A DNA stretch of 64,000 nucleotides, taken from positions 384,001-448,000 of the forward strand of contig CAVXTM010000018.1 of the NCBI GenBank assembly GCA_963764725.1, read 5' to 3'. The translations under genes and the position numbers were made by a program. The notes beneath the pieces were generated by a model that worked only from the letters and a program-made list of their open reading frames with translations, was not told the DNA's origin and made no database searches. Below, piece by piece: positions 1-64,000 of this stretch. Position 1 is the first letter of the stretch. Each line of letters opens with the position of its first letter. Source of the DNA: an uncultured Gammaproteobacteria bacterium. GTDB taxonomy: Bacteria; Pseudomonadota; Gammaproteobacteria; JACCXJ01.

Positions 1-1881
1 CTGCATCGTCCGCTCGCTTAGCTCGATCACGTCGAGGGCAATCTCGAGCAGCCCGCCTTCGTCCAACATCGACTGTACGGCGTTGGTGCAGACATTCATC
101 ACAAGCTGATGCAGGCGAATCACATCGCCCTGCACCGTCGCATCCTCCGCGTTCACCTGCAGCCTTAGCGCGATCGTCTCGGGCAGCGAGGCCTTGATAA
201 GCTCCGCGACCTCGCCGAGTAGCGGCCCGAGCCGCACCGGCACATGTTCACGGCTTCCCGGCTGCGTGAAGGCCAGGATTTGATCGACCAGGTCTTTCGC
301 CCGATTCGCCGCCGCCATCACGTTACCCAAATAGCGCTGGAGGTTGCTGCCTGCGGGCACGGCGTCGAGCGCCATCTCCGCATACCCCAGGATGGCACCG
401 AGTATATTGTTGAAATCATGGGCGATCCCGCCTGCGAGCGTCCCGATGGCCTCGAGCTTCTGGGCCTGACGGAGCTGTGCCTCAAGCCGCGCTTTTTCCG
501 ACTCGGCGCGCTCGCGCTCGGCAAGTTCCTCTTGCAACCGGGCGTGGGCGGCCCGCAGCTCGCCCGTGCGCTGCTCGACCCGTAGCTCGAGCTCCGCGTG
601 GGTTTCGGCGAGGGCCCGTTCCGCCGCTTCCCGGCGCGCGATATCGGCCTGCAGCGCCTGCGTGCGCTCCGTCACCTGGGCCTCCAGCTCCGCGGTGTGG
701 GCCCGGATCCGCCCCATCATGTCGTTGAAGGCCCGCGCTAGCTCGCCGGCCTCGTCGTGGGAACGCACGGCCACCTCAACCCCTCGTTCACCCGCCGAAA
801 AGCGAGATACGGCCTCGGTCAGCGTCCGGAACGGCGAGGTGAGCCGGCCCGCCGTCACGACCCCGAAGAGCGAGACGAGAAGGGCGATCGCAATGGCCAG
901 GATGACCCCCTCGCCAAGCAAGCGATCGATGGGCACGAGGAGAACCGATTGGGGCTCGGCGACTACCACCAGCCAAGGCCTATAGCGCAGTCGCGCGGTA
1001 CCGACCGCGTAGGGCTCTGCCTGCGAATCCTGCGATCCCGTCGACAGCGGTGCGGTGAAATAGCCGCCGTTCGATAGCTGTTTAAGCGCGGTCTCCAGGG
1101 CCGGAGGCCCGGTGGCCGCCGCCGGGCCACCGTCGGGCAGCCTCCACTCGGCCTGAAGCCTGCGAATGAGGTCAGTCTCGATCGGCGCCACGGAGGTGAA
1201 GATCAAATCGGGCTGGGCGCTGTCGGCGAGCCGGATGTGGTGCTCATCGAGCAATACCACGCGGGCGCTCGGTGAGGCATGCAGGGCTTGCGTCGTGAGC
1301 TGCTGCACGACCGTGGCGTTGTAGGTAATCCGCAAGACCCCCAGGGGCCGGCCCGCGGGGTCCCACACCAGGCTGGCAAAGTGCAGTGTCAGGGCGTCAC
1401 CGGGCGCATCCGCGAACTGCATCGCCGAGACCGTCGGTACCTTCGTGGCCATGAGCGTCTTGAAGTAGTCGCGCTCTGATTCATCGCGCCCGATCTGTAC
1501 CGTGCGCGTGTCGAGGAGGTTATGACCGGCGAGATCGAGCACGGCGAAGGAGATGAGATTCACGGTGTCCTTGCGGCTCAATCGCAGCAGCGTCTGCCAT
1601 GCGGCTGCCTTGTGAAGCGCGTCACCGGGGGCCGACAGAAAACCTTGAACCGCGGGCAAAAGCGCGTGAACCCGCAAACCATTTAAGTTCTCATTGAGAA
1701 ATCCGTCGATGGCCTGGGCGGTCTGCGTAGCGCTGGCGTAGAGGGCCCGGTGCGCGCCGTCGATCAGCGCTTGGCGCGTCACGCGCTGGTTGAAATACTC
1801 AAGCAGCAAGAGCGGTGCGAGCGAAACCAATAGGAAGGCCGCAATCAGTCGGGGACGCAGCTTGGAAAACGCTCTACGCAT
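1..1881 (-). CDS. Membrane sensor histidine kinase, VirA/CckA-like (TM-Cache-TM-HAMP-HisKA-HATPase), 3' end beyond the window
   Basis: Not in the ORF track because it runs off the window. Manual translation gives start MRRAFSKLRPRLIAAFLLVSLAPLLLL, H-box QLRQAQKLEAIGTLAGGIAHDFNNILGAILGYAEMA and N-box LHQLVMNVCTNA. A Cache-like periplasmic region and a HAMP segment lie in between. Confidence 0.9.
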   Translation of the reverse strand, partial: MRRAFSKLRPRLIAAFLLVSLAPLLLLEYFNQRVTRQALIDGAHRALYASATQTAQAIDGFLNENLNGLRVHALLPAVQGFLSAPGDALHKAAAWQTLLRLSRKDTVNLISFAVLDLAGHNLLDTRTVQIGRDESERDYFKTLMATKVPTVSAMQFADAPGDALTLHFASLVWDPAGRPLGVLRITYNATVVQQLTTQALHASPSARVVLLDEHHIRLADSAQPDLIFTSVAPIETDLIRRLQAEWRLPDGGPAAATGPPALETALKQLSNGGYFTAPLSTGSQDSQAEPYAVGTARLRYRPWLVVVAEPQSVLLVPIDRLLGEGVILAIAIALLVSLFGVVTAGRLTSPFRTLTEAVSRFSAGERGVEVAVRSHDEAGELARAFNDMMGRIRAHTAELEAQVTERTQALQADIARREAAERALAETHAELELRVEQRTGELRAAHARLQEELAERERAESEKARLEAQLRQAQKLEAIGTLAGGIAHDFNNILGAILGYAEMALDAVPAGSNLQRYLGNVMAAANRAKDLVDQILAFTQPGSREHVPVRLGPLLGEVAELIKASLPETIALRLQVNAEDATVQGDVIRLHQLVMNVCTNAVQSMLDEGGLLEIALDVIELSERTMQ

Positions 1882-2039
1882 GCACGCCGCTCTCACGACG
1901 GTTTCCCACCCATCGCAAGCGCGCCGAAGAGCCCTACGCGCCACCGGGCCCGACGACCATCGACTCGACCGGCATGCCGTACACGTTTGATTTGAACCCT
2001 AGCCAAAAAAATTTTGAAATATAAGCATTTCGTAAAACG

Positions 2040-2137
2040 CCCTCTCCCACCGGGAAGGGTTGGGGTGAGGGTACTAGAAGGATGATTACGCATTGTCTTA
2101 TATCCCCTCATCCTAACCTTCTCCCGGAGGAGAAGGG
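2040..2137. repeat. REP-like inverted repeat pair
   Basis: CCCTCTCCCACCGGGAAGGGTTGGGGTGAGGG (2040-2071) and its imperfect reverse complement CCCTCATCCTAACCTTCTCCCGGAGGAGAAGGG (2105-2137), in an intergenic position. Confidence 0.75.
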
Positions 2138-2187
2138 ACTTCTCATTTTGTCGTAGTGGTTTTGTTCCACATTTGAGACGGAAGAAT

Positions 2188-3198
2188 CTATTCGGTCGGA
2201 AGAAACGTCGGATCGATCAGCGCGTCGAGGTCCGGGAGACGCCCGAGGCTCCCGGTTCGGATGTAGAAATCGATATGGGCGCGGGCGCTCTGATACAGTG
2301 ATGTCGGGTCGTTGCGATCGAAGGCCCGGCGATTGTCCGCGAGGCTCAAGAGCTTGAGCCCGAGCGGTTGCACCTCGCCGAGCGGGATGGCGAGTGCTTG
2401 TGCGATGATCGCGTTGTCCTCTTCGGGGTGTGTCCGCCAGTGCTCGACGGCCCGGAGGATCGCACGCAGAAAGGCGCGGACGTCCTCGGGCCGCTCCCGG
2501 AGCACCGCGCCGCGGAACTGGAGCGTATCGATGATGAGCCCTGGGGTCTCTCGGCTCGTGTACAGGACTCGGCCCCCTGCCTGCACCACCCGAGAGACAT
2601 ACGGCTCCCAGGCTTGCCCCGCATCGATCACCCCGGCGCGCAACTGGTCGGGGACATGGTTGGAATCGGTGTTGATGAGCGTGACCTCGGCGCGCGTCAG
2701 CCCCCCGGCCTCTAGCATGCGCTCGACGAAGAGCTCGCCAAAACCGCCCAAGGCGGCCCCGATCACCTTGCCGCGCAGTTCCGCGATGCCCGTGATCGCG
2801 GGCTTCGCGACCACCGCATCGCCGCCTGCGGATTCGTCGATCGCGTAGACCACCCGAATGTCGGGGTGATGACCGCTGGCGACGATGAGGCTGCCGATGG
2901 GCAGCGCGATGCCGTCGTACTTGCCGGCGATGAAATCGGCGATCTGGGGCTCCGTGTCTTCCGTATAGATCACCTCGACGGCCACGCCCTCCCGGGCGTA
3001 GTACCCCAGCTCCCGGGCCAAGGTGATCGGGAAGTATCCTGGCCAGAGGTTGTGCGCAAAGCGAAGCGCCGGGCGCTCGGGAGCGGGCGCCTCGGGCGCC
3101 GAGCAGGCACCGATAAGAAGAACTGTCAACACCAGCCCATGCCCCGCACCCCACCATGCGGCCCATGGCTTGAGCAAATCGCCGCGAAGCCCGCGCAT
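2188..3198 (-). CDS. ABC-type substrate-binding lipoprotein, NMT1/SsuA-like
   Basis: Lipobox LVLTVLLIGAC and motifs WPGYFPITLARELGYY, DESAGGDAVVA and AWEPY. The ORF-track N-terminus (to 3441) crosses the promoter module and is probably spurious; start uncertain. Confidence 0.85.
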   Translation of the reverse strand: MRGLRGDLLKPWAAWWGAGHGLVLTVLLIGACSAPEAPAPERPALRFAHNLWPGYFPITLARELGYYAREGVAVEVIYTEDTEPQIADFIAGKYDGIALPIGSLIVASGHHPDIRVVYAIDESAGGDAVVAKPAITGIAELRGKVIGAALGGFGELFVERMLEAGGLTRAEVTLINTDSNHVPDQLRAGVIDAGQAWEPYVSRVVQAGGRVLYTSRETPGLIIDTLQFRGAVLRERPEDVRAFLRAILRAVEHWRTHPEEDNAIIAQALAIPLGEVQPLGLKLLSLADNRRAFDRNDPTSLYQSARAHIDFYIRTGSLGRLPDLDALIDPTFLPTE

Positions 3199-3202
3199 CA
3201 CC

Positions 3203-3285
3203 GTTACAACTGTAACCGAATCGCTTGCATTTGTAAGCAATTTCCCGCGCTTTGAAATCATCCGGTAAGGCACCCGCGCTAGTTT
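3203..3285 (+). promoter_or_regulatory. Promoter module copy 1 with tandem vir-box-like motifs and a candidate -10 (TAGTTT)
   Basis: GTTACAACTGTAAC at 3203-3216 and a second box 21 bp later. Bases 3203-3270 match 6128-6195 at 56/68 positions without gaps. Confidence 0.7.
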
Positions 3286-3631
3286 ACGCACATCGGGGCA
3301 GGCGAAGGCTCGGAATCCGCACCGCCCTAGTGTAGTGCTTCGTAATAAATGGAACTTGTCGTTGGCCGTACCAAGGTCCTTTTTGCGTATTCCTGTTCCT
3401 CGGAAAGCGTTGCAGCACAAGGATTCCACGCCTGGAATCATAAGTCCTAAAAAGAATGAAGCAGTACACTAGTATACGTAAATCAGGGCAGGCGATGGAT
3501 CGGAATCCTCACCGCCATCTGAAGCAGCGCTAGCAGCGGAGCAAGAGCGCCAGAGAGATGAGATAGGACATCAGCGAAACGTCGTGCCTTGCCATCCCGA
3601 AACGGCGAATCAAACGTCGAGGAGAACGAAC

Positions 3632-4909
3632 ATGTTGAATCATTACGAAGGTATTGAAACTCGCGCCCGCCGGGTTGTGGGGCCCATGCCATTGCCCCGA
3701 GTTGCACGAGGGATCCTCGCTGCGCCTTTCCGCTTAGCAGCGAATGCCACGACTCGTATCTCTAAAGCGCTGGCGCCCTGGGTAGTCATGTGGCGATTCT
3801 TGGAGGGCTTGGACCGTCACTCGCTGGCTTTCTATGGCGACGTTGAAGGCCGAGCAGACCCGAACACGCGGGCGAAGAACGGCCGAATCATGAGCACCGG
3901 CGCCGCGGCGACGGATATGAAAACTAGGAAGTCGATCACGAACATTCTTCCATCACGACAACCGGTAGCGGCCGAGGGCGAGCGACCCACGGTGATCGGC
4001 CTGCACGCCGGTGCCGGCGCTCCGGAGCAATGGCGGCCGCTCGCCGAGCGCCTGCGCTTCCGCAACCGCGTGCTCGCGCCGCACCTCCGCGGCTATGCCG
4101 CGAGCCGCGCATTGGGCACGGGCGAGCCGTTCTCGCTGGATACCGAGACGGCGGCGATCGAGCCTTTGATCGGTGCCTTTCCAGGCCCGGTGTACCTCGT
4201 AGGCCATGACTATGGCGCGGCGGTGGCGCTCAAGCTCGCGCTCGCGCGCCGCGAGCGCATCGGCGGCCTGCTGCTGTACGAGCCGACGCTATTCAGCCTT
4301 TTGTTTTCGGATGCGAAGTCGCGCTACGCCTATATGGACATAGCGCAACTGCGACGCGTGCTAGGACGCTATCTCGATGCGGGCGATAGGCTCCAGGCCG
4401 CGCTGCGCTACGTGGACCATTGCTCGGGCGCAGGCGTGTGGCAAGGCCTTTCAGCCGAGGAGCGGGCAACGATCGCCCATCGCATGCCGGCGCTGTGTGC
4501 GCAGCTCGACGCCCAACTCGCCGATCCGACGCCTGCTTCGGCGTACGCCGGGATCGACGTGCCGGTATTGCTCCTGAGCGGGGCTCGGCCGCGCGCCTGC
4601 ACCCGGCGCATCGCGCAGCTCCTCACGCGCGCGCTCCCCCGCGCGGAGTGGCGCCAGCTCGATGGTGTCGGCCACGGCCCCGGCGCACACCCTGAGGAGG
4701 TCGATCGCGAGATCGAGGACTTTCTCGCGCGGCACCTCTCATCTCGTACCGTGATCCGGAGCCGACAGCGGCCTTCGCGTCGATGGTATCTTGCGCGCCG
4801 CGACGAGCCTGACCGGGCGGACGCCGCATCACGGGAAGAGCCCCGCGCCCTGCCCAGCGCCCCATCGCCAGATCCATGGAACTGTGCGTGGCGCAGGGCA
4901 CGGGGGTAG
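3632..4909 (+). CDS. Alpha/beta fold hydrolase with N-terminal extension
   Basis: AGGAGA RBS before ATG 3632; PTVIGLHAGAG, nucleophile elbow VYLVGHDYGAAVAL and catalytic His in GVGH. Confidence 0.8.
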   Translation: MLNHYEGIETRARRVVGPMPLPRVARGILAAPFRLAANATTRISKALAPWVVMWRFLEGLDRHSLAFYGDVEGRADPNTRAKNGRIMSTGAAATDMKTRKSITNILPSRQPVAAEGERPTVIGLHAGAGAPEQWRPLAERLRFRNRVLAPHLRGYAASRALGTGEPFSLDTETAAIEPLIGAFPGPVYLVGHDYGAAVALKLALARRERIGGLLLYEPTLFSLLFSDAKSRYAYMDIAQLRRVLGRYLDAGDRLQAALRYVDHCSGAGVWQGLSAEERATIAHRMPALCAQLDAQLADPTPASAYAGIDVPVLLLSGARPRACTRRIAQLLTRALPRAEWRQLDGVGHGPGAHPEEVDREIEDFLARHLSSRTVIRSRQRPSRRWYLARRDEPDRADAASREEPRALPSAPSPDPWNCAWRRARG

Positions 4910-5042
4910 TTGAAGAGACAAGGGCCGGTCCAGCGGATCCGGAGTCGGAAACGCCTAAATCAAATCGCGATGATCCCGGGCCACCGGTGACGGTCCGCTC
5001 AAGTATAATGCCGGAGTCTTTTTACCGAGGACCGAGATAGCG

Positions 5043-5762
5043 ATGCCTGCTCCACGCATCCTTGGGGTGGATGACGACCCGGCGATCCGGCAGTTGATCG
5101 CGGACTATCTGACGGAGAATGGCTTTCAGGTCAGCACCGCCGCGGATGGCAGGGCGATGCGACAGCGCTTGACCCAAAGTCCCGTGGACCTCGTGGTGCT
5201 CGATATTCGGCTCGGTCAGGAAGACGGCATGGTGCTCGCCCGCGAGCTGCGAGCGGCATCGGCGGTCCCCATCATCATGCTGACCGGCCAGCGCGAAGAG
5301 GCCGACCGCGTGATGGGTCTGGAGCTGGGTGCGGACGATTACCTCACTAAGCCCTTCAGCCCGCGGGAGCTACTCGCTCGCATCCGGGCCGTGTTGCGCC
5401 GGACCCGGGCGCGCGAGCTATCCCCGCCTAAACGCAACAAGTGGACCCTCTATCGATTCGCCGGCTGGGAGCTCGACATGCGCACCCGCTGTCTGCGCTC
5501 GCCACGGGGCGCGCCCGTCGCCTTGAGCCGAGGAGAGCTGAGCCTGCTTGCGGCCTTCCTGAGCGCCCCCCAGCGCGTGCTGTCGCGCGATGAGCTATTG
5601 GATCTCAGCCGCGTGCACGACAACGAGGTCTTTGACCGCAGCCTCGATGTGCAGATCCTGCGCTTGCGCCGAAAGATAGAAGCCAACCCGGGCGAACCGG
5701 AGCTTATCAAGACCGAACGTGGCGTGGGGTATGTGTTCGCCGCGAAGGTGGACGTGTTATGA
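5043..5762 (+). CDS. OmpR-family response regulator, VirG-like
   Basis: Receiver domain (VDDD, LVVLD, ADDYLTKPF) and winged helix SRVHDNEVFDRSLDVQILRLRRKIEANP...LIKTERGVGY, closely resembling Agrobacterium VirG. TATAAT at 5004-5009. Confidence 0.93.
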   Translation: MPAPRILGVDDDPAIRQLIADYLTENGFQVSTAADGRAMRQRLTQSPVDLVVLDIRLGQEDGMVLARELRAASAVPIIMLTGQREEADRVMGLELGADDYLTKPFSPRELLARIRAVLRRTRARELSPPKRNKWTLYRFAGWELDMRTRCLRSPRGAPVALSRGELSLLAAFLSAPQRVLSRDELLDLSRVHDNEVFDRSLDVQILRLRRKIEANPGEPELIKTERGVGYVFAAKVDVL

Positions 5763-5889
5763 GGCGCGGCTGGCGGCGGATCCTGAGCTTCCGAATCACC
5801 GTCTTGATCGCGTCCTGTGACAGCGGCGTCCGCACGGGGACACTTGCGACGCTGCGATTCGGCTACGACTACTTGCCCGGCTACTACCC

Positions 5890-5990
5890 AGCGGCAACCT
5901 GACGTGCTTATCCTTATCGAGGCTGGGATCGGCCACCTCGATGATCATCAACACGTCCTCAGGGTAGGGATGCGCGTCTACATTAGCGGC
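5890..5990 (-). pseudogene. Uma2 (DUF820) family endonuclease fragment
   Basis: HPYPEDVLMIIEVADPSLDKDKHVRLPL matches the Uma2 core motif; the rest of the domain is missing. Confidence 0.6.
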
Positions 5991-6127
5991 ACGGCTTGAC
6001 CAGGGCGAGATCGGGCTCGGGGAGAATAAGAATTTCAAAAGCCCTTTTTCTACAAAAGGGAAGATACGACCGACTCTATTTTTACGACGCTAGGGTAAAC
6101 GTCGCCACCGCGGGTTGGTTCGTTATT

Positions 6128-6210
6128 GTTACAACGGTAACCGAATCGGTTACATCTGTAAGCAAATTCTCCTTTTTTGAAATCCTCCAGTAAGGTTGCC
6201 CCTCTATCTT
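6128..6210 (+). promoter_or_regulatory. Promoter module copy 2 with tandem vir-box-like motifs and a candidate -10 (TATCTT)
   Basis: GTTACAACGGTAAC (6128-6141) and GTTACATCTGTAAG (6149-6162). The TA---T hexamer lies at the same +77 offset as in copy 1. Confidence 0.7.
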
Positions 6211-6336
6211 AAGACCCTAAATCGACAAGCACGCCTGCCTCGATTGCAGGGACGAGGCCAAGGATCTGTGGCGTTTCATCGCCGCAGCAAGTGCTGTGCA
6301 TGTAGATAGTTAACCACTCTTAAGAGGAGAGCAACG

Positions 6337-6594
6337 ATGAGCAGTGAACGTAACATCGATGAAACGGAATCGTCGGCCGTGTATCGAGGTGAGTCCCGCT
6401 TGCAGGCGCTGAGCGAGCCCTATAACGAATCTCTAGAAGAGTGGTGGCATCGCGAATGCCATCTTTCCGCCGAAAACCGGGATCCCGTACCGACGCGTAA
6501 TTCCGCAACGCCAGCGCTTAAGCGCTTGCTATCTGCACTAGTAAGGTTAGGTATCGCATACCGAAAATCAACCGTTGAGGTCCAGCTAAGATGA
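6337..6594 (+). CDS. Hypothetical small protein, doubtful, contains a REP-like palindrome
   Basis: Strong AGAGGAGA RBS and ATGA overlap with the next gene; no recognisable domain. Confidence 0.3.
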   Translation: MSSERNIDETESSAVYRGESRLQALSEPYNESLEEWWHRECHLSAENRDPVPTRNSATPALKRLLSALVRLGIAYRKSTVEVQLR

Positions 6595-8564
6595 ACATCC
6601 GGCGACAATCCTTCAGTACATCCGAACACTGCGTGCTCTCCGCTTGGCGGGAGCAACTGGCGCAAGCCGCGCAGGGTCTCTCGCAACAACTCGTTCAGCA
6701 GGCGCCACAGCTTCTGCCCCGTTTTGCGGCCTATTACACGAAGCTGCAACAGTTGCCACGGCGGGTGCGGCGGCGCCTGCAACGGCAATTCCGTACGGTG
6801 TGCCGTGCGCACCATTTCTCTGCAAACAGAACGCACCCGACACGAACCCAATCGCTCGCCGGCGTGGCGCTGTTGCTGGCCCTAGGTCAGGCGCCGGCGC
6901 TGGCCGCCACCATCAACGTCGGCGGCGGTTGTTCGCTGGTGAACGCCATTAATTCGGCCAATCAGGAGGCTTCGGTCGGCGGATGCACGGCCGGTAGCGG
7001 TGCGGACACCATTGTGCTACCTGCAAACAGCACCCGCACACTTACGACGGTCAACAATACAAGCTATGGACCTAACGGTCTGCCGGTCATCAGCAGCGCT
7101 ATCACGATCGACGGTAACGGCAGCACCATCACGAGGGGTAATAGCGCGCCGAATCTCCGTATCTTTACCGTGAGCAGCACGGGAAATCTGACCCTGGCGG
7201 AGACCACAGTGAGCCAAGGCGTAGGCGCCGGGGCGTTCCCTGACAATGTCGGTGGCGGCATATTAAACGTTCAAGGTACCGTCAAGCTGATCAACAGCAC
7301 CCTCTCGGAGAATCGTGCTACCGCTGGCGGCGGCCTGCATAACCGTGGCGGCACCGTTAGCCTGAACAACAGCACCGTCTCTGGCAATGACGCCTCCTAT
7401 GGCGGCGGCGGCGTGGATAATCACGTTTCCGGCGTTCTCACCATCACTAACAGCACTATCTCGGGCAATTCCAGCACTCGTGGTGGCATGCTTAACCGCG
7501 AGAGCAGCACCCTCACCATCACCAACAGCACCATCTCGGGTAATGAGGGCGGATTCTTCGGCGGCGTGGCCAACTTGGGCGTCAGCACTCTCATCCTGAG
7601 CAACAGTACCGTCTCAGGCAACTCCTCGTTGCTCAATGGCGGTGGCATAGGTAACTTCGACTCCAGCACTGCCACGGTGAGCAACAGCACCATCTCGGGC
7701 AATTCCGCCTTGGGCAGTTCCGTCTCGGATGGCGGCGGCGTGGCTAACTACAACTCCAGCACGCTCATTCTGAGCGACAGCACCATTTCCGGTAATTCCG
7801 CCTCGGGTACCGGCGGCGGCGTGGCTAACGGCAGCAGCATTCTCACCCTGCGCCGTACGCTGATCTCGGGCAATACCGCCCCCATCGGAGCGGAGGTCAG
7901 GATCGTTAGCAGCACTATTAATGCCGACAACTTCAACCTGATTGGACACAGCGGGCTGACCAATGCACAGGCGTTTACGAACTTCATCCCAGGTGCGAGC
8001 GATATCGCTGCCACTTCGAACGGCAATACGCCCACCGCTCTTACGGGCATCGTCAATCCGACTTTGGCCAACAACGGCGGTCTGACCCAGACCCGCGCCC
8101 TAGCCTTAGGTAGCCCGGCCGTGGACGCGGTAGCGGCCGGCTGTTCGCCACCGAATACAGATCAACGGGGCGTACCAAGGCCGCAGGATGCCAACAACAG
8201 CGGTTTTTTGATTTGTGATATTGGAGCCTTCGAACGGGTGCCGCCCGGCACCGTGACTTGCGACGGTCTGCCTGCCACCATAGTCGGCACACCCGCCAGC
8301 GAGACTATCACCGGCACGCCCGGCCCTGATGTGATCCAAGGCTTAGGCGGCAATGATCTGATTCGGGGTTTAGGAGGCAACGACGTTGTCTGCGGTGGGT
8401 CCGGCAACGATCGCCTATTCGGCGGCCCTGGCGACGACCGCTTGTTCGGCGGCGCCGGTACCGATCGCCTTGCCGGGGAACTCGGCTTCGACCGCTGCGA
8501 CGGCGGCTCGCCTGCCACCGGCGATACGGCCGCTAGCTGCGAGCCGGTACGCAACGTGCCGTAG
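6591..8564 (+). CDS. Secreted right-handed beta-helix protein (choice-of-anchor Q/CSLREA-like) with C-terminal RTX Ca-binding repeats
   Basis: Repeated (N/D)ST(I/V)SGN...GGG(V/I)xN units; LANNGGLTQTRALALGSPAVDA...TDQRGVPRPQD...CDIGAFE; C-terminal GGxGxD nonapeptides; signal-like ALLLALGQAPALA|A. Confidence 0.88.
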   Translation: MNIRRQSFSTSEHCVLSAWREQLAQAAQGLSQQLVQQAPQLLPRFAAYYTKLQQLPRRVRRRLQRQFRTVCRAHHFSANRTHPTRTQSLAGVALLLALGQAPALAATINVGGGCSLVNAINSANQEASVGGCTAGSGADTIVLPANSTRTLTTVNNTSYGPNGLPVISSAITIDGNGSTITRGNSAPNLRIFTVSSTGNLTLAETTVSQGVGAGAFPDNVGGGILNVQGTVKLINSTLSENRATAGGGLHNRGGTVSLNNSTVSGNDASYGGGGVDNHVSGVLTITNSTISGNSSTRGGMLNRESSTLTITNSTISGNEGGFFGGVANLGVSTLILSNSTVSGNSSLLNGGGIGNFDSSTATVSNSTISGNSALGSSVSDGGGVANYNSSTLILSDSTISGNSASGTGGGVANGSSILTLRRTLISGNTAPIGAEVRIVSSTINADNFNLIGHSGLTNAQAFTNFIPGASDIAATSNGNTPTALTGIVNPTLANNGGLTQTRALALGSPAVDAVAAGCSPPNTDQRGVPRPQDANNSGFLICDIGAFERVPPGTVTCDGLPATIVGTPASETITGTPGPDVIQGLGGNDLIRGLGGNDVVCGGSGNDRLFGGPGDDRLFGGAGTDRLAGELGFDRCDGGSPATGDTAASCEPVRNVP

Positions 8565-8825
8565 CCGCGTAGAGCCCGGATGCGGTGCGGTGAGCCCCGC
8601 GAACCTTGCAGGCAGCGCGGCCGTGGCCGAAGACGCCTACGCTCGTCTCCGACCCGCGGGCATGACCCAGCTCCACGATAGCGAGATCAACACGGCGGGC
8701 CATCCGAGTCTCAGCTTCCAAGACACCGGCTCACATCGAGGATCGAGGTCAGGTCTTTCAATGGCACATTTGTTGTCTGCCTGGGATATGCGGAATTTTT
8801 ACTCCGACCCCCACCTGCGGATGGG

Positions 8826-9389
8826 TTAAGCCGCGGCGGGACTCAAGAACGACGCGAACACCTCGGCGCAGCGTCGCCAGGAAAACACCTGCGCATGGTC
8901 GGTGCATGCATTGCTATCGAGCTTGAGCGCATCGAGCACGGCTTGGCGCAAGTCTTCATCCGATCTTCTTTCGGGGTTCAAGCGTAACGCCATGATAATA
9001 CATAGCAAATTAAGAAATCATCATTCTGCTACTGGGTACATCATTACACTTTCACGCCCAGGAGTTTGAAGGCATGGCGTTGTAAGGCGGTGGGCCGGGT
9101 GTGCCGGGAAGGTCCAATGCCAAGAACGCTTCGATGTTCTTCTCCACCGCCACCCGGCCGGTATACATCGCAATCGGGCGGGGCGCATCCAGGAAGCCCT
9201 TCGGCCGCGGCCGGAACAGTTCGGTATCGACGCCCCGCGACCACACGACCACGTTCTTAAATCCACGGGCAAGGAGCAGTTGTTGGACCGAGCTCGTGCT
9301 TACCAGCGTGCTCCGGTCTTTTCCAAGGTCGTGACCACACCGTTGACCTGGGGGTACCAGGCATCGGTGGAAATCGCAATCCTGGCCAT
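8826..9389 (-). pseudogene. GT4 glycosyltransferase (Agt-like partner of PlcP), fragmented
   Basis: Three disjoint pieces: MARIAISTDAWYPQVNGVVTTL, WSRGVDTELFRP...YTGRVAVEKNIEAFLALDLPG and DEDLRQAVLDAL...FSWRRCA. Large internal deletions and an AT-rich insert separate them. Confidence 0.85.
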
Positions 9390-9391
9390 CC

Positions 9392-10189
9392 TTAGGCCGC
9401 GACGGCTTGAACCTGCTTCAAAGAGTGCTGTGCATCCGACCAATGCACCAGCTGCAAAGATCCGTCGTGAAGCTCGACCAGCGCGGTGCAGCTCTCTACC
9501 CAGTCGCCGCTGTTGCAATAAAGCACTCCGTTGATGCTGGTGATCTCGGCCCTATGGATGTGACCGCAGATCAATCCGTCCACCTTCCGTCGGGCGGCTT
9601 CGTAGGACAGCGCCGCCTGGAAGTTGCTCATGTATTGAACGGCGGTTTTCACCTTGTGCTTCATAAAGCCGGCCAATGACCAATACGTGAATCCGAGCCG
9701 GCGGCGCACGTAGTTAACGAGGTGGTTCAAACGCAGCAGCCAGTCATAGACCTTGGTGCCGATGAGGGCCAGGGATGGTGAGTATTTCACCACGGCATCG
9801 AACTGATCGCCGTGCAAGACCAAGAATCGGCGTCCGTCGGCCGTGACATGAATGACTTCATTTTTGACCAGCACATTGCCGAGCACCATCCCATCGTAGT
9901 CGCGGAACATTTCGTCGTGATTTCCCGGAACAAACACCACGCGGGTGCCATGCTTTGCCTTGCCGAGCAGGGTGCGTAATACATTATTGTGGGATTGGGG
10001 CCAGAACAGCCGCTTTTTCATGTGCCACAGATCGATGATATCCCCGACGAGGTAGAGGTAATCGCAGCGCGTGGAACGCAAAAAGTCGAGCAGATACTCG
10101 GCGCGGCATCCTGGAAATCCAAGATGAACATCCGAGATCCAGACTGCCCGATAATGCCCTTCCGGACCCAGCGTATGAATCGTCTTCAT
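9392..10189 (-). CDS. plcP: PlcP/LpxH2-type metallophosphoesterase (phospholipase C for lipid remodelling)
   Basis: ISDVHLG, LVGDIID, PGNHD, LHGDQFD, CGHIH and YCNSGDWVESCTAL motifs; sits next to a GT4 gene as is typical for plcP. Confidence 0.85.
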   Translation of the reverse strand: MKTIHTLGPEGHYRAVWISDVHLGFPGCRAEYLLDFLRSTRCDYLYLVGDIIDLWHMKKRLFWPQSHNNVLRTLLGKAKHGTRVVFVPGNHDEMFRDYDGMVLGNVLVKNEVIHVTADGRRFLVLHGDQFDAVVKYSPSLALIGTKVYDWLLRLNHLVNYVRRRLGFTYWSLAGFMKHKVKTAVQYMSNFQAALSYEAARRKVDGLICGHIHRAEITSINGVLYCNSGDWVESCTALVELHDGSLQLVHWSDAQHSLKQVQAVAA

Positions 10190-10234
10190 CAGCGCATCCC
10201 CAGGATTAAAACTTGGCAACTATGACGCACGATT

Positions 10235-10274
10235 ATTGCGCACAAATGAAGAACTCATGTCGGACGTGTGAAGG
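10235..10274 (-). promoter_or_regulatory. Candidate Pho boxes upstream of plcP
   Basis: On the minus strand, four units at 11-bp spacing (CCTTCAC, CCGACAT, TCTTCAT, GCGCAAT) resemble CTGTCAT repeats. Confidence 0.5.
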
Positions 10275-10430
10275 TTGATCAGCGACGATGCCGCGCTAAA
10301 CTTCTTCGATATAGAAATCCTGAGCTGATGATGATACAAGGACGACATCATTCTGGAGTCCCGATGGGCCGGCGATCGTTCACCGCGCGTTCGCTTAGCG
10401 CCCTCGCAGACTTGTGGGTATCACGCACCG

Positions 10431-11516
10431 ATGAGCAACAGTCTTGAAATCAAGGAGGTCGCGATCCACCCGCTAGAGGTGCCCTTGATCGCACCCTTCA
10501 CCACCTCCGCATCGGAGCTCGAGGTGGTCAACAACCTTGCCGTTAGTATAGAACTGACCAACGGCGCGCGCGGCTGGGGCGAGGTGCCGATTTTGCCTCC
10601 GATCACCGTCGAGGACCAGGCGAGCGCACGTATAGCGCTTGCCGATGAAGCCGGACGGCTCGCCGGCGAAAACGCGGGTGCATGGCGACGCATCGGGGCG
10701 GAGCTCGCAGAGCGCATCCCGCACCTCGCGGCGGTGCGTGCCGGGATCGAAATGGCACTGATCGACGCGCTGACGCGCAGTTGGGGCGCGGCTTTGTTTC
10801 AATTTTTTGGCGGCTGCGAGGACCAAGTGATCACTGATATCACCATACCGATCTGTCCCGCCAGCGCCGCGCAAGACCTGGCCGCGCGTTATCGACAGGC
10901 CGGGTTCACGACCATCAAAGTAAAGATCGGAGGTGATCTCGGCCTGGACAGCGAGCGGGTACGCGTCATCCGGCGCGGCCATCCCGAATGCCGATTGATC
11001 CTCGATGCAAACGCCGGCTACACGCCGGATCAGATCTTGGCTTTATTGCGGGATCTGCGTCTTGCCGCGATCGAGGTGGCGCTGCTGGAACAACCGGTCG
11101 CCCGTGAAGACTGGGAAGGACTCGGGAAGCTGGCGCGCGAGGCAGGCATGCCGGTGGCTGCCGATGAATCCTGCCGCAGCCCCGCGGATGCGATCCGGAT
11201 CGGGGCGCACAAGCTCGCCCAGGTCATCAATATAAAGCTTGCCAAATGCGGCGTCGTGCAGGCGCTGGAGATCGCCGCGATCGCACGCGCTTCTGGCCTT
11301 GGGCTCATGATCGGCGGGATGGTGGAAACGCGCCTCGCCATGGGCTTTAGTGCGCACTTCGCGGCGGGGCTCGGCGGCTTCGATTGGATCGATCTCGACA
11401 CACCGCTCTTGCTCTCCACGGACCCGATTGCCGGAGGATACCGCGCGCAGGGCGCGAGGTACCGGCTGGATACCGGTTGCGCCGGACACGGTGGATACTT
11501 GCGGGCTTGCGGTTGA
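10431..11516 (+). CDS. L-Ala-D/L-Glu dipeptide epimerase (enolase superfamily)
   Basis: KVK, LDAN, LEQP, ADES, NIKLAK and DLD motifs. Confidence 0.9.
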   Translation: MSNSLEIKEVAIHPLEVPLIAPFTTSASELEVVNNLAVSIELTNGARGWGEVPILPPITVEDQASARIALADEAGRLAGENAGAWRRIGAELAERIPHLAAVRAGIEMALIDALTRSWGAALFQFFGGCEDQVITDITIPICPASAAQDLAARYRQAGFTTIKVKIGGDLGLDSERVRVIRRGHPECRLILDANAGYTPDQILALLRDLRLAAIEVALLEQPVAREDWEGLGKLAREAGMPVAADESCRSPADAIRIGAHKLAQVINIKLAKCGVVQALEIAAIARASGLGLMIGGMVETRLAMGFSAHFAAGLGGFDWIDLDTPLLLSTDPIAGGYRAQGARYRLDTGCAGHGGYLRACG

Positions 11517-11583
11517 GCACGGGACGCTGGCGCGGGGGCGCCGAAGCGAAAGGCACCGGTCGGTATATCATCGTTCGCGTGTA

Positions 11584-11692
11584 AGAGGTTGTGAATAAAT
11601 CGTCGCGAGCAGCGTCGAGCGCCAGGAGCCGCGGAGCGAGCGAGCACGCGACACAGCGATCGGGATGCGCCGCAGATTTATTCAAAACCTCT
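11584..11692. mobile_element. MITE-like element with 18-bp terminal inverted repeats
   Basis: AGAGGTTGTGAATAAATC ... GATTTATTCAAAACCTCT (17/18 match); internal core related to the elements at 15065 and 22702. Confidence 0.8.
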
Positions 11693-11707
11693 GAGTGGAG
11701 AGTTGAC

Positions 11708-12373
11708 ATGATCTTCAAATCCTCATTGCTTTCCTTGGCGCTTAGCCTATTGTTGTACGGCTGCGCGGACGGAGCTCTGCATCTCAAAATGGAGCTTGAA
11801 AAAACCTACGGCCTCTCGGCTGGCGATCCCGTGGTATTTGAGAATGACAGGGTGGGCGCCGTCGCTTCCGTGCAGTCCCGCGACCCCAGTGGGTTTATCG
11901 CCAACCTCGAGATCCTCAAGGAGAAACGCGACTTAGCGACAACGAATGCTCGCTTCCGGATCGCTGATCGCCCATCCGTTGCGCAACGAAAGCAAGTCGA
12001 GATTATTCACGCCGGCGCCGATGGAACACCGCTAGAAGACGGCGCGACCGTTCAAGGCGCCCTGGCATCGGCGCCGCTGTTCCCGTTTAGCGAGCTGTTT
12101 GGGGGAATGGCGGAAGGCCTCCGGAACTTGAGAGAACAGACGGAGCGCTTCCGGCGGGAGTTCGAGAACATTCCGGACTCCGACGAAGCCCGTCAGTTGC
12201 GCGAGGAATGGTGGCGGCTGCTCGAGGAAATTCAAAGAGCGCAAAGCGAAGCGAAAGAATCTCTGCGCGAGGAAATACTGCCCAAGCTCGAAGAAGAGAT
12301 GGAAAACCTGAGAAAGAAATTCGAGGAAATGAAACCCGAGGATTCTAAGCGCGGCTCGCCGTTAGAAACCTAG
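11708..12373 (+). CDS. MCE/MlaD-domain lipoprotein with C-terminal coiled coil
   Basis: Lipobox LLLYGC and GLSAGDPVVFENDRVGAVASV MCE motif. The ORF-track extension to 11591 is MITE-derived. Confidence 0.75.
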   Translation: MIFKSSLLSLALSLLLYGCADGALHLKMELEKTYGLSAGDPVVFENDRVGAVASVQSRDPSGFIANLEILKEKRDLATTNARFRIADRPSVAQRKQVEIIHAGADGTPLEDGATVQGALASAPLFPFSELFGGMAEGLRNLREQTERFRREFENIPDSDEARQLREEWWRLLEEIQRAQSEAKESLREEILPKLEEEMENLRKKFEEMKPEDSKRGSPLET

Positions 12374-12383
12374 CGAAGAGGGC

Positions 12384-13037
12384 CTATTTTGGAATCGATT
12401 CCAGCATCGGAACGGGCGCGATCTCCACGCGCCGGTTACGGGCACGGTTGGCTTCCGAGATGTTGGCGGCGATGGGCTTGGTCTCGCCGAATCCGGCGGC
12501 GAACACCTTGCCGGGAGGGAATCCCGCCGCGATCAGCGCGCGCATGACGGTCAATGCCCGCTCGGTCGATAGCTCCCAATTATCCCGGAACGGGCTGGTG
12601 ATCCCGCGCAACGGCCGATCATCGGTAAAGCCGCTCACCATCGCATTCATCTCGCCCTGTTCGGTATAGATCCGCAACGGCGTAGCTATGTTTTCGATCA
12701 GTTGCTGGCCTTCCGCGGACAGCTCCGCCGATCCCAACTGAAACAGCACGCTGCCCTGCATCCCGATGCGGCCTTCCCTGAGGGTGATACGCCCTTCGGC
12801 CAGCGGTTTCGCCAAGGCGCGCTCCAACGCCGCCAAGCGCTTGGCTTCCGCTTGGCGAGCTTCTTTTTCTTCCCGCAGTTGCACCGCCAACTCGATTTGC
12901 AGCACCGTGGACCAAACAAAAAGCAATACGAATATCCCGAGCAGGCCGACCATAATATCGGCTATCGCCGGCCAGATGCTCCACGCAGGGGTGGTATCCA
13001 TGGCTTCATCGGCGAGCGGCGTCGGTGAGATCTTCAT
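12384..13037 (-). CDS. MotB/OmpA-domain membrane protein, ZorB-like (Zorya type III)
   Basis: TM WPAIADIMVGLLGIF with the conserved Asp; OmpA-like VLFQLGSAEL, SGFTDD, NWELSTERA and NRRVEI motifs. Confidence 0.85.
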   Translation of the reverse strand: MKISPTPLADEAMDTTPAWSIWPAIADIMVGLLGIFVLLFVWSTVLQIELAVQLREEKEARQAEAKRLAALERALAKPLAEGRITLREGRIGMQGSVLFQLGSAELSAEGQQLIENIATPLRIYTEQGEMNAMVSGFTDDRPLRGITSPFRDNWELSTERALTVMRALIAAGFPPGKVFAAGFGETKPIAANISEANRARNRRVEIAPVPMLESIPK

Positions 13038-13055
13038 CGGAGCTCGGCGCCGTCT

Positions 13056-14897
13056 CTAACTCGATTCACGCAAAGCCGTAATCAAGCGCCGCAACTCGTC
13101 GCCGCGATGTTTGTCCGCTTCGGAAATCACCTGCACGATCTCCTTGAATTCCTTGATGCGCGCCCGTTCTCCGTAGTGCAAAGCTTCCGCGGTCTCCGCC
13201 AGCGCTGCGATGAGCTTATTGAAATGCGCATCCCAACCGGCAGCCTTGTCCGCGATGCCAAGCTCCACTCTTTTTACCAGTTGCTGCGCCCAGGCATTGA
13301 GGCTGGTGATCTGTTCGGTATCGGCGCGCCTGCGATCCTCGAGATCTTCGCGCATCTTCTCCAACATGGAGTCGAACTGCCGCTGTTGCCGCCCCTGCTC
13401 AATGCCCCAGGTCTTGCGCAATTGCTGGCGATCTTCCTCGTGCCGATCGACGATTACCGCATACTTAAGCGACAATTCGGATAGATTCTTGGCGGCTTGA
13501 TCGGCAAACGTCGAAGTCTGTCGGTCGAAACGCGTCACCAGATCCTGGTAGTGCTGGTTCATCCGTCCCAGGAGCTCCTGGTGCTGCGCCGCCAACGCTT
13601 CGGACTCCTGGGTGGCTCGAGCGCGAACGGCGTCGAGATGACTATCGAGCGCACGGCGCTGGGTCTCGCCCTCCTTGAGCCGGCTTTCGGCGTCATTGCG
13701 CCAGCTTGCGTCGATCGCGGCCACATGCTGTTCCAACTTCTCCAGGTAACCGGAATAGTGTTTACCGATCGTTTCCACATACGCCTGCAGCGCGCCGGTA
13801 AGCTCTTGGGCATGGACAGCTAACTTGTCGAAATGCTGAAGCTCTTGCACGCTTCGAGCTTGCCGCTCCCATTCGAACAACTTCAAGAGCTCCTCGCGTT
13901 GCTCTTGATCGCGTTGCGTACCGCTATCGAAGCGGGCCTGGACTTTGGAAAAGAGATCTTTACCGGCATCATCCATAATGCCGGCCGCATGCACGAGTAT
14001 GCCCTTGATGGCGGGTTCAATCTCGGCGCCAAAGCGTTTCACGGCGACGCTTAAATCCGCCCGGATAAGCTCCACCTTCTCGCTAATGGCGTCGGCGATG
14101 TGATTCGCAAACAACTCCTGGGCGTTACGGGCATCATCGCGCGCGGACATTAAGCCCGTCACGGCATCCTGGAAACGCTCCACGACAGCGGGAACGGCCG
14201 TCCCCTGCTCCACCAGCTTTTCGAGCGCCGCGATCTGCCGCGCAACTGGATGAAGCTGGGTCAACGAGCTCGCGGCGAGGCCCGAGACAAGATCATTGAG
14301 GCGGCTTTCCTCGCGCCGCGTCAGCGTAGCCGCCAAACCCAGGATCACCGAGGTCGCCACCCCGGAGACCGAGGTACCGAACGCGCGCGCCAGCCCGGCA
14401 ATCGGGGCCAGCAGCGACTCGCGCAAGGTTTCCAGTTCGGCCGTGCTCTGTAGCGCCGCGCGCGTACCGCTCAAGGTGTCAACCAAACCGATGAAGGTCC
14501 CAATCAGCCCAAGCAAGATCAACGCACCGATCAAGTAGGGTGTGTACGGTGCGCGCAAACTACTCACCTGCACACCCTCGTAAAGCCGGCCATGCACGAT
14601 TCGGTAGAGCGCGGGGCTCAAGCTGTCGAACTGTTCCTCGGCGGGCAGGTTATCATCCAATTCTTGAAGTTCTTTTTGGAATTGCTCGATGTCGGTGGTT
14701 TGCAGCCATAATTCATTTATGCCGAAGCCGAAACCCATCAATATGAGCACGACGATGAAAATCGCGCGGAAATCCTCGTAAGGCGCATAGGTGATGATGA
14801 CCCAAAGCGGGATGATCAAGCCCAGCAATCCGCAATAGAGGATGAGAATACGCGGCGCGGTGAGGCGGGCCCAGGATTGTATTTTTTTATATTGCAT
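13056..14897 (-). CDS. DUF802-type MotA-like protein with long coiled-coil tail, ZorA-like
   Basis: TPYLIGALILLGLIGTFIGLV and LAPIAGLARAFGTSVSGVATS TM motifs followed by about 400 aa of helical tail; ends 18 bp before the ZorB-like gene. Confidence 0.8.
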   Translation of the reverse strand: MQYKKIQSWARLTAPRILILYCGLLGLIIPLWVIITYAPYEDFRAIFIVVLILMGFGFGINELWLQTTDIEQFQKELQELDDNLPAEEQFDSLSPALYRIVHGRLYEGVQVSSLRAPYTPYLIGALILLGLIGTFIGLVDTLSGTRAALQSTAELETLRESLLAPIAGLARAFGTSVSGVATSVILGLAATLTRREESRLNDLVSGLAASSLTQLHPVARQIAALEKLVEQGTAVPAVVERFQDAVTGLMSARDDARNAQELFANHIADAISEKVELIRADLSVAVKRFGAEIEPAIKGILVHAAGIMDDAGKDLFSKVQARFDSGTQRDQEQREELLKLFEWERQARSVQELQHFDKLAVHAQELTGALQAYVETIGKHYSGYLEKLEQHVAAIDASWRNDAESRLKEGETQRRALDSHLDAVRARATQESEALAAQHQELLGRMNQHYQDLVTRFDRQTSTFADQAAKNLSELSLKYAVIVDRHEEDRQQLRKTWGIEQGRQQRQFDSMLEKMREDLEDRRRADTEQITSLNAWAQQLVKRVELGIADKAAGWDAHFNKLIAALAETAEALHYGERARIKEFKEIVQVISEADKHRGDELRRLITALRESS

Positions 14898-15064
14898 AGG
14901 GTCCTCACTCTAGAATATACACCTAACCCGATGGACCACAACACCGCTCGCCTAATTCTACGGGCGCCTCCCCGAGACAGCGCGGGCCGCAGGGTGAATA
15001 TTACGCAGAAACGCCGCGTCCACGCCACCACTCACTGACGGGCATGTGATCGCTTTCACTTAGA

Positions 15065-15206
15065 GAAGCTCTGCAAAAGTTACTGCGCGGGCCCATCTGC
15101 TTTGTCGCGTGCTCGCTCGTCGCTCGCCTATCTACCTGATATGTCTCGCGACTCGCTCCGCGGCTTCGCGCATCTGGGCTTGCTCGCGACACTTTTGCAG
15201 AGCTTC
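15065..15206. mobile_element. MITE copy A (142 bp)
   Basis: Perfect 16-bp TIRs GAAGCTCTGCAAAAGT / ACTTTTGCAGAGCTTC; near-identical to 22702-22844; no transposase. Confidence 0.9.
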
Positions 15207-15243
15207 CGTAGGAGGCTCCCGCGGTAATTCCCGGCTAATGGCG

Positions 15244-16281
15244 TTACTGCAAGCGCGGTTTCTCGAGCCCGCCGACCCGAATACCGATGAGCCGCACCTT
15301 TTTGCTGAACGCGACTCGCCGCAAACAATCAAGAGCGGCTTGCCGGATAAGGTCGCTGGAATCGGTCGGTCGGTCCAAGGTCTTCTCGCGGGTATGGGTT
15401 TCGAAATTACTGAAACGCACTTTTAGGGCAACGGTTGTGCCACCACAACCGTCCTTGCGCAGATCGTCGGCCACCTCCATCGCCAGCGTCGCAATTACGC
15501 TCGCGAGCGTTTCCGGGTCCCCGATATCGTGTTGGAAGGTACGCTCCCGGCTGTGGGATTTCGGTTCTCGATGCGTGACCACGGGCCGTCGATCGATGCC
15601 CCGCGAAGCCAGGTAAAGAAACTCTCCGTGGGATGGACCGAATTCCTTCACCAGATCGGCGAGCGGCATGGAAGCAAGTTGTCTGATCGTCGTCACGCCC
15701 ATCGGCACTAGGCGCTCCACCGTCACCGGCCCGAGGCCAGGTATGCTGCGAAGCGGCAGCGGCCAAATGCGATTTTTCAACTCCGCTTCGGTGAGGATGG
15801 TCAGGCCATCCGGCTTGTCGAGATCGGAACAGATCTTGGCAAGCAGCTTGTTCGGCGCGATCCCGATCGAGCAACTAAGACCGGTCCGTTTCCGAATGCG
15901 TTGTTTTATTTTAGTTGCAAGCTGCTCCGGCGCCGGTTCGAGGCCGGTGATATCCAAGTACGCCTTATCGAGCCCGGCATCTTCGACCAGCGGGGTGAAG
16001 TCTCGCAGTATAGTCTTGATGATCGCTGAGACACGCGCGTACAGCTCGTAATCCACCGCTAAAAACACTGCCTGCGGACAAAGTCTGAAGGCCGCGCGCA
16101 GGGGCATGGCGGAGTGGATCCCGTAGTTTCTGGCTTCGTACGAGGCTGCCGATACGGCGCCTCGTCCGCGCGGATCACCCCGCCCACCGACGACGACGGG
16201 TTTGCCGGCGAGATCCGGGTTCCGCTTTTGCTCCACGGCCGCGAAAAACGCGTCCATGTCGATGTGTAGGATCTGCCTCAT
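15244..16281 (-). CDS. dinB: DNA polymerase IV (Y family), catalytic Glu replaced by Lys
   Basis: MRQILHIDMDAFFAAVEQ, AASYEAR, GIAPNKLLAK and VRLIGI motifs; the DE motif reads GLDKAYLD. Confidence 0.93.
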   Translation of the reverse strand: MRQILHIDMDAFFAAVEQKRNPDLAGKPVVVGGRGDPRGRGAVSAASYEARNYGIHSAMPLRAAFRLCPQAVFLAVDYELYARVSAIIKTILRDFTPLVEDAGLDKAYLDITGLEPAPEQLATKIKQRIRKRTGLSCSIGIAPNKLLAKICSDLDKPDGLTILTEAELKNRIWPLPLRSIPGLGPVTVERLVPMGVTTIRQLASMPLADLVKEFGPSHGEFLYLASRGIDRRPVVTHREPKSHSRERTFQHDIGDPETLASVIATLAMEVADDLRKDGCGGTTVALKVRFSNFETHTREKTLDRPTDSSDLIRQAALDCLRRVAFSKKVRLIGIRVGGLEKPRLQ

Positions 16282-16302
16282 GCAACCTGAATAACAAGAA
16301 TT

Positions 16303-16339
16303 CGTAGGGCGGGTAAGGGCGCAGCCCGTAACCCGCCGA
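16303..16339 (+). repeat. GTAG-type REP hairpin
   Basis: GTAG-GGCGGGTAAGGGC-GCA-GCCCGTAACCCGCC imperfect palindrome just upstream of dinB. Confidence 0.6.
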
Positions 16340-16550
16340 CCCGACACGCACAGCGTGTCGCCTAAGAGTCTGCGATGAATCGGCTAAATCGCTTTACTGC
16401 ACTGGCTGATAGGACTCGGGAAGGAGCTTATGCTCCCGTGCCCACCCGACCCAGTCGGCCAGGTTAGAATATTGCGGGCGATGTCCAACAAAAAATACGC
16501 AACCTTGGCCCTTTTCGCCGAGAATACATGGTCCACAGCAATTGCTCATT

Positions 16551-17189
16551 TCAGGAAGGTATTGAGGGCGAAACCAAGCCTGTTTCAGGATCGAACCGAA
16601 ACGCAACCCACTCGTGTCTTCTGGGGCTTGACAGAGCTTCCCGTCGTAACACGGGAAGGCAGGTTCCACCCGGTTTTCTTGCCGACGGTGTCAAAAGGCC
16701 GCTCAATCCATCCCTTACAGCTTCAGCCGCAATGCGATGACAATCCGGGTACCCTGGTTCTTCATCTTGCATAAGGCACGGCAGGGTTGCCACATGAGGC
16801 CTCAGGTCCTTAGTGTCTCCAGCATAATCGCAGGAAAAGCTCATGTAATAGACCGTGCGCCCTTCTCTGGTGGTGCCAAACGCATGCCTGAGGTACCAAT
16901 CCCGGACCTCGACTTCGGCGGTGTCTACCTCCGGAGCACTGTAGAAAACCCGGATCGTGCCATCGGAAAAGCGGGTGGGCTGCGGAATAAGCTGCAGTTT
17001 CGCCTCAAACGGCTTGTCCAAAAGCGATTCGAGAGAGTCCTCTTTGTGGCGGTCCCGCAAGAAGGCAAGCATCTCCCCACTATTTTCGGGCTGGAGGCCC
17101 ATCTCCTTGAGAACCTCAATGTTGTCTTCTTGGGAGGCATAACGAAAGGTGATGGAGCGAAAGAATTCCTTAGGGATATCTTCGATCAC
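16551..17189 (-). CDS. RES-domain toxin (MbcT/ParT-like, NAD+-consuming)
   Basis: TRFSDG...FYSAPEVDTAEVEV and Y..C..IA...GLLTPSARKPGGTCL carry the R/E/S signature. Confidence 0.85.
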   Translation of the reverse strand: MIEDIPKEFFRSITFRYASQEDNIEVLKEMGLQPENSGEMLAFLRDRHKEDSLESLLDKPFEAKLQLIPQPTRFSDGTIRVFYSAPEVDTAEVEVRDWYLRHAFGTTREGRTVYYMSFSCDYAGDTKDLRPHVATLPCLMQDEEPGYPDCHRIAAEAVRDGLSGLLTPSARKPGGTCLPVLRREALSSPRRHEWVAFRFDPETGLVSPSIPS

Positions 17190-17194
17190 GCTCT

Positions 17195-17743
17195 TTATAA
17201 GCCTGCCATCATTTCGGTGAACTGCCGAACGCGCAGCAAGTTAGGCCAAGACCCCTCAAGCAGGAGATCGAGTGGGCTGCTGGTGTCCAACAGGCTTTGC
17301 GGCTCTCGCAGCCATTGGTTCTCCACCTTTCTGTCGCGAAAAACGCTGTGAAGTATTTTGCGTATGACAAACAGTTCTGCAATCCGATCCTTCTCATCTC
17401 GGGTTTCAAGCGGCGCGGCCCCAGACAGAACCGCCTGGAAATGACTTCTGCTTGATTTTTCGTACCCCAGAAGTATGCAGGCGGAATCGAGATCCAGCTC
17501 CCAGATCTCCAAGAGCTTGACAAAGAACTGCACCGGCGCGCTGGGCTGCCTGGTCCTGGGCTCAAACGGAACCACAGGTGCAGGTTGGAATTCGTCGTCT
17601 TGTAAGCCGATAACCTGCCGGCCAAACGCTCTCCCCTCGTTCGGGTTTCGTCGCAGCAAGTCATCGTTCCACCCGTATGGTGGCCTATCAGCAATGACAT
17701 TGGAATGTAAACCGCGTTGCGCCGCTTCATTCGACATCAACAT
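17195..17743 (-). CDS. Xre/MbcA/ParS-type antitoxin with N-terminal extension
   Basis: C-terminal VFRDRKVENQWLREPQSLLDTSSPLDLLLEG...LLRVRQF is the DUF2384-like toxin-binding motif; GGAGG RBS. Confidence 0.85.
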   Translation of the reverse strand: MLMSNEAAQRGLHSNVIADRPPYGWNDDLLRRNPNEGRAFGRQVIGLQDDEFQPAPVVPFEPRTRQPSAPVQFFVKLLEIWELDLDSACILLGYEKSSRSHFQAVLSGAAPLETRDEKDRIAELFVIRKILHSVFRDRKVENQWLREPQSLLDTSSPLDLLLEGSWPNLLRVRQFTEMMAGL

Positions 17744-17760
17744 AATCCGGCCTCCAAGCT

Positions 17761-18459
17761 CTACTCTTTCGCCTCAAGGCCGATCGTGGTCTCCAACAAA
17801 TTAAAGACCGTTCGAATATGTGCGGCCTTATCCTCTAGGGTCTTCATTGCACTGTCACCTTGATAGATAGCGCTGCTATTCGCAAAAAGCATATTGCCAC
17901 TCATCCAAGAGCGGATAACATCAAAGCTGACAATCCATTTTTCCTCTGGGTTCTCAAATTCAGCTTTAACACCAATATGGCTCTTGGACGCGCCGAAGTC
18001 CTCAGCTCGGAACGCCATCTTGTTGCCCATGAGGTTATTCAAAAAGTCATCTGCGGCGCTCGGGCTATCGCTCAACAGACTCAAGTGCGCCGCGCTTCGA
18101 ATCATGTGTTGCCTGTAAGTCATGGTGGGCAACCATTCAGCCAAGGCACTGAGGCTGATGGTGACACAGTCTTGGATGGTTTCGATGTCCTTCCCAACCG
18201 CATTAGTAAAGGTCGCAGAAAACTTATCCGCCGCCACTTCCAATACCCCATTACCTCTGAACAGCGTTATCTTTGCCCTCACGTCCGAAAGCGCAGTACC
18301 ACCACTGACTTGCATGTCGCTGGGCCGCACTACGTAGGCCGGAGCAAGATGCTGATAAAAGATACTCAACACATCGACGTTTTCTCTCTCCAGCTTAAAA
18401 ATCGGGGTGGTGAAAACCGCCTCGTATACAATATCCAGCAAGCTCGTTTCGTATTGCAT
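17761..18459 (-). CDS. Hypothetical protein, possibly TIGR04255-like; first gene of the RES-Xre operon
   Basis: Long open ORF with AT-richer codons, ending 17 bp before the antitoxin start. Alternating beta/alpha pattern; family call tentative; start could be 18591. Confidence 0.65.
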   Translation of the reverse strand: MQYETSLLDIVYEAVFTTPIFKLERENVDVLSIFYQHLAPAYVVRPSDMQVSGGTALSDVRAKITLFRGNGVLEVAADKFSATFTNAVGKDIETIQDCVTISLSALAEWLPTMTYRQHMIRSAAHLSLLSDSPSAADDFLNNLMGNKMAFRAEDFGASKSHIGVKAEFENPEEKWIVSFDVIRSWMSGNMLFANSSAIYQGDSAMKTLEDKAAHIRTVFNLLETTIGLEAKE

Positions 18460-18780
18460 TCGCGTCTGCTGAAACTTATTGATTATCCAATCCGACTGCG
18501 GCTGATAAGCTATTATGGTAATCTTCCTCCTTTGGTTCAATGAAAACCTGAATCTGGTTCGACACTTACTTATTTCAATTTCTGACAGCATTAAACTGAC
18601 GACGTACGTAAACCGCTGTATTGACGAATAAGAATTTTTTAAACTCCCTGTTTCGTGGAGACTGGACCTGTGGGGTCGTTAAACACGCGAGATCGCTGTC
18701 GAGAATCGGGCACTTCGGGCCCATTCATCGGTGCAAGGCGCCCAGGTACCGATCCGTGGATCGGGAGCGGTTGGGCGGCG

Positions 18781-19809
18781 TCAGTTTCCGACTGCCGCGG
18801 GGTGAGAGTTATCCGGGATCCGGTAACCCTTCATGCGCCGCCAGAGCGTCGTGCGGCTGATCCCTAAGTCTTTCGCTACGGAATCGAGATTACCGTCGCG
18901 CGCTTCTAGAGTCTTCATAATCGCCTCGCGCTCCAAGCTATCGAGGCGCACGAGCGGCTCTTGATGCCTGGGTCTTACCGTCTTGGGCAACCAAGATCCG
19001 GGCATGATCTCGCTCCCCTCGGTCACCACCAACGCGCGGATCACGAGATTCTCAAGCTCGCGTATGTTGCCTGGGAAATCATAGGCGCATAGGGATGCCA
19101 GGGTCTCGCCGTGGAGCGCGATGATGCTATCGTTAATGCCATGGCGGTGTTTCGCCAGAAAATGCTCGGCGAGCACCGGTATGTCGCGCCGGCGTTCCCG
19201 CAACGCCGGCATCGTGATAGGGAACGTATTCAGACGGTAGTAAAGATCCGCTCTGAAATTACCCCGCTCCACCTCGCGCTGGAGATCTTTATTGGTTGCG
19301 GAGATGAGCCTGATATCGACACGCCGGTATTGATTGTCTCCCACGCGCCGAAAGCTTCCGTCCTGTAACACCTGCAGTAGCTTCACCTGCAACGTCGGGC
19401 TCAACTCGCTCACTTCGTCCAGGAACAGCGTGCCGCCGTCCACGGCTTCGACCAACCCTTTCTTATCCTGGACCGCGCCCGAAAATGCGCCGCGCTTGTG
19501 GCCGAAAAGCTCGCTCTCGCACAAAGTTTCCTGCAGGCTGCCGCAGTTTTGGGCGATAAACGGCCGTCCGCGGCGAGGACTCGCACTGTGAATCGCCGCT
19601 GCAAGCAGGGTTTTTCCGCTTCCCGTCTCGCCTCCGATCAAGACCGGAACGGAACACCTTGCCACCCGTCTTGCGGAGTCGATAACAGCCCGCACGGCGT
19701 CGCTCCGTCCCACGATGGGATCGAAAGGATCGGCCGTGTCCGCCACTGTGACAGCGCTAAGATCACCTTGCACACACCCGCCTACGATCGCTTCAAAGTC
19801 GGTATCCAT
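18781..19809 (-). CDS. Sigma-54-interacting AAA+ transcriptional activator with Fis HTH and no input domain
   Basis: GETGSGKT, ESELFGHKRGAFSGA, TLFLDEV, FRADLYYRL, FPGNIREL and LGISRTTLWRRM; GGGAG RBS before ATG 19809. Confidence 0.92.
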   Translation of the reverse strand: MDTDFEAIVGGCVQGDLSAVTVADTADPFDPIVGRSDAVRAVIDSARRVARCSVPVLIGGETGSGKTLLAAAIHSASPRRGRPFIAQNCGSLQETLCESELFGHKRGAFSGAVQDKKGLVEAVDGGTLFLDEVSELSPTLQVKLLQVLQDGSFRRVGDNQYRRVDIRLISATNKDLQREVERGNFRADLYYRLNTFPITMPALRERRRDIPVLAEHFLAKHRHGINDSIIALHGETLASLCAYDFPGNIRELENLVIRALVVTEGSEIMPGSWLPKTVRPRHQEPLVRLDSLEREAIMKTLEARDGNLDSVAKDLGISRTTLWRRMKGYRIPDNSHPAAVGN

Positions 19810-20066
19810 GTCGTGCTCCCGAATAGAAAGGTTCGTCTCCAAAATCATCTACGAGGCAGCCGCCGTTTTGGATTGGTGAAACTGCGGGATAATATAAGTG
19901 CGATCTTTGCGTGATTCGGTAAACTATGTCCTATCTGGTGTGTGAAAAAATTACGCTGCGGCGCTCGCCGCTACACCCGCCTCCCTGTGTGCGCAGGATG
20001 TGCCGCGGCCCGGGGGTGTAAACCGCGTTATGGATGGCGAACACCCGCTCGGGGTTAAGAAAGTGG

Positions 20067-20594
20067 TTATTTGACTTTGGTGTATGTCAGGGTTTCGGGC
20101 ACCTGGAAGACATCGTCAAAGTCCCCATCGATATTGATGTCTTCCTTGAGCGTCAGCTTATCTCCCTCTAGCTTGTACTGAATGGCGTAGTCACTCTTCG
20201 ACGACTTCATCTCGATCGCGCTCCAGGTATTGTCGGCCTGATTGTATTGCGCCTCGCCGAACGATTCGGCGGTCCATTCCATATATTCGGGCGTGGCTGA
20301 TACCGAACCGGTCTCGCGCGCGGTTTCAGTCCAATCATACAGCACCTGACCATTGGGTCCGATGAGGCTTTTGTACCACGAGTATGTATAGGTATTCTCC
20401 GAAAACGCCACCTTCCCCTTGGATTTATGGGTTCCCAACGAGTCGCTTTGATCGGGAAGTTCGGCTTCCCAGGTCCCGCCGATATTGAAGCTATCCGGGC
20501 TCGCGGTCGCCGCCGTATCACCGCCTTCACCACCGCAGGCGGCTAGTCCAAGCACAGAACCCAATAACGCTAATGCCCGTAAATTTCTTTTCAT
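20067..20594 (-). CDS. Lipoprotein of unknown function (lipocalin-like beta barrel)
   Basis: Lipobox LGLAAC, IGGTWE motif, C-terminal YKLEGDKLTL...TYTK; AGGAGG RBS. Confidence 0.8.
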   Translation of the reverse strand: MKRNLRALALLGSVLGLAACGGEGGDTAATASPDSFNIGGTWEAELPDQSDSLGTHKSKGKVAFSENTYTYSWYKSLIGPNGQVLYDWTETARETGSVSATPEYMEWTAESFGEAQYNQADNTWSAIEMKSSKSDYAIQYKLEGDKLTLKEDINIDGDFDDVFQVPETLTYTKVK

Positions 20595-20646
20595 TTAATC
20601 CTCCTGGTATTACTTTTGAGAACACAGTTCTTGTATCATCCGCACC

Positions 20647-22689
20647 TTAAAGAGTAAGCGTTGTCCACCCCGGGTCGGGGGAAAAGCGCGGCCCGAACTT
20701 CGTTGTTAATGCCTCTAGCCGTGCCTCTATCGCCTCCTTCCCGGTTTCCTTCACATAGTGCAATGGCCCGCCGCGAAACGGAGCAAACCCGGCACCGAAG
20801 ATCATGCCCGCATCCAAGAGATCGGCATCCTCCACCACCCCCTCCCGCAAGCAAGCCACCGCTTCATTTATCAGCCGCAACATGAGCCGGTCGCGGATCT
20901 CGTCGAGGTCATACGAGTCCTTGCCGTGACCGCGTCGGCGGACGGGTTTGCCCTTGCGATAAGCATAGATCCCTTTGCCGCTCTTGCGCCCGAGGTGGCC
21001 TTGGGACACGAGGTTTCTAAGCTGCCCGGGCACCTCGGATTTGAAATGCCCGGCCAGGATCTGGCCCACCGACAGACAAATATCGATGCCGACGGTGTCC
21101 GCCAGCTCCAAGGGACCCATCGGCATCCCGAACTCGGTTGCGGCAGCATCGACGACCTCGGGCGGTATGCCTTCCGACCACAGGACGATGGCTTCCATGA
21201 GATAGGGCATTAACACCCGGTTGACGAGAAACCCGGGGGAGCTTTTCACTGGGAGCGGCAAGCGATCGAGCGCACGCACCAGCGCAGCGGTCTTCGTCAA
21301 GCACTCCGGGTCCGTCGCCGGGGCGTCGATCACCTCGATCAACTGCATCTTGGCGACCGGATTGAAGAAGTGCAATCCGACCAGCCGCTCGGGGCGCTTG
21401 AGGATCGCGGCCAGGGTTTCGAGCGGGATACTGGAGGTATTCGTCGCCAGGATGGCGTCCGCTTTGAGGCGCGGTTCAATCGTCTCGTAAAGCGCTTGCT
21501 TCGTCTTAACATCCTCGACGATCGCCTCGATAACGAAATCTGCATGCGGCAATCCCAAGCCATCGTGGTCCGGGACCAATCGATCGCAGGCGTCTCGTCG
21601 CAGCCGCCGGTCTCGGATGCGTTTCGAGAACAGCTCGTGAGCACGCCGCAGCGCCGGCGCGATATATTGCGGGCCGCGATCCTGCAGCGTGACATGCAAG
21701 CCCCGCAGAACGCACCAGGCCGCGATGTCCCCACCCATGACACCCGCGCCGATAACATGGATCTTCGGCCGCGCTTGCCCTTGTTTACGCCCGAGGCCCT
21801 TCAGCCGCTCTTGCAAGAAGAATACGCGCACCAGATTACGGGCGCTCGGGCCGGTGGCAAGCCGGGCGACCGACTGGGCTTCCTCCACGAGCATGTGCGC
21901 CGGGTCACCTCCGTGTTGCTCCCACAAGTCTATGAGCGCATAGGGCGCCGGATAATGGTTTGGGCGCACGCGTTTCCGTACCTGCGCACGGAGATAGCGC
22001 GCGAGCCAAGGACGCACCAGCTTGGCGTTCGCGAGCTGCAGGAAATACTTCGGTTTCTTGATTGGTGGCGGAGTCAGAGCGTGGGCAATAATCGCGGATT
22101 CAAAATGGCGCTCGGGAACCGCCGCATCGACGATACCGAGCTTTTTGGCGGTCCGTGCGTCCACGGTCCTCCCGCTCAGCATCAGATCCATCGCAGCCGG
22201 GGCGCCGATGAGCCTCGTCAGCCGCATAGTGCCGCCGAAGCCTGGATGAATACCTAGAAGAACCTCGGGTAAACCCAAGCGCGTTGCCGGTTCATCCAAG
22301 GCGACACGGTAACGGCACGCCAACGCCAGCTCTAGGCCCCCGCCGAGGCAAAACCCGCGAATGGCCGCCACTGTCGGGCACGCCAAGCTTTCCAGTCGAT
22401 CGAAGATCGTTTGTCCCCGCCGGATGAGCGCGAGCGCGTCCTCGCTATCGCGCAGCGACGCAATTTCCTTGACGTCAGCCCCGGCAATAAAACCGCTCGG
22501 CTTGGCGGAGCGGATGATCAATCCGCGCGGTAAGCTTTTGCTGATAGCACCGATGATGACATCGAGCTCGCCCAGCACCTCGGAGGACAGTACATTAGGC
22601 CCCGGGCCTTGTTTGTCCAGATGCAAGCTGGCGATGTTGGATGAGTCGATCTCAAGGCGCCAATGTTTAAAGCCTGGTTCCAATCCCAT
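20647..22689 (-). CDS. fadJ: Fatty acid oxidation complex alpha subunit (enoyl-CoA hydratase/3-hydroxyacyl-CoA dehydrogenase)
   Basis: FIAGADV, CLGGGLELALAC, GLPEVLLG, VIGAGVMG, ATNTSS and GLHFFNP; start MGLEPG just below the MITE. Confidence 0.9.
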   Translation of the reverse strand: MGLEPGFKHWRLEIDSSNIASLHLDKQGPGPNVLSSEVLGELDVIIGAISKSLPRGLIIRSAKPSGFIAGADVKEIASLRDSEDALALIRRGQTIFDRLESLACPTVAAIRGFCLGGGLELALACRYRVALDEPATRLGLPEVLLGIHPGFGGTMRLTRLIGAPAAMDLMLSGRTVDARTAKKLGIVDAAVPERHFESAIIAHALTPPPIKKPKYFLQLANAKLVRPWLARYLRAQVRKRVRPNHYPAPYALIDLWEQHGGDPAHMLVEEAQSVARLATGPSARNLVRVFFLQERLKGLGRKQGQARPKIHVIGAGVMGGDIAAWCVLRGLHVTLQDRGPQYIAPALRRAHELFSKRIRDRRLRRDACDRLVPDHDGLGLPHADFVIEAIVEDVKTKQALYETIEPRLKADAILATNTSSIPLETLAAILKRPERLVGLHFFNPVAKMQLIEVIDAPATDPECLTKTAALVRALDRLPLPVKSSPGFLVNRVLMPYLMEAIVLWSEGIPPEVVDAAATEFGMPMGPLELADTVGIDICLSVGQILAGHFKSEVPGQLRNLVSQGHLGRKSGKGIYAYRKGKPVRRRGHGKDSYDLDEIRDRLMLRLINEAVACLREGVVEDADLLDAGMIFGAGFAPFRGGPLHYVKETGKEAIEARLEALTTKFGPRFSPDPGWTTLTL

Positions 22690-22701
22690 TACCCCCCCTA
22701 T

Positions 22702-22844
22702 GAAGCTCTGCAAAAGTTACTGCGCAGCCCATCTGCTTTGGCGCGTGCTCGTTCGTCGCTCGCCTATCTACCTCTGATATGTCTCGCGACTCGCTGCGCG
22801 GCTTCGCGCATCTGGGCTTGCTCGCGACACTTTTGCAGAGCTTC
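22702..22844. mobile_element. MITE copy B (143 bp) between fadI and fadJ
   Basis: Same 16-bp TIRs as copy A; flanked by a CCTAT direct repeat. Confidence 0.9.
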
Positions 22845-22875
22845 CCTATCTCTAGGTGCGATATCCGAATATCAT

Positions 22876-24180
22876 TCATTGCCGCTCCAGCAACATCGCG
22901 CCTCCTTGACCGCCGCCGATGCAAAGGGCGGCCACGCCACGGACGGCTTGGTTGCGCTCAAGGACGCGCAGCAAATGCAGAACGATGCGGGCGCCGCTTG
23001 TCCCGACGGGATGACCCATGCTGATCCCGCCGCCGTCCACGTTCAGGCGATCGCGCGCGATCACTCCCATCGGTTGATCCAGGCCCAACTCCTCGCGGCA
23101 ATAGGTTTCGTCGTTCCAGGCCGCGAGGCAGGCGAGGATTTGGGCCGCGAAGGCCTCGTTGATTTCCCAGTATTCAATATCGGCGAGGCTCAAGCCATGG
23201 CGCTTCAATAACGGTGTCGCGGCGTGGACGGGCCCCAGCCCCATCTGGCTCGGATCGAGCCCGGCCCATTCACTGTCGATGATCCGCCCGAGCACGGGAA
23301 GCTTGTGACGTTCAACCGCGCTCTCGCTCGCCAGGATCACGCAGGCCGCCCCATCGGTTACCTGGGCGCTGTTGCCGGCGGTCACCTTGCCGAAGTCTCT
23401 ATCAAAGGCGGCTTTTAAGCGCGCGAGCTGCTCCAAGGTCGTATCCGCCCGCACGCCTTCGTCGTGATCGTAGTAATTGCCCTGCCAATCGTAGAGGGTT
23501 TCGATTTCTTTCAGCCTCCCCTCGCGCTGTGCTTGGGCGAGGCGTTGGTGGCTTTCGAGCGCATAGGCATCGATGGCCCCACGGCTGAGCCCGAAGCGGT
23601 GCGCTACGATCTCGGCGGTCTGCCCCATCGACAATCCAACCACGGGATCGGTCAAGCCTCGCAGCAGGCCGATGATGGGCTGCAAATAACCCAAGCGTAG
23701 CTGCGTCAACACCTTGAACCGCTGTCCCAGGTTGCGCGCCTGGCTCCATTGCCCGAGCCAGGCCACCATAGCATTGCCAAAAAGCACCGGCGCATGGCTC
23801 ATGGCTTCGGTGCCGCCCGCGAGCACCAGCTCGGCGCCTCCCGAGGCGATGTCGCGCGCGGCGCTGTCGATGGCTTGCATCCCCGAGCCGCAATTGCGCT
23901 GCACCGTCCACGCCGGGGTCGCATCGCCACAGCCGAGACGCAGGGCAATGACCCGGGCGATATTGGCCTCATCGGGACCTGGCATGATGCAACCGAATAT
24001 GACCTCGTCGAAGTCCGCCGGCGCGAAGGGCTGGCGCGCGAGCAGCGGCCGGGCGGCGTTGATCGCGAGTTCGGTGGCGGTGAACGGTCCAGGCTTAGCG
24101 CGTGCTTTGAGAAAAGGTGTGCGGCTGCCGTCGATGACGAACACCGGCCGCCCCGGTATGGATGTTTTGGTGATGGTCAT
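22876..24180 (-). CDS. fadI: Acetyl-CoA C-acyltransferase (beta-oxidation thiolase)
   Basis: SRTPFLK, QRNCGSG, EINEAFAAQ, GHPVGTSG and LCIGGGQG. Confidence 0.88.
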   Translation of the reverse strand: MTITKTSIPGRPVFVIDGSRTPFLKARAKPGPFTATELAINAARPLLARQPFAPADFDEVIFGCIMPGPDEANIARVIALRLGCGDATPAWTVQRNCGSGMQAIDSAARDIASGGAELVLAGGTEAMSHAPVLFGNAMVAWLGQWSQARNLGQRFKVLTQLRLGYLQPIIGLLRGLTDPVVGLSMGQTAEIVAHRFGLSRGAIDAYALESHQRLAQAQREGRLKEIETLYDWQGNYYDHDEGVRADTTLEQLARLKAAFDRDFGKVTAGNSAQVTDGAACVILASESAVERHKLPVLGRIIDSEWAGLDPSQMGLGPVHAATPLLKRHGLSLADIEYWEINEAFAAQILACLAAWNDETYCREELGLDQPMGVIARDRLNVDGGGISMGHPVGTSGARIVLHLLRVLERNQAVRGVAALCIGGGQGGAMLLERQ

Positions 24181-24189
24181 AGCAACTCC

Positions 24190-24468
24190 TCAACCACCTT
24201 CCGCGGTCGTTGGGTCGATCACCGACGCCACCTCCGAGACCCGATTTGCGGGGAAGCCACCTTGGCGCGCATGTTCCCGCACCATCTCCTCGTTGGGCGC
24301 GATATAGATGCAATAGACCTTCTCGCTGGTCACGTAGCTCTGAACCCATTGAATTTGAGGTCCAAGCCCATTTAACACACCGCACGATTTCTGCGAGATC
24401 GCCCGCAAATCCTGCGCTGAAAGTTTTCCCGCGCCGGGGATCTCGCGTTCGATGACGTACTTAGGCAT
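24190..24468 (-). CDS. DUF4242 (SCO4226-like) small protein
   Basis: MPKYVIEREIPG...QWVQSY...KVYCIYIAPNEEMVREHARQGGFPANRVSEV. Confidence 0.85.
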   Translation of the reverse strand: MPKYVIEREIPGAGKLSAQDLRAISQKSCGVLNGLGPQIQWVQSYVTSEKVYCIYIAPNEEMVREHARQGGFPANRVSEVASVIDPTTAEGG

Positions 24469-24537
24469 GGTGAGTCTCCGTTATTTTGTACCTTCGAGAG
24501 TATTCTAACCCTCAATGGCCGGCCCGACCTATCCGCG

Positions 24538-25518
24538 TCACGTTCGCCGCGTCCGCAGCCCCGGATTCAACGCCTCCCGCAGTCCCTCTCCCACCAGGTT
24601 AAAGGCCAAAACCACGATGAGGATAGCGAACCCGGGTGTAAAAAAAAGCCACGGCGCATCGAAAATGAAATCCTTGCCGTCAGCGAGGATATTTCCCCAG
24701 GTGGCGTAGGGCGGCTGTACCCCGAAGCCGAGAAAGCTCAGCGCCGACTCGGTCAAGATCGCCGAGGCCACGTCGATGGTCGCCGACACCAGCACCGGCG
24801 CCATCGCGTTCGGGAGCATGTGCCGAAACATGATGCGGATCTCGGGTACACCCAGCGCTTGGGCCGCCACCACGAAGTCACGCTCGCGCAGGGACAGAAA
24901 CTCGGCCCGTACGAACCGGGCCGTGCCCGTCCAGCTCGTCAGCCCGATGACGATCATGATGTTGTATATGCTCGGCGGCAAGAGCGCGACCACGGTCAGA
25001 ATGAGGAAAAAGGTCGGGAAGCACATCATGGTATCGGTAAACCGCATGATAAAGGTATCCACCGTGATGATGCCGAGCCGCAGATTTCCGTAAAACCCGG
25101 CAAGCGCGCCGAGCGCGGTGCCGATGAGCACCGAAATGCCCACGGCGACGAACCCGATTGAGAGCGACACAAAGGAGCCTTGCAACATGCGCGCGAATAC
25201 ATCGCGGCCAAGCTCGTCGGTGCCGAGGAGATAATGGCCGAATACGGGACTATCCCGCGCGGGCATCGTGCCTGATGCAGCCTCGGAGAATGGAGGTTTG
25301 AATTTATCCGGTAAGCGAATCGTTTCCGTGTCGAACACCACCCACCACTCGGTTAACACCTTTCCGGCGATTGCCAACCCGAGCAGGATCAGGATTACGA
25401 CGGCGCCGGCCGCGGCCAGCCGGTTTTGCCAAAACGTAGGCCAGAACGCCGGGGCCTCACCGGCCAGATCCGGCGCTAGGGCCTCGGCGGCAATGCTTTG
25501 CGGTTGCGCGCTGCTCAC
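24538..25518 (-). CDS. Peptide/nickel ABC transporter permease (OppC/DppC family)
   Basis: HYLLGTDELGRD, EAA-like loop RERDFVVAAQALG and ESALSFLG. Confidence 0.92.
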   Translation of the reverse strand: MSSAQPQSIAAEALAPDLAGEAPAFWPTFWQNRLAAAGAVVILILLGLAIAGKVLTEWWVVFDTETIRLPDKFKPPFSEAASGTMPARDSPVFGHYLLGTDELGRDVFARMLQGSFVSLSIGFVAVGISVLIGTALGALAGFYGNLRLGIITVDTFIMRFTDTMMCFPTFFLILTVVALLPPSIYNIMIVIGLTSWTGTARFVRAEFLSLRERDFVVAAQALGVPEIRIMFRHMLPNAMAPVLVSATIDVASAILTESALSFLGFGVQPPYATWGNILADGKDFIFDAPWLFFTPGFAILIVVLAFNLVGEGLREALNPGLRTRRT

Positions 25519-25520
25519 GG

Positions 25521-26483
25521 TTACTCGATCTGAATGCGCGGATCGGCGAATAGGTACAAGATGTCCGCGACGAAGGTGCCGATGAGCGTCAGCACCGCAG
25601 CGATGAAGTTCAAGGTCAAGATCACCGGGAAATCGCGCGCCAAGATGGCTTCATAACCCAGGCGGCCGATGCCCGGCCAAGCGAAGATCTGCTCGAAGAT
25701 CACCGAACCGCCGATCAAGCCCGGCACCAGAAAACCGAACATGGTGACGAAGGGCAAGAGCGCATTGCGTAACGCGTGGCGGTAGATGACGACGTCCTCG
25801 GGCAGCCCCTTGGCACGCGCGGTGCGCACATAATCTTGGCCGATGACCTCCAGCATTTGCGAACGCACGTAACGCGAAAGGATCGCAATCCCCATCACGG
25901 CCGACATCAGCGCCGGGATGGCCAGATGCCAGAGGCGATCCATCCATTGGAAAACGGGTACGGCCTCGCCCATTCCGAAGGTGCTCATCCCGATCACCGG
26001 TACGTCGAGCGTATCGACGACACCGAGGATCACCAGATAGGAGAGAAAAAATCCGGGTATCGAAATTAGCGTATAGGACAGAAAGGTCGTCGAGCGGTCG
26101 AAAGGAGAGTCCCTGTGGACCGCCGCGTGGATCCCGGTCGGGAACGACAAGCCCCAGACAATCAATGTGGTGAGCAGAAACAAGGGCAAGGAGTTCAAGA
26201 GACGCTGGCCTATCTTCGGCAACACCGGCTGGCTGTCCTTAAACGACTTCAAATCACCGGACGCGAGATCCCGCAGCCAGTAGATATACTGCAGGTAGAG
26301 CGGATCGTCGAGATGAAACGCGGCCCGGATGCGCGCGATGTCCTCGGGTTTCATGCGCGGGTTCGAGGGGTCCACTTCACTCGGCTCGCCCGGCGCGAGA
26401 TGCACCACGGAATGCGCGAGGATCGAGACGAAGACGAGCAGAATGAGACGTTGCCAGACGTTGCGTAAGATATAGGCCCACAT
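25521..26483 (-). CDS. Peptide/nickel ABC transporter permease (OppB/DppB family)
   Basis: DYVRTARAKGL, HALRNAL, EQIFAWPGIG and ADPRI. Confidence 0.92.
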   Translation of the reverse strand: MWAYILRNVWQRLILLVFVSILAHSVVHLAPGEPSEVDPSNPRMKPEDIARIRAAFHLDDPLYLQYIYWLRDLASGDLKSFKDSQPVLPKIGQRLLNSLPLFLLTTLIVWGLSFPTGIHAAVHRDSPFDRSTTFLSYTLISIPGFFLSYLVILGVVDTLDVPVIGMSTFGMGEAVPVFQWMDRLWHLAIPALMSAVMGIAILSRYVRSQMLEVIGQDYVRTARAKGLPEDVVIYRHALRNALLPFVTMFGFLVPGLIGGSVIFEQIFAWPGIGRLGYEAILARDFPVILTLNFIAAVLTLIGTFVADILYLFADPRIQIE

Positions 26484-26503
26484 GGCTTATCGTTCTTGAA
26501 ATA

Positions 26504-28612
26504 CTAAAACTCGGGAGTAAACGCCAATTTACGCCACTTGTTAAAATAATAGGAAATCGTGCCTCCCTTGGTCGGATAGATCTTTACATACCGTTCCTGG
26601 TCTTTTGCGTCGCGCTCGACGATGACGATCTTCTTGTCCAACACCCGCGTGACGCGCGGTGTATAAAGAAAATTATAAGGTTGATCCTCGTGGATGATCC
26701 GGTGCAGCCGATGGGCAAGCGCGCGTTGCCGCTCGAGATCGTATTCCTGGCGGATGCGGATGATCAGCCGATCGGCCTCGGGATTGTTATAGGCCACAAA
26801 ATTAAGCTGTTTCGGTCCGGACTGGCTGGAATGAAAGATCTGGTATAGATCCGGATCGAGCGGCGGAGTGGTCCACCCCAGGACCACGGCGTCGAACGCG
26901 CCCTTGTCCACGAAATCTTCCAAGAACACCGCCCATTCGAAATATTGAGTGTTGCATTTGATGCCGATTCTCTTCCAGGCATTCTGGGCGATGGTCATGA
27001 TATTCTTGCGCGCGGGATTGCCACTGTTGGTGATCAAATTAAATTCGAAGACGGTCCCGTTTTTCTCCAGCCATCCTTCGGCGTTCTTGCGCCAACCGGC
27101 CTCTTCCAGCAGGCGCAATGCGGCGGCGGGATCGTAAGTCAGAGGCTGCACCGCGGGATCGTACCAGGGAGTCTCCTTGGGAAAGGGACCGGTGGTGCGC
27201 TCGCCTTGGCCATATAAGAGGTAGCGGATAATTTCGTCCACGTCGATAGTCATGCCGAGGGCCCGGCGCACCCGCGGGTCCGCGAACAGCGGCTTCCGCA
27301 AGTTGTACCCGATGTAGCTATAGCTCAAGGCGAGGCTCGAAAACGACTGATAGCTGTCGTCCTTTAGATACCGGGCCACTTGATGAGGCATAGCCCCGTA
27401 GTAGTCGACGGCACCGGTACGAAACTCCACCTCCTGAGTTAAGGCGTCGGGAATGATGCGCAAATAGTAGTCTTCGAACTCGGGCCGGCCCTCCCAATAA
27501 TCGTCATTGCGTTCGAGGTGGATAAATTCATCGCCTCGCCACTCAACAAACTTAAAGGAACCGGACCCGATCGGATGCCGATTGAAGCGGTTCTCACGCA
27601 TGCCGAAGGCCGCGCGCGCCGCCGCGGACAAGTTTTCGGTTTCCGCCTTACGCACCTCTTCGCTCAAGAGGTGCTGGGGCAGGATCCCCATCGTCCAGGC
27701 GTTGATCGCCGGGGAATGCAGCCGCTTGTAGGTGACCTTCACGCTATGGGGATCGGGGATCTCGATCGACTTGATCGGCTCGAAGTCGGAAACGCGCGGG
27801 GAGAGATTCTTAGGATTCATGATGGCATCATAGGTAAATTTCACATCCCGCGCGGTCACCTCTGTGCCATCGTGGAACCGGACACCGCGGCGGAGGTGGA
27901 ACAGGATCACCGGGTTATGCTCCGCGATCGGAAGGAGTTCCGCCAGATGGGCCCGTAGTCGATCCGCGGTAACCGGCTCGTTGGGGTGTATATACTTTTC
28001 GTGGGGAAACCCGTCGAGATAGCCTGATCCCAAGATCGGATTGAGGCGGGTAAAAAAATCTTGGTCCACCCGGCTTAACGAAAACCGGAGGCGCTCCGGA
28101 ACCTCGATCCTCACCGCCAGTTCCGAAACTTGTCCCTCTGCTTGCGGTAACGCCACGGTCTCTGCGCGCGTTTCAGGATGCAACACGTCGATAGCCCGTA
28201 GTAATCCTTTCAAGCCACCGCGGCCGCTGCGATCGCGCGCGTCGAGAATACGCTTTTTAAGCTCGGCAGCGGAAACCGGCGTTCCATCCGGTAAGCGCTT
28301 GTCCGGACGCACGATTAAATACGCTTGTTCCGTGATCGCCCAGTCCGTGGCCAAACGGCCTCGGAGTTTGAGATCTTCATCCGCGCCCAACAGGCCCTCG
28401 AACACATAGTCGGTGATGCCGCTGCTGACGGTGTCCGCGTTGAGGATCGGGTTTAGGATCTTGGCATCGGCGGCCGAAGCTTCGATATACTTAAGCAAGC
28501 GCTTGGGATTGCCGGTGGTTTGCTGATCATAGGTGGGTACCCAGAAATAGGCCTGTAGCAGCGCCACGAGCAGCACCGAGGGAACGGCCAGGAGCCAGTG
28601 TCTTAACGCCAT
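26504..28612 (-). CDS. Peptide ABC transporter substrate-binding protein (family 5) with inserted domain
   Basis: FHLRRGVRFHDG..VTARDVKFT, PIGSGSFKF and YIGYNLRKPLFADPRVRRAL. Confidence 0.9.
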   Translation of the reverse strand: MALRHWLLAVPSVLLVALLQAYFWVPTYDQQTTGNPKRLLKYIEASAADAKILNPILNADTVSSGITDYVFEGLLGADEDLKLRGRLATDWAITEQAYLIVRPDKRLPDGTPVSAAELKKRILDARDRSGRGGLKGLLRAIDVLHPETRAETVALPQAEGQVSELAVRIEVPERLRFSLSRVDQDFFTRLNPILGSGYLDGFPHEKYIHPNEPVTADRLRAHLAELLPIAEHNPVILFHLRRGVRFHDGTEVTARDVKFTYDAIMNPKNLSPRVSDFEPIKSIEIPDPHSVKVTYKRLHSPAINAWTMGILPQHLLSEEVRKAETENLSAAARAAFGMRENRFNRHPIGSGSFKFVEWRGDEFIHLERNDDYWEGRPEFEDYYLRIIPDALTQEVEFRTGAVDYYGAMPHQVARYLKDDSYQSFSSLALSYSYIGYNLRKPLFADPRVRRALGMTIDVDEIIRYLLYGQGERTTGPFPKETPWYDPAVQPLTYDPAAALRLLEEAGWRKNAEGWLEKNGTVFEFNLITNSGNPARKNIMTIAQNAWKRIGIKCNTQYFEWAVFLEDFVDKGAFDAVVLGWTTPPLDPDLYQIFHSSQSGPKQLNFVAYNNPEADRLIIRIRQEYDLERQRALAHRLHRIIHEDQPYNFLYTPRVTRVLDKKIVIVERDAKDQERYVKIYPTKGGTISYYFNKWRKLAFTPEF

Positions 28613-28750
28613 CGGCTAACTTTTGCGGAGCCGCGGACCCCGGGGAATCGACGGCGTAGCTCGAAGACCATGGCTTGTATATGATAGCGCTAGGTGCGCA
28701 GTAACCGTGTAACAGCCGTAAAGCGCCATCAAGCTTAGGGTAATGTTTAA

Positions 28751-29533
28751 ATGGGATTTCTTGACGGAAAACGGGCCTTAATCGTGGGGGTCGCCAGCAA
28801 CCGTTCGATTGCCTGGGGGATCGCCAAAGCAATGCGACGCGAGGGTGCGGAGCTTGCGTTCACGTTTCAGAGCGAGCGTCTGAAAGAAAGAGTCGAGGAG
28901 CTCGCCGCCGAATTGGGTTCCACCATCACCGTCGCGTGCGACGTCGCCAGTGACACCGAGATCCAAGCGCTGTTCGAACATTTGGATGACTATTGGGATC
29001 ACCTCGACATTCTAGTGCACGCGGTCGCCTTCGCGCCACGGGAGCAGCTTGAAGGCCACTACCTCGACACCGTCACTCGCGATGGTTTCCGCGTCGCGCA
29101 CGAGGTAAGCTCATATAGTTTTTCCGCGCTTGCCAACGGGGCGCGGGGGATGATGAACGGCCGACAAGGATCTCTCTTAACCCTGACCTATCTCGGCGCC
29201 ATCCGCGCCATGCCTAATTACAACGTCATGGGGATCGCCAAGGCGAGCCTCGAGGCGAACGTAAGATACATGGCGCATAGCCTCGGCCCCGAGGGAATTC
29301 GTGTCAACGCGATTTCCGCAGGCCCCATCAGGACCCTTGCCGCCGCGGGCATCACGGGATTCCGTAGGTTCCTCGATCACGTCGAGAAGACCGCGCCTCT
29401 GCGGCGCAATATCACGATCGACGAGGTTGGAAACGTTGCCGCGTTTCTGTGTTCGGATCTCGCCTCGGCAATCACCGGCGAGATCACGTACGTCGATGGC
29501 GGCTTTAATATCGTCGGAATGGGGAACGTCTGA
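28751..29533 (+). CDS. fabI: Enoyl-ACP reductase
   Basis: [25 protein letters not shown] and [11 protein letters not shown]. Confidence 0.96.
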
Positions 29534-31429
29534 TCATAAGTTTTCGGAAAAAATCGCGATATCGGCATGCCGCCGTAAATCGCTCATGAGATCCTGCCAC
29601 TCCTGGTTACTCGTATTGCGGAGGAGCTCGTCCTTTAATTGCTTACGCCTCTCTGCGTCCACGGACGCTGCCTTATCAACGTCCAACAGCGCGATGAGCG
29701 CATAGTCCCCGCTGTCGAGCACGCTACCACCATAACTAGCCTTGCCCTCGTTTGGCCGCGGTAACTGGAAAGCCATCCGCCGCAGAACGTTATCGACGCT
29801 GGCATCATCGCGGCCGAGCTTCTTCTCCACCCATTTTAAACCTTCCTTGGATGCAAGTTCCTCGCGGCCTTCGCCGCTTTTCAAGCGTTGCAATAACGCC
29901 TCACCTTGCGTTTTCGCCGCCGCCTTGGCCTTATCCGAGGAAATAGCTGCCTTAATGTCGTTCTTCACCTCGTTGAGAGGCCGCAATTTTGCCGCTCTAT
30001 GCTCTTTCACGCGGATCACGACGATATGATTGTCACCGAGCTCCAACGGCTCGCTATTCAAGCGCTCCTCTAAGACCTCGGGACTGAAGGCGGCATCGCT
30101 GACCTTCTCATGCGCGCCGATCCCTTCGCCTCCGGTACGCCCGAAGTAAGCGCTCTCTTGGACCTTCAATCCCGAGCTTTGCGCGGCGACATCCAGCGTA
30201 TCGGGATGCTCGTAGACGAGTGTCTCGATTTTCTCGCTCAAATCGAAAAACCGCCGTTCGGCTTGCTCGTTGCGGTAGTTTTTTTCGATCTCTTCGCGAA
30301 CCTCTTCGAACAATTTTGTCTTGCTTGCCTTAATGCCGTCCAAGCGGATCAGGTGAAATCCGAAATCGGTCCGCACCACGCCCGAGATCTCTCCCGGTTG
30401 CAGCGCGTAGACGGCCTCCTCGAACGGCGGCGCCATCACCCCACGCTGGAAGAAACCGAGATCACCCCGCTTTGCTTTCGACCCGAGGTCCTCGGAATAC
30501 TTCGCGGCAAGCTCCTCGAACAATTCACCCTTCTTTATTCGCTCCGCCAGCGCTTCGATCTCCTTGCGGGCTTTACTAACCGCTTCCTGACCGGCCTCCT
30601 TCGCGACCTTGATCAAGATATGATGCGCCCGGCGCTGCTCGGGCAGCGAATAGGCTGACTTATGCTCGTCGTAGTACCCACCGAGCGCATCCGGCGTCAC
30701 CTCGATCTGCTTGGCAATCTCCTCGAGTGACAGCTCGAGGTAGGCAATCTTCACTTGCTCTGGGGTGGTATGCGTCTCGGCTTCACCCTTATAACGCCGC
30801 GCAATCTCCTCGTCACTGACTGGCAGCGACGATTGCAACGGCTGCGCGGCAATGATCGCATAGGTGATCAAACGCGTTTGGCTCTTGATTTCAGCGACGC
30901 GATCAATTTCACGCTTGGTTACGAAGGAGGTGTCGATCACGGCTTTGCGAATCTGGTCGCTCAACAGCTCACGCCGCAACTGCTCCTCAAACGTAACCGG
31001 TGACATCCCCGCGCTCTGTAACCCCCGCTCGTAAAGATTATTGGAAAACTTACCGTCTCTTTGAAACGCGGGAAAGGTTTTCACCGCCTGGGTAACCTGT
31101 TGATCGCTGATCCGAAGACCAAGCTTTTCTCCAAGTTGTTTTTTGAGCAGCATCTCCACCATTTGATCGAGCGTTTGCTGTTTCAGTCCATCTTCGTTTG
31201 CTTTCTCCGATAAGCGCCCAAGGATCATTTGGTATTGCTTACGGTATTGCTGGTAGGCCCGCTGGAAGGCGTCTAATTCAACCTCCTCGCCATTGACCTC
31301 CGCCACCGCGACGTCCTCGGCGGCTGTCAAGTATTCCTGGATCCCCCAGAACGCAAACGGAATGCAGATCAATCCGATGATGATCCACGCGAGCCAGCCT
31401 TGAGCGCGATCATGAATGCTTTGTAACAT
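29534..31429 (-). CDS. ppiD: Periplasmic chaperone/PPIase D
   Basis: N-terminal TM WLAWIIIGLICIPFAFWGI and parvulin motifs AHHILI...GDLGFF...TDFGFHLI; downstream of hupB and tRNAs. Confidence 0.92.
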   Translation of the reverse strand: MLQSIHDRAQGWLAWIIIGLICIPFAFWGIQEYLTAAEDVAVAEVNGEEVELDAFQRAYQQYRKQYQMILGRLSEKANEDGLKQQTLDQMVEMLLKKQLGEKLGLRISDQQVTQAVKTFPAFQRDGKFSNNLYERGLQSAGMSPVTFEEQLRRELLSDQIRKAVIDTSFVTKREIDRVAEIKSQTRLITYAIIAAQPLQSSLPVSDEEIARRYKGEAETHTTPEQVKIAYLELSLEEIAKQIEVTPDALGGYYDEHKSAYSLPEQRRAHHILIKVAKEAGQEAVSKARKEIEALAERIKKGELFEELAAKYSEDLGSKAKRGDLGFFQRGVMAPPFEEAVYALQPGEISGVVRTDFGFHLIRLDGIKASKTKLFEEVREEIEKNYRNEQAERRFFDLSEKIETLVYEHPDTLDVAAQSSGLKVQESAYFGRTGGEGIGAHEKVSDAAFSPEVLEERLNSEPLELGDNHIVVIRVKEHRAAKLRPLNEVKNDIKAAISSDKAKAAAKTQGEALLQRLKSGEGREELASKEGLKWVEKKLGRDDASVDNVLRRMAFQLPRPNEGKASYGGSVLDSGDYALIALLDVDKAASVDAERRKQLKDELLRNTSNQEWQDLMSDLRRHADIAIFSENL

Positions 31430-31519
31430 CTTGCCGAAACGACCTCGTAGGAATGATATGGAAACAGCCGGCTGACGGTACTCCAATCCTCACGGTGAAA
31501 TCCAACTATGCGGGAATTG

Positions 31520-31541
31520 GCGCAACCCGAGCGGGTTGCGC
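31520..31541. terminator. GC-rich hairpin downstream of the tRNA pair
   Basis: GCGCAACCCG-AG-CGGGTTGCGC. Confidence 0.5.
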
Positions 31542-31552
31542 TGCACGGAGGT

Positions 31553-31629
31553 TGGCGGAGTGGACGGGACTCGAACCCGCGACCCCCGGCTTGACAGGCC
31601 GGTATTCTAACCAACTGAACTACCACTCC
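31553..31629 (-). tRNA. tRNA-Asp(GTC)
   Basis: Reverse complement GGAGTGGTAGTTCAGTTGGTTAGAATACCGGCCTGTCAAGCCGG...GTTCGAGTCCCGTCCACTCCGCCA. Confidence 0.96.
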
Positions 31630-31648
31630 GGCGCTGAGCAACGGGCGC

Positions 31649-31724
31649 TGGTGGGTGCTGAGGGGTTCGAACCCCCGACCTTCGCCTTGTAAGGGCGACG
31701 CTCTCCCAACTGAGCTAAGCACCC
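31649..31724 (-). tRNA. tRNA-Val(TAC)
   Basis: Reverse complement GGGTGCTTAGCTCAGTTGGGAGAGCGTCGCCCTTACAAGGCGA...GTTCGAACCCCTCAGCACCCACCA. Confidence 0.96.
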
Positions 31725-31734
31725 ACGGTGCCGA

Positions 31735-32007
31735 TTAGTTTACGGCATCCTTGAGGCCCTTTCCAGGCTTGAATGCCGGGATTTTCGACGCCGCGATTTT
31801 TATGGTTTCTCCGGTGCGGGGGTTGCGGCCCGCGCGCGCCGCCCGCTTGCGCACGGAAAAGGTGCCGAAACCAACCAAGGTCACTTCGTCGTTCTTTTTT
31901 AGCGCCTTGGTGATTGCATTAACCATCGCGTCCACCGCGCGGCCCGCCGAGGCCTTGGGTAGATCGGCGGATTCAGCAACCACGTCGATTAGATCAGTTT
32001 TATTCAT
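31735..32007 (-). CDS. hupB: DNA-binding protein HU-beta
   Basis: MNKTDLID...LVGFGTF...GRNPRTG...PAFKPGK; follows lon. Confidence 0.96.
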
Positions 32008-32116
32008 ACGCTTGCCTCCCTTGTCGAAGCAGTTTTGGAGTCTTTGTAGTCAGTCGCGCTATACCCAGGATCTCGATAACGTTGCGGCAGAACGGCGTTG
32101 GATGGCGCGGCGATGT

Positions 32117-32145
32117 GTTATACCAACTCGCCTAAAACGCGTCAA
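32117..32145 (-). promoter_or_regulatory. Sigma-70 promoter for hupB
   Basis: TTGACG-17 bp-TATAAC with an extended -10 TG. Confidence 0.7.
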
Positions 32146-32212
32146 GCAAGCAATTAGCGGCCCCGGCGTCCCGCTTGCCCGCTCGCTCGTCTGAGTTTGC
32201 GGCAGCCGTACC

Positions 32213-34663
32213 TTAATGCGGTCTGATGGCATCCTTGCCCGGCTCGACGCCTGATGACTCCGGGGTGATGGCGTCGAGCGGCTCGCTCGCCGAGGCTACG
32301 GGTTCCGGCATATGTTGCAAGGCCAAGGTCAGGACTTCGTCGATCCAGGTCACGGGTTTGATATCGAGGTTCTGCTTTATGTTCTTCGGCACATCTTCCA
32401 GTTCCCGTTGATTCTCGGCGGGAATGAGAACCACCTTGATCCCGCCGCGCAACGCGGCGAGGAGCTTTTCTTTCAACCCGCCTATCGGCAGAACTTCACC
32501 GCGTAAGGTTATCTCCCCGGTCATGGCGACACTCGAGCGTACGCGGATCCCGGTCAACGCCGAGACCAGCGCCGCGCACATAGCGACGCCGGCGCTCGGT
32601 CCGTCCTTTGGCGTTGCGCCTTCCGGCACATGGAAGTGAACGTCATGCTGGCGATAAAAGGCTGGATCGATACCCAGATTCGCCGCGCGGCTGCGCACCA
32701 CGGTCATGGCGGCTTTAATGGATTCCTGCATCACCTCGCCTAGCTGCCCAGTATAGGTCTCCTTGCCCTTGCCTGGAACGACCGCGGCTTCGATTGTCAA
32801 TAAATCCCCTCCGACCTCGGTCCACGCCAGCCCCGTGACTTGGCCGACGCGGTCCTCTTCTTCGGCCAAACCATAGCGGAAGCGCTTTACACCAAGATAT
32901 TTATGCAAGCTTTTCGGCGTGACGGCGACCATTTTTTCGGTGGGCTTCAAAAGCACGCGCTTCACGACTTTGCGGCAGATATTGGCGATCTCGCGTTCCA
33001 AATTCCGCACGCCCGCCTCGCGCGTGTAATAGCGGATCATCTCCCGGACGGCCGGCTCGGTAATCAAAATTTCGTTATCACGCAGCCCGTTGTTTTTCTC
33101 TTGCTTGGGAATGAGGTATTTATCGGCGATATTGACTTTTTCGTCTTCGGTGTAACCCGGGATGCGGATGACCTCCATACGATCGAGCAAGGGCGGCGAA
33201 ATGTTGAGAGTGTTCGCCGTTGTGACGAACATCACCTCCGATAAATCGTAATCGACCTCGAGATAATGGTCGTTGAACGTATGGTTCTGCTCCGGATCGA
33301 GGACCTCCAACAACGCGGAGGCCGGGTCGCCGCGAAAGTCCGCGGAGATCTTGTCGATCTCATCCAATAACAAGAGCGGATTCTTGGCCCCCCCTTTGGC
33401 CATGACCTGCAGGATCTTACCCGGCATCGAACCGACATAGGTGCGCCGGTGGCCGCGTATCTCCGCCTCGTCGCGCACACCGCCCAGCGACATGCGCACG
33501 AAGGTGCGGTTGGTCGCGCGCGCGATCGATCGCCCTAGCGAGGTCTTGCCCACGCCCGGCGGACCCACCAAGCATAGGATGGGGCCCTTGGATTTCTTGA
33601 CCCGCTGCTGCACGGCAAGGTATTCCAGGATCCGTTCCTTCACCTTTTCCAGCCCGTAGTGGTCCTCCTCGAGAATGGATCCCGCTTGGGACAGATCGCG
33701 GCTGATTTTCGTGCGCTTTTTCCATGGCACGCTCACCATCCAATCGACGTAATTCCGAACCACGGTCGCTTCCGCGGACATGGGCGACATCATCTTGAGC
33801 TTTTTCAACTCCGCCAGCGCCCGATCCTTGGCTTCCTTGGGCATTCCGGCCTTCTCGATCGTTCTGGCCAGCTCATCGAGCTCGCTGCCGCCTTCTTCGA
33901 GATCCCCAAGCTCCTTTTGTATGGCCTTCATTTGTTCGTTCAAATAATATTCACGTTGACTCTTCTCCATCTGCCGTTTCACGCGCCCTCGCAGGCGCTT
34001 TTCCACTTGGAGGAGATCGAGCTCGCTCTCAAGGACCCCGACCAACTGTTCCAGACGATTGGAAAGATTGGTGACCTCAAGGAGCTTTTGTTTTTGCTCG
34101 AGCTTAATCGACAGGTGGGCGGCGATGGTGTCGCCCAACCGCTCCGGATCGTCGATGGACGATAAGCTCGCAATGATTTCCGCCGGGATTCTCTTGTTAA
34201 GCTTGACGTATTGGTCGAACTGCTCGAGCAGCGTCCTGCACAACACCTCCGCCTCTCGCGGGTCGATCTCGTCGGAACTCGGAAACTCCACCTTCGCGTT
34301 GAACAAACGCTCGGTCTCTGTAAATGCGAGGATCCGCGCGCGGCGCACCCCTTCCACCAGCACCTTGATCGTGCCGTCGGGTAACTTCAACAGTTGCAGG
34401 ATGTTCGATAAGGTTCCTACCCAATGGAGATCGTCGGCATCCGGGTTATCGTCCGCCGCGCTCTTTTGGGCGACGAGCACGATTTGCTTGCCCCCGTCCA
34501 TCGCTTGTTCAAGTGCCTTGACCGACTTCTGCCTGCCCACGAACAGTGGGATCACCATATGCGGATAGACCACCACATCGCGCAGCGGCAATACGGGCAC
34601 TATCGTCTGTTCAGTCATCTTGTCATGCCTTCCTTCGCCGGGTAACGAGTTAGATCGAACCAC
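32213..34663 (-). CDS. lon: ATP-dependent protease La
   Basis: PVLPLRDVVVYP, GPPGVGKTS and PKDGPSAG; start may be 34618. Confidence 0.97.
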   Translation of the reverse strand: MVRSNSLPGEGRHDKMTEQTIVPVLPLRDVVVYPHMVIPLFVGRQKSVKALEQAMDGGKQIVLVAQKSAADDNPDADDLHWVGTLSNILQLLKLPDGTIKVLVEGVRRARILAFTETERLFNAKVEFPSSDEIDPREAEVLCRTLLEQFDQYVKLNKRIPAEIIASLSSIDDPERLGDTIAAHLSIKLEQKQKLLEVTNLSNRLEQLVGVLESELDLLQVEKRLRGRVKRQMEKSQREYYLNEQMKAIQKELGDLEEGGSELDELARTIEKAGMPKEAKDRALAELKKLKMMSPMSAEATVVRNYVDWMVSVPWKKRTKISRDLSQAGSILEEDHYGLEKVKERILEYLAVQQRVKKSKGPILCLVGPPGVGKTSLGRSIARATNRTFVRMSLGGVRDEAEIRGHRRTYVGSMPGKILQVMAKGGAKNPLLLLDEIDKISADFRGDPASALLEVLDPEQNHTFNDHYLEVDYDLSEVMFVTTANTLNISPPLLDRMEVIRIPGYTEDEKVNIADKYLIPKQEKNNGLRDNEILITEPAVREMIRYYTREAGVRNLEREIANICRKVVKRVLLKPTEKMVAVTPKSLHKYLGVKRFRYGLAEEEDRVGQVTGLAWTEVGGDLLTIEAAVVPGKGKETYTGQLGEVMQESIKAAMTVVRSRAANLGIDPAFYRQHDVHFHVPEGATPKDGPSAGVAMCAALVSALTGIRVRSSVAMTGEITLRGEVLPIGGLKEKLLAALRGGIKVVLIPAENQRELEDVPKNIKQNLDIKPVTWIDEVLTLALQHMPEPVASASEPLDAITPESSGVEPGKDAIRPH

Positions 34664-34733
34664 TCATACGTAACGCACGCGCGCTCAGCGCTTGAGAATT
34701 AATCTACTGCACATCGCTGCGTCGGGTGCTCGC

Positions 34734-36014
34734 TCAATCCGATGCCGCTTTGGAGATTTCAGCACTCTCGTAAATATACAGAGGTTTCGATTCTCCCTTG
34801 ATGACCGCGTCGTTGACCACCACCTTGACCACGTTCTCGAGCGAAGGCAACTCGAACATGGTGTCGAGTAAATTGTGCTCGAGGATCGAACGCAGTCCGC
34901 GCGCCCCGGTTTTCCGCTCAACCGCTTTACGGGCGACGGCACGCAAGGACTCGTCCCGGAACTCCAAGGCGCACCCTTCCATCTCAAAGAGCCTTGCATA
35001 CTGTTTGGTGATCGCGTTCTTCGGTTCGGTAAGGATTTGGATCAGCTGTGTTTCGTCCAATTCGTCCAGCACGGCAATCACCGGGAGCCGTCCGACGAAC
35101 TCGGGGATCAGCCCATACTTCATGAGATCCTCCGGTTCGACTTGGTGCAAAAGCTCGCTCATGCTTTTCTTGTCGTCCTTACTCTTGACCTCCGCAGAGA
35201 AACCGATCCCACCCCTTTCGGAACGCGCGCGAACGATCTTTTCCAGGCCCGAGAAAGCTCCGCCGCAAATAAACAGGATATTGCTCGTATTGACCTGCAG
35301 GAATTCCTGCTGCGGGTGCTTGCGGCCCCCCTGCGGAGGTACCGAGGCGATCGTACCCTCAATGAGTTTCAGCAGCGCTTGCTGTACGCCTTCTCCCGAT
35401 ACGTCCCGCGTAATCGAGGGATTATCGGACTTGCGGGAAATCTTATCGATTTCGTCGATGTAGACGATCCCGGTTTGCGCCTTCTCGACATCGTAGTCGC
35501 ATTTTTGCAGGAGCTTTTGGATGATATTCTCGACATCTTCGCCTACGTAACCCGCTTCGGTTAAGGTCGTCGCGTCGGCAATCGTAAAAGGGACGTTGAG
35601 AAGCCGCGCCAAGGTCTCGGCCAAGAGTGTTTTTCCGCTGCCGGTTGGACCGACCAACAGCACATTGCTCTTGGCGAGCTCTACATCGTTTTGCTTGATG
35701 CGTGAGGTCAATCGCTTGTAATGATTGTACACGGCAACCGACAGGATTTTCTTGGCCCGGTCCTGACCGATGACGTATTCGTTTAGTATGTGCCGGATCT
35801 GCTGCGGCGCCGGCAGCTTTTTGTTTCCTCCCGCAGCGGATTTGCCGTGCATCTCCTCGCGGATGATATCGTTGCAAAGCTCCACGCACTCATCACAGAT
35901 GAACACCGACGGACCGGCGATAAGCTTGCGCACCTCATGCTGACTCTTACCGCAGAATGAACAATACAAGAGCCGTTCTCCGTCACCGCCTCTAGACTGT
36001 TTGCCGTCGTTCAT
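34734..36014 (-). CDS. clpX: Clp protease ATPase subunit ClpX
   Basis: CSFCGK zinc finger, GPTGSGKT and IGF loop. Confidence 0.97.
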
Positions 36015-36081
36015 TGGCCACCTCTAGGCATTAGGGATTTAACCTTTCAGGGGTGATCTTTAGCCCCTGATCCATAGCAAT

Positions 36082-36720
36082 CTACAAGCCACCCACCGGA
36101 CGTTGCGCGCGTTGATAGAGCACATCATCTATCAACCCATACTCCTTGGCTTCCTCGGCCCCCATGAAATTATCCCGCTCCGTGTCCGCTTCGATTTTCT
36201 TCAGTGCTTGCCCGGTATGCCGCGCGAGTATCTGATTCAAGCGTTCCCGCGCTTTTAATATCTCGCGCGCGTGGATGTCGATATCGGATGCCTGGCCCTG
36301 AAAGCCACCGAGCGGTTGATGAATCATGAGGCGCGAGTGCGGTAGGCAGTGGCGCTTGCCTTTCGTTCCGCCGGCGAGCAGCAGCGCTCCCATGCTCGCG
36401 GCCTGCCCGACACACATGGTACTGACGCTGGGCTTGATAAACTGTATGGTGTCATAGACTGCCAGGCCCGCGCTCACGGAACCCCCAGGCGAATTAATAT
36501 ACAGATGCACATCCTTGTCCGGGTTCTCCGACTCCAAAAACAACAACTGGGCCACGATCAGGTTGGCCACTTCATCCGTCACCGGCCCGACGAGAAACAC
36601 CACCCGCTCCTTGAGAAGCCGGGAGTAAATGTCGTAGGCGCGCTCACCCCGCGCCGACTGTTCAACAACAATCGGCACCAGGTTGAGCCCTCTTAGCGTG
36701 GATTTCTCAGTCTCGTACAC
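36082..36720 (-). CDS. clpP: Clp protease proteolytic subunit
   Basis: [17 protein letters not shown] and MIHQPLGG. Confidence 0.97.
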
Positions 36721-36722
36721 GG

Positions 36723-38066
36723 TTAATCCCTTTTATCCCTTGCCTTTGCTTCTTGGTCAGTCTGCCGTGGATTCATCAGCGCGTCAAACGTCAACGCTTG
36801 TTCCTTGACCTTAGCTCGACTAAGCACCCAGTTTACCACCTCGTTTTCAAGGATCAGGGCTTCGACGCCCGCGAGACGCTTGCGATCCTCGTAATACCAT
36901 TTAACCACGGCCGCGGCGTCCTCGAAACCCACCGCCATGCTTTCGACGGCGGATCTCAGCATCGATGAGCTCACTACCAACCCAATAGTTCTTACCAACT
37001 CGCCTATGATGAGGCCGACCGCAACCCGCCACCGGGCGCGCTCCTCGAACAGTTCGACAGGGGGCATCTCAATCCGTTCTTGCTTGCCGCCTCGCAGCAC
37101 CAGAGTACGATAGGCTTCATCCCGGAGACTCTGGGCTTCGGCGTGGACCAACGCCTTTGGCAATTCCATCGGGTTGGCTTCGAACAGCGCCTCCATGACA
37201 CCGGTTTTTGTCCGCATTTGCAGGCGCTCATTGCGCTCACTTTCGAGGCTCGCGCGCACCCTTGCGCGCACCTCGTCCGCTCCACCCGGCTCGATTCCTA
37301 GGCGCTTGGGCAACCCCTCATCCAACGAGGGCAACACGGGTTCTGCGACACTCAAGCACTGGATCAGGAACCGGGCCGGCTTCCCGGCGAGATCGGAGTT
37401 CTGGGAATCCGCCGGAAAAGTGAGATCCGCGCTGCGTTCCGCGCCGGGCTCAAGCCCTACCAGTACTTCCTCGAATCCAGGCAACAGATTGGATGCGCCT
37501 AGTTCCAATGTGAAACCGGACGCGTGGCTGCCTGCGAAAGGTAGGCCTGCGACGCTACCCTGAAAATCAATCTCCAAACGGTCTCCGCGTTGCGCCGGCC
37601 GCTCTACTTTTTCCCAACCGCGATACCGCTGTTGCAGCGCATGGATCGCTTTATCCACATCCTCATCGGTAACGTCGCAAACCGGTCTTATGACCTGCAG
37701 ATCTTCGACCGGAAGCAGCTTGACTTCGGGGTAGATTTCGAATGTCGCCTTGTAGATCAATCCCTGGCCAGGCGCGGCCGCGAGGGGCTCGATGGCGGGA
37801 TCTCCCACCGGCCGAATGTTCTCCTTGCGAATCGCCTCCGCATAACTGGAGCGCAGGATATCGTCCAGCACCTCTTGACGCAGTTGTTCGCCGAAACGAC
37901 GCTGCACCAGGTTCATGGGCACCTTGCCGACGCGAAAGCCGTCAATCCTGGCGGTTCGTGTTAACTTCACGAGCCGCTGCTTTAGCTCCGAAGCGATGTT
38001 TTCCTCGGGGATCTCGATGGTGATGCGGCGCTCGAGCGCTCCGATCGTTTCCAATGAAGCCTGCAT
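36723..38066 (-). CDS. tig: Trigger factor
   Basis: GFRVGKVP ribosome-binding signature and FKBP domain; upstream of clpP. Confidence 0.95.
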
Positions 38067-38108
38067 TGATCCCTACCTGTCACAAAGCGGCGGCATGATT
38101 TACGCGGC

Positions 38109-38195
<87 letters not shown>

Positions 38196-38340
38196 ACATA
38201 AGAAGTCCACGCATCCAGTTTGAATCTCGCCAGCCAGGATAGCATCTAACGGTTTAATGAAAAACCACCTACCGGACATCAAGTACGTCATCACCGCGCC
38301 CACGGTCAACGATTCTCACCAGTGCAACGAAACTCGCTGG

Positions 38341-41300
38341 TCAGCGCAACGATTCGACGCGCTTGCGTTGCTCCCGCAGCCGAGTGAGGGCGCGCGTCAA
38401 CTCTTCGCAGCGTTGTTGCTCCTTGGCTACGACCGCACTCGGCGCGCGTTCGAGAAACTCTTGATTCTCCAGTTTTTGCGTTGCCCGCGTGCAATCGTGT
38501 TCCAGCTTTTCGACCTCGGCATTGAGCCGCCGCAGCTCCGCCTCGCAATCGATGAGGCCCGCTAAGGGAATGAACAGGCTCAGCCCTCCCGCTAAAGCCG
38601 CAGCCATATCCGCGGAAGGCGTGCCCGTGAGGGTTTGCAGCGATGAGATGTGGCCAAGGTGCATGATAAACAGACGATTGTTTTCCAGCCATTGATGCTC
38701 GGCGCCGGATCCATGCTCTGTCAGCACCGCCAAAGGCTTGCCCGGCGCAATATCCATCTCCGCGCGTACGCGCCGCACAGCGAGAACAAAACTCCTCACC
38801 CAATTGAATTCCTCCACCGCGGCGGTGTCGATTTCGAATGCCCCGGGCGCAGGATAAGCTTGCAATAGGATCGAATCGCCGCTGACGCCCGCGAGCGGCG
38901 CGACCCGTTGCCAGATCTCCTCGGTGACAAATGGAATGATCGGATGCGCCAGCCTCAGCAAGGTCTCAAGCACCTCAACCAGAGTCCGTAAACATCCGCG
39001 CCGCACCCGCTCGTCAGTAGCGTGGTTCAGCGCAGCCTTGGACCATTCGAGGTACCAGTCACAATATTCGTCCCAGGTGAACTCGTAGATCGCCTGGGCC
39101 GCGAGGTCGAAGCGGTAAGTCCTGAAGGCCTCGATGGCAGCTTGTTGCGCGTGGAGCAAACGCGATCGGATCCAGCGCTCCCCCAAGTCGTTATCATACG
39201 CTCCTTCGGTGCTGACGGCCGCTTTGCCCCCGGTGGCGAGCAGCACGTAGCGTGCGGCGTTCCAGAGCTTATTGCAAAAGTTCCGGTAGCCTTCGATACG
39301 GCCGAGATCAAAGCGGATATCCCGACCCTGAGTGGCCAGCGCCGCGAAAGTAAAGCGGAGGGCATCGGCGCCGTACGCCCCGATACCCCGCGGAAATTGC
39401 TTGCGCGTGGCACGCTCGATGTTAGCGGCGTCTGCGGGCTGCATGAGACCCGTTGTACGTTTCGCGACCAACGCATCAAGCTCGATGCCGTCGATGAGAT
39501 CGAGCGGATCGAGGATGTTGCCTTTGGATTTCGACATCTTGTCGCCGTCGGCGTCGCGCACCAGTCCATGGATATAAACCTCCTTGAACGGGACCTGCTG
39601 CGTAAACTTGAGCCCCATCATGATCATCCTGGCCACCCAGAAGAAGATGATGTCAAACCCGGTCACCAAGGCATCGGTCGGGTAAAAGCGCCGCAACTCA
39701 TCGGTCTCCTCCGGCCAGCCCAAGGTCGAGAACGGCCAGAGCGCCGATGAAAACCAGGTATCGAGCACGTCGGGATCCTGGGCCAGAGCTTGTCCGTCGG
39801 GGATCCCATGGCGGGCGCGTGCCTCGGCCTCGGTGCGGCCGACATAGGCGTGGCCTTGATCGTCATACCAGGCGGGGATCCGGTGTCCCCACCAAAGTTG
39901 CCGTGAAATGCACCAATCCTTGATGTTGCGCATCCATTCGAAGTAGGTCTTCGCCCAAACGTCCGGGACGAACCGGACGGCACCCTCCTCGACTGCGCGA
40001 ATTGCGGGCTCGGCGAGCGGCGCTACGCGCACGAACCACTGGTCGGTAAGATAGGGTTCAAGGACCGCGTTCGAGCGATCCCCGCGCGGCACCGCATGCT
40101 TGTAGTCCTCGACCCGTTCGAGCAGCCCTTGTTGCTCCAAATCGTGCACGATGCGCGTGCGCGCCTCGAAGCGATCAAGACCGCGATAGGCCGGAGGCGC
40201 TTCGGCATTGAGCAGCGCGCGCTTGGTGAAGATACTAATCAACGGCAACTTGTGTCTGACCCCGACTTCATAGTCGTTGAAATCATGCGCCGGCGTGATC
40301 TTCAAGCACCCCGACCCGAACTCCTTATCGACATAGGGATCGCCGATCACTGGAATGTTCCGGCCGGTGAGCGGCAATTGCACCTCTTGACCGATATAAG
40401 ACTGGAAGCGCACATCCTCGGGATGGACCGCCACCGCGACATCGCCCAACATGGTCTCAGGTCGGGTGGTGGCCACGACCAGATGCCCTTCCGCACGTGC
40501 CAGTGGGTAACGGATGTGCCAGAGATGACCTTGCTCCTCGGTGGCTATCACCTCGAGATCTGAAAGGGCCGTTAGCAAAACCGGGTCCCAGTTCACGAGC
40601 CGCTGCCCGCGGTAAATAAGTCCGTCCTCGTAGAGGCGCACGAATACCTCCGTCACCGTCGCGGATAAACCGGGATCCAAGGTGAAGCGCTCCCGCGACC
40701 AGTCCATCGCGGCGCCCAAACGCCGAAGCTGACGGGTAATCGTGTCGCCCGACCGCTCTTTCCAGCTCCATACCGCCTGCGTGAACGCTTCTCGCCCCAT
40801 CTCCTGGCGAGTGCGCCCTTGCTTGGCCATCTGGCGCTCGACCACCATCTGGGTCGCGATCCCGGCGTGGTCGGTGCCGCATTGCCAGAGTGTGCTGCGA
40901 CCCCGCATGCGGTGATAGCGGATTAAGCAGTCCATAAGCGTGTCTTGGAATGCATGCCCCATGTGCAGGCTGCCGGTGATATTGGGCGGCGGAAGCATGA
41001 TGCAGTATGCGGACCCGCAACCCTGCGGCACGAAATAGCCGCGGCTTTCCCAGGTGTCGTACCAATGCTGTTCGATGTCCTTGGGATCGTAGGTCTTGTC
41101 CATGGTGATTGCTTCGGGCGGATTTCGTGCTATCGATCCGGTATGTGCGGATGCGCTGGCCGGCGCGGCGGCGGGCAGGCCACGCAAGGCTCTGATCTCG
41201 GTCAGAATGCGATGGGTGGCGTGCGCGATCTGAACTGAAATAATACGCTGCATGTGGCCGGTGATGCGCACCGCGAGCGCCTCGAGCTGCGGCGGGTCCA

Positions 41301-41478
41301 ACGGCGGCATCGCTGGCAAAGTCGAAACGCGATCTTGAACCACCACATCCTTAAGCACCGGGATCTCGGCCTCACCGTCGGCTCGCGCTGACTCCAAAGC
41401 TACGCGGTCGGGTGGCGGGTAGTTATCCTCGGCCGGCGACGCCGGCATGGAAGCATCAGGACGCACCGGATCGCTCAT
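38341..41478 (-). CDS. valS: Valine--tRNA ligase; core starts at 41103 with an in-frame 125-aa N-terminal extension
   Basis: [18 protein letters not shown] and [12 protein letters not shown]; canonical start MDKTYDP at 41103. Confidence 0.96.
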
Positions 41479-41902
41479 GTGCCGCGTGAAGCCGATGCGT
41501 TTTCAGCGTATAACCGGCCTGCCGATAGGTTCGATAACGCCCTCGCGCTTCCTCACGTTGCGCGGGATCGCAATCGACCACCTCGATGAGGCGCTCGAAT
41601 GGCCCACTAGGGGCGGCAACGCTCATGTTGACCAAGATCTCGGCGTGCGGGCGCTCGCCTTGCCATCCAATCAAGATGAGGGTTTCGGGATCGGGATGTT
41701 CATCCCAGCGCTGATGCGGCAGAAAACTGATGTCTTTATGGATCCAAAGCAAGTCATCGATCTGCTCCGCTTGCTCCGCGGACCCAGCAAGAATGCACAC
41801 GCGCTGACCACCCGCGAAGGCCTTGCCGACGAGCGTGCACACGACTTGGCCGCGCGTCCGACCATCGCCCTCCTCCAGGAGGTAGAAATCAACCCGGGGC
41901 AT
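41456..41902 (-). CDS. holC: DNA polymerase III chi subunit
   Basis: [15 protein letters not shown]...SFLPH and [12 protein letters not shown]; lies between pepA and valS. Confidence 0.9.
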
Positions 41903-43403
41903 GGTCCTCGGGCTTGCGTACCCGATCAAGAAGGTATTGAACGAGCAGCGGCACCGGACGGCCCGTCGCGCCTTTCTTGTTTCCCGCACGCCACGCGGTT
42001 CCGGCAATGTCCAAGTGCGCCCATTTCAAATCCTTAGCAAAGCGCGCGAGAAAGCACGCAGCGGTAATACTACCGGCCTCGCGGCCGCCGACATTGGCGA
42101 AGTCCGCGAAGGGACTGTCGAGCTGTTTCTGATAGTCCTCCCAAAGGGGCAGTTGCCAAGCCCGATCGCCGCTCTGCCCGCCCGCGGCGAGCAAGGCCTC
42201 GGCCAAGGGCTTGTGATTGCTCATCAGCCCCGAGGCGTGCTGACCCAACGCGACCACGCAGGCGCCCGTCAGAGTTGCGATATCGATGACCACCGCGGGC
42301 TTGAAGCGTCGAGCATAGGTCAAGGTATCACAAAGGACGAGCCGCCCTTCCGCGTCAGTGTTAAGGATTTCGATCGTCTGGCCCGAGAGGCTAGTCACAA
42401 TATCGCCAGGCTTCACCGCGTTACCGCCGGGCATGTTTTCCGTCGCCGGAATGAGGCCGATTAGGTTGAGCGGCAACTGCAGCTCGGCAATGGCCCGCAG
42501 TGTCCCAAGGACGCTGGCCGCGCCGCACATGTCGTATTTCATCTCATCCATGGCGGCGGCCGGCTTGATCGAAATGCCCCCCGAATCGAAGGTGATCCCC
42601 TTGCCTACCAAGGCTACCGGGGCTTGCGCCGCGCGCCCTCCCCGATACTGCACGATGATCAGCGCCGGTGGCTCGCGGCTGCCGCGAGCCACCGCCAGGA
42701 ACGCTCCCATCCTGAGCCTCTTGATCTGCGCTAGCCCCAAGACCTCAACCTTTAACGCCGCGTAGCGTTTCTGCAGCCGCCGCGCCTCATCCGCGAGATA
42801 GGCCGGGGTGCAATGGTTGCTCGGCAGATTGGCGAGATCTTTCGCCAAACGCACCCCCTCGGCGATGGCTCGGCCATCTCTTAATGCCTCTTCGGCGGCC
42901 GCCGCAGCGCTAGGGTTCGCGATCGCGACCCGCAGCGAGCGCAGAGCCGCCGCGGACGCGTCAGGCTTGCTTTTCAGCCGATCGAAGCGGTAGAGCGTGC
43001 TCTCGGCGGTTTCTACCAGTTGCCTCACCTTCCAGTCGAGGCCGCGATCCGGGATCGGGATCTCCGCGAGGTAGCTTGCAGCTTCCTTCACCCCCGCGTC
43101 GCTTAACGCCGTGACCGCCTTGGCGACGATCTCGCGATACTTGTTGTCGGACAACTCGTTCTCCGGCCCGCATCCGATCAGTAATATGCGCTCGGCCGCC
43201 GTACCGGGTATCTGATGCAGCATCAAGGTTTGGCCGCATCGCCCTTCGAGATCACCGCGCTTGATAATGCGGCTGATATAATGGTGACTGGCTTGGTCCA
43301 GTTGCGCCGCCGTCTCCGTAAGATTGCGCTTATTGAACACCCCGGCTACCACGCAAGGAACCCGCTGCGTATCTGGCGCACCGCTTATGATGGCGAACTC
43401 CAT
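41889..43403 (-). CDS. pepA: Leucyl aminopeptidase
   Basis: VGKGITFDSGG, MKYDMCG and NTDAEGRL. Confidence 0.96.
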   Translation of the reverse strand: MEFAIISGAPDTQRVPCVVAGVFNKRNLTETAAQLDQASHHYISRIIKRGDLEGRCGQTLMLHQIPGTAAERILLIGCGPENELSDNKYREIVAKAVTALSDAGVKEAASYLAEIPIPDRGLDWKVRQLVETAESTLYRFDRLKSKPDASAAALRSLRVAIANPSAAAAAEEALRDGRAIAEGVRLAKDLANLPSNHCTPAYLADEARRLQKRYAALKVEVLGLAQIKRLRMGAFLAVARGSREPPALIIVQYRGGRAAQAPVALVGKGITFDSGGISIKPAAAMDEMKYDMCGAASVLGTLRAIAELQLPLNLIGLIPATENMPGGNAVKPGDIVTSLSGQTIEILNTDAEGRLVLCDTLTYARRFKPAVVIDIATLTGACVVALGQHASGLMSNHKPLAEALLAAGGQSGDRAWQLPLWEDYQKQLDSPFADFANVGGREAGSITAACFLARFAKDLKWAHLDIAGTAWRAGNKKGATGRPVPLLVQYLLDRVRKPEDHAPG

Positions 43404-43544
43404 AGCCCTCTTATGTTGTTATAGTTAACGCTTGAACCGAAATCGGCATTTCAATCGTAACGCGCGTATTATCAGGGTGAATCGCGTCTTAGCGAGCAAG
43501 TGTATTGTTATCGATACCGCAAAGCAAAGCGCACTAGCATCCTC

Positions 43545-44651
43545 ATGTTGTTAAACCGCTACCTCATCCGGGAGATCTTATTGTGGTTCGGGGCCGTGCA
43601 GCTCCTGCTATTACTCACCTACGCCAGCAGCCGCTTCGTGCAGTACCTGGCGACGGCTGCCGCCGGAAAAATCGACAGCGGACTGATCTTCGAGCTGCTG
43701 GCCTTAAAGATAGCGACCTCCTTGGTGCTGATGCTGCCCTTATGCCACTACATTAGCGTCTATGTCGCCTTGAACCGGCTGTCGCGCGACAACGAGCTTA
43801 TAGCCATCGCAAGTTTGGGCCTGGGCTCGCGGTTTCTTTTCGATACGGCGGCCAGGCTTGCCTTCACTGTGGCGTTCGTCGTCGCAATCCTCGCGCTCGC
43901 GGTCGCGCCGTGGGCAGAAGCGCGCTTGATTGAGGTGGAAAACCGGGCCAAATCGGAATCCGATCTGACCGGGATCACGCCGGGCCAATTCAAGAATTTC
44001 AATGAGGGTAACCGCATCCTTTATGTGGAGCGACTGTCTCCCGACAAGCGCAGCATGTCCAATGTGTTCCTGCAAGGGCGGCAAGACGGCCACCTCGGGG
44101 TGCTGTCCGCTGACCGAGCGGAAATCGAACTCGACCAGAAAACCGGATCTCGCTATGTGAACTTTTACGCCGGGCGCCGCTATATGGGCTCCCCGGGACG
44201 GCTCGATTATTCCATCGTCGAGTACGAGAAATACGGCGTGCGTATCGACCGCAGTGAGGCGGCGGATCGGAGCGCGAGCGTGAGCGCGGCGAGCACCGCA
44301 AGCTTGTGGTCGGCCAACCGGCCTGAGGCGGCCGCTGAGTTACAGTGGCGGATCGCAATGCCGATCAGCACCGTGCTGTTGACGCTCCTCGCGGTGGCGC
44401 TGGTGCGAGCGGCATCCGACCAGAACCGGATCCTCGGGCTCTTGACCGCGGTCTTGATTTATTTCACTTACAGCAATCTCTTGGGGATTGCGAAGTCCTT
44501 GGCCAAGCAGGGCGCCGTGCCTGTGTATCTGGGTTTATGGTGGGTGCATGCGCTCTTAGGTCTTGTGATCCTCGCGCTCCTTGGTTATCCGCTCCTGCGC
44601 AAGTGGTGGGCGCGGCGGCAACGAGCACCAACGCTAGTGCGGCTGAGCTGA
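43545..44651 (+). CDS. lptF: LPS export ABC transporter permease LptF
   Basis: LNRYLIRE, LNRLSRDNE and AELQWRI; divergent from pepA. Confidence 0.9.
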   Translation: MLLNRYLIREILLWFGAVQLLLLLTYASSRFVQYLATAAAGKIDSGLIFELLALKIATSLVLMLPLCHYISVYVALNRLSRDNELIAIASLGLGSRFLFDTAARLAFTVAFVVAILALAVAPWAEARLIEVENRAKSESDLTGITPGQFKNFNEGNRILYVERLSPDKRSMSNVFLQGRQDGHLGVLSADRAEIELDQKTGSRYVNFYAGRRYMGSPGRLDYSIVEYEKYGVRIDRSEAADRSASVSAASTASLWSANRPEAAAELQWRIAMPISTVLLTLLAVALVRAASDQNRILGLLTAVLIYFTYSNLLGIAKSLAKQGAVPVYLGLWWVHALLGLVILALLGYPLLRKWWARRQRAPTLVRLS

Positions 44652-44690
44652 GGACCGGGTTGGCGTCCCATATCGGCGCGAGGCGTTGGC

Positions 44691-45599
44691 TTAGCTCACG
44701 CCGGCAAGGGTCCCGATGGATTGCCCCATCGTCACGGGCGTACCGGGTTGCAGGGTCTTCGACCAGCGGATCGCGCCTGGCCCAAGCAGCAAGATCACCG
44801 TAGACCCCATGTTAAAGCGGCCCATCTCCTCGCCCTTATTTAGTATCACCGGGCAGGATTCGGGTTGTTCGTAGACGCAGACACGATGCGCCGCCGTATG
44901 CATCGCGCCGGGTTCGCACCACACCAGGTCCATCGCGCCCACGAACATGGCACCTATCATGACCAGCGCAAGCGGGCCCGCATGGGTTTGGAACAGGCAA
45001 ACGATGCGCTCATTGCGGCTAAAGAGATCGTTTATCCCTCTGACCGTGCTGGGTTTCACCGGAAACAAGCGCCCCGGCACATGAACCGATCGGACCAGGC
45101 GCCCGGTGATTGGCATGTGTACTCGATGGTAGTCTTTCGGAGCTAAATACAAGGTGATGAAATGACCCCCCAAGAACGCTCCCGCCTCGCGGCTTGCCAG
45201 TAGTCCGGACACACTGTAGTGCTGGCCTTTGGCTTGGAGCAACCACTCGTCTCGGAGGTCGCCGAGTTGGGACACGCTACCGTCGACGGGGCACGCCAAG
45301 GAGCAAGGGCCGGGCGCGATCGGGCGCGCATCGGCTCGGAGCGCGCGGGTAAAGAAGCTATTGAATTCCGGATAGACGCGCGGATCGGATTCGGCCACGC
45401 TGTCCATATCGACCCCGTAACGGCGGATAAACCACCGAATTTGCCAATCTTTCCACGGGCGAAAACGTAGGCGCGTCGCAACCAGCATCAATCGCGACAA
45501 GGCGTGGTGAGGCAGCAGGTACAGCGGCCAGCAGTTAAGCCAGTTACGGGCCCATGACCCTGTTTCGATTGCCGTAACCGCCGCGCGTTCAACTTGCAT
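44691..45599 (-). CDS. psd: Phosphatidylserine decarboxylase proenzyme
   Basis: FNSFFTR, PVDG, YLAPKDYHRVH and the GRFNMGST cleavage site. Confidence 0.94.
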   Translation of the reverse strand: MQVERAAVTAIETGSWARNWLNCWPLYLLPHHALSRLMLVATRLRFRPWKDWQIRWFIRRYGVDMDSVAESDPRVYPEFNSFFTRALRADARPIAPGPCSLACPVDGSVSQLGDLRDEWLLQAKGQHYSVSGLLASREAGAFLGGHFITLYLAPKDYHRVHMPITGRLVRSVHVPGRLFPVKPSTVRGINDLFSRNERIVCLFQTHAGPLALVMIGAMFVGAMDLVWCEPGAMHTAAHRVCVYEQPESCPVILNKGEEMGRFNMGSTVILLLGPGAIRWSKTLQPGTPVTMGQSIGTLAGVS

Positions 45600-45754
45600 G
45601 AGCGTGGTCCGTCTTTAACGTTAGATTTTCTGGCATTATAACCGTGCATCGCGCGAGCGAGACAGCGCGCGCCTACCGCGACGGGCATGGTTCAGCCACG
45701 GGGATTGACATGCGAAGCGCGAGCGTTTATCCGGTAACGTTGCGCCGTCCATGG

Positions 45755-45767
45755 TGCGGTGCAATAA
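45755..45767 (+). promoter_or_regulatory. Candidate PhaR operator upstream of phaE
   Basis: TGCGGTGCAATAA; the same TGCG-NN-GCAATAA motif occurs at 54926 and 60620. Confidence 0.6.
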
Positions 45768-45822
45768 TAGTGTGGCGAGGAATCGGAGAGTCTTTTTAAA
45801 CAAGATAAGGGTTGAGTGAACC

Positions 45823-47115
45823 ATGACTGACAGTAACCCCGTCTGGAACGACGATTGGATGACATCGCAGAAAAATTTTTGGGACGCCTGGTCACACATT
45901 CTAAGCCAATCCATGGAGCCATCGCTTAGCTCCCAAGCATTCGCTGTTCCGTGGACGGCAGCTTTGGATCTGTGGGCCAAGACCGCAGCGCCTTCCGCTC
46001 CGGCGGCTCGAGAGGATTTTTTTCAAAGTATTGTGCGGCAAGGAAGAACCTTTCTGCGACTCGGAGAGGAGCTCAGCAAACTGACACGCAACCTGGCCGA
46101 GGGCGCGCGAGCCGGAGCGAACTGGAAGGATGTGCTCGCGGCGAAGTTCAACGAACTGAAAGCGGGTTTCACTCACGGCAGTGCGTCCGACGTGACCAGC
46201 ACGCTGCGCGGTCTGCTACCTTTTTTCGAAATGCCGATGGACACCTGGGCGCGCATGTTCTCGAGCAACTCGTTGCTGCCCGGTGATTTCCTGCGGTCGA
46301 AATCCGAGGGTTTGGCCGGCGTCCCGGGCCAGATCCACGAACGCATGGATCAGTTCTTGTCGATCCCTGCGGTCGGTTATATGCGTGAATGGCAAGAGCA
46401 GACGCAGGGTGGCGTGCGTCTCACCATGGATTACCAACAGGCGCTGCAGGAATACGTGCATGCGCACGGACGGCTCGGCGTCGATGCACTCGAACGGCTG
46501 GCCGCCAAGATCATCGAACGCGCGGAGCAAGGCCGGGAAATCAATACCCTGCGAGAGGTCTATGATCTGTGGGTCGATTGTGGCGAAGAGGCGTACAACG
46601 CTCTTGTGTTCACGGAAGAATACGCGGACATTTACGCGCGGCTGGTCAACGCGCTAATGGCGTTGAAGCATCATAACCAGATCACCGTTGATGAAGTCGC
46701 AGGATCATTGAACTTGCCGACTCATCAAGAGATCACGACGCTGCAGCGGCGGCAGCAGGAGTTCCGGCGCGAGCTCGCGGGGTTCCGATCGCTGCTCGAT
46801 CCGAGCATGATGGAAGGAATGCAAGCGCCGTTAAGAGCGCAGGCAGAGGCGCTGAGCAGCCTCACGCAGTTGCGTACCCAAGGCGAAAGCATTGAGGACA
46901 TGAGAGAGAAGGTCACGGTGCTGGAACGCGACGTCGTCCGGTTGCTCAAGGAGCTGGCGTTGCTCCGCAACGGTACGGTACGCGAAGGCCGCGGCAAGCG
47001 AATCCCAGCGAAGAAGACGCCGTCCGCCGTGAGCGTGGTTGCCGCGGCCGGGCGGCCTAGGCCCACGCAGGCGGCGCGCGCCAGCGCTGCACAAAAGCGC
47101 GCCAAAGGAGACTAG
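45823..47115 (+). CDS. phaE: Class III PHA synthase subunit PhaE with C-terminal extension
   Basis: FLSIPAVGYMREWQE, LREVYDLWVDCGEEAY and LNLPT; directly upstream of phaC. Confidence 0.92.
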   Translation: MTDSNPVWNDDWMTSQKNFWDAWSHILSQSMEPSLSSQAFAVPWTAALDLWAKTAAPSAPAAREDFFQSIVRQGRTFLRLGEELSKLTRNLAEGARAGANWKDVLAAKFNELKAGFTHGSASDVTSTLRGLLPFFEMPMDTWARMFSSNSLLPGDFLRSKSEGLAGVPGQIHERMDQFLSIPAVGYMREWQEQTQGGVRLTMDYQQALQEYVHAHGRLGVDALERLAAKIIERAEQGREINTLREVYDLWVDCGEEAYNALVFTEEYADIYARLVNALMALKHHNQITVDEVAGSLNLPTHQEITTLQRRQQEFRRELAGFRSLLDPSMMEGMQAPLRAQAEALSSLTQLRTQGESIEDMREKVTVLERDVVRLLKELALLRNGTVREGRGKRIPAKKTPSAVSVVAAAGRPRPTQAARASAAQKRAKGD

Positions 47116-47118
47116 CTC

Positions 47119-48180
47119 ATGTTTCCATTTCAAATACGTCCCGATCAAGCTTTATCCGAAATCCAAGAGTTCGGGACTAAGCTCAGCCGAGGTTTACAAA
47201 CGCTGAACGAAATCGGTGATATCGACGTCGGGTGTACGGAAAAAGAGGCTATTTACACCGAAGACAAGCTCACGCTCTACCGGTTCAAGCCGCTCGTGGA
47301 GAAGCTGAACCCGGTGCCGGTGCTGATCGTATACGCACTTGTTAACCGCCCTTACATGGCGGATCTACAGAAGAACCGCTCGCTCGTGCGCGGACTTCTG
47401 GCGGGCGGCCTCGATGTCTATTTGATCGACTGGGGTTATCCCGATAGCGCCGATCGGTTTTTATCATTAAACGATTACATCAACGGTTATACCGATCGCT
47501 GTGTGGAGGTGCTCAGGAAACGGCATAGCCTGAACAAGATTAATCTCTTAGGGATCTGCCAGGGAGGAACGTTTAGCCTTTGCTATAGCGCGATGCATGC
47601 CGACAAAGTGAGGAATCTCATTACCACCGTGACACCGGTCGATTTCCACACGCCCCAGGATTTGCTCAGCCATTGGGTGCGGAAGGTAAACATCGATCTG
47701 CTGGCGGACACCATGGGTAATATCCCGGGCGAGATGCTGAACTGGACTTTTCTTTCGCTCAAACCGTTTCGGCTTTCGGGGCAAAAATACCTCGATATGG
47801 TCAACACCCTGGACGATCCGGTCCTGTGCAAGAATTTCATCCGCATGGAGAAGTGGATCTTCGATAGCCCCGACCAAGCGGGGGAAGCATTCCGGGAGTT
47901 TATCAAGCATTTTTATCAGAATAACGAGCTGATTAAAGGCGAGGTGATGATCGGTGAAAAGAACGTCGATCTCGAAAACATCACCATGCCGGTGCTCAAC
48001 ATCTTCGCCACCGACGACCACCTGGTCCCACCCGCCGCTTCGAAGGCGTTAAGGAAATACGTGGGAAGCGCGGATTATTCGGAGATCGAATTTCCCGGCG
48101 GACACATCGGGATCTACGTGAGCGGAAAAGCGCAGCAGATGATTCCCCCCTCGGTCGCGTCCTGGCTCGCCGCCCGGTAA
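47119..48180 (+). CDS. phaC: Class III PHA synthase subunit PhaC
   Basis: YALVNRPYM, lipase box GICQGG, MEKWIFDSPDQAGE, DHLVPP and GGHIG. Confidence 0.96.
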   Translation: MFPFQIRPDQALSEIQEFGTKLSRGLQTLNEIGDIDVGCTEKEAIYTEDKLTLYRFKPLVEKLNPVPVLIVYALVNRPYMADLQKNRSLVRGLLAGGLDVYLIDWGYPDSADRFLSLNDYINGYTDRCVEVLRKRHSLNKINLLGICQGGTFSLCYSAMHADKVRNLITTVTPVDFHTPQDLLSHWVRKVNIDLLADTMGNIPGEMLNWTFLSLKPFRLSGQKYLDMVNTLDDPVLCKNFIRMEKWIFDSPDQAGEAFREFIKHFYQNNELIKGEVMIGEKNVDLENITMPVLNIFATDDHLVPPAASKALRKYVGSADYSEIEFPGGHIGIYVSGKAQQMIPPSVASWLAAR

Positions 48181-48185
48181 AAAAC

Positions 48186-48211
48186 CCGATCCACCTTGCA
48201 GGGTGGATCGG
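48186..48211. terminator. Hairpin between convergent phaC and phasin genes
   Basis: CCGATCCACC-TTGCAG-GGTGGATCGG preceded by an A-run. Confidence 0.7.
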
Positions 48212-48250
48212 AGTCCGTGGAGGAAGGGTGATCTGGAAGGGCTAAGCGGT

Positions 48251-48619
48251 TTATTTCTTTACCGCGAGCGCGGCTTTCTTTACCGGCGCGGTTCCGTTCT
48301 CCTGGGTCTTCTCGAACCAAGCCGCCACCTCATCCTTGGAATCCGTCATGATCTCGGTGGTTTTACGCAGAGCGTCAAGCATCTTCTCATTGTATTCGGT
48401 TATGAGCTTGGTTTGGCCCGCCAAGAGATCCTTATAACCCTTCGATTCGGTCATCAAGGTGACGGCCTTGATACCGGTATCGACATAGGTGTTTACCAAG
48501 CCGAGTTGCTGTTCACCTATCTTCTCAAACGTCTTGGTGCTGATCTCGCCTAGCTCCTTTAGAGAAGCAAAGCAGGTGCTGCCAAACTGAGCCCAAGGCT
48601 CCACAGTTTCAAATTGCAT
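48251..48619 (-). CDS. Phasin (PHA granule-associated protein)
   Basis: 122-aa amphipathic helical protein with a K..KDLLA.Q motif, in the PHA cluster, with TGC-rich operators upstream. Confidence 0.85.
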   Translation of the reverse strand: MQFETVEPWAQFGSTCFASLKELGEISTKTFEKIGEQQLGLVNTYVDTGIKAVTLMTESKGYKDLLAGQTKLITEYNEKMLDALRKTTEIMTDSKDEVAAWFEKTQENGTAPVKKAALAVKK

Positions 48620-48649
48620 AACGTTACCTCACGAAGTTTACCGACATTG

Positions 48650-48706
48650 TGCATCGCACATCGCAATGCTGCGTTGCATCATAGTGCGGCTAAACCTCAC
48701 TGTCAA
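48650..48706 (-). promoter_or_regulatory. Sigma-70 promoter of the phasin gene overlapped by PhaR-type boxes
   Basis: TTGACA-17 bp-TATGAT (48706 to 48678); TGCGTTGCA and TGCATCGCA lie over and just downstream of the -10. Confidence 0.8.
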
Positions 48707-48791
48707 GTCGGAACAAGACACAAAAATTCAAACCTCGCTCACGACCGTGAGCACGACATTGCGTAACGCAATGCCAGATTTTTTTACGGGT

Positions 48792-49157
48792 CTATTTGCC
48801 CTTCACGGGTTTGCCGGCAAACGGCGCCACGGTTTTCTCCATGCCTCGTTCCGCCCACGCGCTCAGCTCATTCTTGCACTCGCTGAGTAGATCGTTGGTC
48901 CCGCGGACGATCTCGACGAACTTGGCACCGTATTCGGAGGCCAGAGCGGCTTGATGCTCCAGTAAGTCCTTCGGGTCCTTAGAGATGCTAAGCAAATTCA
49001 CTTCCTTGGCGCTTGCCTCGAGACAAGTGCTGAGGATTGCTTCCTGCTGCGCCGTCATTTTCTCCACTAGCTTGGCATTGATTGCACCAAGCTCTTTCAT
49101 GGACTCGAGGGCGCTTCTGCTCAGGGCGGCCCATTGGTCGATCATTTCTTGCTGCAT
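48792..49157 (-). CDS. Second phasin
   Basis: MQQEMIDQW...KELG...QQ...KDPKDLLEHQ aligns with the adjacent phasin; AGGAGA RBS. Confidence 0.85.
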   Translation of the reverse strand: MQQEMIDQWAALSRSALESMKELGAINAKLVEKMTAQQEAILSTCLEASAKEVNLLSISKDPKDLLEHQAALASEYGAKFVEIVRGTNDLLSECKNELSAWAERGMEKTVAPFAGKPVKGK

Positions 49158-49376
49158 ACACTTATCTCCTGGTATCAATCGTCATTGACGGTGGATAAGG
49201 CCGAAAGCCGGGGGGATTAAAAGCAGCTTACTGTGACGTGGCGTACCGGTCAACACGAGAAGACGAGGAAGCGCATGACATAGGCGAGACAGGCGCGGGA
49301 TGGTAGAATGCAAAAAACACGGCTTTTGCGGTGACAAAATGATCTTTATATCTACCGAAGAGTTAGAGGTTGGTTT

Positions 49377-51227
49377 ATGACGATAACACACGACGGAGCA
49401 AAGAGGACAAAAAACAAACGGCTTTTGCAATGGGTGGACGAGATTGCCGGCCTTTGCAATCCCGATCGCATCTATTGGTGTGATGGTTCCCAGAAGGAAT
49501 ACGATCGCTTATGCGAAGAGATGGTGCAAAAAGGAACCTTTATCCGCTTAAACCCGAAGAAGAGACCGAATAGCTTTCTCGCGCGTTCTCACCCGACCGA
49601 TGTTGCGCGCGTCGAGGACCGAACCTACATCTGCAGCGAAAAGCAGGAAAACGCCGGCCCCACGAATAACTGGATGGAGCCGCAAAAGATGCGGGGCATA
49701 CTCCGCGAATTATTCGAGGGCTGTATGCGCGGCCGCACGATGTATGTGATTCCCTTCAGCATGGGACCCATAGGTTCGCACATCTCCCATATCGGGGTTG
49801 AGATCAGCGATTCCGCCTATGTCGCGGTGAATCAGCGCATCATGACTCGCATGGGACAGACCGCTCTCGATGTGTTGGGGCCAGACGGCCACTTCGTGCC
49901 GTGCGTGCATTCGATCGGCGCACCCTTGCAGCCGCATCAGGAAGACACAGTGTGGCCGTGCAACGACACCAAATACATCACGCACTTTCCCGAAACGCGC
50001 GAAATCTGGTCATTCGGGAGCGGCTACGGCGGAAATGCCTTACTCGGTAAGAAGTGTTTCGCGCTGCGAATCGCATCGGTGATGGCGCGCGACCAAGGCT
50101 GGCTGGCCGAGCACATGCTGATCCTCGGCGTCGAATCCCCGGCCGGCGAGAAGACCTACGTGTCGGCAGCCTTTCCGAGCGCCTGTGGTAAGACAAACTT
50201 TGCGATGCTGATCCCGCCTAAGGCTTTGGATGGATGGAAAGTGACGACCATCGGGGATGATATCGCGTGGATCAAACCCGGGGCGGACGGCCGCTTTTAT
50301 GCCATTAATCCCGAAGCGGGGTATTTCGGCGTGGCGCCCGGCACGAACATGGATTCGAATCCCAATGCCATGTTAACCCTGAAAGAGAACTGCATTTACA
50401 GTAACGTCGCGCTGACCGACAACGGCGACGTTTGGTGGGAAGGGATGACGAAGGAGCCGCCCGCGCATCTCATCGATTGGAAAGGAAACGACTGGACACC
50501 CGGTAGCGGCACGCCGGCGGCGCATCCGAACGCGCGCTTCACGGCACCGGCCCATCAGTGCCCGTCGATCGATCCGAGTTGGGAGGACCCGAACGGCGTA
50601 CCCATCAGCGCCTTCATCTTCGGCGGGCGTATTAGTAAGAACTTCCCTCTGGTTCTGCAAGCATACGACTGGGAACATGGGGTCTATCTCGCGGCGACCA
50701 TGGGGTCGGAAGCGACCGCCGCCGCGGTAGGCCAGGCCGGGATGCGGCGCGATCCGATGGCGATGCTCCCGTTCTGCGGTTACAACATGGCGGATTACTG
50801 GAAGCATTGGCTGCGTATTGGCCGTCAGCGCGTCGCCACCCCGCCCTTGGTGTTCCGTGTCAACTGGTTCCGTAAAGATGACAAGGGCAAGTTCATCTGG
50901 CCGGGCTACGGTGAAAACATGCGCGCGCTGAAATGGGTGGTCGACCGCTGCCACGGGCGGGCGCGGGGCGTCGAGAGCCCCCTCGGGTGGGTGCCGCCGT
51001 TCGAGGAATTGGTCTTGGACGGTATCGAGTTTTCAAAGGATCGGTTCTACGAGATCATGAACATCGACCGGGAACGGGCGCGGCAGGAAGCGAACGATCA
51101 AGAGGAGCTGTTCACGCGTTTCGGAGATCATCTCCCGCGCGAAATGGAAATCGAGAGAGAGTTACTGCTATCGCGCCTCTATCACTCACCTACCGTTTGG
51201 GATTTGAGCTTCGCTAGCGCTACATAA
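49377..51227 (+). CDS. pckG: Phosphoenolpyruvate carboxykinase (GTP)
   Basis: [35 protein letters not shown] and HPNARF. Confidence 0.96.
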
Positions 51228-51283
51228 TAGGACGGACATCAGCAAGGCGCCCCAGAGGCCGCGCCTTTGGCTTCGGCGGGGCT

Positions 51284-52231
51284 TTACGCGGTTAACCGCC
51301 GGCCGTTGACCGCGATGTCGGTTCCAGTGATATACCCGCTCGTGTCCGCCGCGAGAAAGTCGACCACGGCGGCGATCTCATCAGGCTCACCCCATCGCCC
51401 CTTGGCTAGCTTCGCCTTAATCGCTTTGCGGATTTCATCCGGGATTTCCGCCACCATGCCGGTCGCGCCATGTCCGGGTGATACGGCATTAACGGTGATC
51501 CCCTGATCCCCTAGCTCCCGAGCCAGAGATTTGGTAAAACCCAGCATACCCGCCTTGGCGGCCGCAATGTCGGTTTGCCCAAATTGCCCTGGAGGCCCGT
51601 TAACCGAGGAGATATTGATTATCCGGCCGAAGTGCCGTTCCTCCATCGCCGCGATCACAGTACGCGTAACATTGAATACGCTGTCGAGATAGGTATCCAG
51701 AACTGTCTGCCAGTTCTCGTGTTTACTGTCGTTGCGGGTGATGCCGACGCAGTTGACCAAGATATCGACGTGACCGTAGCGACCTTCGATCCAGCTCGCC
51801 ATACTGGCGCAATCATCGCATCGCGCGACATCACACGCGACGATACCAAGTTCATAGCCGCCCCTACGTCTCGCCGCTTGCCATTGGCGCGCGGCAGCCG
51901 ATTCGTGACGAGGATACGTGGCGATGACTAAGAAACCCGCATCCGCGAGCCGCAGACAAATCGCCGTTCCGATGTTTCCAGTTCCGCCGGTGACTAAAGC
52001 TACTCGCCCGCCGTGCTGCAACCGGTGGTACGGGCGCAACTGCGTCCAGGCGTGGCGCAGCCCCGCGGCAGCCGCGGAAACGCTCCGATTCCACTCGTCC
52101 CGCTGACGTGTTGCTAAAGCATCGAGGGATTGCCCGAACGCCGTGGCGACCTGGACGCTCGAGGTGAACGCCCTGGTCCAGGCACGGCTCCATACTTCCA
52201 GAACTTTGAGTGACATCGTGTCGAGAAACAT
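51284..52231 (-). CDS. PhaB-like SDR lacking the catalytic Tyr and Asn, fused to an N-terminal phasin-like segment
   Basis: TGGTGNIG and INISSVNG are intact, but YxxxK reads DIAAAK and TNL reads TYL; about 75-aa N-terminal extension; GGAGG RBS. Confidence 0.85.
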   Translation of the reverse strand: MFLDTMSLKVLEVWSRAWTRAFTSSVQVATAFGQSLDALATRQRDEWNRSVSAAAAGLRHAWTQLRPYHRLQHGGRVALVTGGTGNIGTAICLRLADAGFLVIATYPRHESAAARQWQAARRRGGYELGIVACDVARCDDCASMASWIEGRYGHVDILVNCVGITRNDSKHENWQTVLDTYLDSVFNVTRTVIAAMEERHFGRIINISSVNGPPGQFGQTDIAAAKAGMLGFTKSLARELGDQGITVNAVSPGHGATGMVAEIPDEIRKAIKAKLAKGRWGEPDEIAAVVDFLAADTSGYITGTDIAVNGRRLTA

Positions 52232-52292
52232 AGTGGTAACGCCTCCCGATTTTTCGTTAGTTTTCTGCGTCGATGGTTGAGCTTGAGGTTGA

Positions 52293-52826
52293 TTATTCTT
52301 GCTTCTTACCCGCCTCGCCTTCGCTCTCAGTGGGATTAGTCATGCCGGCGGCCCGGAACAAGCTGTCTTGCATTTTCTTGAAGACGTCCAGGTTTCGTTG
52401 GGTGATCTCTGTCAAGGCCGTGAGGGGATTGTTTTTAACAGCGTCGCTAATCTGCGTGTGGAATAGCTTCTGCTGTTCGGTAAACATCCCTAAGCTGCGT
52501 TCGATAAAATTGCCCGCTAAGCCTTGGACCGCGTCGCCGTAGAAACGGATAATTCGGAGGAGAGCATGGGTGGTGAACAACGGTTCCCCGTGGCCCTCTT
52601 CTTCGGTGATGATCTGCAGCAAGATGCTCCGGGTAATGTCTTCGCCGGTTTTTTGGTCGGTGACATAGAATTCAATTCCGGCCAACACTAGGGTCCGCAC
52701 ATCCGCGAGGGTGATGTACTTACTCTCGAAGGTGTCGTACAGGCGGCGATTCGGGTACTTTTTGATGACACGCTTGTCACCCGTCGCGGCACCCGTATCG
52801 CCGATGGAATTTGGATGCGTCGCCAT
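52293..52826 (-). CDS. phaR: PHA synthesis repressor
   Basis: IKKYPNRRLYDT...GEDITRSILLQII; start overlaps the phaB stop (TGATG). Confidence 0.95.
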   Translation of the reverse strand: MATHPNSIGDTGAATGDKRVIKKYPNRRLYDTFESKYITLADVRTLVLAGIEFYVTDQKTGEDITRSILLQIITEEEGHGEPLFTTHALLRIIRFYGDAVQGLAGNFIERSLGMFTEQQKLFHTQISDAVKNNPLTALTEITQRNLDVFKKMQDSLFRAAGMTNPTESEGEAGKKQE

Positions 52827-53575
52827 CACATCATGTGCTGCCCGCCGTTGATGGAGAGATCGGCGCCGGTAATAAAACCGGCGCGGTCGGACACCAGAAA
52901 ATCGACTAAGTAAGCCACTTCTTCGGAAGTTCCTAAACGTCCCACGGGGATCTGGGCGATTATTTGATTGCGAATATTTTCCGGGACGGCCATCACCATC
53001 TCGGTGGCGATATATCCAGGTGAGACCGTGTTCACCGTGATCGCCTTGCGCGCGACTTCTTGCGCCAAGGACATGGTGAAACCGTGCATGCCGGCCTTGG
53101 ACGCCGTGTAGTTGCTTTGCCCGATCTGACCTTTCTGGCCGTTGATGGACGAGATATTGATGATCCGCCCGTGGCCACGGTCGATCATCCCCGAAATGAC
53201 GTGCCGCGTGACATTGAAGACACTGTCGAGGTTGGTCCGCAGGACCGTGTCCCATTGCTCTTTGCTCATCTTGCGTAGCGTCACATCCAGCGTGATGCCC
53301 GCGTTATTGACGAGGATATCGATGGGGCCCGGGTCTTTTTCGATCTCGCCGATCATCCAACCGCAGGCGTCGAAGTCCGTCACATCGACACGGTAGGCCT
53401 TAAAATCGTAGCCTTCGGCGCGCATCTCCGTCAACCACTTTTGGGCCTTTTGTTCATTGCGGTAATTGGTCGCGACCTTGGCGCCGGACACCGCAAGTTG
53501 TTTGCATATGGCCGCGCCGATCCCGCTCGTTCCCCCCGTGATCAGCGCTACGCGTCCGCTGAGATCTTTCGTCAT
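52826..53575 (-). CDS. phaB: Acetoacetyl-CoA reductase
   Basis: [28 protein letters not shown] and NYTASK. Confidence 0.95.
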
Positions 53576-53588
53576 TGGTCTTTCTCTT

Positions 53589-54770
53589 TCAACGCTCCAC
53601 CGCTAGAGCAACGCCTTGGCCACCGCCGATGCATAAGGTCGCAAGGCCCTTGCGCACATCGCGTCGGATCATCTCGTACACCAAAGAAACCAAGACACGC
53701 GCCCCGGAGGCACCGATGGGGTGGCCGAGCGCAATCGCGCCGCCGTTGACGTTCACTTTGGCGACATCCCAACCGATATCCCGGTTCACCGAAAGCGCCT
53801 GGGCCGCAAAGGCCTCGTTCGCCTCGATAAGATCGAGATCCTGAACCTTCCATCCGGCTTTCCGCAAGCACCGTTGCGTCGCGGGCGTCGGACCTGTCCC
53901 CATTATGGCAGGATCGACGCCGGCCGTGGCATAAGCAACAATTCGCGCCAGCGGTGACAGACCCAGGGCCTTGGCCTTGCTTTCGGTGGTGATAATCACG
54001 CCGGCCGCGCCGTCATTGATTCCGGAAGCATTGCCTGCCGTGACCGAGCCCTCCCGGTCGAAGGCGGGTTTCAGTTTGCCCAGGGCTTCGGCAGTCGTGC
54101 CGTGACGGGGAAACTCATCGGTATCGAAGATGATCGGGTTGCCTTTCTTTTGCGGAATTTCGACGGGGATGATTTCCTTCGCGAAACGCCCCGCCTTCTG
54201 AGCGGCCTCCGCCTTTTGCTGCGAGAGCGCCGCGAACGCGTCCTGTTCCTCGCGCGAGATACCGTACTTCTTAACGATGTTTTCGGCGGTCATGCCCATG
54301 TGATAATCATTAAAAACATCCCATAAGCCGTCGTTGATCATCGTATCGACTAACGTCCATTCGCCCATCTTCTTGCCGGTGCGTGAGGCGGGGAGCACGT
54401 GCGGCGTTAGACTCATATTTTCTTGACCCCCGGCCACCACTAGCTCGGCATCACCGGCGCGAATCGATTGCGCGGCCAAAGCCACCGCTTTGAGCCCGCT
54501 GCCGCATACCTTGTTGATGGTCATACACGGCACCGAGTGCGGCAGACCCGCGCCCAGTGCCGCCTGCCGCGCCGGGTTCATGCCGACGCCCGCGGTCAGG
54601 ACCTGGCCTAAGATCACTTCCTCAATGTCCTCGGGCTTAATCCCGGTCTTGGACAAGAGCGCAGAGATGACCTTCGCGCCCAAGGTTGCCGCCGGAATAG
54701 TCGCGAGCGTTCCCCCAAAGGTTCCTATAGCCGTCCGACCGGCGGCCACGATAACTACGTTTTCAGCCAT
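53589..54770 (-). CDS. phaA: Acetyl-CoA acetyltransferase (biosynthetic thiolase)
   Basis: [22 protein letters not shown] and LCIGGGQG. Confidence 0.95.
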
Positions 54771-54925
54771 TTAGTTCTCCGCACTGACACCGCGTTCGCG
54801 GTACTGACCCAACGATATTACTAGAACGCTTCAAGCAGCGGCGAGGCTCGAACGAGGCGCATGCGTACAGCTAATTTACACCTTACCTTAGAGCCTGCTG
54901 TCTATCCGGTAAACACGAGGATCGC

Positions 54926-54938
54926 TGCGATGCAATAA
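54926..54938. promoter_or_regulatory. Candidate PhaR operator upstream of phaA
   Basis: TGCGATGCAATAA. Confidence 0.6.
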
Positions 54939-55006
54939 GAAGCGTAACAAAGTACGCTCGCAGAATCTAGAGGGTGGGCCACTTGCAACACGCGGACGCG
55001 TATCGA

Positions 55007-56425
55007 TTATAGATTGATCGTGCGGTTATCCACTGCGAGCGCGGCTTCGTGCATGGCTTCCGCGAGCGTCGGATGGGCGTGGATCGCACGCGCCAGATCT
55101 TCGGTGCTGGCACCGAATTCCATCGCGATCACCGCCTCACTGATTAGTTCCGAGGCGTTCGGGCCGAAGATATGCACCCCAAGCAAAGCATCGCTTTCGG
55201 CATCGCCCAGGATTTTGACGAGTCCCGCAGTCTCGCCCATGGCACGAGCCCGTCCGCTCGCTAGGAACGGAAATACTCCGCGCCGAAACGGTGTGCCATT
55301 CAACTTTAACGACTGCTCTGTTTGACCCACCCAGGCTACCTCCGGCCAGGTATAAATGATCGATGGGATACAAGCGTAATTCACCTCGGTAGCGTGACCC
55401 GCTATGGTTTCCACCACCGCCATACCCTCCTCGGAGGCTTTATGGGCCAGCATCGGGCCGCCAATGACATCGCCGATGGCAAACACGTCGCTCAGGGTTG
55501 TACGGCACCCATCATCGACCTCGACGAAGCCACGCTCATCGAGATTAATCCCGCATTCTGCGAGACCGAGCCCGTCGGTATTCGGGCGCCGTCCGACCGC
55601 GACGATCAGTCTGTCCACGGCCAGATCGTGTTGCACTTGGTCCCTCTGGTACGCAACGCGAAGGTCAGTCCCGTTCACGGTCACACCGGTCACGGCACAG
55701 CCTAACCGGATCGCCAAATCTTGCCGCGCCAGTTCTTTCGCGGTGGCCTGCGCGATCTCGAAATCCGCACCCGGCAGAAACTCGCTCAATGCCTCCAATA
55801 TAATGACCTCTGAGCCAAGACGCCGCCACACGCTTCCAAGCTCAAGCCCGATCGCGCCGGCGCCGATGATGCCCAAGCGTTTCGGGACTTCCGAAAATGC
55901 TAGCGCCGCCGTCGAATCGCAAATCAACCCGTTATCGATCTCGATGCCGGGCAGCGCGACGGGTACCGAACCGGTAGCGATGATGATATGCGAGGCCGTA
56001 ATCATGGACGCTTCGGCGCGCGTGCGACCGGTCACTGCCACGCGCATGTCGCCCATCAGGCGCGCCCGTCCCGCAAGCCACGTCACGTTATTTTTCTTAA
56101 AGAGCCCGGCGATGCCCTGGGTCAAGGTGCGTACGACTTTATCCTTGCGGAGCATCATCGACGGGAGGTCGAGGCTGAGCCCGCTCACGGCGATCCCGTG
56201 ATCCTTGGTGTGGCGGGCAATCGTCTCGTAGAGGTGGGAGGAATCCAAAAGCGCCTTGGAAGGAATACAGCCGACATTCAGGCACACACCGCCCAAGGCC
56301 GGTTTACCGGCAGCATCGACCCAAGAGTCGACGCAAGCGGTTGTAAAACCGAGTTGGGCGGCGCGGATAGCCGCGACATAACCGCCGGGCCCCCCACCTA
56401 CCACCACGACGTCGTAGCGGTCCAC
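55007..56425 (-). CDS. lpdA: Dihydrolipoyl dehydrogenase
   Basis: GGGPGG, GGVCLNVGCIPSK and HAHPTLAE. Confidence 0.96.
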   Translation of the reverse strand: MDRYDVVVVGGGPGGYVAAIRAAQLGFTTACVDSWVDAAGKPALGGVCLNVGCIPSKALLDSSHLYETIARHTKDHGIAVSGLSLDLPSMMLRKDKVVRTLTQGIAGLFKKNNVTWLAGRARLMGDMRVAVTGRTRAEASMITASHIIIATGSVPVALPGIEIDNGLICDSTAALAFSEVPKRLGIIGAGAIGLELGSVWRRLGSEVIILEALSEFLPGADFEIAQATAKELARQDLAIRLGCAVTGVTVNGTDLRVAYQRDQVQHDLAVDRLIVAVGRRPNTDGLGLAECGINLDERGFVEVDDGCRTTLSDVFAIGDVIGGPMLAHKASEEGMAVVETIAGHATEVNYACIPSIIYTWPEVAWVGQTEQSLKLNGTPFRRGVFPFLASGRARAMGETAGLVKILGDAESDALLGVHIFGPNASELISEAVIAMEFGASTEDLARAIHAHPTLAEAMHEAALAVDNRTINL

Positions 56426-56428
56426 GTC

Positions 56429-57652
56429 CTAGACCTCGATCAGGATGCGCGCCGGATCTTCGATGTGCTGTTTGATCGTGACCAGAAACTGCACGGCCTC
56501 GCGTCCGTCGATGATACGGTGATCGTAGGACAATGCGACGTACATCATCGGCCGAATCACCACCTGCCCCTCTTCCGCCACGGGCCGGTCTTGGATCCGG
56601 TGCATGCCGAGGATCGCGCTCTGGGGCGGGTTAATAATGGGCGTCGATAAGAGGGAACCGAACACACCTCCGTTGGTGATGGTGAAGGTGCCGCCGGTAA
56701 GCTCGTCGATGCCGAGCTTCGCATCCCGCGCCTTGTCGCCGAATTCCTTCACCGCGATTTCTACTTGCGCGAAGCCCAGACGGTCAACGTCGCGAAGCAC
56801 GGGGACCACGAGTCCACGCTCCGAGCTGACCGCGATCCCGAGGTCGTAGTAGTCATGGTACACGACATCGGAACCGTCGATGGAAGCATTGACAATCGGA
56901 AACTTTTTCAACGCCGACACCGCGGCCTTGCAGAAAAAGCCCATGAACCCCAGGCGCGCACCATGGCGCGACTCGAACGCCGAGCGATAACGCTCCCGCA
57001 GCACCATGACCGGCTGCATGTTGATTTCATTGAACGTGGTCAGGATCGCGTTCTCGCGTTGCGCTGCCAAGAGGCGCTCGGCAACGCGCAAACGCAAGCG
57101 ACTCATGGCGACGCGCTTCGTGGGACGCTGACCCGTGTCGGGGTCCGCCGATGCATCTTTCTGCTGCGCCGGCACTGTAACCAGACCGGTATCTTTGGCC
57201 TCAATATAAGTCAGCACGTCTTGCTTGGTGATCCGGCCGCTTTTCCCGCGCGCCGGAATGGTTTTAGGATCGAGGGCGTGCTCCGTGACCAACCTGCGGA
57301 CGGCCGGGCTGAGCGACGTCACGTCCTCGGAAGGCGCCTCCTCGCTCACGCGCCTAGGCACGGCAGCCGGTTTGGGCGTGCTGAGCTCGTTATCCGCGGG
57401 CTGCTCGACCTGGGGAGAGGTATCGATGACCGCCAACACTTCTTGACTCAATGCCGTCTCACCTGCTTTTTTGTGGATCTCCTTGAGCATTCCCGCTTCC
57501 GGGGCGGTGATCTCCAATGTCACCTTGTCCGTCTCAAGATCGGTTAGGTGCTCGCCCCGGCCGATCCGATCGCCCGGTTGCTTATGCCACTCGATCACAC
57601 GCGCATCGGCAATCGATTCGGCCAGTACTGGAACCTTGACCTCTAGGAGCAT
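56429..57652 (-). CDS. sucB: 2-oxoglutarate dehydrogenase E2
   Basis: Lipoyl motif [13 protein letters not shown] and DHRIIDG. Confidence 0.96.
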
Positions 57653-57664
57653 GGGGTTGATGCT

Positions 57665-60478
57665 TTACGCGGTCTTCTGCTGCGCCGCGACACCCTGATT
57701 CAACTTCAAGGCTTCGCTGACCAAGGCCTGCTGCTGCTCGATGTGTTTCGAGCTATAACCCACCGCCGGCGACGCGGAGTACGGGCGCGCCACGAGCCTC
57801 AGTTGCTGCGGTTCGTGCAAGCGGCCGAAGAGATGCAGGCGTGACAGCAGATAGAACCAGGCTCCTTGGTTGCGCGGCTCTTCCTGCACCCAAATGATTT
57901 CGAGCGCGTTCGGATAACGTGCCAGCACGGCGTCCATTCCTTGGGTTGGAAACGGATACAATTGCTCTAGTCGGACGATCGCAATGTCTTTGATTTTGTT
58001 CGCGCGCCGGGCTTCCAAGAGATCAAAATAAATCTTTCCGCCACAGATCAGCACACGATCTACCGCCCGCCCATCGATGGGATCGATCTCGTCGATAACA
58101 ACCTGAAAGCCACCTTCGGTGATATCCGACAGGGTCGAAGTCGAGAGCTTATGCCTGAGCAGGCTTTTTGGGCTCATGACGACCAAGGGCTTCTTGTAGG
58201 GGCGGCGCGCCTGCCTTCTTAACATATGAAACATCTGCGCGGGCGTGCTCGGAACGCATACCTGTATATTTTCCTCGGCGCAGAGCTGTAAGTACCGTTC
58301 GAGGCGTGCCGAGGAATGCTCGGGGCCCTGTCCATCATATCCATGGGGCAACAACATGACTAGGCCGCTGTAACGGCTCCATTTGGACTCGCAGGAAGTG
58401 ATAAATTGATCGATGACGACTTGAGCCCCATTGGCGAAATCGCCGAATTGCGCCTCCCAGATCACCAAGGCATCGGGTTCCGAACTGCTGTACCCGTATT
58501 CGAAGCCCAAAACCGCCTCTTCGGACAAGATCGAATTGATCACCATGAATCGCGCCTGATCCCCTTTGACATGGTGCAGGGGGACGTAGCCTTCACCGCT
58601 GCTTTGATCGTGCAAGACCGCATGCCGGTGAAAAAACGTCCCGCGCTCGCTGTCCTGCCCCGCGAGCCGGATGGGATAACCTTCATCGACTAAACTGGCA
58701 TAAGCGAGGGTTTCCGCGTATCCCCAGTCGATCGGCGCATGCCCCTGCCCCATCTGGCGGCGTTGCTCGATGATGCGCTCTACACTGCGGTGCAACTGGA
58801 TATCCTTGGGGATGCTCGTGAAGCGTTGGCTCAACGCCTGAACGCGTTCCAGCGCAAGCGCGGTTTCACAAGGCATATCCCAATGGGTGCCGTGGTATGC
58901 TGTGAAACTGACTCTAAGTTCGTTCCTGATGTCGTACACGACCGGTCCCGCAACGATCTGATCGCCTTCAAGCGAATCGATGTAAGACCGGGCCATCGAC
59001 TCCGCTTCGTTTTCTTGGATGAGACCTTCCTGTTGCAGCTTTTCCGAATAGATCCTGACGACGCTAGGATGCTGCCGGATCTTTTGGTACATGATGGGCT
59101 GAGTCGCCATGGGCTCGTCGGCTTCGCTATGGCCATGCCTGCGGTAGCAGACCAAATCGATGACAATGTCTTTGTTGAATTCCATTCGGTAATCAAGCGC
59201 CAGCCGCGCGAGCATTACGACGGCTTCGGGATCATCGCCGTTAACATGTAAGATCGGCGCTTGGACCATCTTCGCCACGTCGGTGCAATACAAGGTTGAG
59301 CGCGCATCCAGCGGATCGCTGGTAGTGAAGCCGATTTGGTTATTGATGATGATGTGAATGGTGCCGCCCGTGGCATATCCGCGCGTCTGCGACAGGTTGA
59401 GCGTCTCCATCACCACCCCTTGCCCGGCAAACGCCGCATCCCCGTGCATCAGGATAGGCAATACCGTGTCCCGGTTTCTATCGCGGCGCCGGTCTTGGCG
59501 TGCTCGTACCGATCCTTGAACGACCGGGTTGATGATTTCCAAATGCGAGGGATTAAACGCGAGCGTCAGGTGAACCGGCCCCCCCGGAGTGGCGATATCG
59601 GAGGAGTAGCCCAGATGGTATTTAACATCACCCGAACCGGCGGCGTTCCCGCCCTTGCCTTCGAACTCCTCGAAGAGTTCCGCCGGATGTTTGCCGACAA
59701 TGTTGACCAGCACGTTTATTCGGCCACGATGCGCCATCCCGATGACGACTTCCTTGATCCCGCCCTCGCCGCCGCTCCGTACCAATTCGTCGAGTAAGGG
59801 GATCGCACTTTCGCCGCCCTCCAGGGAGAAGCGTTTCTGTCCTACGTATTTTCGGTGCAGATATTCTTCCAGCGTGGTGGCAGCCACCAGCCGTTCCAGG
59901 ATCCGCCGCTTTTTTGGCGGGTCGAAACCGGGCGTGGCACAGTCCAGTTCCAAGCGTTGCTGAAGCCAGCGTTTTTGATTGGTGGCGTTAATATGCATGT
60001 ATTCGGCGCCGATCGTGCGGCAGTACGTTGTCCGGACCCGACGTAGGATTTCGCCTAAGGCGGCATACTCGGCGCCAAAAAACGATCCCGTGCTATAGCT
60101 AACGCCGAAGTCGCGTTCGCTCAGCCCATGAAAGGCGGGATCGAGCTCGGCGACGATCGGACGCTCGATTTGGCGCAAGGGATCGAGATCGGCTTGCCGG
60201 TGGCCTCGAAACCGGTAAGCGTTAATGAGTTGTAAGACCGCGATTTGTTTTTGGATCCGGGCTTCGAGACCGGCGTCGGATAAGGATTCGGTCCGCTCCG
60301 GCGCCAGCGCAGACCCATCGCCTCCCGGCGCTGCTTGCTCGGCGCCAGGCGCTAGGTCTTCGAATACCGACCGCCAATGCGCATCGACCGTTTGCGGACT
60401 GCGTACGAATTGCTCATACAACGAGTCAATAAACTCGGCGTTTCCGCTATGTAATGCCGTAGCTCTGCGCAGCTTCAT
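57665..60478 (-). CDS. sucA: 2-oxoglutarate dehydrogenase E1
   Basis: KRFSLEG, GMAHRGR, HGDAAFAGQG, WEAQFGDF and GPEHSS. Confidence 0.97.
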   Translation of the reverse strand: MKLRRATALHSGNAEFIDSLYEQFVRSPQTVDAHWRSVFEDLAPGAEQAAPGGDGSALAPERTESLSDAGLEARIQKQIAVLQLINAYRFRGHRQADLDPLRQIERPIVAELDPAFHGLSERDFGVSYSTGSFFGAEYAALGEILRRVRTTYCRTIGAEYMHINATNQKRWLQQRLELDCATPGFDPPKKRRILERLVAATTLEEYLHRKYVGQKRFSLEGGESAIPLLDELVRSGGEGGIKEVVIGMAHRGRINVLVNIVGKHPAELFEEFEGKGGNAAGSGDVKYHLGYSSDIATPGGPVHLTLAFNPSHLEIINPVVQGSVRARQDRRRDRNRDTVLPILMHGDAAFAGQGVVMETLNLSQTRGYATGGTIHIIINNQIGFTTSDPLDARSTLYCTDVAKMVQAPILHVNGDDPEAVVMLARLALDYRMEFNKDIVIDLVCYRRHGHSEADEPMATQPIMYQKIRQHPSVVRIYSEKLQQEGLIQENEAESMARSYIDSLEGDQIVAGPVVYDIRNELRVSFTAYHGTHWDMPCETALALERVQALSQRFTSIPKDIQLHRSVERIIEQRRQMGQGHAPIDWGYAETLAYASLVDEGYPIRLAGQDSERGTFFHRHAVLHDQSSGEGYVPLHHVKGDQARFMVINSILSEEAVLGFEYGYSSSEPDALVIWEAQFGDFANGAQVVIDQFITSCESKWSRYSGLVMLLPHGYDGQGPEHSSARLERYLQLCAEENIQVCVPSTPAQMFHMLRRQARRPYKKPLVVMSPKSLLRHKLSTSTLSDITEGGFQVVIDEIDPIDGRAVDRVLICGGKIYFDLLEARRANKIKDIAIVRLEQLYPFPTQGMDAVLARYPNALEIIWVQEEPRNQGAWFYLLSRLHLFGRLHEPQQLRLVARPYSASPAVGYSSKHIEQQQALVSEALKLNQGVAAQQKTA

Positions 60479-60619
60479 GCCTTCTCAAGATTAAACGCAA
60501 TCCGTAACGAGTCGCGGCGGTTCCCTCATGTACGGGAATCGCCGTGCGCCGACGCGACACGATGATGACGGTAACGAAGCGGTCATGATATCGGGTCTCT
60601 TAATCACGGCAGCCTAATG

Positions 60620-60632
60620 TGCGCCGCAATAA
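60620..60632. promoter_or_regulatory. Candidate PhaR operator in the sucA/gltA divergent promoter region
   Basis: TGCGCCGCAATAA, with a weaker TGCGCCGCG at 60716. Confidence 0.5.
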
Positions 60633-60832
60633 TACCCAATAGCTAAGGATGGGCCAAGAGTTTTAGCCTATGCCATGATCCGGTCCGGCCGCGGCGGCGC
60701 AAAGATGCTACTTGCTGCGCCGCGAAAAATAACGTTATGCTTACCCCTCCCAGAGGGAGGTACTGAGGTATAAGGCTTATGGTGAAACCCGGAAACGCCG
60801 CGAATACACGACCGCCGCCCAAGGATAATTCG

Positions 60833-62134
60833 ATGACATCCGACACGGTAACGATAACGGACAATACTACCGGCAAAACGATCGAATGTCCGGTTTATCG
60901 CGGCACTTACGGGCCTGCCGTCATCGATACCAAGCGCCTTTACAGCGAGCTTGGGATGTTTACCTTGGACCCCGGGTTCGTCACGACCGCAAGCTGCCGT
61001 AGCGCGATTACCTACCTTGACGGCGACAAGGGGATCTTGTTGTACCGCGGCTACCCGATTGAGCAATTGGCCGAGCACAGCCACTTCCTAGAAGTAGCGT
61101 ACCTACTGATTTATGGCGAACTGCCGACGGCTCGGCAAATGGCGGAATTCGATTCGTCCGTTAAAAAGCACAGCATGGTGCATGAGCACCTGATCAAGTT
61201 CTACGGCGGTTACCGCTACGACGCCCATCCGATGTCCATCATGGTCGGCGTGATCGGCGCGATGGCTTCTTATTACCACGATTCGATTGACATTTACGAC
61301 CAGGGTGACCGCGATGCGACCGCTCGCCGCATCCTGGCGAAGATGCCGAACATCGCTTCCAAGTGTTACAAGTATGGCGTCGGCCAGCCTTTTGTGTATC
61401 CCAACAACTCCCTGGGGTACATAGAAAACTTCATGCACATGATGTTCGCGCAGCCCTCGGAACCTCTTATCACCAATCCGGTCGCGGTATACGCTTTGGA
61501 TCTACTCTTCATCCTACACGCCGACCATGAGCAAAACGCCAGCACCTCCGCGGTTCGGCTTGCGGGGAGCACCGAGAGCAACCCCTATACCTGCATCGCG
61601 GCCGGCATCGCGACCTTGTGGGGGCGTGCACATGGCGGTGCAAACGAGGCGGTCGTGCATATGCTCGAAGAGATCCAGGATATTAAGAACGTACGAAAGT
61701 ACGTCGATCGGGCCAAGGACAAGGACGGATCGTATCGATTGATGGGATTCGGGCATCGCGTCTATAAGAATTACGACCCGCGCGCGGCGATTATCCGCAA
61801 GGCGTGTCACGCCGTCCTCGACGCAATGGGCGCGGGCGCGCATCGGCCTATGCTCGAGATCGCCGTGGAGCTGGAGCGCATCGCGCTTGAAGATGACTAT
61901 TTTATCGAGAGGAAGCTCTACCCGAACGTGGACTTTTACTCCGGGATCATTCTCAAGGCGCTCGAAATACCGACGCGTATGTTCACGGTGTTGTTCGCCA
62001 TAGCGCGGACCGCCGGATGGCTAGCTCAATGGATGGAGATGATCATGGATGCGGATTTCCGCATCGGACGGCCCCGTCAGATCTATATCGGTTCTGAAAC
62101 CAGGGACTATGTGCCGGTCGCAAAAAGAAACTAG
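60833..62134 (+). CDS. gltA: Citrate synthase (type II)
   Basis: [26 protein letters not shown] and YPNVDFYSG. Confidence 0.97.
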
Positions 62135-62145
62135 TCAGAATATTC

Positions 62146-62175
62146 TCGCCTGCGGGGTATGTACCCCGCAGGCGA
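62146..62175. terminator. Hairpin downstream of gltA
   Basis: TCGCCTGCGGGGTA-TG-TACCCCGCAGGCGA. Confidence 0.65.
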
Positions 62176-62272
62176 CCAAAAAGGGAGAGTTACACTACTC
62201 CCCTTTGGAAACCCCATTGCTAAGGTGCCCGCCGTAAATGGCGGGGTATTCCTGAATTAAGCGGGAGAACCA

Positions 62273-63256
62273 ATGACGCAGCCTTTGCAGATTACGGTCA
62301 CTGGGGCCGCCGGCCAGATAGGTTACGCATTGCTGTTTCGCATAGCCGCCGGAGAGATGCTGGGACGGGACCAGCGGGTATGCTTACGGCTACTGGACAT
62401 CACGCCCGCCTTGAAGGTGTTGGAAGGGGTGGTGATGGAGCTGATGGACTGCGCGTTTCCGCTCCTCGAAGACGTCGTCATTACCGATGATCCCAAGGTC
62501 GCGTTTCAAGCCACCTCCTATGCCTTGCTCGTGGGCGCCAGACCCCGTGGTCCCGGCATGGAGCGCAGCGATCTGCTCGCCGCGAACGGTGGGATATTTC
62601 AGATCCAAGGGCGAGCCCTCAATGAGCAAGCGCGGCGAGAGGTCAAGGTTCTGGTGGTCGGTAATCCAGCGAACACCAACGCGTTAACGGCAATGCAGAG
62701 CGCTCCGGACATCGATGCAAAGAACTTCTCCGCGCTGACGCGCTTGGATCACAATCGAGCCATCGCTCAGTTAGCGCAAAAGGCCGGCTGCAAGCTCACG
62801 GATATCAAGAAACTGGCCATTTGGGGGAATCACTCGACCACCCAGTATCCCGACATCAGTCACACCTTGATTCGCGGCCGGCCGGCTAAGGACTCGATAG
62901 AGCAGCGCTGGTTAACGGATGAATTCATTCCCCGGGTCGCGAAACGGGGAGCGGAGATTATCGCCGCACGCGGCGCCTCGAGCGCGGCATCAGCCGCGAA
63001 TGCGGCCATCGAGCACATGCGCGATTGGGTGATGGGAACCCCGGCGAATGATTGGACCAGCATGGCAGTTGCGAGTGACGGGAGCTATGGCATTGCGCCC
63101 GGTTTGATCTATTCGTTCCCGGTGACCACGCAGGACGGCGGCTACAGCATTGTCCAGGGTCTCAGCATCGATGAGTTTAGCCGCGCGCGCATGGAGATCA
63201 CCCGCAAGGAACTGGAAGAAGAACGGGACGCGGTCGAGAAGCTTTTGGCCGGTTGA
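62273..63256 (+). CDS. mdh: Malate dehydrogenase
   Basis: [26 protein letters not shown] and WGNHS. Confidence 0.96.
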
Positions 63257-63262
63257 TGCAAG

Positions 63263-63916
63263 CTAACGCAAGCTAATCACCGGCCAGCGATTGATGCTTG
63301 CCGCCTGCGCCAAGGTCGCGTCCGGATCCACCGCGACGGGATGTGTGACCGCATGCAGCAGCGGCAGGTCATTATGGGAATCGCTGTAGAACCAGGTCTC
63401 GGCATAGCTTTTCCCCTGCTTAACCAGCCAGTCGGATAAACGCGCCACCTTGCCGGCGCCAAAGGCCGGCGTTCCGCACACACGGCCGGAGTAGCGTCCG
63501 TCGATGATCTCCGGCTCGGTTGCGATGAGATGCTCGACGTCCAGTAATGCGGCGATGGGCTCGGTGAGAAATCGATTGGTGGCGGTGACGATGAGTAGCG
63601 TGTCACCCTTGGCGCGGTGAGTATGCAATAACGCTCGCGCTTTCGGAAGCATGATCGGCTTGATTTTTTGTTTGACATAGTTTGCCCGCCATGCGCGCAG
63701 CGTATCGGCATCATGCTGGGCCAAAATTTCCAACTGAAAACCCAGAAACGCGAAGATATCCAGCGCGCCGTTCAAGTAATCTCGGTAATACTGCTCATGG
63801 CGACGCTCATAATCGTCTTTTTGAACGATTCCTTCCTCGATCAAGAATTGGCCCCAGAGTGTGTCGCTGTCGCCGCCGATGAGCGTGTTATCAAGATCGA
63901 AAATTGCTAAAGTCAT
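63263..63916 (-). CDS. HAD-IB family phosphatase (SerB/histidinol-phosphatase-like)
   Basis: FDLDNTL, IVTATN and FYSDSHNDLPLL. Confidence 0.9.
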   Translation of the reverse strand: MTLAIFDLDNTLIGGDSDTLWGQFLIEEGIVQKDDYERRHEQYYRDYLNGALDIFAFLGFQLEILAQHDADTLRAWRANYVKQKIKPIMLPKARALLHTHRAKGDTLLIVTATNRFLTEPIAALLDVEHLIATEPEIIDGRYSGRVCGTPAFGAGKVARLSDWLVKQGKSYAETWFYSDSHNDLPLLHAVTHPVAVDPDATLAQAASINRWPVISLR

Positions 63917-64000
63917 TCCCTGCGACTAAGGAAATAAGTGTGTTAGAATTTCAAGCAACGTGTAAGCTTGCGAATTTACGGACGAATTCAATCGGATGCT

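Follow-up and report, generated by a model that had tools for sequence, protein, structure and literature searches.

A likely binding-protein-dependent two-component sensor pairing an NMT1-type lipoprotein and a dCache-HAMP input with a VirA-type transmitter

The window, meaning the whole 64-kb stretch of DNA analysed, carries near its start the genes for a hybrid sensor kinase, a periplasmic binding lipoprotein (SBP1) and a response regulator that groups with VirG at moderate support, which are read here, with somewhat more confidence than doubt, as a binding-protein-dependent two-component sensor built from two separable modules. Within it the kinase probably reads its signal via the neighbouring lipoprotein. 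A three-part sensor of binding protein, kinase and VirG-like regulator had been proposed in a sequence-only reading of this DNA, and is supported by the pairing of binding protein and sensor across genomes, the scarcity of ABC genes beside them and the VirA-type transmitter of the kinase. The receptor is of a known, binding-protein-dependent kind; a description of an NMT1/SsuA-family protein in that role was not found.

In the proposed mechanism, SBP1 would capture a small ligand in the periplasm and then dock on the kinase's dCache domain, with the signal travelling via TM2 and HAMP. The VirA-type core would autophosphorylate on the H-box histidine, and the phosphoryl group would pass to the nearby regulator at Asp54. 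The receiver at the C-terminus of the kinase could serve as an internal modulator by analogy with VirA, whose receiver acts in this way. The phosphorylated regulator would control transcription, with the nearby hydrolase and RTX-repeat genes as candidate targets.

Sensor kinase and binding lipoprotein

The hybrid sensor histidine kinase occupies positions 1..1944 on the minus strand, where its ORF is open at the window start; the window edge truncates the protein C-terminally inside the ATPase domain, a truncation left unmentioned in the sequence-only reading, and it is present only as far as the N-box. Translation of the ORF and Pfam matches to dCache_1, HAMP and HisKA confirmed the Cache/HAMP kinase with an H-box described in the sequence-only reading: GGIAHDFNNILGAILGY is found in the ORF, and the H-box histidine is ORF residue 509 (codon 418-420). 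The periplasmic dCache sensor domain (916..1788, minus strand; ORF residues 53-343) fills the interval between TM1 (approximately residues 33-51) and TM2 (344-366), with residues 59-241 matching dCache_1 (47.4 bits; cut-off 45), and is followed by HAMP (700..855, minus strand; residues 364-415; 47.4 bits) and by the dimerisation and phospho-acceptor domain HisKA (259..444, minus strand; residues 501-562).

The true start is probably the methionine at residue 22 (M22, position 1881), because the orthologues begin there. These orthologues (loci L002, L003 and L005) are 842-863 amino acids long and additionally contain HATPase_c and receiver domains (Pfam); at 90-91% DNA identity (90% for window positions 1-1890 against L005), they give the full architecture as dCache, HAMP, HisKA, HATPase and receiver. 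The window stops before the receiver, which is predicted for this kinase from the orthologues. The AlphaFold2 model of the dCache domain (pLDDT 87.6) shows a bimodular PAS-like fold, located in the kinase between two transmembrane helices, with the DctB sensor domain (3by9; TM 0.70-0.79) as the top fold match in the PDB and Tlp3 and PctC among the others.

SBP1 (2188..3198, minus strand), the proposed co-sensor, is an orphan periplasmic binding lipoprotein of 336 amino acids, counted from MRGLRG, with its lipobox cysteine at Cys32 and an LxAC consensus in its relatives. The only Pfam families matched are NMT1 (78.5 bits, cut-off 20.5) and NMT1_2 (61.1 bits); the ChvE-type family Peripla_BP_4 is unmatched. 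Its model (pLDDT 94.3) has a class II binding-protein fold like that of TauA, SsuA and ThiY at 12-19% identity (TM 0.76-0.80 to TauA and SsuA), placing it by domain and fold in the NMT1/SsuA/TauA group, with a score of 89.1 bits against the curated SsuA family TIGR01728 that falls under the cut-off of 163.5. The lipoprotein had been placed directly upstream of the kinase, and the position upstream on the same strand holds; the two genes do not abut, being separated by approximately 306 nt between SBP1 and M22. The gap in this lineage is approximately 100-390 nt, compared with overlaps in cyanobacteria, so SBP1 and the kinase may or may not be co-transcribed here.

Co-folding of SBP1 with the dCache domain gave a median ipSAE of 0.46 (runs 0.46, 0.59 and 0.44) against 0.05 for the best control, with partner pLDDT of at least 89 and contact agreement between runs of at least 84%. 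On this measure 116 of 157 solved complexes and two of 215 mismatched pairs passed the mark; those that did so at 0.60 or under were 18 of the solved complexes and both mismatches. The tool rates a pass in this weak band as likelier to be false than true, save where the pairing was already probable in advance. The association of the binding protein with the Cache domain, for which the earlier reading had suggested co-folding as a check, is weakly supported by the models.

Pairing of binding protein and sensor across genomes

Searching with SBP1 yielded 79 loci, drawn from the best 80 of 136 confirmed matches, and in 78 of them a sensor homologue lies directly downstream on the same strand, with homology spanning approximately residues 27-440 of the kinase, that is dCache, transmembrane segment and HAMP. 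The loci span five phyla (Cyanobacteriota, Pseudomonadota, Myxococcota, Chloroflexota and Gemmatimonadota) but are dominated by Nostoc and Microcoleus, and the number of independent observations is far below 78 because clustering at 65% identity leaves 20 sensor clusters. Conservation of the binding protein with the kinase, which the earlier reading had named as a check, is borne out in the form of a pairing with dCache-HAMP sensors, and SBP and receptor genes found together across taxa, here in 20 sensor clusters, are a mark of SBP-stimulated receptors. Among 16 representatives of the 20 clusters the outputs were HisKA-HATPase-REC, GGDEF, SpoIIE, PAS with Guanylate_cyc, and GAF-kinase; one representative, from Vibrio, is a HAMP-HATPase_c protein without a HisKA match.

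The dCache domain could instead sense its ligand directly, with SBP1 an ordinary component of an importer, the permease and ATPase of which would be encoded at another site; SBP1 would then be co-regulated with the sensor or have a dual role in transport and signalling. This reading is unlikely, though it deserves more weight than the other alternatives: dCache domains commonly bind small ligands, as do the best fold matches DctB, Tlp3 and PctC, the fold of SBP1 is that of the transport proteins TauA, SsuA and ThiY, and the co-fold is weak. A review also describes some SBPs that serve transporter and receiver alike (PMC8050422). Against it, ABC ATPase-like motif ORFs occur in only three of the 79 loci, in flanks of up to 10 kb per side as the contig allowed, and none of them neighbours the SBP gene on the same strand. 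The 78 flanking ORFs scanned in 20 representative loci included no NMT1-linked permease, and the one BPD_transp_1 permease among them accompanies an SBP_bac_1 gene on the opposite strand. These results are the opposite of an association of the homologues with ABC permeases in place of kinases. The window agrees with the earlier statement that neither permease nor ATPase is nearby, as none was found among the larger ORFs scanned at 1-12 kb (Pfam, NCBIfam), and the nearest ABC genes to the module are of Opp/Nik type at 24.5-28.6 kb.

Direct sensing is also countered by the persistence of the SBP-sensor pair while the output domain varies, by the translationally coupled spacing (in 60 of 77 pairs the sensor starts -3 to +10 nt from the SBP stop) and by tandem SBP genes before a single sensor in some loci, such as L015 with four SBP-homologous ORFs. 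Pairwise distances of SBP and dCache are correlated (Pearson 0.97, Spearman 0.92; 71 complete pairs), a relation confounded by shared ancestry. One Microcoleus genome holds two cassettes with different outputs, in which the SBPs are 73% and the dCaches 73% identical. No SBP-sensor fusion was found among 12 N-terminally extended members of the sensor family that were scanned.

Close parallels are the SBP-stimulated dCache-like receptors LuxP-LuxQ, HptA-HptS, NspS-MbaA and ScrB-ScrC, as given in the same review (PMC8050422), in which the SBP gene adjoins the receptor gene and the sensor is a dCache-type bimodular domain, as here, and the outputs include kinases and GGDEF/EAL enzymes. Their SBPs belong to Peripla_BP_4, SBP_bac_11, SBP_bac_8 and SBP_bac_3, whereas that of the window is of the NMT1 family, and the term 'NMT1' does not appear in that review (PMC8050422). 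The orphan class II binding protein (Phosphonate-bd) of the arsenite sensor AioX-AioS-AioR is described there as encoded with its kinase and as sensor-only (PMC8050422). That system differs in having a sCache-like sensor and another SBP family. AioR is presumably also of a regulator type different from that of the window. The dCache model further matches the extracellular receptor Dret_0059 (PDB 5ERE; rank 6, E 8e-13), which joins a tandem PAS-like (dCache) domain to a solute-binding domain within one chain; this single-chain architecture offers a physical precedent for cooperation between SBP and dCache, albeit presumably as a fusion and not two genes, and with an SBP from a different family.

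There is about an even chance that the NMT1-type lipoprotein and the dCache-HAMP sensor make up an ancient and self-contained input cassette dedicated to a single class of periplasmic ligand. Duplication and re-wiring would then have linked it, across the five phyla, to outputs of five or more kinds, namely phosphorelay, c-di-GMP synthesis, PP2C phosphatase, cyclic-nucleotide synthesis and GAF-kinase. If so, the binding-protein families known to drive receptors would gain another member; a 2022 paper puts those known to interact with receptors at 13 of 22 SBP families (PMC9602780). Receptors read via a binding protein are regarded as common, yet that paper counts only approximately ten characterised sensor-kinase cases (PMC9602780). 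The cassette would also represent a widespread unrecognised signalling input, given the 739 representatives of the sensor family at E <= 1e-30, make the present locus part of a large, conserved and uncharacterised class, and show a fixed two-protein input recombining with different transmitters. Study of such a class would be eased by the simply assayed outputs (c-di-GMP, cAMP/cGMP, phosphatase) that share this input pair, and a ligand found for a single member would probably extend to the annotation of hundreds of receptors, in other phyla as well as in cyanobacteria.

Transmitter and regulator compared with VirA and VirG

The best NCBIfam model for the orthologue L002 is the VirA-like model NF010411 (444 bits, model positions 362-822 of 828), followed by CckA (260 bits). 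Placement of the kinase with VirA therefore stands as to the best model, but not as to the equivalog cut-off of 647 bits, which was missed by the window fragment (195), L002 (444) and L005 (439). L002 shares 37% identity over 391 alignment columns with residues 448-831 of pTiC58 VirA, and its transmitter 49% with a kinase annotated by PGAP as 'VirA-like'; BLASTP detected no similarity between the N-terminal halves of the kinase and VirA, outside the kinase-receiver part. By sequence, the transmitter half is VirA-type and the input half is not, consisting of dCache and HAMP where VirA has the periplasmic DAHL domain (Pfam, 131.7 bits) and a linker.

The OmpR-type response regulator (5043..5762, plus strand; Pfam Response_reg and Trans_reg_C) retains Asp54 and Lys103, and the VirG-like C-terminus ascribed to it was recovered in the alignment, where SRVHDNEVFDRSLDVQILRLRRKIE pairs with SRVREEEVYDRSIDVLILRLRRKLE of pTiC58 VirG. 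It is 50% identical to pTiC58 VirG, 47% to E. coli OmpR and 54-61% to non-Ti regulators, and scores 254.2 bits against NCBIfam VirG (NF010430; equivalog cut-off 344) and 234.6 bits against OmpR (cut-off 331), under the cut-off in both cases. In a 13-sequence IQ-TREE phylogeny with one VirG and an outgroup of seven regulators, including OmpR, ArcA, TorR, PhoB, CpxR and CreB, it falls in a six-member clade with VirG at a support of 84/91, under the star threshold; its branching with VirG, apart from OmpR, ArcA and TorR, is thus moderately supported.

Pairs annotated by PGAP as 'two-component system VirA-like sensor kinase' and regulator are found in Alpha- and Betaproteobacteria, including plasmids of Indioceanicola and Bradyrhizobium, likewise outside T-DNA, and a VirA-like kinase adjoins the regulator in two of the four closest plasmid relatives examined. 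In comparison with the window proteins, one such kinase is 49% identical in its transmitter and the regulators are 54-56% identical; the Indioceanicola and Bradyrhizobium kinases have DAHL sensors (148.7 and 122.9 bits, respectively) and are preceded by a cytochrome c peroxidase gene, not by a binding-protein gene. A VirA-like kinase with its regulator outside T-DNA is already annotated and common, and hence is not new in itself.

Kinase and regulator might be non-cognate, the kinase feeding a His-Asp-His-Asp relay that runs via an unlinked Hpt to a different regulator, with the VirG-clade one answering to some other kinase, a reading slightly less probable than direct sensing by the dCache domain. 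It would suit the C-terminal receiver of the orthologous hybrid kinases, the opposite strands and 3.1-kb separation of the two genes, and a neighbourhood that is mosaic among close relatives. In L005, a paralogous or strain-variant locus, the SBP-kinase pair and hydrolase are present and the regulator is absent from the 7.9 kb upstream, so a regulator need not lie beside the module. Hybrid kinases usually require an Hpt protein, and none was found among the ORFs scanned, which covered small ORFs in part. VirA, however, signals directly to VirG without Hpt, and the transmitter here is specifically VirA-type by its margin over CckA. A non-cognate pair is further opposed by the VirA-like kinases adjoining the regulator's relatives in Indioceanicola and Bradyrhizobium, by the arrangement of regulator, hydrolase and SBP-kinase preserved in L004, and by the lack of any second kinase or regulator matching these two at E <= 1e-5 within the 64-kb window.

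A displaced Agrobacterium-type virulence sensor, that is a true VirA/VirG/ChvE orthologue set, was rejected by domain and cut-off tests and is highly improbable, since the best NCBIfam models and the 50% identity to VirG that favour it are outweighed by the missed equivalog cut-offs, a VirA similarity confined to the kinase-receiver part, a dCache in place of DAHL, an NMT1-type SBP1 in place of a Peripla_BP_4 ChvE, a regulator nearer to non-Ti regulators, and housekeeping surroundings in which vir genes were not found.

The favoured binding-protein-dependent sensor shares with ChvE-VirA-VirG of Agrobacterium Ti plasmids the logic of periplasmic binding protein, hybrid kinase and OmpR-type regulator, a homologous HisKA-HATPase-receiver transmitter and a regulator that probably belongs to the VirG clade. 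In the review, ChvE is a Peripla_BP_4 protein encoded with transporter genes (PMC8050422), whereas SBP1 is an orphan NMT1-type lipoprotein adjoining the kinase gene. The VirA/ChvE-style input of the earlier reading is accordingly replaced by dCache and HAMP with an NMT1-family protein, and the 'VirA/ChvE' label is corrected to a likeness to VirA and VirG limited to transmitter and regulator.

Neighbouring genes

The location outside a T-DNA context was upheld, no T4SS or vir genes being found in the window, in contrast to the Ti plasmid system, and the remainder of the window being housekeeping in nature (lon, clpXP, tig, valS, sucAB-lpd, gltA, mdh and phaEC). Two genes by the module are possible regulator targets on grounds of proximity. 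The first, divergent from SBP1, encodes an alpha/beta-hydrolase (3584..4909, plus strand; Pfam Abhydrolase_6 and Abhydrolase_1 from residue 135), which probably starts later than 3584, at a methionine at 3890 or 3917, and in which Asp occupies the nucleophile position of the GHDYG motif; homologues are likewise divergent from SBP1 in L002, L003, L004 and L005. The second encodes a secreted-type repeat protein (6591..8564, plus strand) with a choice-of-anchor Q region (NCBIfam choice_anch_Q, 62.9 bits) and C-terminal RTX calcium-binding repeats (Pfam HemolysinCabind), and RTX-repeat proteins adjoin the module also in L004, L005 and L007.

Positions 5762..5893 (plus strand) hold a 5'-terminal remnant, approximately 45 codons long, of another, paralogous binding-protein gene (SBP2). 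By tblastn it is 76% identical over residues 35-79 to the SBP2 that L004 retains intact (4798-5868, minus strand), located there directly after the regulator.

Gene content of the locus and its close relatives

The first 6210 nt of the window (1-6210) comprise four genes and one gene remnant by ORF calling. The sensor kinase (1-1944, minus strand), which is cut by the window edge, contains dCache_1 (residues 59-241), HAMP (364-415) and HisKA (501-562) domains by Pfam, the dCache_1 match scoring 47.4 bits against a cut-off of 45. Its H-box GGIAHDFNNILGAILGY is present, with the histidine at ORF residue 509, and translation likely starts at 1881 (M22), because orthologues begin at the equivalent of this methionine. 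Upstream of the kinase, on the same strand, is SBP1 (2188-3198), a 336-residue binding lipoprotein matching NMT1/NMT1_2 (Pfam), with a lipobox cysteine at residue 32. The plus strand encodes an alpha/beta-hydrolase (3584-4909, Pfam) divergent from SBP1, an OmpR-type regulator (5043-5762, Pfam) in which Asp54 and Lys103 are present, and a repeat protein (6591-8564) with domain matches to choice-of-anchor Q and RTX repeats. The H-box kinase, the same-strand upstream binding lipoprotein and the OmpR regulator described in the sequence-only reading were all borne out by ORFs, Pfam matches and residue positions.

The remainder of the window is chromosomal housekeeping, including lon, clpXP, tig, valS, 2-oxoglutarate dehydrogenase genes, gltA, mdh and class III PHA synthase genes. 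No vir or type IV secretion system genes were found there, and no further kinase, regulator or SBP copies were found in the window at E <= 1e-5. A 354-residue sigma-54-type activator (18781-19845, minus strand) with an AAA+ core and HTH, whose best NCBIfam matches (NifA, NorR and RtcR) all fell under the cut-off, seems to be without a sensory or receiver domain at its N-terminus.

Seven gammaproteobacterial MAG loci (L001-L007) encode SBPs 91-93% identical to that of the window at the protein level. The kinase and SBP genes of L004 and L005, the two loci compared at the DNA level, are 90-92% identical to those of the window, and the L005 hydrolase gene is only 78% identical. Complete kinases of L002, L003 and L005 (842-863 amino acids) consist of dCache_1, HAMP, HisKA, HATPase_c and Response_reg domains (Pfam), so the window kinase is almost certainly a hybrid kinase, with its ATPase end and receiver just past the window edge. 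The window and L002-L005 share a hydrolase transcribed away from SBP1, RTX-repeat proteins are encoded nearby in L004, L005 and L007, and the available sequence of L005 contains no regulator; the neighbourhood among close relatives is a mosaic. L004 has two hydrolase copies, the second of which has 89% DNA identity to the window hydrolase and is accompanied by duplicated fragments of the SBP1 5' end (L004 479-2073, compared with window 2842-4802), which shows recombination or duplication among modules. L004 and L005, both from one MAG, may be paralogues or strain variants.

Directly past the regulator stop codon, the window carries what is left of a second NMT1-type binding-protein paralogue, SBP2: a remnant (5762-5893, plus strand) of about 45 codons. 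This remnant shows 76% identity to residues 35-79 of SBP2 from L004, where the gene (4798-5868, minus strand) is intact, follows the regulator and encodes a protein 41% identical to SBP1. SBP2 is truncated in the window, and the sequence past 5893 is unrelated and of lower G+C.

The hydrolase has the motif GHDYG at the nucleophile elbow, giving an Asp nucleophile of the kind used by epoxide hydrolases and by haloalkane or fluoroacetate dehalogenases, and weak matches to haloalkane dehalogenase were found (NCBIfam, E 1.7e-9). Its annotated start is probably too early, because the Pfam domain starts at residue 135 and Met codons are present at 3890 and 3917. Further downstream, an 85-codon ORF (6337-6594, plus strand) without a Pfam match has a strong Shine-Dalgarno sequence and shares an ATGA overlap with the RTX-repeat gene start at 6591, which suggests translational coupling of the two. 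The true start of the RTX ORF is uncertain, with approximately 90 residues lying ahead of a signal-peptide-like segment. A promoter and terminator scan of 1700-6700 yielded no promoter-like sites and four terminator-like sites against 4.4 expected. The intergenic regions were also searched for shared repeats, direct or inverted, that might serve as regulator sites; the only finds were short repeats present in two copies and one palindrome, none common between regions. The palindrome (6129-6161), with 16-nt arms that are 81% complementary and 1 nt between them, may be a regulator site; it occupies a spacer of higher A+T content ahead of the small ORF and the RTX gene.

Pairing of the binding protein with the sensor

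A pattern derived from 23 aligned SBP homologues was used to scan one genome per species, giving 147 matches, 136 of them confirmed. The best 80 of these 136 (38-93% identity) represent 79 loci, a set made up largely of Nostoc and Microcoleus. In 78 of the 79, the same-strand ORF directly downstream of the SBP is a homologue of kinase residues ~27-440, which span dCache, the second transmembrane helix and HAMP. The single exception is L032, whose SBP is 81 nt away from the end of the contig and is followed by unrelated genes, and which is silent on an upstream sensor. In 60 of 77 pairs, SBP stop and sensor start are separated by -3 to +10 nt, suggesting co-translation; the distance is ~100-390 nt in the window's own lineage and 306 nt in the window itself.

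ABC ATPases were sought by motif in all 79 loci and permeases in 20 of them. ORFs with Walker A and ABC-signature motifs occurred in three of the 79 loci, across flanks of up to 10 kb per side as the contig allowed, and motif detection placed none beside the SBP on its strand. Among 78 ORFs flanking the SBP in 20 representative loci (two per side), Pfam identified a single permease, part of an SBP_bac_1 system on the opposite strand. Since the sensor follows in all but one locus and ABC genes are nearly absent, the SBP is an orphan travelling with the sensor; the alternative raised by the sequence-only reading, that its homologues sit with ABC permeases rather than kinases, does not describe these loci. 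SBP and dCache distances also correlate over 71 complete pairs (Pearson 0.97, Spearman 0.92, figures inflated by shared ancestry), which fits inheritance of the two as a unit. L012 and L015, where the sensor-adjacent SBP is truncated or lies at a distance of 1060 nt, were excluded from alignments A2 and A3. Several cyanobacterial loci have two to four tandem SBP paralogues ahead of a single sensor (L015 7830-11788; L033, L052, L054; L010), and in L048 (13614-17469) the gene order is reversed, with another NMT1 gene lying downstream of a second dCache-HAMP kinase.

The SBP1 model (pLDDT 94.3) resembles TauA, SsuA, Thi5/ThiY, NrtA/CmpA and PqqT at 12-19% identity. The ligand is not nameable from this fold, because the top matches at such identity include binders of taurine, sulfonate, pyrimidine, nitrate, bicarbonate and PQQ. 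A sequence-profile search of the PDB returned remote matches only (SsuA 3uif, E 6.5e-17), and an Rfam scan of 1-9000 for a riboswitch as a ligand clue gave only a chance match to a miRNA model at E <= 1. The sensor model (pLDDT 87.6) is a typical dCache, with DctB as top match (TM 0.70-0.79). Co-folding of SBP1 with dCache from paired-locus alignments gave a median ipSAE of 0.46 (runs 0.46, 0.59 and 0.44) against 0.05 for the best of three controls, with partner pLDDT of at least 89 and at least 84% of contacts agreeing between runs. In calibration, 116 of 157 solved complexes attained the mark, as did 2 of 215 mismatched pairs; at ipSAE 0.60 or under, only 18 of the 157 did so, together with both of these mismatches. 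The predicted complex falls within this weak-support band and adds a small increment to a prior already high from gene-neighbourhood evidence.

Binding-protein-stimulated receptors are already established, and the locus therefore adds no new principle. NasS-NasT is a cytoplasmic precedent in which an NrtA-like protein serves as a sensor, and the 5ERE protein is a binding domain fused to a tandem PAS-like sensor. The receptors tabulated in one review include LuxP-LuxQ, HptA-HptS, TorT-TorS, ChvE-VirA, AioX-AioS, NspS-MbaA and others, with a count of 13 SBP families, and the term NMT1 does not occur in the text of that review (PMC8050422). The accessible part of a further paper repeats the figure as 13 of 22 SBP families, with more expected (PMC9602780), and NMT1 ligands reported from structures, in the portion available, are thiamine and aminopyrimidine (PMC10443332). 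A lead on COG0715 concerned, in the accessible portion, a transporter gene only (PMC13125312). Searches of openly available full-text papers found no account of an NMT1/SsuA-family protein as a receptor partner.

Relationship to VirA and VirG

The description of the locus as VirA/VirG-like in the sequence-only reading holds for the transmitter and the regulator but not for orthology or the input domain. The L002 orthologue of the kinase scored 444 bits against the VirA-like sensor kinase model NF010411 (model positions 362-822 of 828), followed by CckA at 260 bits; it missed the cut-off of 647 bits because the N-terminal half of the kinase is unrelated to VirA. By BLASTP, this orthologue is 37% identical to pTiC58 VirA over 391 alignment columns, in the kinase and receiver part only, and 49% identical over 387 residues to a PGAP-named VirA-like kinase of an Indioceanicola plasmid. 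VirA and two VirA-like kinases have a DAHL periplasmic domain (122.9-148.7 bits, Pfam), whereas the window kinase has dCache and HAMP.

The top NCBIfam model for the regulator is VirG (254 bits, cut-off 344), with OmpR near behind (235 bits). Its identity is 50% to pTiC58 VirG, 47% to E. coli OmpR, 39-40% to E. coli ArcA and TorR, and 54-61% to regulators of Variovorax, Indioceanicola, Azospirillum and Bradyrhizobium. A 13-sequence maximum-likelihood tree placed it with VirG and the Variovorax, Indioceanicola and Bradyrhizobium regulators, apart from OmpR and ArcA/TorR, with moderate support (84/91); the Azospirillum regulator fell outside this clade. A VirA-like kinase adjoins the regulator in two of the four closest plasmid relatives examined and is absent beside the other two. 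Judged by sequence comparison, the phosphotransfer core of the locus is VirA/VirG-like and the locus is not orthologous to VirA/VirG. VirA-like pairs outside T-DNA are already routinely annotated. A cytochrome c peroxidase gene directly precedes the PGAP 'VirA-like sensor kinase' (a DAHL sensor) on the Indioceanicola (L081 3323-7726) and Bradyrhizobium (L084 8543-11802) plasmids.

In the proposed mechanism, SBP1, held by its lipid anchor, would capture a periplasmic ligand and dock on dCache, and HAMP would pass the resulting change to the VirA-type transmitter. The phosphoryl group would then move from His509 to the regulator residue Asp54, with the receiver of the kinase itself possibly acting as a modulator, as that of VirA does. 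Partnership is established only between the families to which the kinase and regulator belong, in Agrobacterium and, judging from gene adjacency, in Indioceanicola and Bradyrhizobium.

Sensor outputs and family size

The 78 sensors form 20 clusters at 65% identity, and the 16 representatives scanned with Pfam combine a constant dCache-HAMP input with varying outputs. HisKA-HATPase-REC is the output of a cluster of 27 cyanobacterial loci, of the window's group (complete in L002, L003 and L005), and of Sorangium, a Gemmatimonadaceae MAG and an Ardenticatenales MAG. Other outputs are GGDEF (16 loci), SpoIIE phosphatase (a cluster of 11 loci and two others), PAS with adenylate/guanylate cyclase (three loci), GAF-kinase (three loci) and, in Vibrio sinus, a HAMP-HATPase_c protein without a HisKA match. 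Two cassettes of SBP and sensor genes in one Microcoleus genome, one with SpoIIE and the other with kinase-receiver output, encode SBPs that are 73% identical and dCache domains that are 73% identical.

The sensor family is large. When 1.84 billion proteins were searched with a profile of the sensor domain, 2106 representatives of clusters at 50% identity matched at E <= 1e-3, and 739 did so at E <= 1e-30. Many members (P0132, P0140, P0145 and others) have an extension of ~200 residues before dCache without a Pfam match. Twelve N-terminally extended proteins, from the best 150 representatives, were scanned for a Rosetta-stone fusion of SBP and sensor, and none had an SBP domain; the extension of P0188 contains MHYT repeats, and those of the other 11 gave no Pfam match.

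The L029 sensor gene overlaps a gene for a REC-GGDEF response regulator (13610-14977; Pfam for this locus only), and regulator-type matches at ~13611-14978 in many Nostoc loci are equivalents of this ORF. From this arrangement, the cyanobacterial kinase-receiver class is predicted to have SBP, kinase and diguanylate-cyclase regulator together in a three-gene operon. The cassette of L019, an Acetobacteraceae MAG locus, clusters at at least 65% identity with Nostoc GGDEF-output cassettes, which suggests a recent transfer or a mis-binned cyanobacterial contig.

Follow-up and report, generated by a model that had tools for sequence, protein, structure and literature searches.

Results

The open reading frame studied here, which we call X, fills positions 51284..52231 on the minus strand of the window, the whole 64,000-nucleotide stretch of DNA that was analysed, and encodes 315 residues followed by a stop codon. 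Its product is a paralogue of the acetoacetyl-CoA reductase PhaB that carries an N-terminal extension and matches Pfam adh_short over residues 76–265 (E 1.2e-45). A ribosome-binding site, GGGAGG, can be read from the sequence at 52242..52247 on the same strand, 10 nt 5′ of the ATG, and both the reading frame and its ribosome-binding site are thus intact, as an earlier sequence-only reading of this DNA had reported.

The gene lies in a cluster for polyhydroxyalkanoate (PHA) metabolism and, again as that reading had it, directly follows phaA, phaB, and phaR on the minus strand. The thiolase gene phaA occupies 53589..54770, and phaB (52826..53575) encodes a canonical short acetoacetyl-CoA reductase with an intact N-S-Y-K tetrad, which scores 371.8 bits against NCBIfam TIGR01829 (cut-off, 302.1 bits). 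The phaR gene (52293..52826, 177 residues from the Met at 52826) lies 61 nt upstream of X, and its product matches Pfam PHB_acc_N and PHB_acc as well as TIGR01848 (142.6 bits). Convergent with X, and within the cluster, is a gene for a GTP-dependent PEP carboxykinase (49377..51227, plus strand), an arrangement that is repeated in loci L013 and L018. Beyond it are two minus-strand genes for phasins of the Phasin_2 family (48792..49178, Pfam E 5.7e-15; 48251..48619, Pfam E 3.5e-17), the second of which is the one that had been aligned to the extension in the sequence-only reading, and the plus-strand phaE-phaC pair of a class III PHA synthase (45823..48180). The position after phaR in a phaA-phaB-phaR cluster is seen in the X window and in loci L013, L018, and L020. 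In genome G029, the same place is held by an active long form, that is, a PhaB paralogue with the N-terminal arm and an intact catalytic Tyr (gene order phaA, phaB, phaR, long form, pckG, phasins, phaC/E). A scan of positions 50900–55100 for promoters and terminators returned nothing above shuffles.

Residues 76–315 of X (51287..52006) form a short-chain dehydrogenase/reductase (SDR) domain with a Rossmann fold of the acetoacetyl-CoA reductase type; the coordinates given here and below for parts of X all refer to the minus strand. X is identical to the neighbouring PhaB at 124 of 241 positions (51%; BLASTP, E 3e-74), and residues 68–311 match solved PhaB structures with phmmer E values of 1e-55 to 1e-61. 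AlphaFold2 (AF2) models the SDR core with pLDDT above 90, and the top Foldseek matches are acetoacetyl-CoA reductases (TM 0.77–0.81, 43–47% identity). Fold and subfamily are therefore common to X and the canonical PhaB proteins of Ralstonia eutropha (PDB 3VZP/4N5M) and Burkholderia (4K6C/4K6F and 3GK3). AF2 models the active-site loops of X with low confidence, but this was not taken as a sign of degeneration, because the active long form dips similarly. The TIGR01829 score of X, 281.7 bits, falls below the cut-off that its neighbour exceeds.

Unlike canonical PhaB, X has no catalytic Tyr, an altered Asn, a degenerate glycine motif, a shorter loop, and an altered C-terminal tail. Where classical SDRs have Asn-Ser-Tyr-Lys, X reads Y-S-I-K. 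The catalytic Tyr is replaced by Ile222 (codon ATT, 51566..51568), with QTDIAAAK in X aligning to QSNYTASK in PhaB, and Ser209 and Lys226 are retained; on all three residues the alignment confirms the initial description. The tetrad Asn is Tyr181 in X (51689..51691; TYLDS versus TNLDS in PhaB). The reported loss of this Asn is correct for X but does not extend across its genus, where the change occurs in the X genome and one other of nine, and the remaining seven keep Asn. A claim that the Rossmann motif is kept does not stand, since TGGTGNIG (residues 81–88, 51968..51991) is not an intact TGxxxGxG dinucleotide-binding motif but has Asn in place of the second Gly. The substitution of NCVG for the NNAG of PhaB is real, although only its Ala-to-Val part is derived, the Cys being normal in active long forms (NCAG). 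This motif opens residues 160–173 (51713..51754), where the loop that follows strand 4 has 4 residues fewer than its counterpart in PhaB and the active long forms; the spacing from the NCVG motif to the Asn position is 18 residues in X and 22 in PhaB, which bears out the deletion noted earlier.

We tabulated 121 relatives, of which 92 have the catalytic Tyr and 29 lack it. An extension of at least 60 residues is present in 86 of the 92, so that at least 86 protein clusters represent long PhaB forms with both the arm and an intact Tyr. The tree recovers the long forms as monophyletic (support 0.94) and places 27 Tyr-less sequences in one nested clade (support 0.99). X groups with the long forms by its homologous arm and NCAG-type SDR body, all in one clade, but departs from the intact tetrad that characterizes the family (Tyr in 92 of 121 members). 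Active long forms such as that of Methylohalomonas lacus (WP_310521976.1, annotated only as acetoacetyl-CoA reductase) share with X the homologous arm, the NCAG-type subclade, and the position after phaR; they keep N-S-Y-K, TGGxGGIG, and the full loop, whereas X and its clade do not. A short PhaB match was also found in each of the nine genomes carrying a long form, and genome G000 contains no further long form at E ≤ 1e-85. On this sequence evidence, X belongs in degenerate form to a wider family of long PhaB paralogues with the same arm and an intact tetrad, and the arm is older than the loss of catalysis. X is therefore not an isolated case of a phasin joined to an inactive enzyme, since many arm-bearing clusters have an intact Tyr and one such form is encoded at the same position in a related gene cluster.

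The catalytic Tyr is absent in all nine genomes of the genus and in all five of the sister genus, and the X reading frame is intact in all 14. The residue at this position is Ile or Val in the genus and Leu, Phe, or Val in the five sister-genus genomes; Cys and Ile also occur among the database clusters. The second Gly of the glycine motif is likewise variable, being Asn in two, Asp in five, and Gly in two of the nine genus genomes and Ile in the sister genus, and several clusters of the dead clade have Pro, Thr, or Val for the catalytic Ser and Arg for the Lys. Between the genera, dS of X is 2.1, at which synonymous sites are saturated, and the 14 genomes span dS above 1.6. For the SDR domain, dN/dS is 0.26 in the genus (bootstrap 0.20–0.35) and 0.35 in the sister genus (0.25–0.50), with none of 1000 bootstraps reaching 1. 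The arm is weakly constrained within genera, at 0.61 (0.38–1.08) and 0.89 (0.46–2.07), respectively. X has nonetheless evolved about five times as fast as PhaB at the protein level (between-genera dN of 0.61 versus 0.125; identity, 41% versus 80%), and root-to-tip lengths are 1.07–1.94 for dead forms and 0.89 for active forms.

Active long forms have 117 columns with conservation of 90% or more, and 100 of these are retained in the genus. The 17 altered columns map to the Gly motif, the loop after strand 4, the residues surrounding the Tyr, the PGY motif (PGH in X), the IPxGR stretch, and the C-terminal tail. By comparison, LDSVFNVTR and AAKAGMxGFTKSLAREL..GITVN, which we take to be helices E and F of the SDR dimer interface, are preserved in every dead clade. 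These data show that the Tyr loss in the X lineage is old and that the gene has been retained under purifying selection beside an intact short phaB. The expectation that the loss would be conserved with dN/dS below 1 was borne out in the SDR domain, and recent decay alone, which would have told against the original proposal, does not describe a clade in which the Tyr is gone across two genera.

The 75-residue N-terminal arm of X is covered by no solved structure. Counted from Met6, it aligns without gaps to the phasin at 48251–48619 with the seven identities originally listed, and the W, S, and Q among these are also present in the second phasin. Taken pairwise, however, the likeness does not exceed chance, and it is significant only at the profile level. 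BLASTP of the extension against both cluster phasins gave no match at E ≤ 100, the Pfam Phasin_2 model matched none of 15 extensions at E ≤ 10 and not X itself at E ≤ 1, a six-frame Phasin_2 search found no match at X at E ≤ 0.001, and Phasin_2 is absent from the 25 families most frequently matched by 82 long forms. A profile of 15 extensions aligned to the local phasins with a probability of 20.6% (E 0.0011; none of 400 shuffles as high) and was not relied on before a profile of 114 sequences had been built.

The profile of 114 extensions matched that of 18 local phasins over 58 columns with a probability of 96.3% (E 1.8e-9), and hhalign of alignment A4 against A3 gave 91.8% (E 7.2e-7). In controls, reversed profiles scored 9–11, and none of 100 column shuffles reached 50 (maximum, 17). 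Single phasins from the clusters of G029 and G028, which are absent from the phasin alignment, matched in the same register (91–94%). The profile comparison of residues 1–75 with Phasin_2 that had been proposed at the outset thus succeeded with the cluster phasins (92–96%) but not with six more distant Phasin_2 proteins (score 16.7, probability 1.4%). Searched against 1.84 billion representatives, the extension profile gave eight matches at E ≤ 0.001, none of them a phasin; two giant coiled-coil proteins among the eight were judged spurious. The ESM Atlas returned no usable match to residues 1–75.

The region of homology comprises residues 4–61 of X (52049..52222), which align to residues 1–56 of the cluster phasins with a shared W-x9-S and a later conserved Gln; active long forms additionally share S-x5-E and Q-Q/H with these phasins. 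The alignment stops at about residue 56 of the 122 in the phasin, and the C-terminal half of the phasin scores 12.6. AF2 predicts two helices in the arm (residues 3–31 and 36–63, pLDDT 53–70), which end at residue 63 and so fall short of the two long helices of a full phasin. Residues 64–75 (52007..52042) are a predicted linker, with no modelled structure over residues 63–71 (pLDDT below 50). The amphipathicity of residues 1–75 is 0.41, compared with 0.235 ± 0.047 in shuffles (none of 500 as high), and the start codon, the ribosome-binding site, and W14/R16 are conserved. A complex predicted for the extension with the phasin at 48251–48619 scored 0.01, a value that speaks neither for nor against binding. 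For Phasin_2 phasins (PF09361), the only solved relative is PhaP of Aeromonas hydrophila (PDB 5IP0), which the local phasins match weakly (E 0.0097) and in which the segment matching the X arm is helix 1 plus helix 2, according to the available part of the structural report (PMC5180188). Compared with Phasin_2 phasins, the arm has no counterpart of helix 3 and is fused to an SDR domain. The original identification of the extension as a phasin is thus upheld, at the profile level, as homology of the arm to the N-terminal half of the cluster-encoded phasins, and it fails for the whole phasin. Since the second half is missing, phasin-like behaviour of the arm is not guaranteed.

Discussion

Judged by its sequence, X is probably a non-enzymatic part of the storage-granule machinery. 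We put the chances at about even that it is a conserved pseudo-reductase tethered to granules, possibly as a scaffold for active PhaB. Its ancestor would have been a long acetoacetyl-CoA reductase paralogue whose arm derived from the N-terminal half of a phasin encoded in the cluster, so that an amphipathic two-helix arm was joined to the SDR body through a flexible linker. The arm would place X on the surface of the PHA granule, either on the polymer directly or among phasins. With catalysis lost, the SDR body may now be a structural unit, most likely an oligomerization partner that holds active PhaB, or only X itself, at the granule.

The closest precedent for such a role appears, by analogy, to be the mammalian mitochondrial ketoacyl reductase, in which the SDR paralogue HSD17B8 serves as the scaffold for catalytic CBR4 in a heterotetramer, as described in the available part of a preprint (bioRxiv 10.64898/2026.07.13.738135). 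The likeness lies in an SDR paralogue that scaffolds a catalytic SDR partner; a hetero-oligomer of X and PhaB is hypothetical, and HSD17B8, unlike X, has no phasin-like arm. The distant sequence matches of X include PDB 4CQL. The tethering itself resembles engineered phasin fusions that immobilize enzymes on PHA beads, where a phasin element at one end attaches a globular enzyme to the granule as is proposed for X; the available text of a review of such systems mentions no natural phasin-PhaB fusion (PMC5658603). X is natural and has half a phasin, whereas the engineered fusions are artificial and contain the complete phasin. We found no description of a phasin-PhaB fusion in a search of open papers, a scope that leaves aside subscription journals and supplementary files.

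Several other explanations must be weighed against a granule-tethered pseudo-reductase. The missing helix 3 leaves free, for another protein, the hydrophobic face that it would cover, and the arm, limited to helices 1 and 2 of the phasin hairpin, could be a protein-protein module (for PhaR, PhaC/PhaE, or phasins, for example) instead of a granule anchor, through which X would regulate synthase or repressor activity. The adjacency of X to phaR fits this idea, but the sequences indicate no particular partner, and we regard it as unlikely. Its place directly after the regulator gene would also suit an NmrA-like sensor at the granule, which would still bind cofactor or thioester and thereby signal redox or precursor status, as the sequence-only reading had suggested, and the X genome does retain the well-modelled Rossmann core, Ser209, Lys226, and the larger part of the glycine motif. 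The strand-4 loop and the PGY motif contact substrate or nicotinamide in SDRs, including PhaB, yet in X the loop is shortened and the motif is PGH. NADP(H) sensing is made less likely by the free variation at the central Gly of the dinucleotide motif, where the genus has N, D, or G and the sister genus has Ile, unlike a conserved dinucleotide pocket; the Ser and Lys also drift elsewhere in the dead clade. X has no match to the NmrA model (PF05368) at E ≤ 1; 15 of 82 long forms match it weakly (best E 0.018). A sensor consequently seems quite improbable.

The same drift bears on whether X is still an enzyme that works through other residues or on a different reaction. A kept fold, a domain under selection, and the Ser and Lys of the X genome would allow it; however, there is no conserved Tyr nearby, the Tyr position is occupied by assorted residues in both genera, the Ser and Lys are lost in some clade members, and the cofactor motif is degenerate, so that residual catalysis is very improbable. 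A redundant paralogue that decays without a function of its own and merely has not yet been interrupted would account for the fivefold higher dN, the long root-to-tip branches, an arm dN/dS indistinguishable from 1 in the sister genus, and the presence of an intact short PhaB. It accords poorly with uninterrupted frames in 14 of 14 genomes across saturating divergence, with the low dN/dS of the SDR domain, with the 100 conserved columns that are kept, and with the conserved start codon, ribosome-binding site, and W14/R16, and we consider it a distinctly poor explanation.

A more specific version of the granule-tethered pseudo-reductase, which we put forward as speculative and rather unlikely, is that X anchors the PHB pathway to the granule in this lineage. 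It would form mixed tetramers with short active PhaB through the conserved helix E/F interface, and the half-phasin arms would dock the complex beside the class III synthase. Catalysis by the anchor itself would have become dispensable and would have been lost in one event at the root of the two genera, with a possible further loss elsewhere (P0046, perhaps G154). If this is true, the long forms would already have served a structural purpose apart from catalysis. Textbooks have PhaA and PhaB working in solution to supply the PHA synthase. A natural family of PhaB paralogues that bear a phasin-derived arm would imply that the reductase step is attached to the granule in some bacteria, as engineers achieve with artificial phasin fusions. 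Where a lineage has lost catalysis but kept the tethered protein, the body would be seen to have its own structural role, and the granule proteome would gain a pseudoenzyme.

The nearest named protein to X is from "Chromatiales bacterium USCg_Taylor", and pmoA-family genes are present in the X genome. The host looks like a methane oxidizer of upland soil cluster gamma, an uncultured group for which the handling of storage polymer may matter to survival on trace methane.

The locus of a long-form PhaB paralogue

The 315-residue ORF at 51284..52231 (-), a PhaB paralogue with an N-terminal extension (hereafter X), comes fourth in a series of minus-strand genes, after phaA (53589-54770), phaB (52826-53575), and phaR (52293-52826), the translation of which matches Pfam and TIGR01848. 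A GGGAGG sequence lies 10 nt upstream of the ATG of X on the same strand. Downstream, the convergent gene for a GTP-dependent PEP carboxykinase (pckG, 49377-51227, +) is followed by two Phasin_2 phasins (48792-49178 and 48251-48619) and by the class III synthase genes phaE-phaC (45823-48180). The arrangement in a more distant relative, G029, is that of the window: an active long form (a PhaB paralogue with the N-terminal arm) lies between phaR and a convergent pckG, with phasins and phaE further on, and synteny of the locus is maintained between the two. The order in another genome, G028, is sucA-sucB-phaA-phaB-phaR-long form-phasin.

Loss of the catalytic tyrosine and conservation of the fold

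X, with an SDR domain at residues 76-310 by Pfam, is 51% identical to the neighboring PhaB (124/241, E 3e-74) and scores 281.7 bits against TIGR01829 (NCBIfam), below the cut-off of 302.1, compared with 371.8 for PhaB. A sequence-only reading of this DNA had proposed a phasin fused to a catalytically dead acetoacetyl-CoA reductase. Alignment to PhaB and relatives bears out the loss of the catalytic Tyr (the position is Ile222), the retention of Ser209 and Lys226, and a loop four residues shorter after NCVG. The tetrad Asn is indeed replaced by Tyr181 in X, but only 2/9 genomes of the genus share this change; NNAG has become NCVG as described, but the Cys is the normal state of active relatives (motif NCAG). 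The Rossmann motif TGGTGNIG, which had been taken as kept, departs from TGxxxGxG in that its second Gly is Asn.

An orthologue search covering 41 related genomes found full-length matches in each of the genus's 8 other genomes (81-91% identity), in 5/5 genomes of the sister genus (41-43%), and in G029 (52%), the single genome with a match from another family. The nine genus sequences have I or V at the catalytic Tyr position and the short loop, and the five sister-genus sequences have L, F, or V, with Asn changed to Gly, a TGARGxLG motif, and a longer C-tail. The Tyr is absent from 9/9 genomes of the genus and 5/5 of the sister genus. Unpublished genomes (G001, G002, G005, G007, and G008 in the genus; G009, G012, and G014 in the sister genus) contribute in part to these counts, to the dN/dS values, and to alignments A1-A3; the states are identical in the published subset (G000, the genome of the window, G003, G004, and G006; G011 and G013) and in public protein clusters. 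The G029 protein keeps the Tyr, the full N-S-Y-K tetrad, NCAG, and the full loop. Because this active protein carries a homologous N-terminal extension, the extension is older than the loss of catalysis.

As a baseline for constraint, we used the 117 SDR columns at least 90% conserved among 92 Tyr-keeping forms, of which 100 are kept in the genus and 67 in the sister genus. The genus's 17 changed columns lie in the glycine motif, in NCAG with its shortened loop, and where GQKGQ has become GPPGQ, N-Y D-V/I, PGY PGH, IPxGRL LAKGRW, and the C-terminal GGL RRL; these we take to be cofactor, substrate-lid, and active-site elements of the SDR fold. Retained in every dead (Tyr-less) lineage are LDSVFNVTR and AAKAGMxGFTKSLAREL..GITVN, presumably helices E and F, the main SDR dimer interface. 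Ser and Lys drift too in several clusters of the dead clade. The pattern of loss and retention fits a protein that would need its fold and oligomerization but not substrate binding.

Phasin likeness of the N-terminal arm

The AF2 model of X (82 sequences) has a mean pLDDT of 77, exceeding 90 in the SDR core. Arm helices are modeled at 3-31 and 36-63 (pLDDT 53-70), followed by a coil linker up to residue 76 (<50 over 63-71). The best PDB matches (Foldseek) are acetoacetyl-CoA reductases (TM 0.77-0.81), and no solved chain among the matches covers residues 1-67. Dips in active-site-loop confidence, considered as a sign of degeneration, carry no weight, as similar dips occur when the active protein of G029 is modeled. 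Amphipathicity is strong over residues 1-75 (mean moment 0.41 versus 0.235 +/- 0.047 for shuffles, reached by 0/500), and the phasin resembles the arm in this respect (0.35 versus 0.18).

The proposed phasin similarity of the extension is borne out by profile-profile comparison for the N-terminal half of the phasins only, and not by pairwise BLASTP or Pfam. BLASTP of the extension against both window phasins gave no match, Pfam gave none in residues 1-75 at E<=1, and Phasin_2 at E<=10 matched 0/15 extensions. A six-frame Phasin_2 search of the genome found four phasin loci, X not among them, and Phasin_2 is absent from the 25 families most often matched by 82 long forms. A profile of 15 extensions against 18 local phasins reached a probability of 20.6% (E 0.0011) in the register of the sequence-only reading, with a score reached by 0/400 column shuffles. 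With 114 extensions, the probability was 96.3% (E 1.8e-9; score 51 over 58 columns), and with the 86 Tyr-keeping extensions only, 96.4% (E 1.1e-9); full-length A4 versus A3 in hhalign gave 91.8% (E 7.2e-7). Controls for the 114-sequence profile scored 9-11 (reversed profiles) and 12.6 (phasin C-terminal half), and 0/100 shuffles exceeded 17. The register is constant (X 4-61 versus phasin 1-56), and the common pattern is W-x9-S with a conserved Gln further on; active long forms additionally have S-x5-E and Q-Q/H, spaced as in phasins. Compared one at a time, two phasins from the G029 and G028 clusters, which lie outside the phasin alignment, reach 91% and 94%. For six more distant Phasin_2 proteins, the probability is 1.4% against the extension but 96% against the local phasins, so the tie of the extension to Pfam Phasin_2 is transitive, running through cluster-type phasins.

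Only one phasin structure has been solved, that of PhaP from Aeromonas hydrophila (5IP0), and the local phasins match it at E 0.0097. In that structure, helix 1 is short and helix 2 long (17-60), and helix 3 follows after a linker; in solution the protein forms a tetramer, the addition of a hydrophobic phase gives rise to a monomer-sized species, and the authors propose tetramer disassembly on hydrophobic surfaces such as granules (PMC5180188). The arm of X is thus the counterpart of helices 1-2, without helix 3.

The extension profile also matches giant repetitive coiled-coil proteins, the clusters P0008 (3944 aa, 28 stretches) and P0013 (5680 aa, 6 stretches). P0008 matches only coiled-coil Pfam families, and we judged both to be compositional matches rather than relatives.

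The wider long-form family

A search of a protein collection with the full-length alignment listed the best 120 of 6696 matches; we tabulated 121 sequences, leaving out P0008 and P0010-P0013 as fragments or spurious. Within this set, the Tyr is kept in 92 (83 N-S-Y-K and 9 H-S-Y-K), 86 of the 121 combine it with an extension of at least 60 aa, and it is lost in 29. Among the Tyr-keeping long forms, WP_310521976.1 belongs to a named isolate, Methylohalomonas lacus, and is annotated simply as acetoacetyl-CoA reductase. In an SDR-domain tree (FastTree, LG+gamma, rooted on short PhaBs, which lack the arm; P0029 left out), long forms are monophyletic (support 0.94). The genus, the sister genus, and cluster P0014 make up a single Tyr-less clade of 27 sequences (0.99) that lies within the active forms; the tree is a single run in which long dead branches could attract each other, though taxonomy agrees for the two genera. 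Cluster P0046 (N-S-C-L, Cys replacing the Tyr and Leu the Lys), a sequence from short contigs only, falls outside that clade beside the intact P0037 (0.95) and is a possible independent second loss of catalysis.

The nine H-S-Y-K clusters, with His for the tetrad Asn and the rest intact (P0041, P0044, P0045, P0049-P0051, P0053, P0054, and P0104), fall in one clade of the tree. P0084, P0091, P0111, P0122, and L020:5190-6041 are nested among the long forms with just 16-21 residues ahead of the SDR domain; some lineages seem to have lost the arm secondarily.

When 301 genomes were sampled evenly across the class, 9 of them, from 6 families, had stop-free matches that cover the extension, and a short PhaB is also present in 9/9. 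Of five loci fetched, four are intact (G223, G071, G107, and G293). The fifth, from the unpublished G154 (L055, G154:C76), which belongs to a different family, is a dead long form; it branches as sister to the dead clade (0.84) and has a degenerate glycine motif, Asn changed to Asp, and a shortened Tyr-Lys stretch.

Selection and proposed role

Nei-Gojobori dN/dS within the genus and the sister genus, respectively, is 0.32 and 0.45 for whole X, 0.13 and 0.25 for PhaB, and 0.13 and 0.10 for PhaR. By domain (bootstrap intervals in parentheses), it is 0.26 (0.20-0.35) and 0.35 (0.25-0.50) for the SDR domain, below 1, and 0.61 (0.38-1.08) and 0.89 (0.46-2.07) for the arm. Between genera, X shows dN 0.61, dS 2.1, and 41% identity, compared with dN 0.125, dS 1.6, and 80% for PhaB. 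By these values, X evolves under looser constraint than PhaB, but its SDR body is clearly not neutral. Over short times, constraint on the arm is weak, yet its frame, start, and W14/R16 are kept across saturated synonymous divergence.

The most likely reading, of which we are about half persuaded, is that X is a conserved pseudo-reductase that a half-phasin arm would hold at the granule, its SDR body serving structurally or as a scaffold. That X is merely a decaying paralogue is less attractive, as ORFs are intact in 14/14 genomes and dN/dS is well below 1. A role as cofactor or thioester sensor is likewise weakened by the variable glycine motif. Two further rivals are a partner-binding regulator and a protein with residual or new catalysis. 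Within the scaffold reading, X and active short PhaB might assemble as mixed tetramers, a specific version that we consider rather unlikely; a report on HSD17B8-CBR4 offers a precedent for such a tetramer (bioRxiv 10.64898/2026.07.13.738135).

Other features of the neighborhood and genome

The placement of a PEPCK gene within the pha cluster, convergent with the long form, recurs at L013:5254-7101 (sister genus) and L018:4359-6212 (another family). The phaB stop and phaR start overlap by one base (window 52824-52828; the phaB ORF ends and the PhaR translation starts at 52826), which suggests translational coupling; that the phaR frame runs to 53255 under a first-start ORF rule is an artefact of that rule. 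Directly upstream of phaA lie lpd-sucB-sucA (-) and then gltA and mdh (+) (55010-63253), and sucA-sucB precede phaA in G028 too; TCA-cycle and PHA genes are a conserved neighborhood. A 657-aa protein encoded at 6591-8561 (+) combines a choice-of-anchor Q domain with RTX-type calcium-binding repeats. The nearest named proteins to those of G000 are from 'Chromatiales bacterium USCg_Taylor', and the pmoA-family genes of G000 fit this USC-gamma affiliation: the AMO/pmoA family has four matches, two of them full length, including those at C18:234387-235094, C16:488849-489547, and C3:34673-35361.
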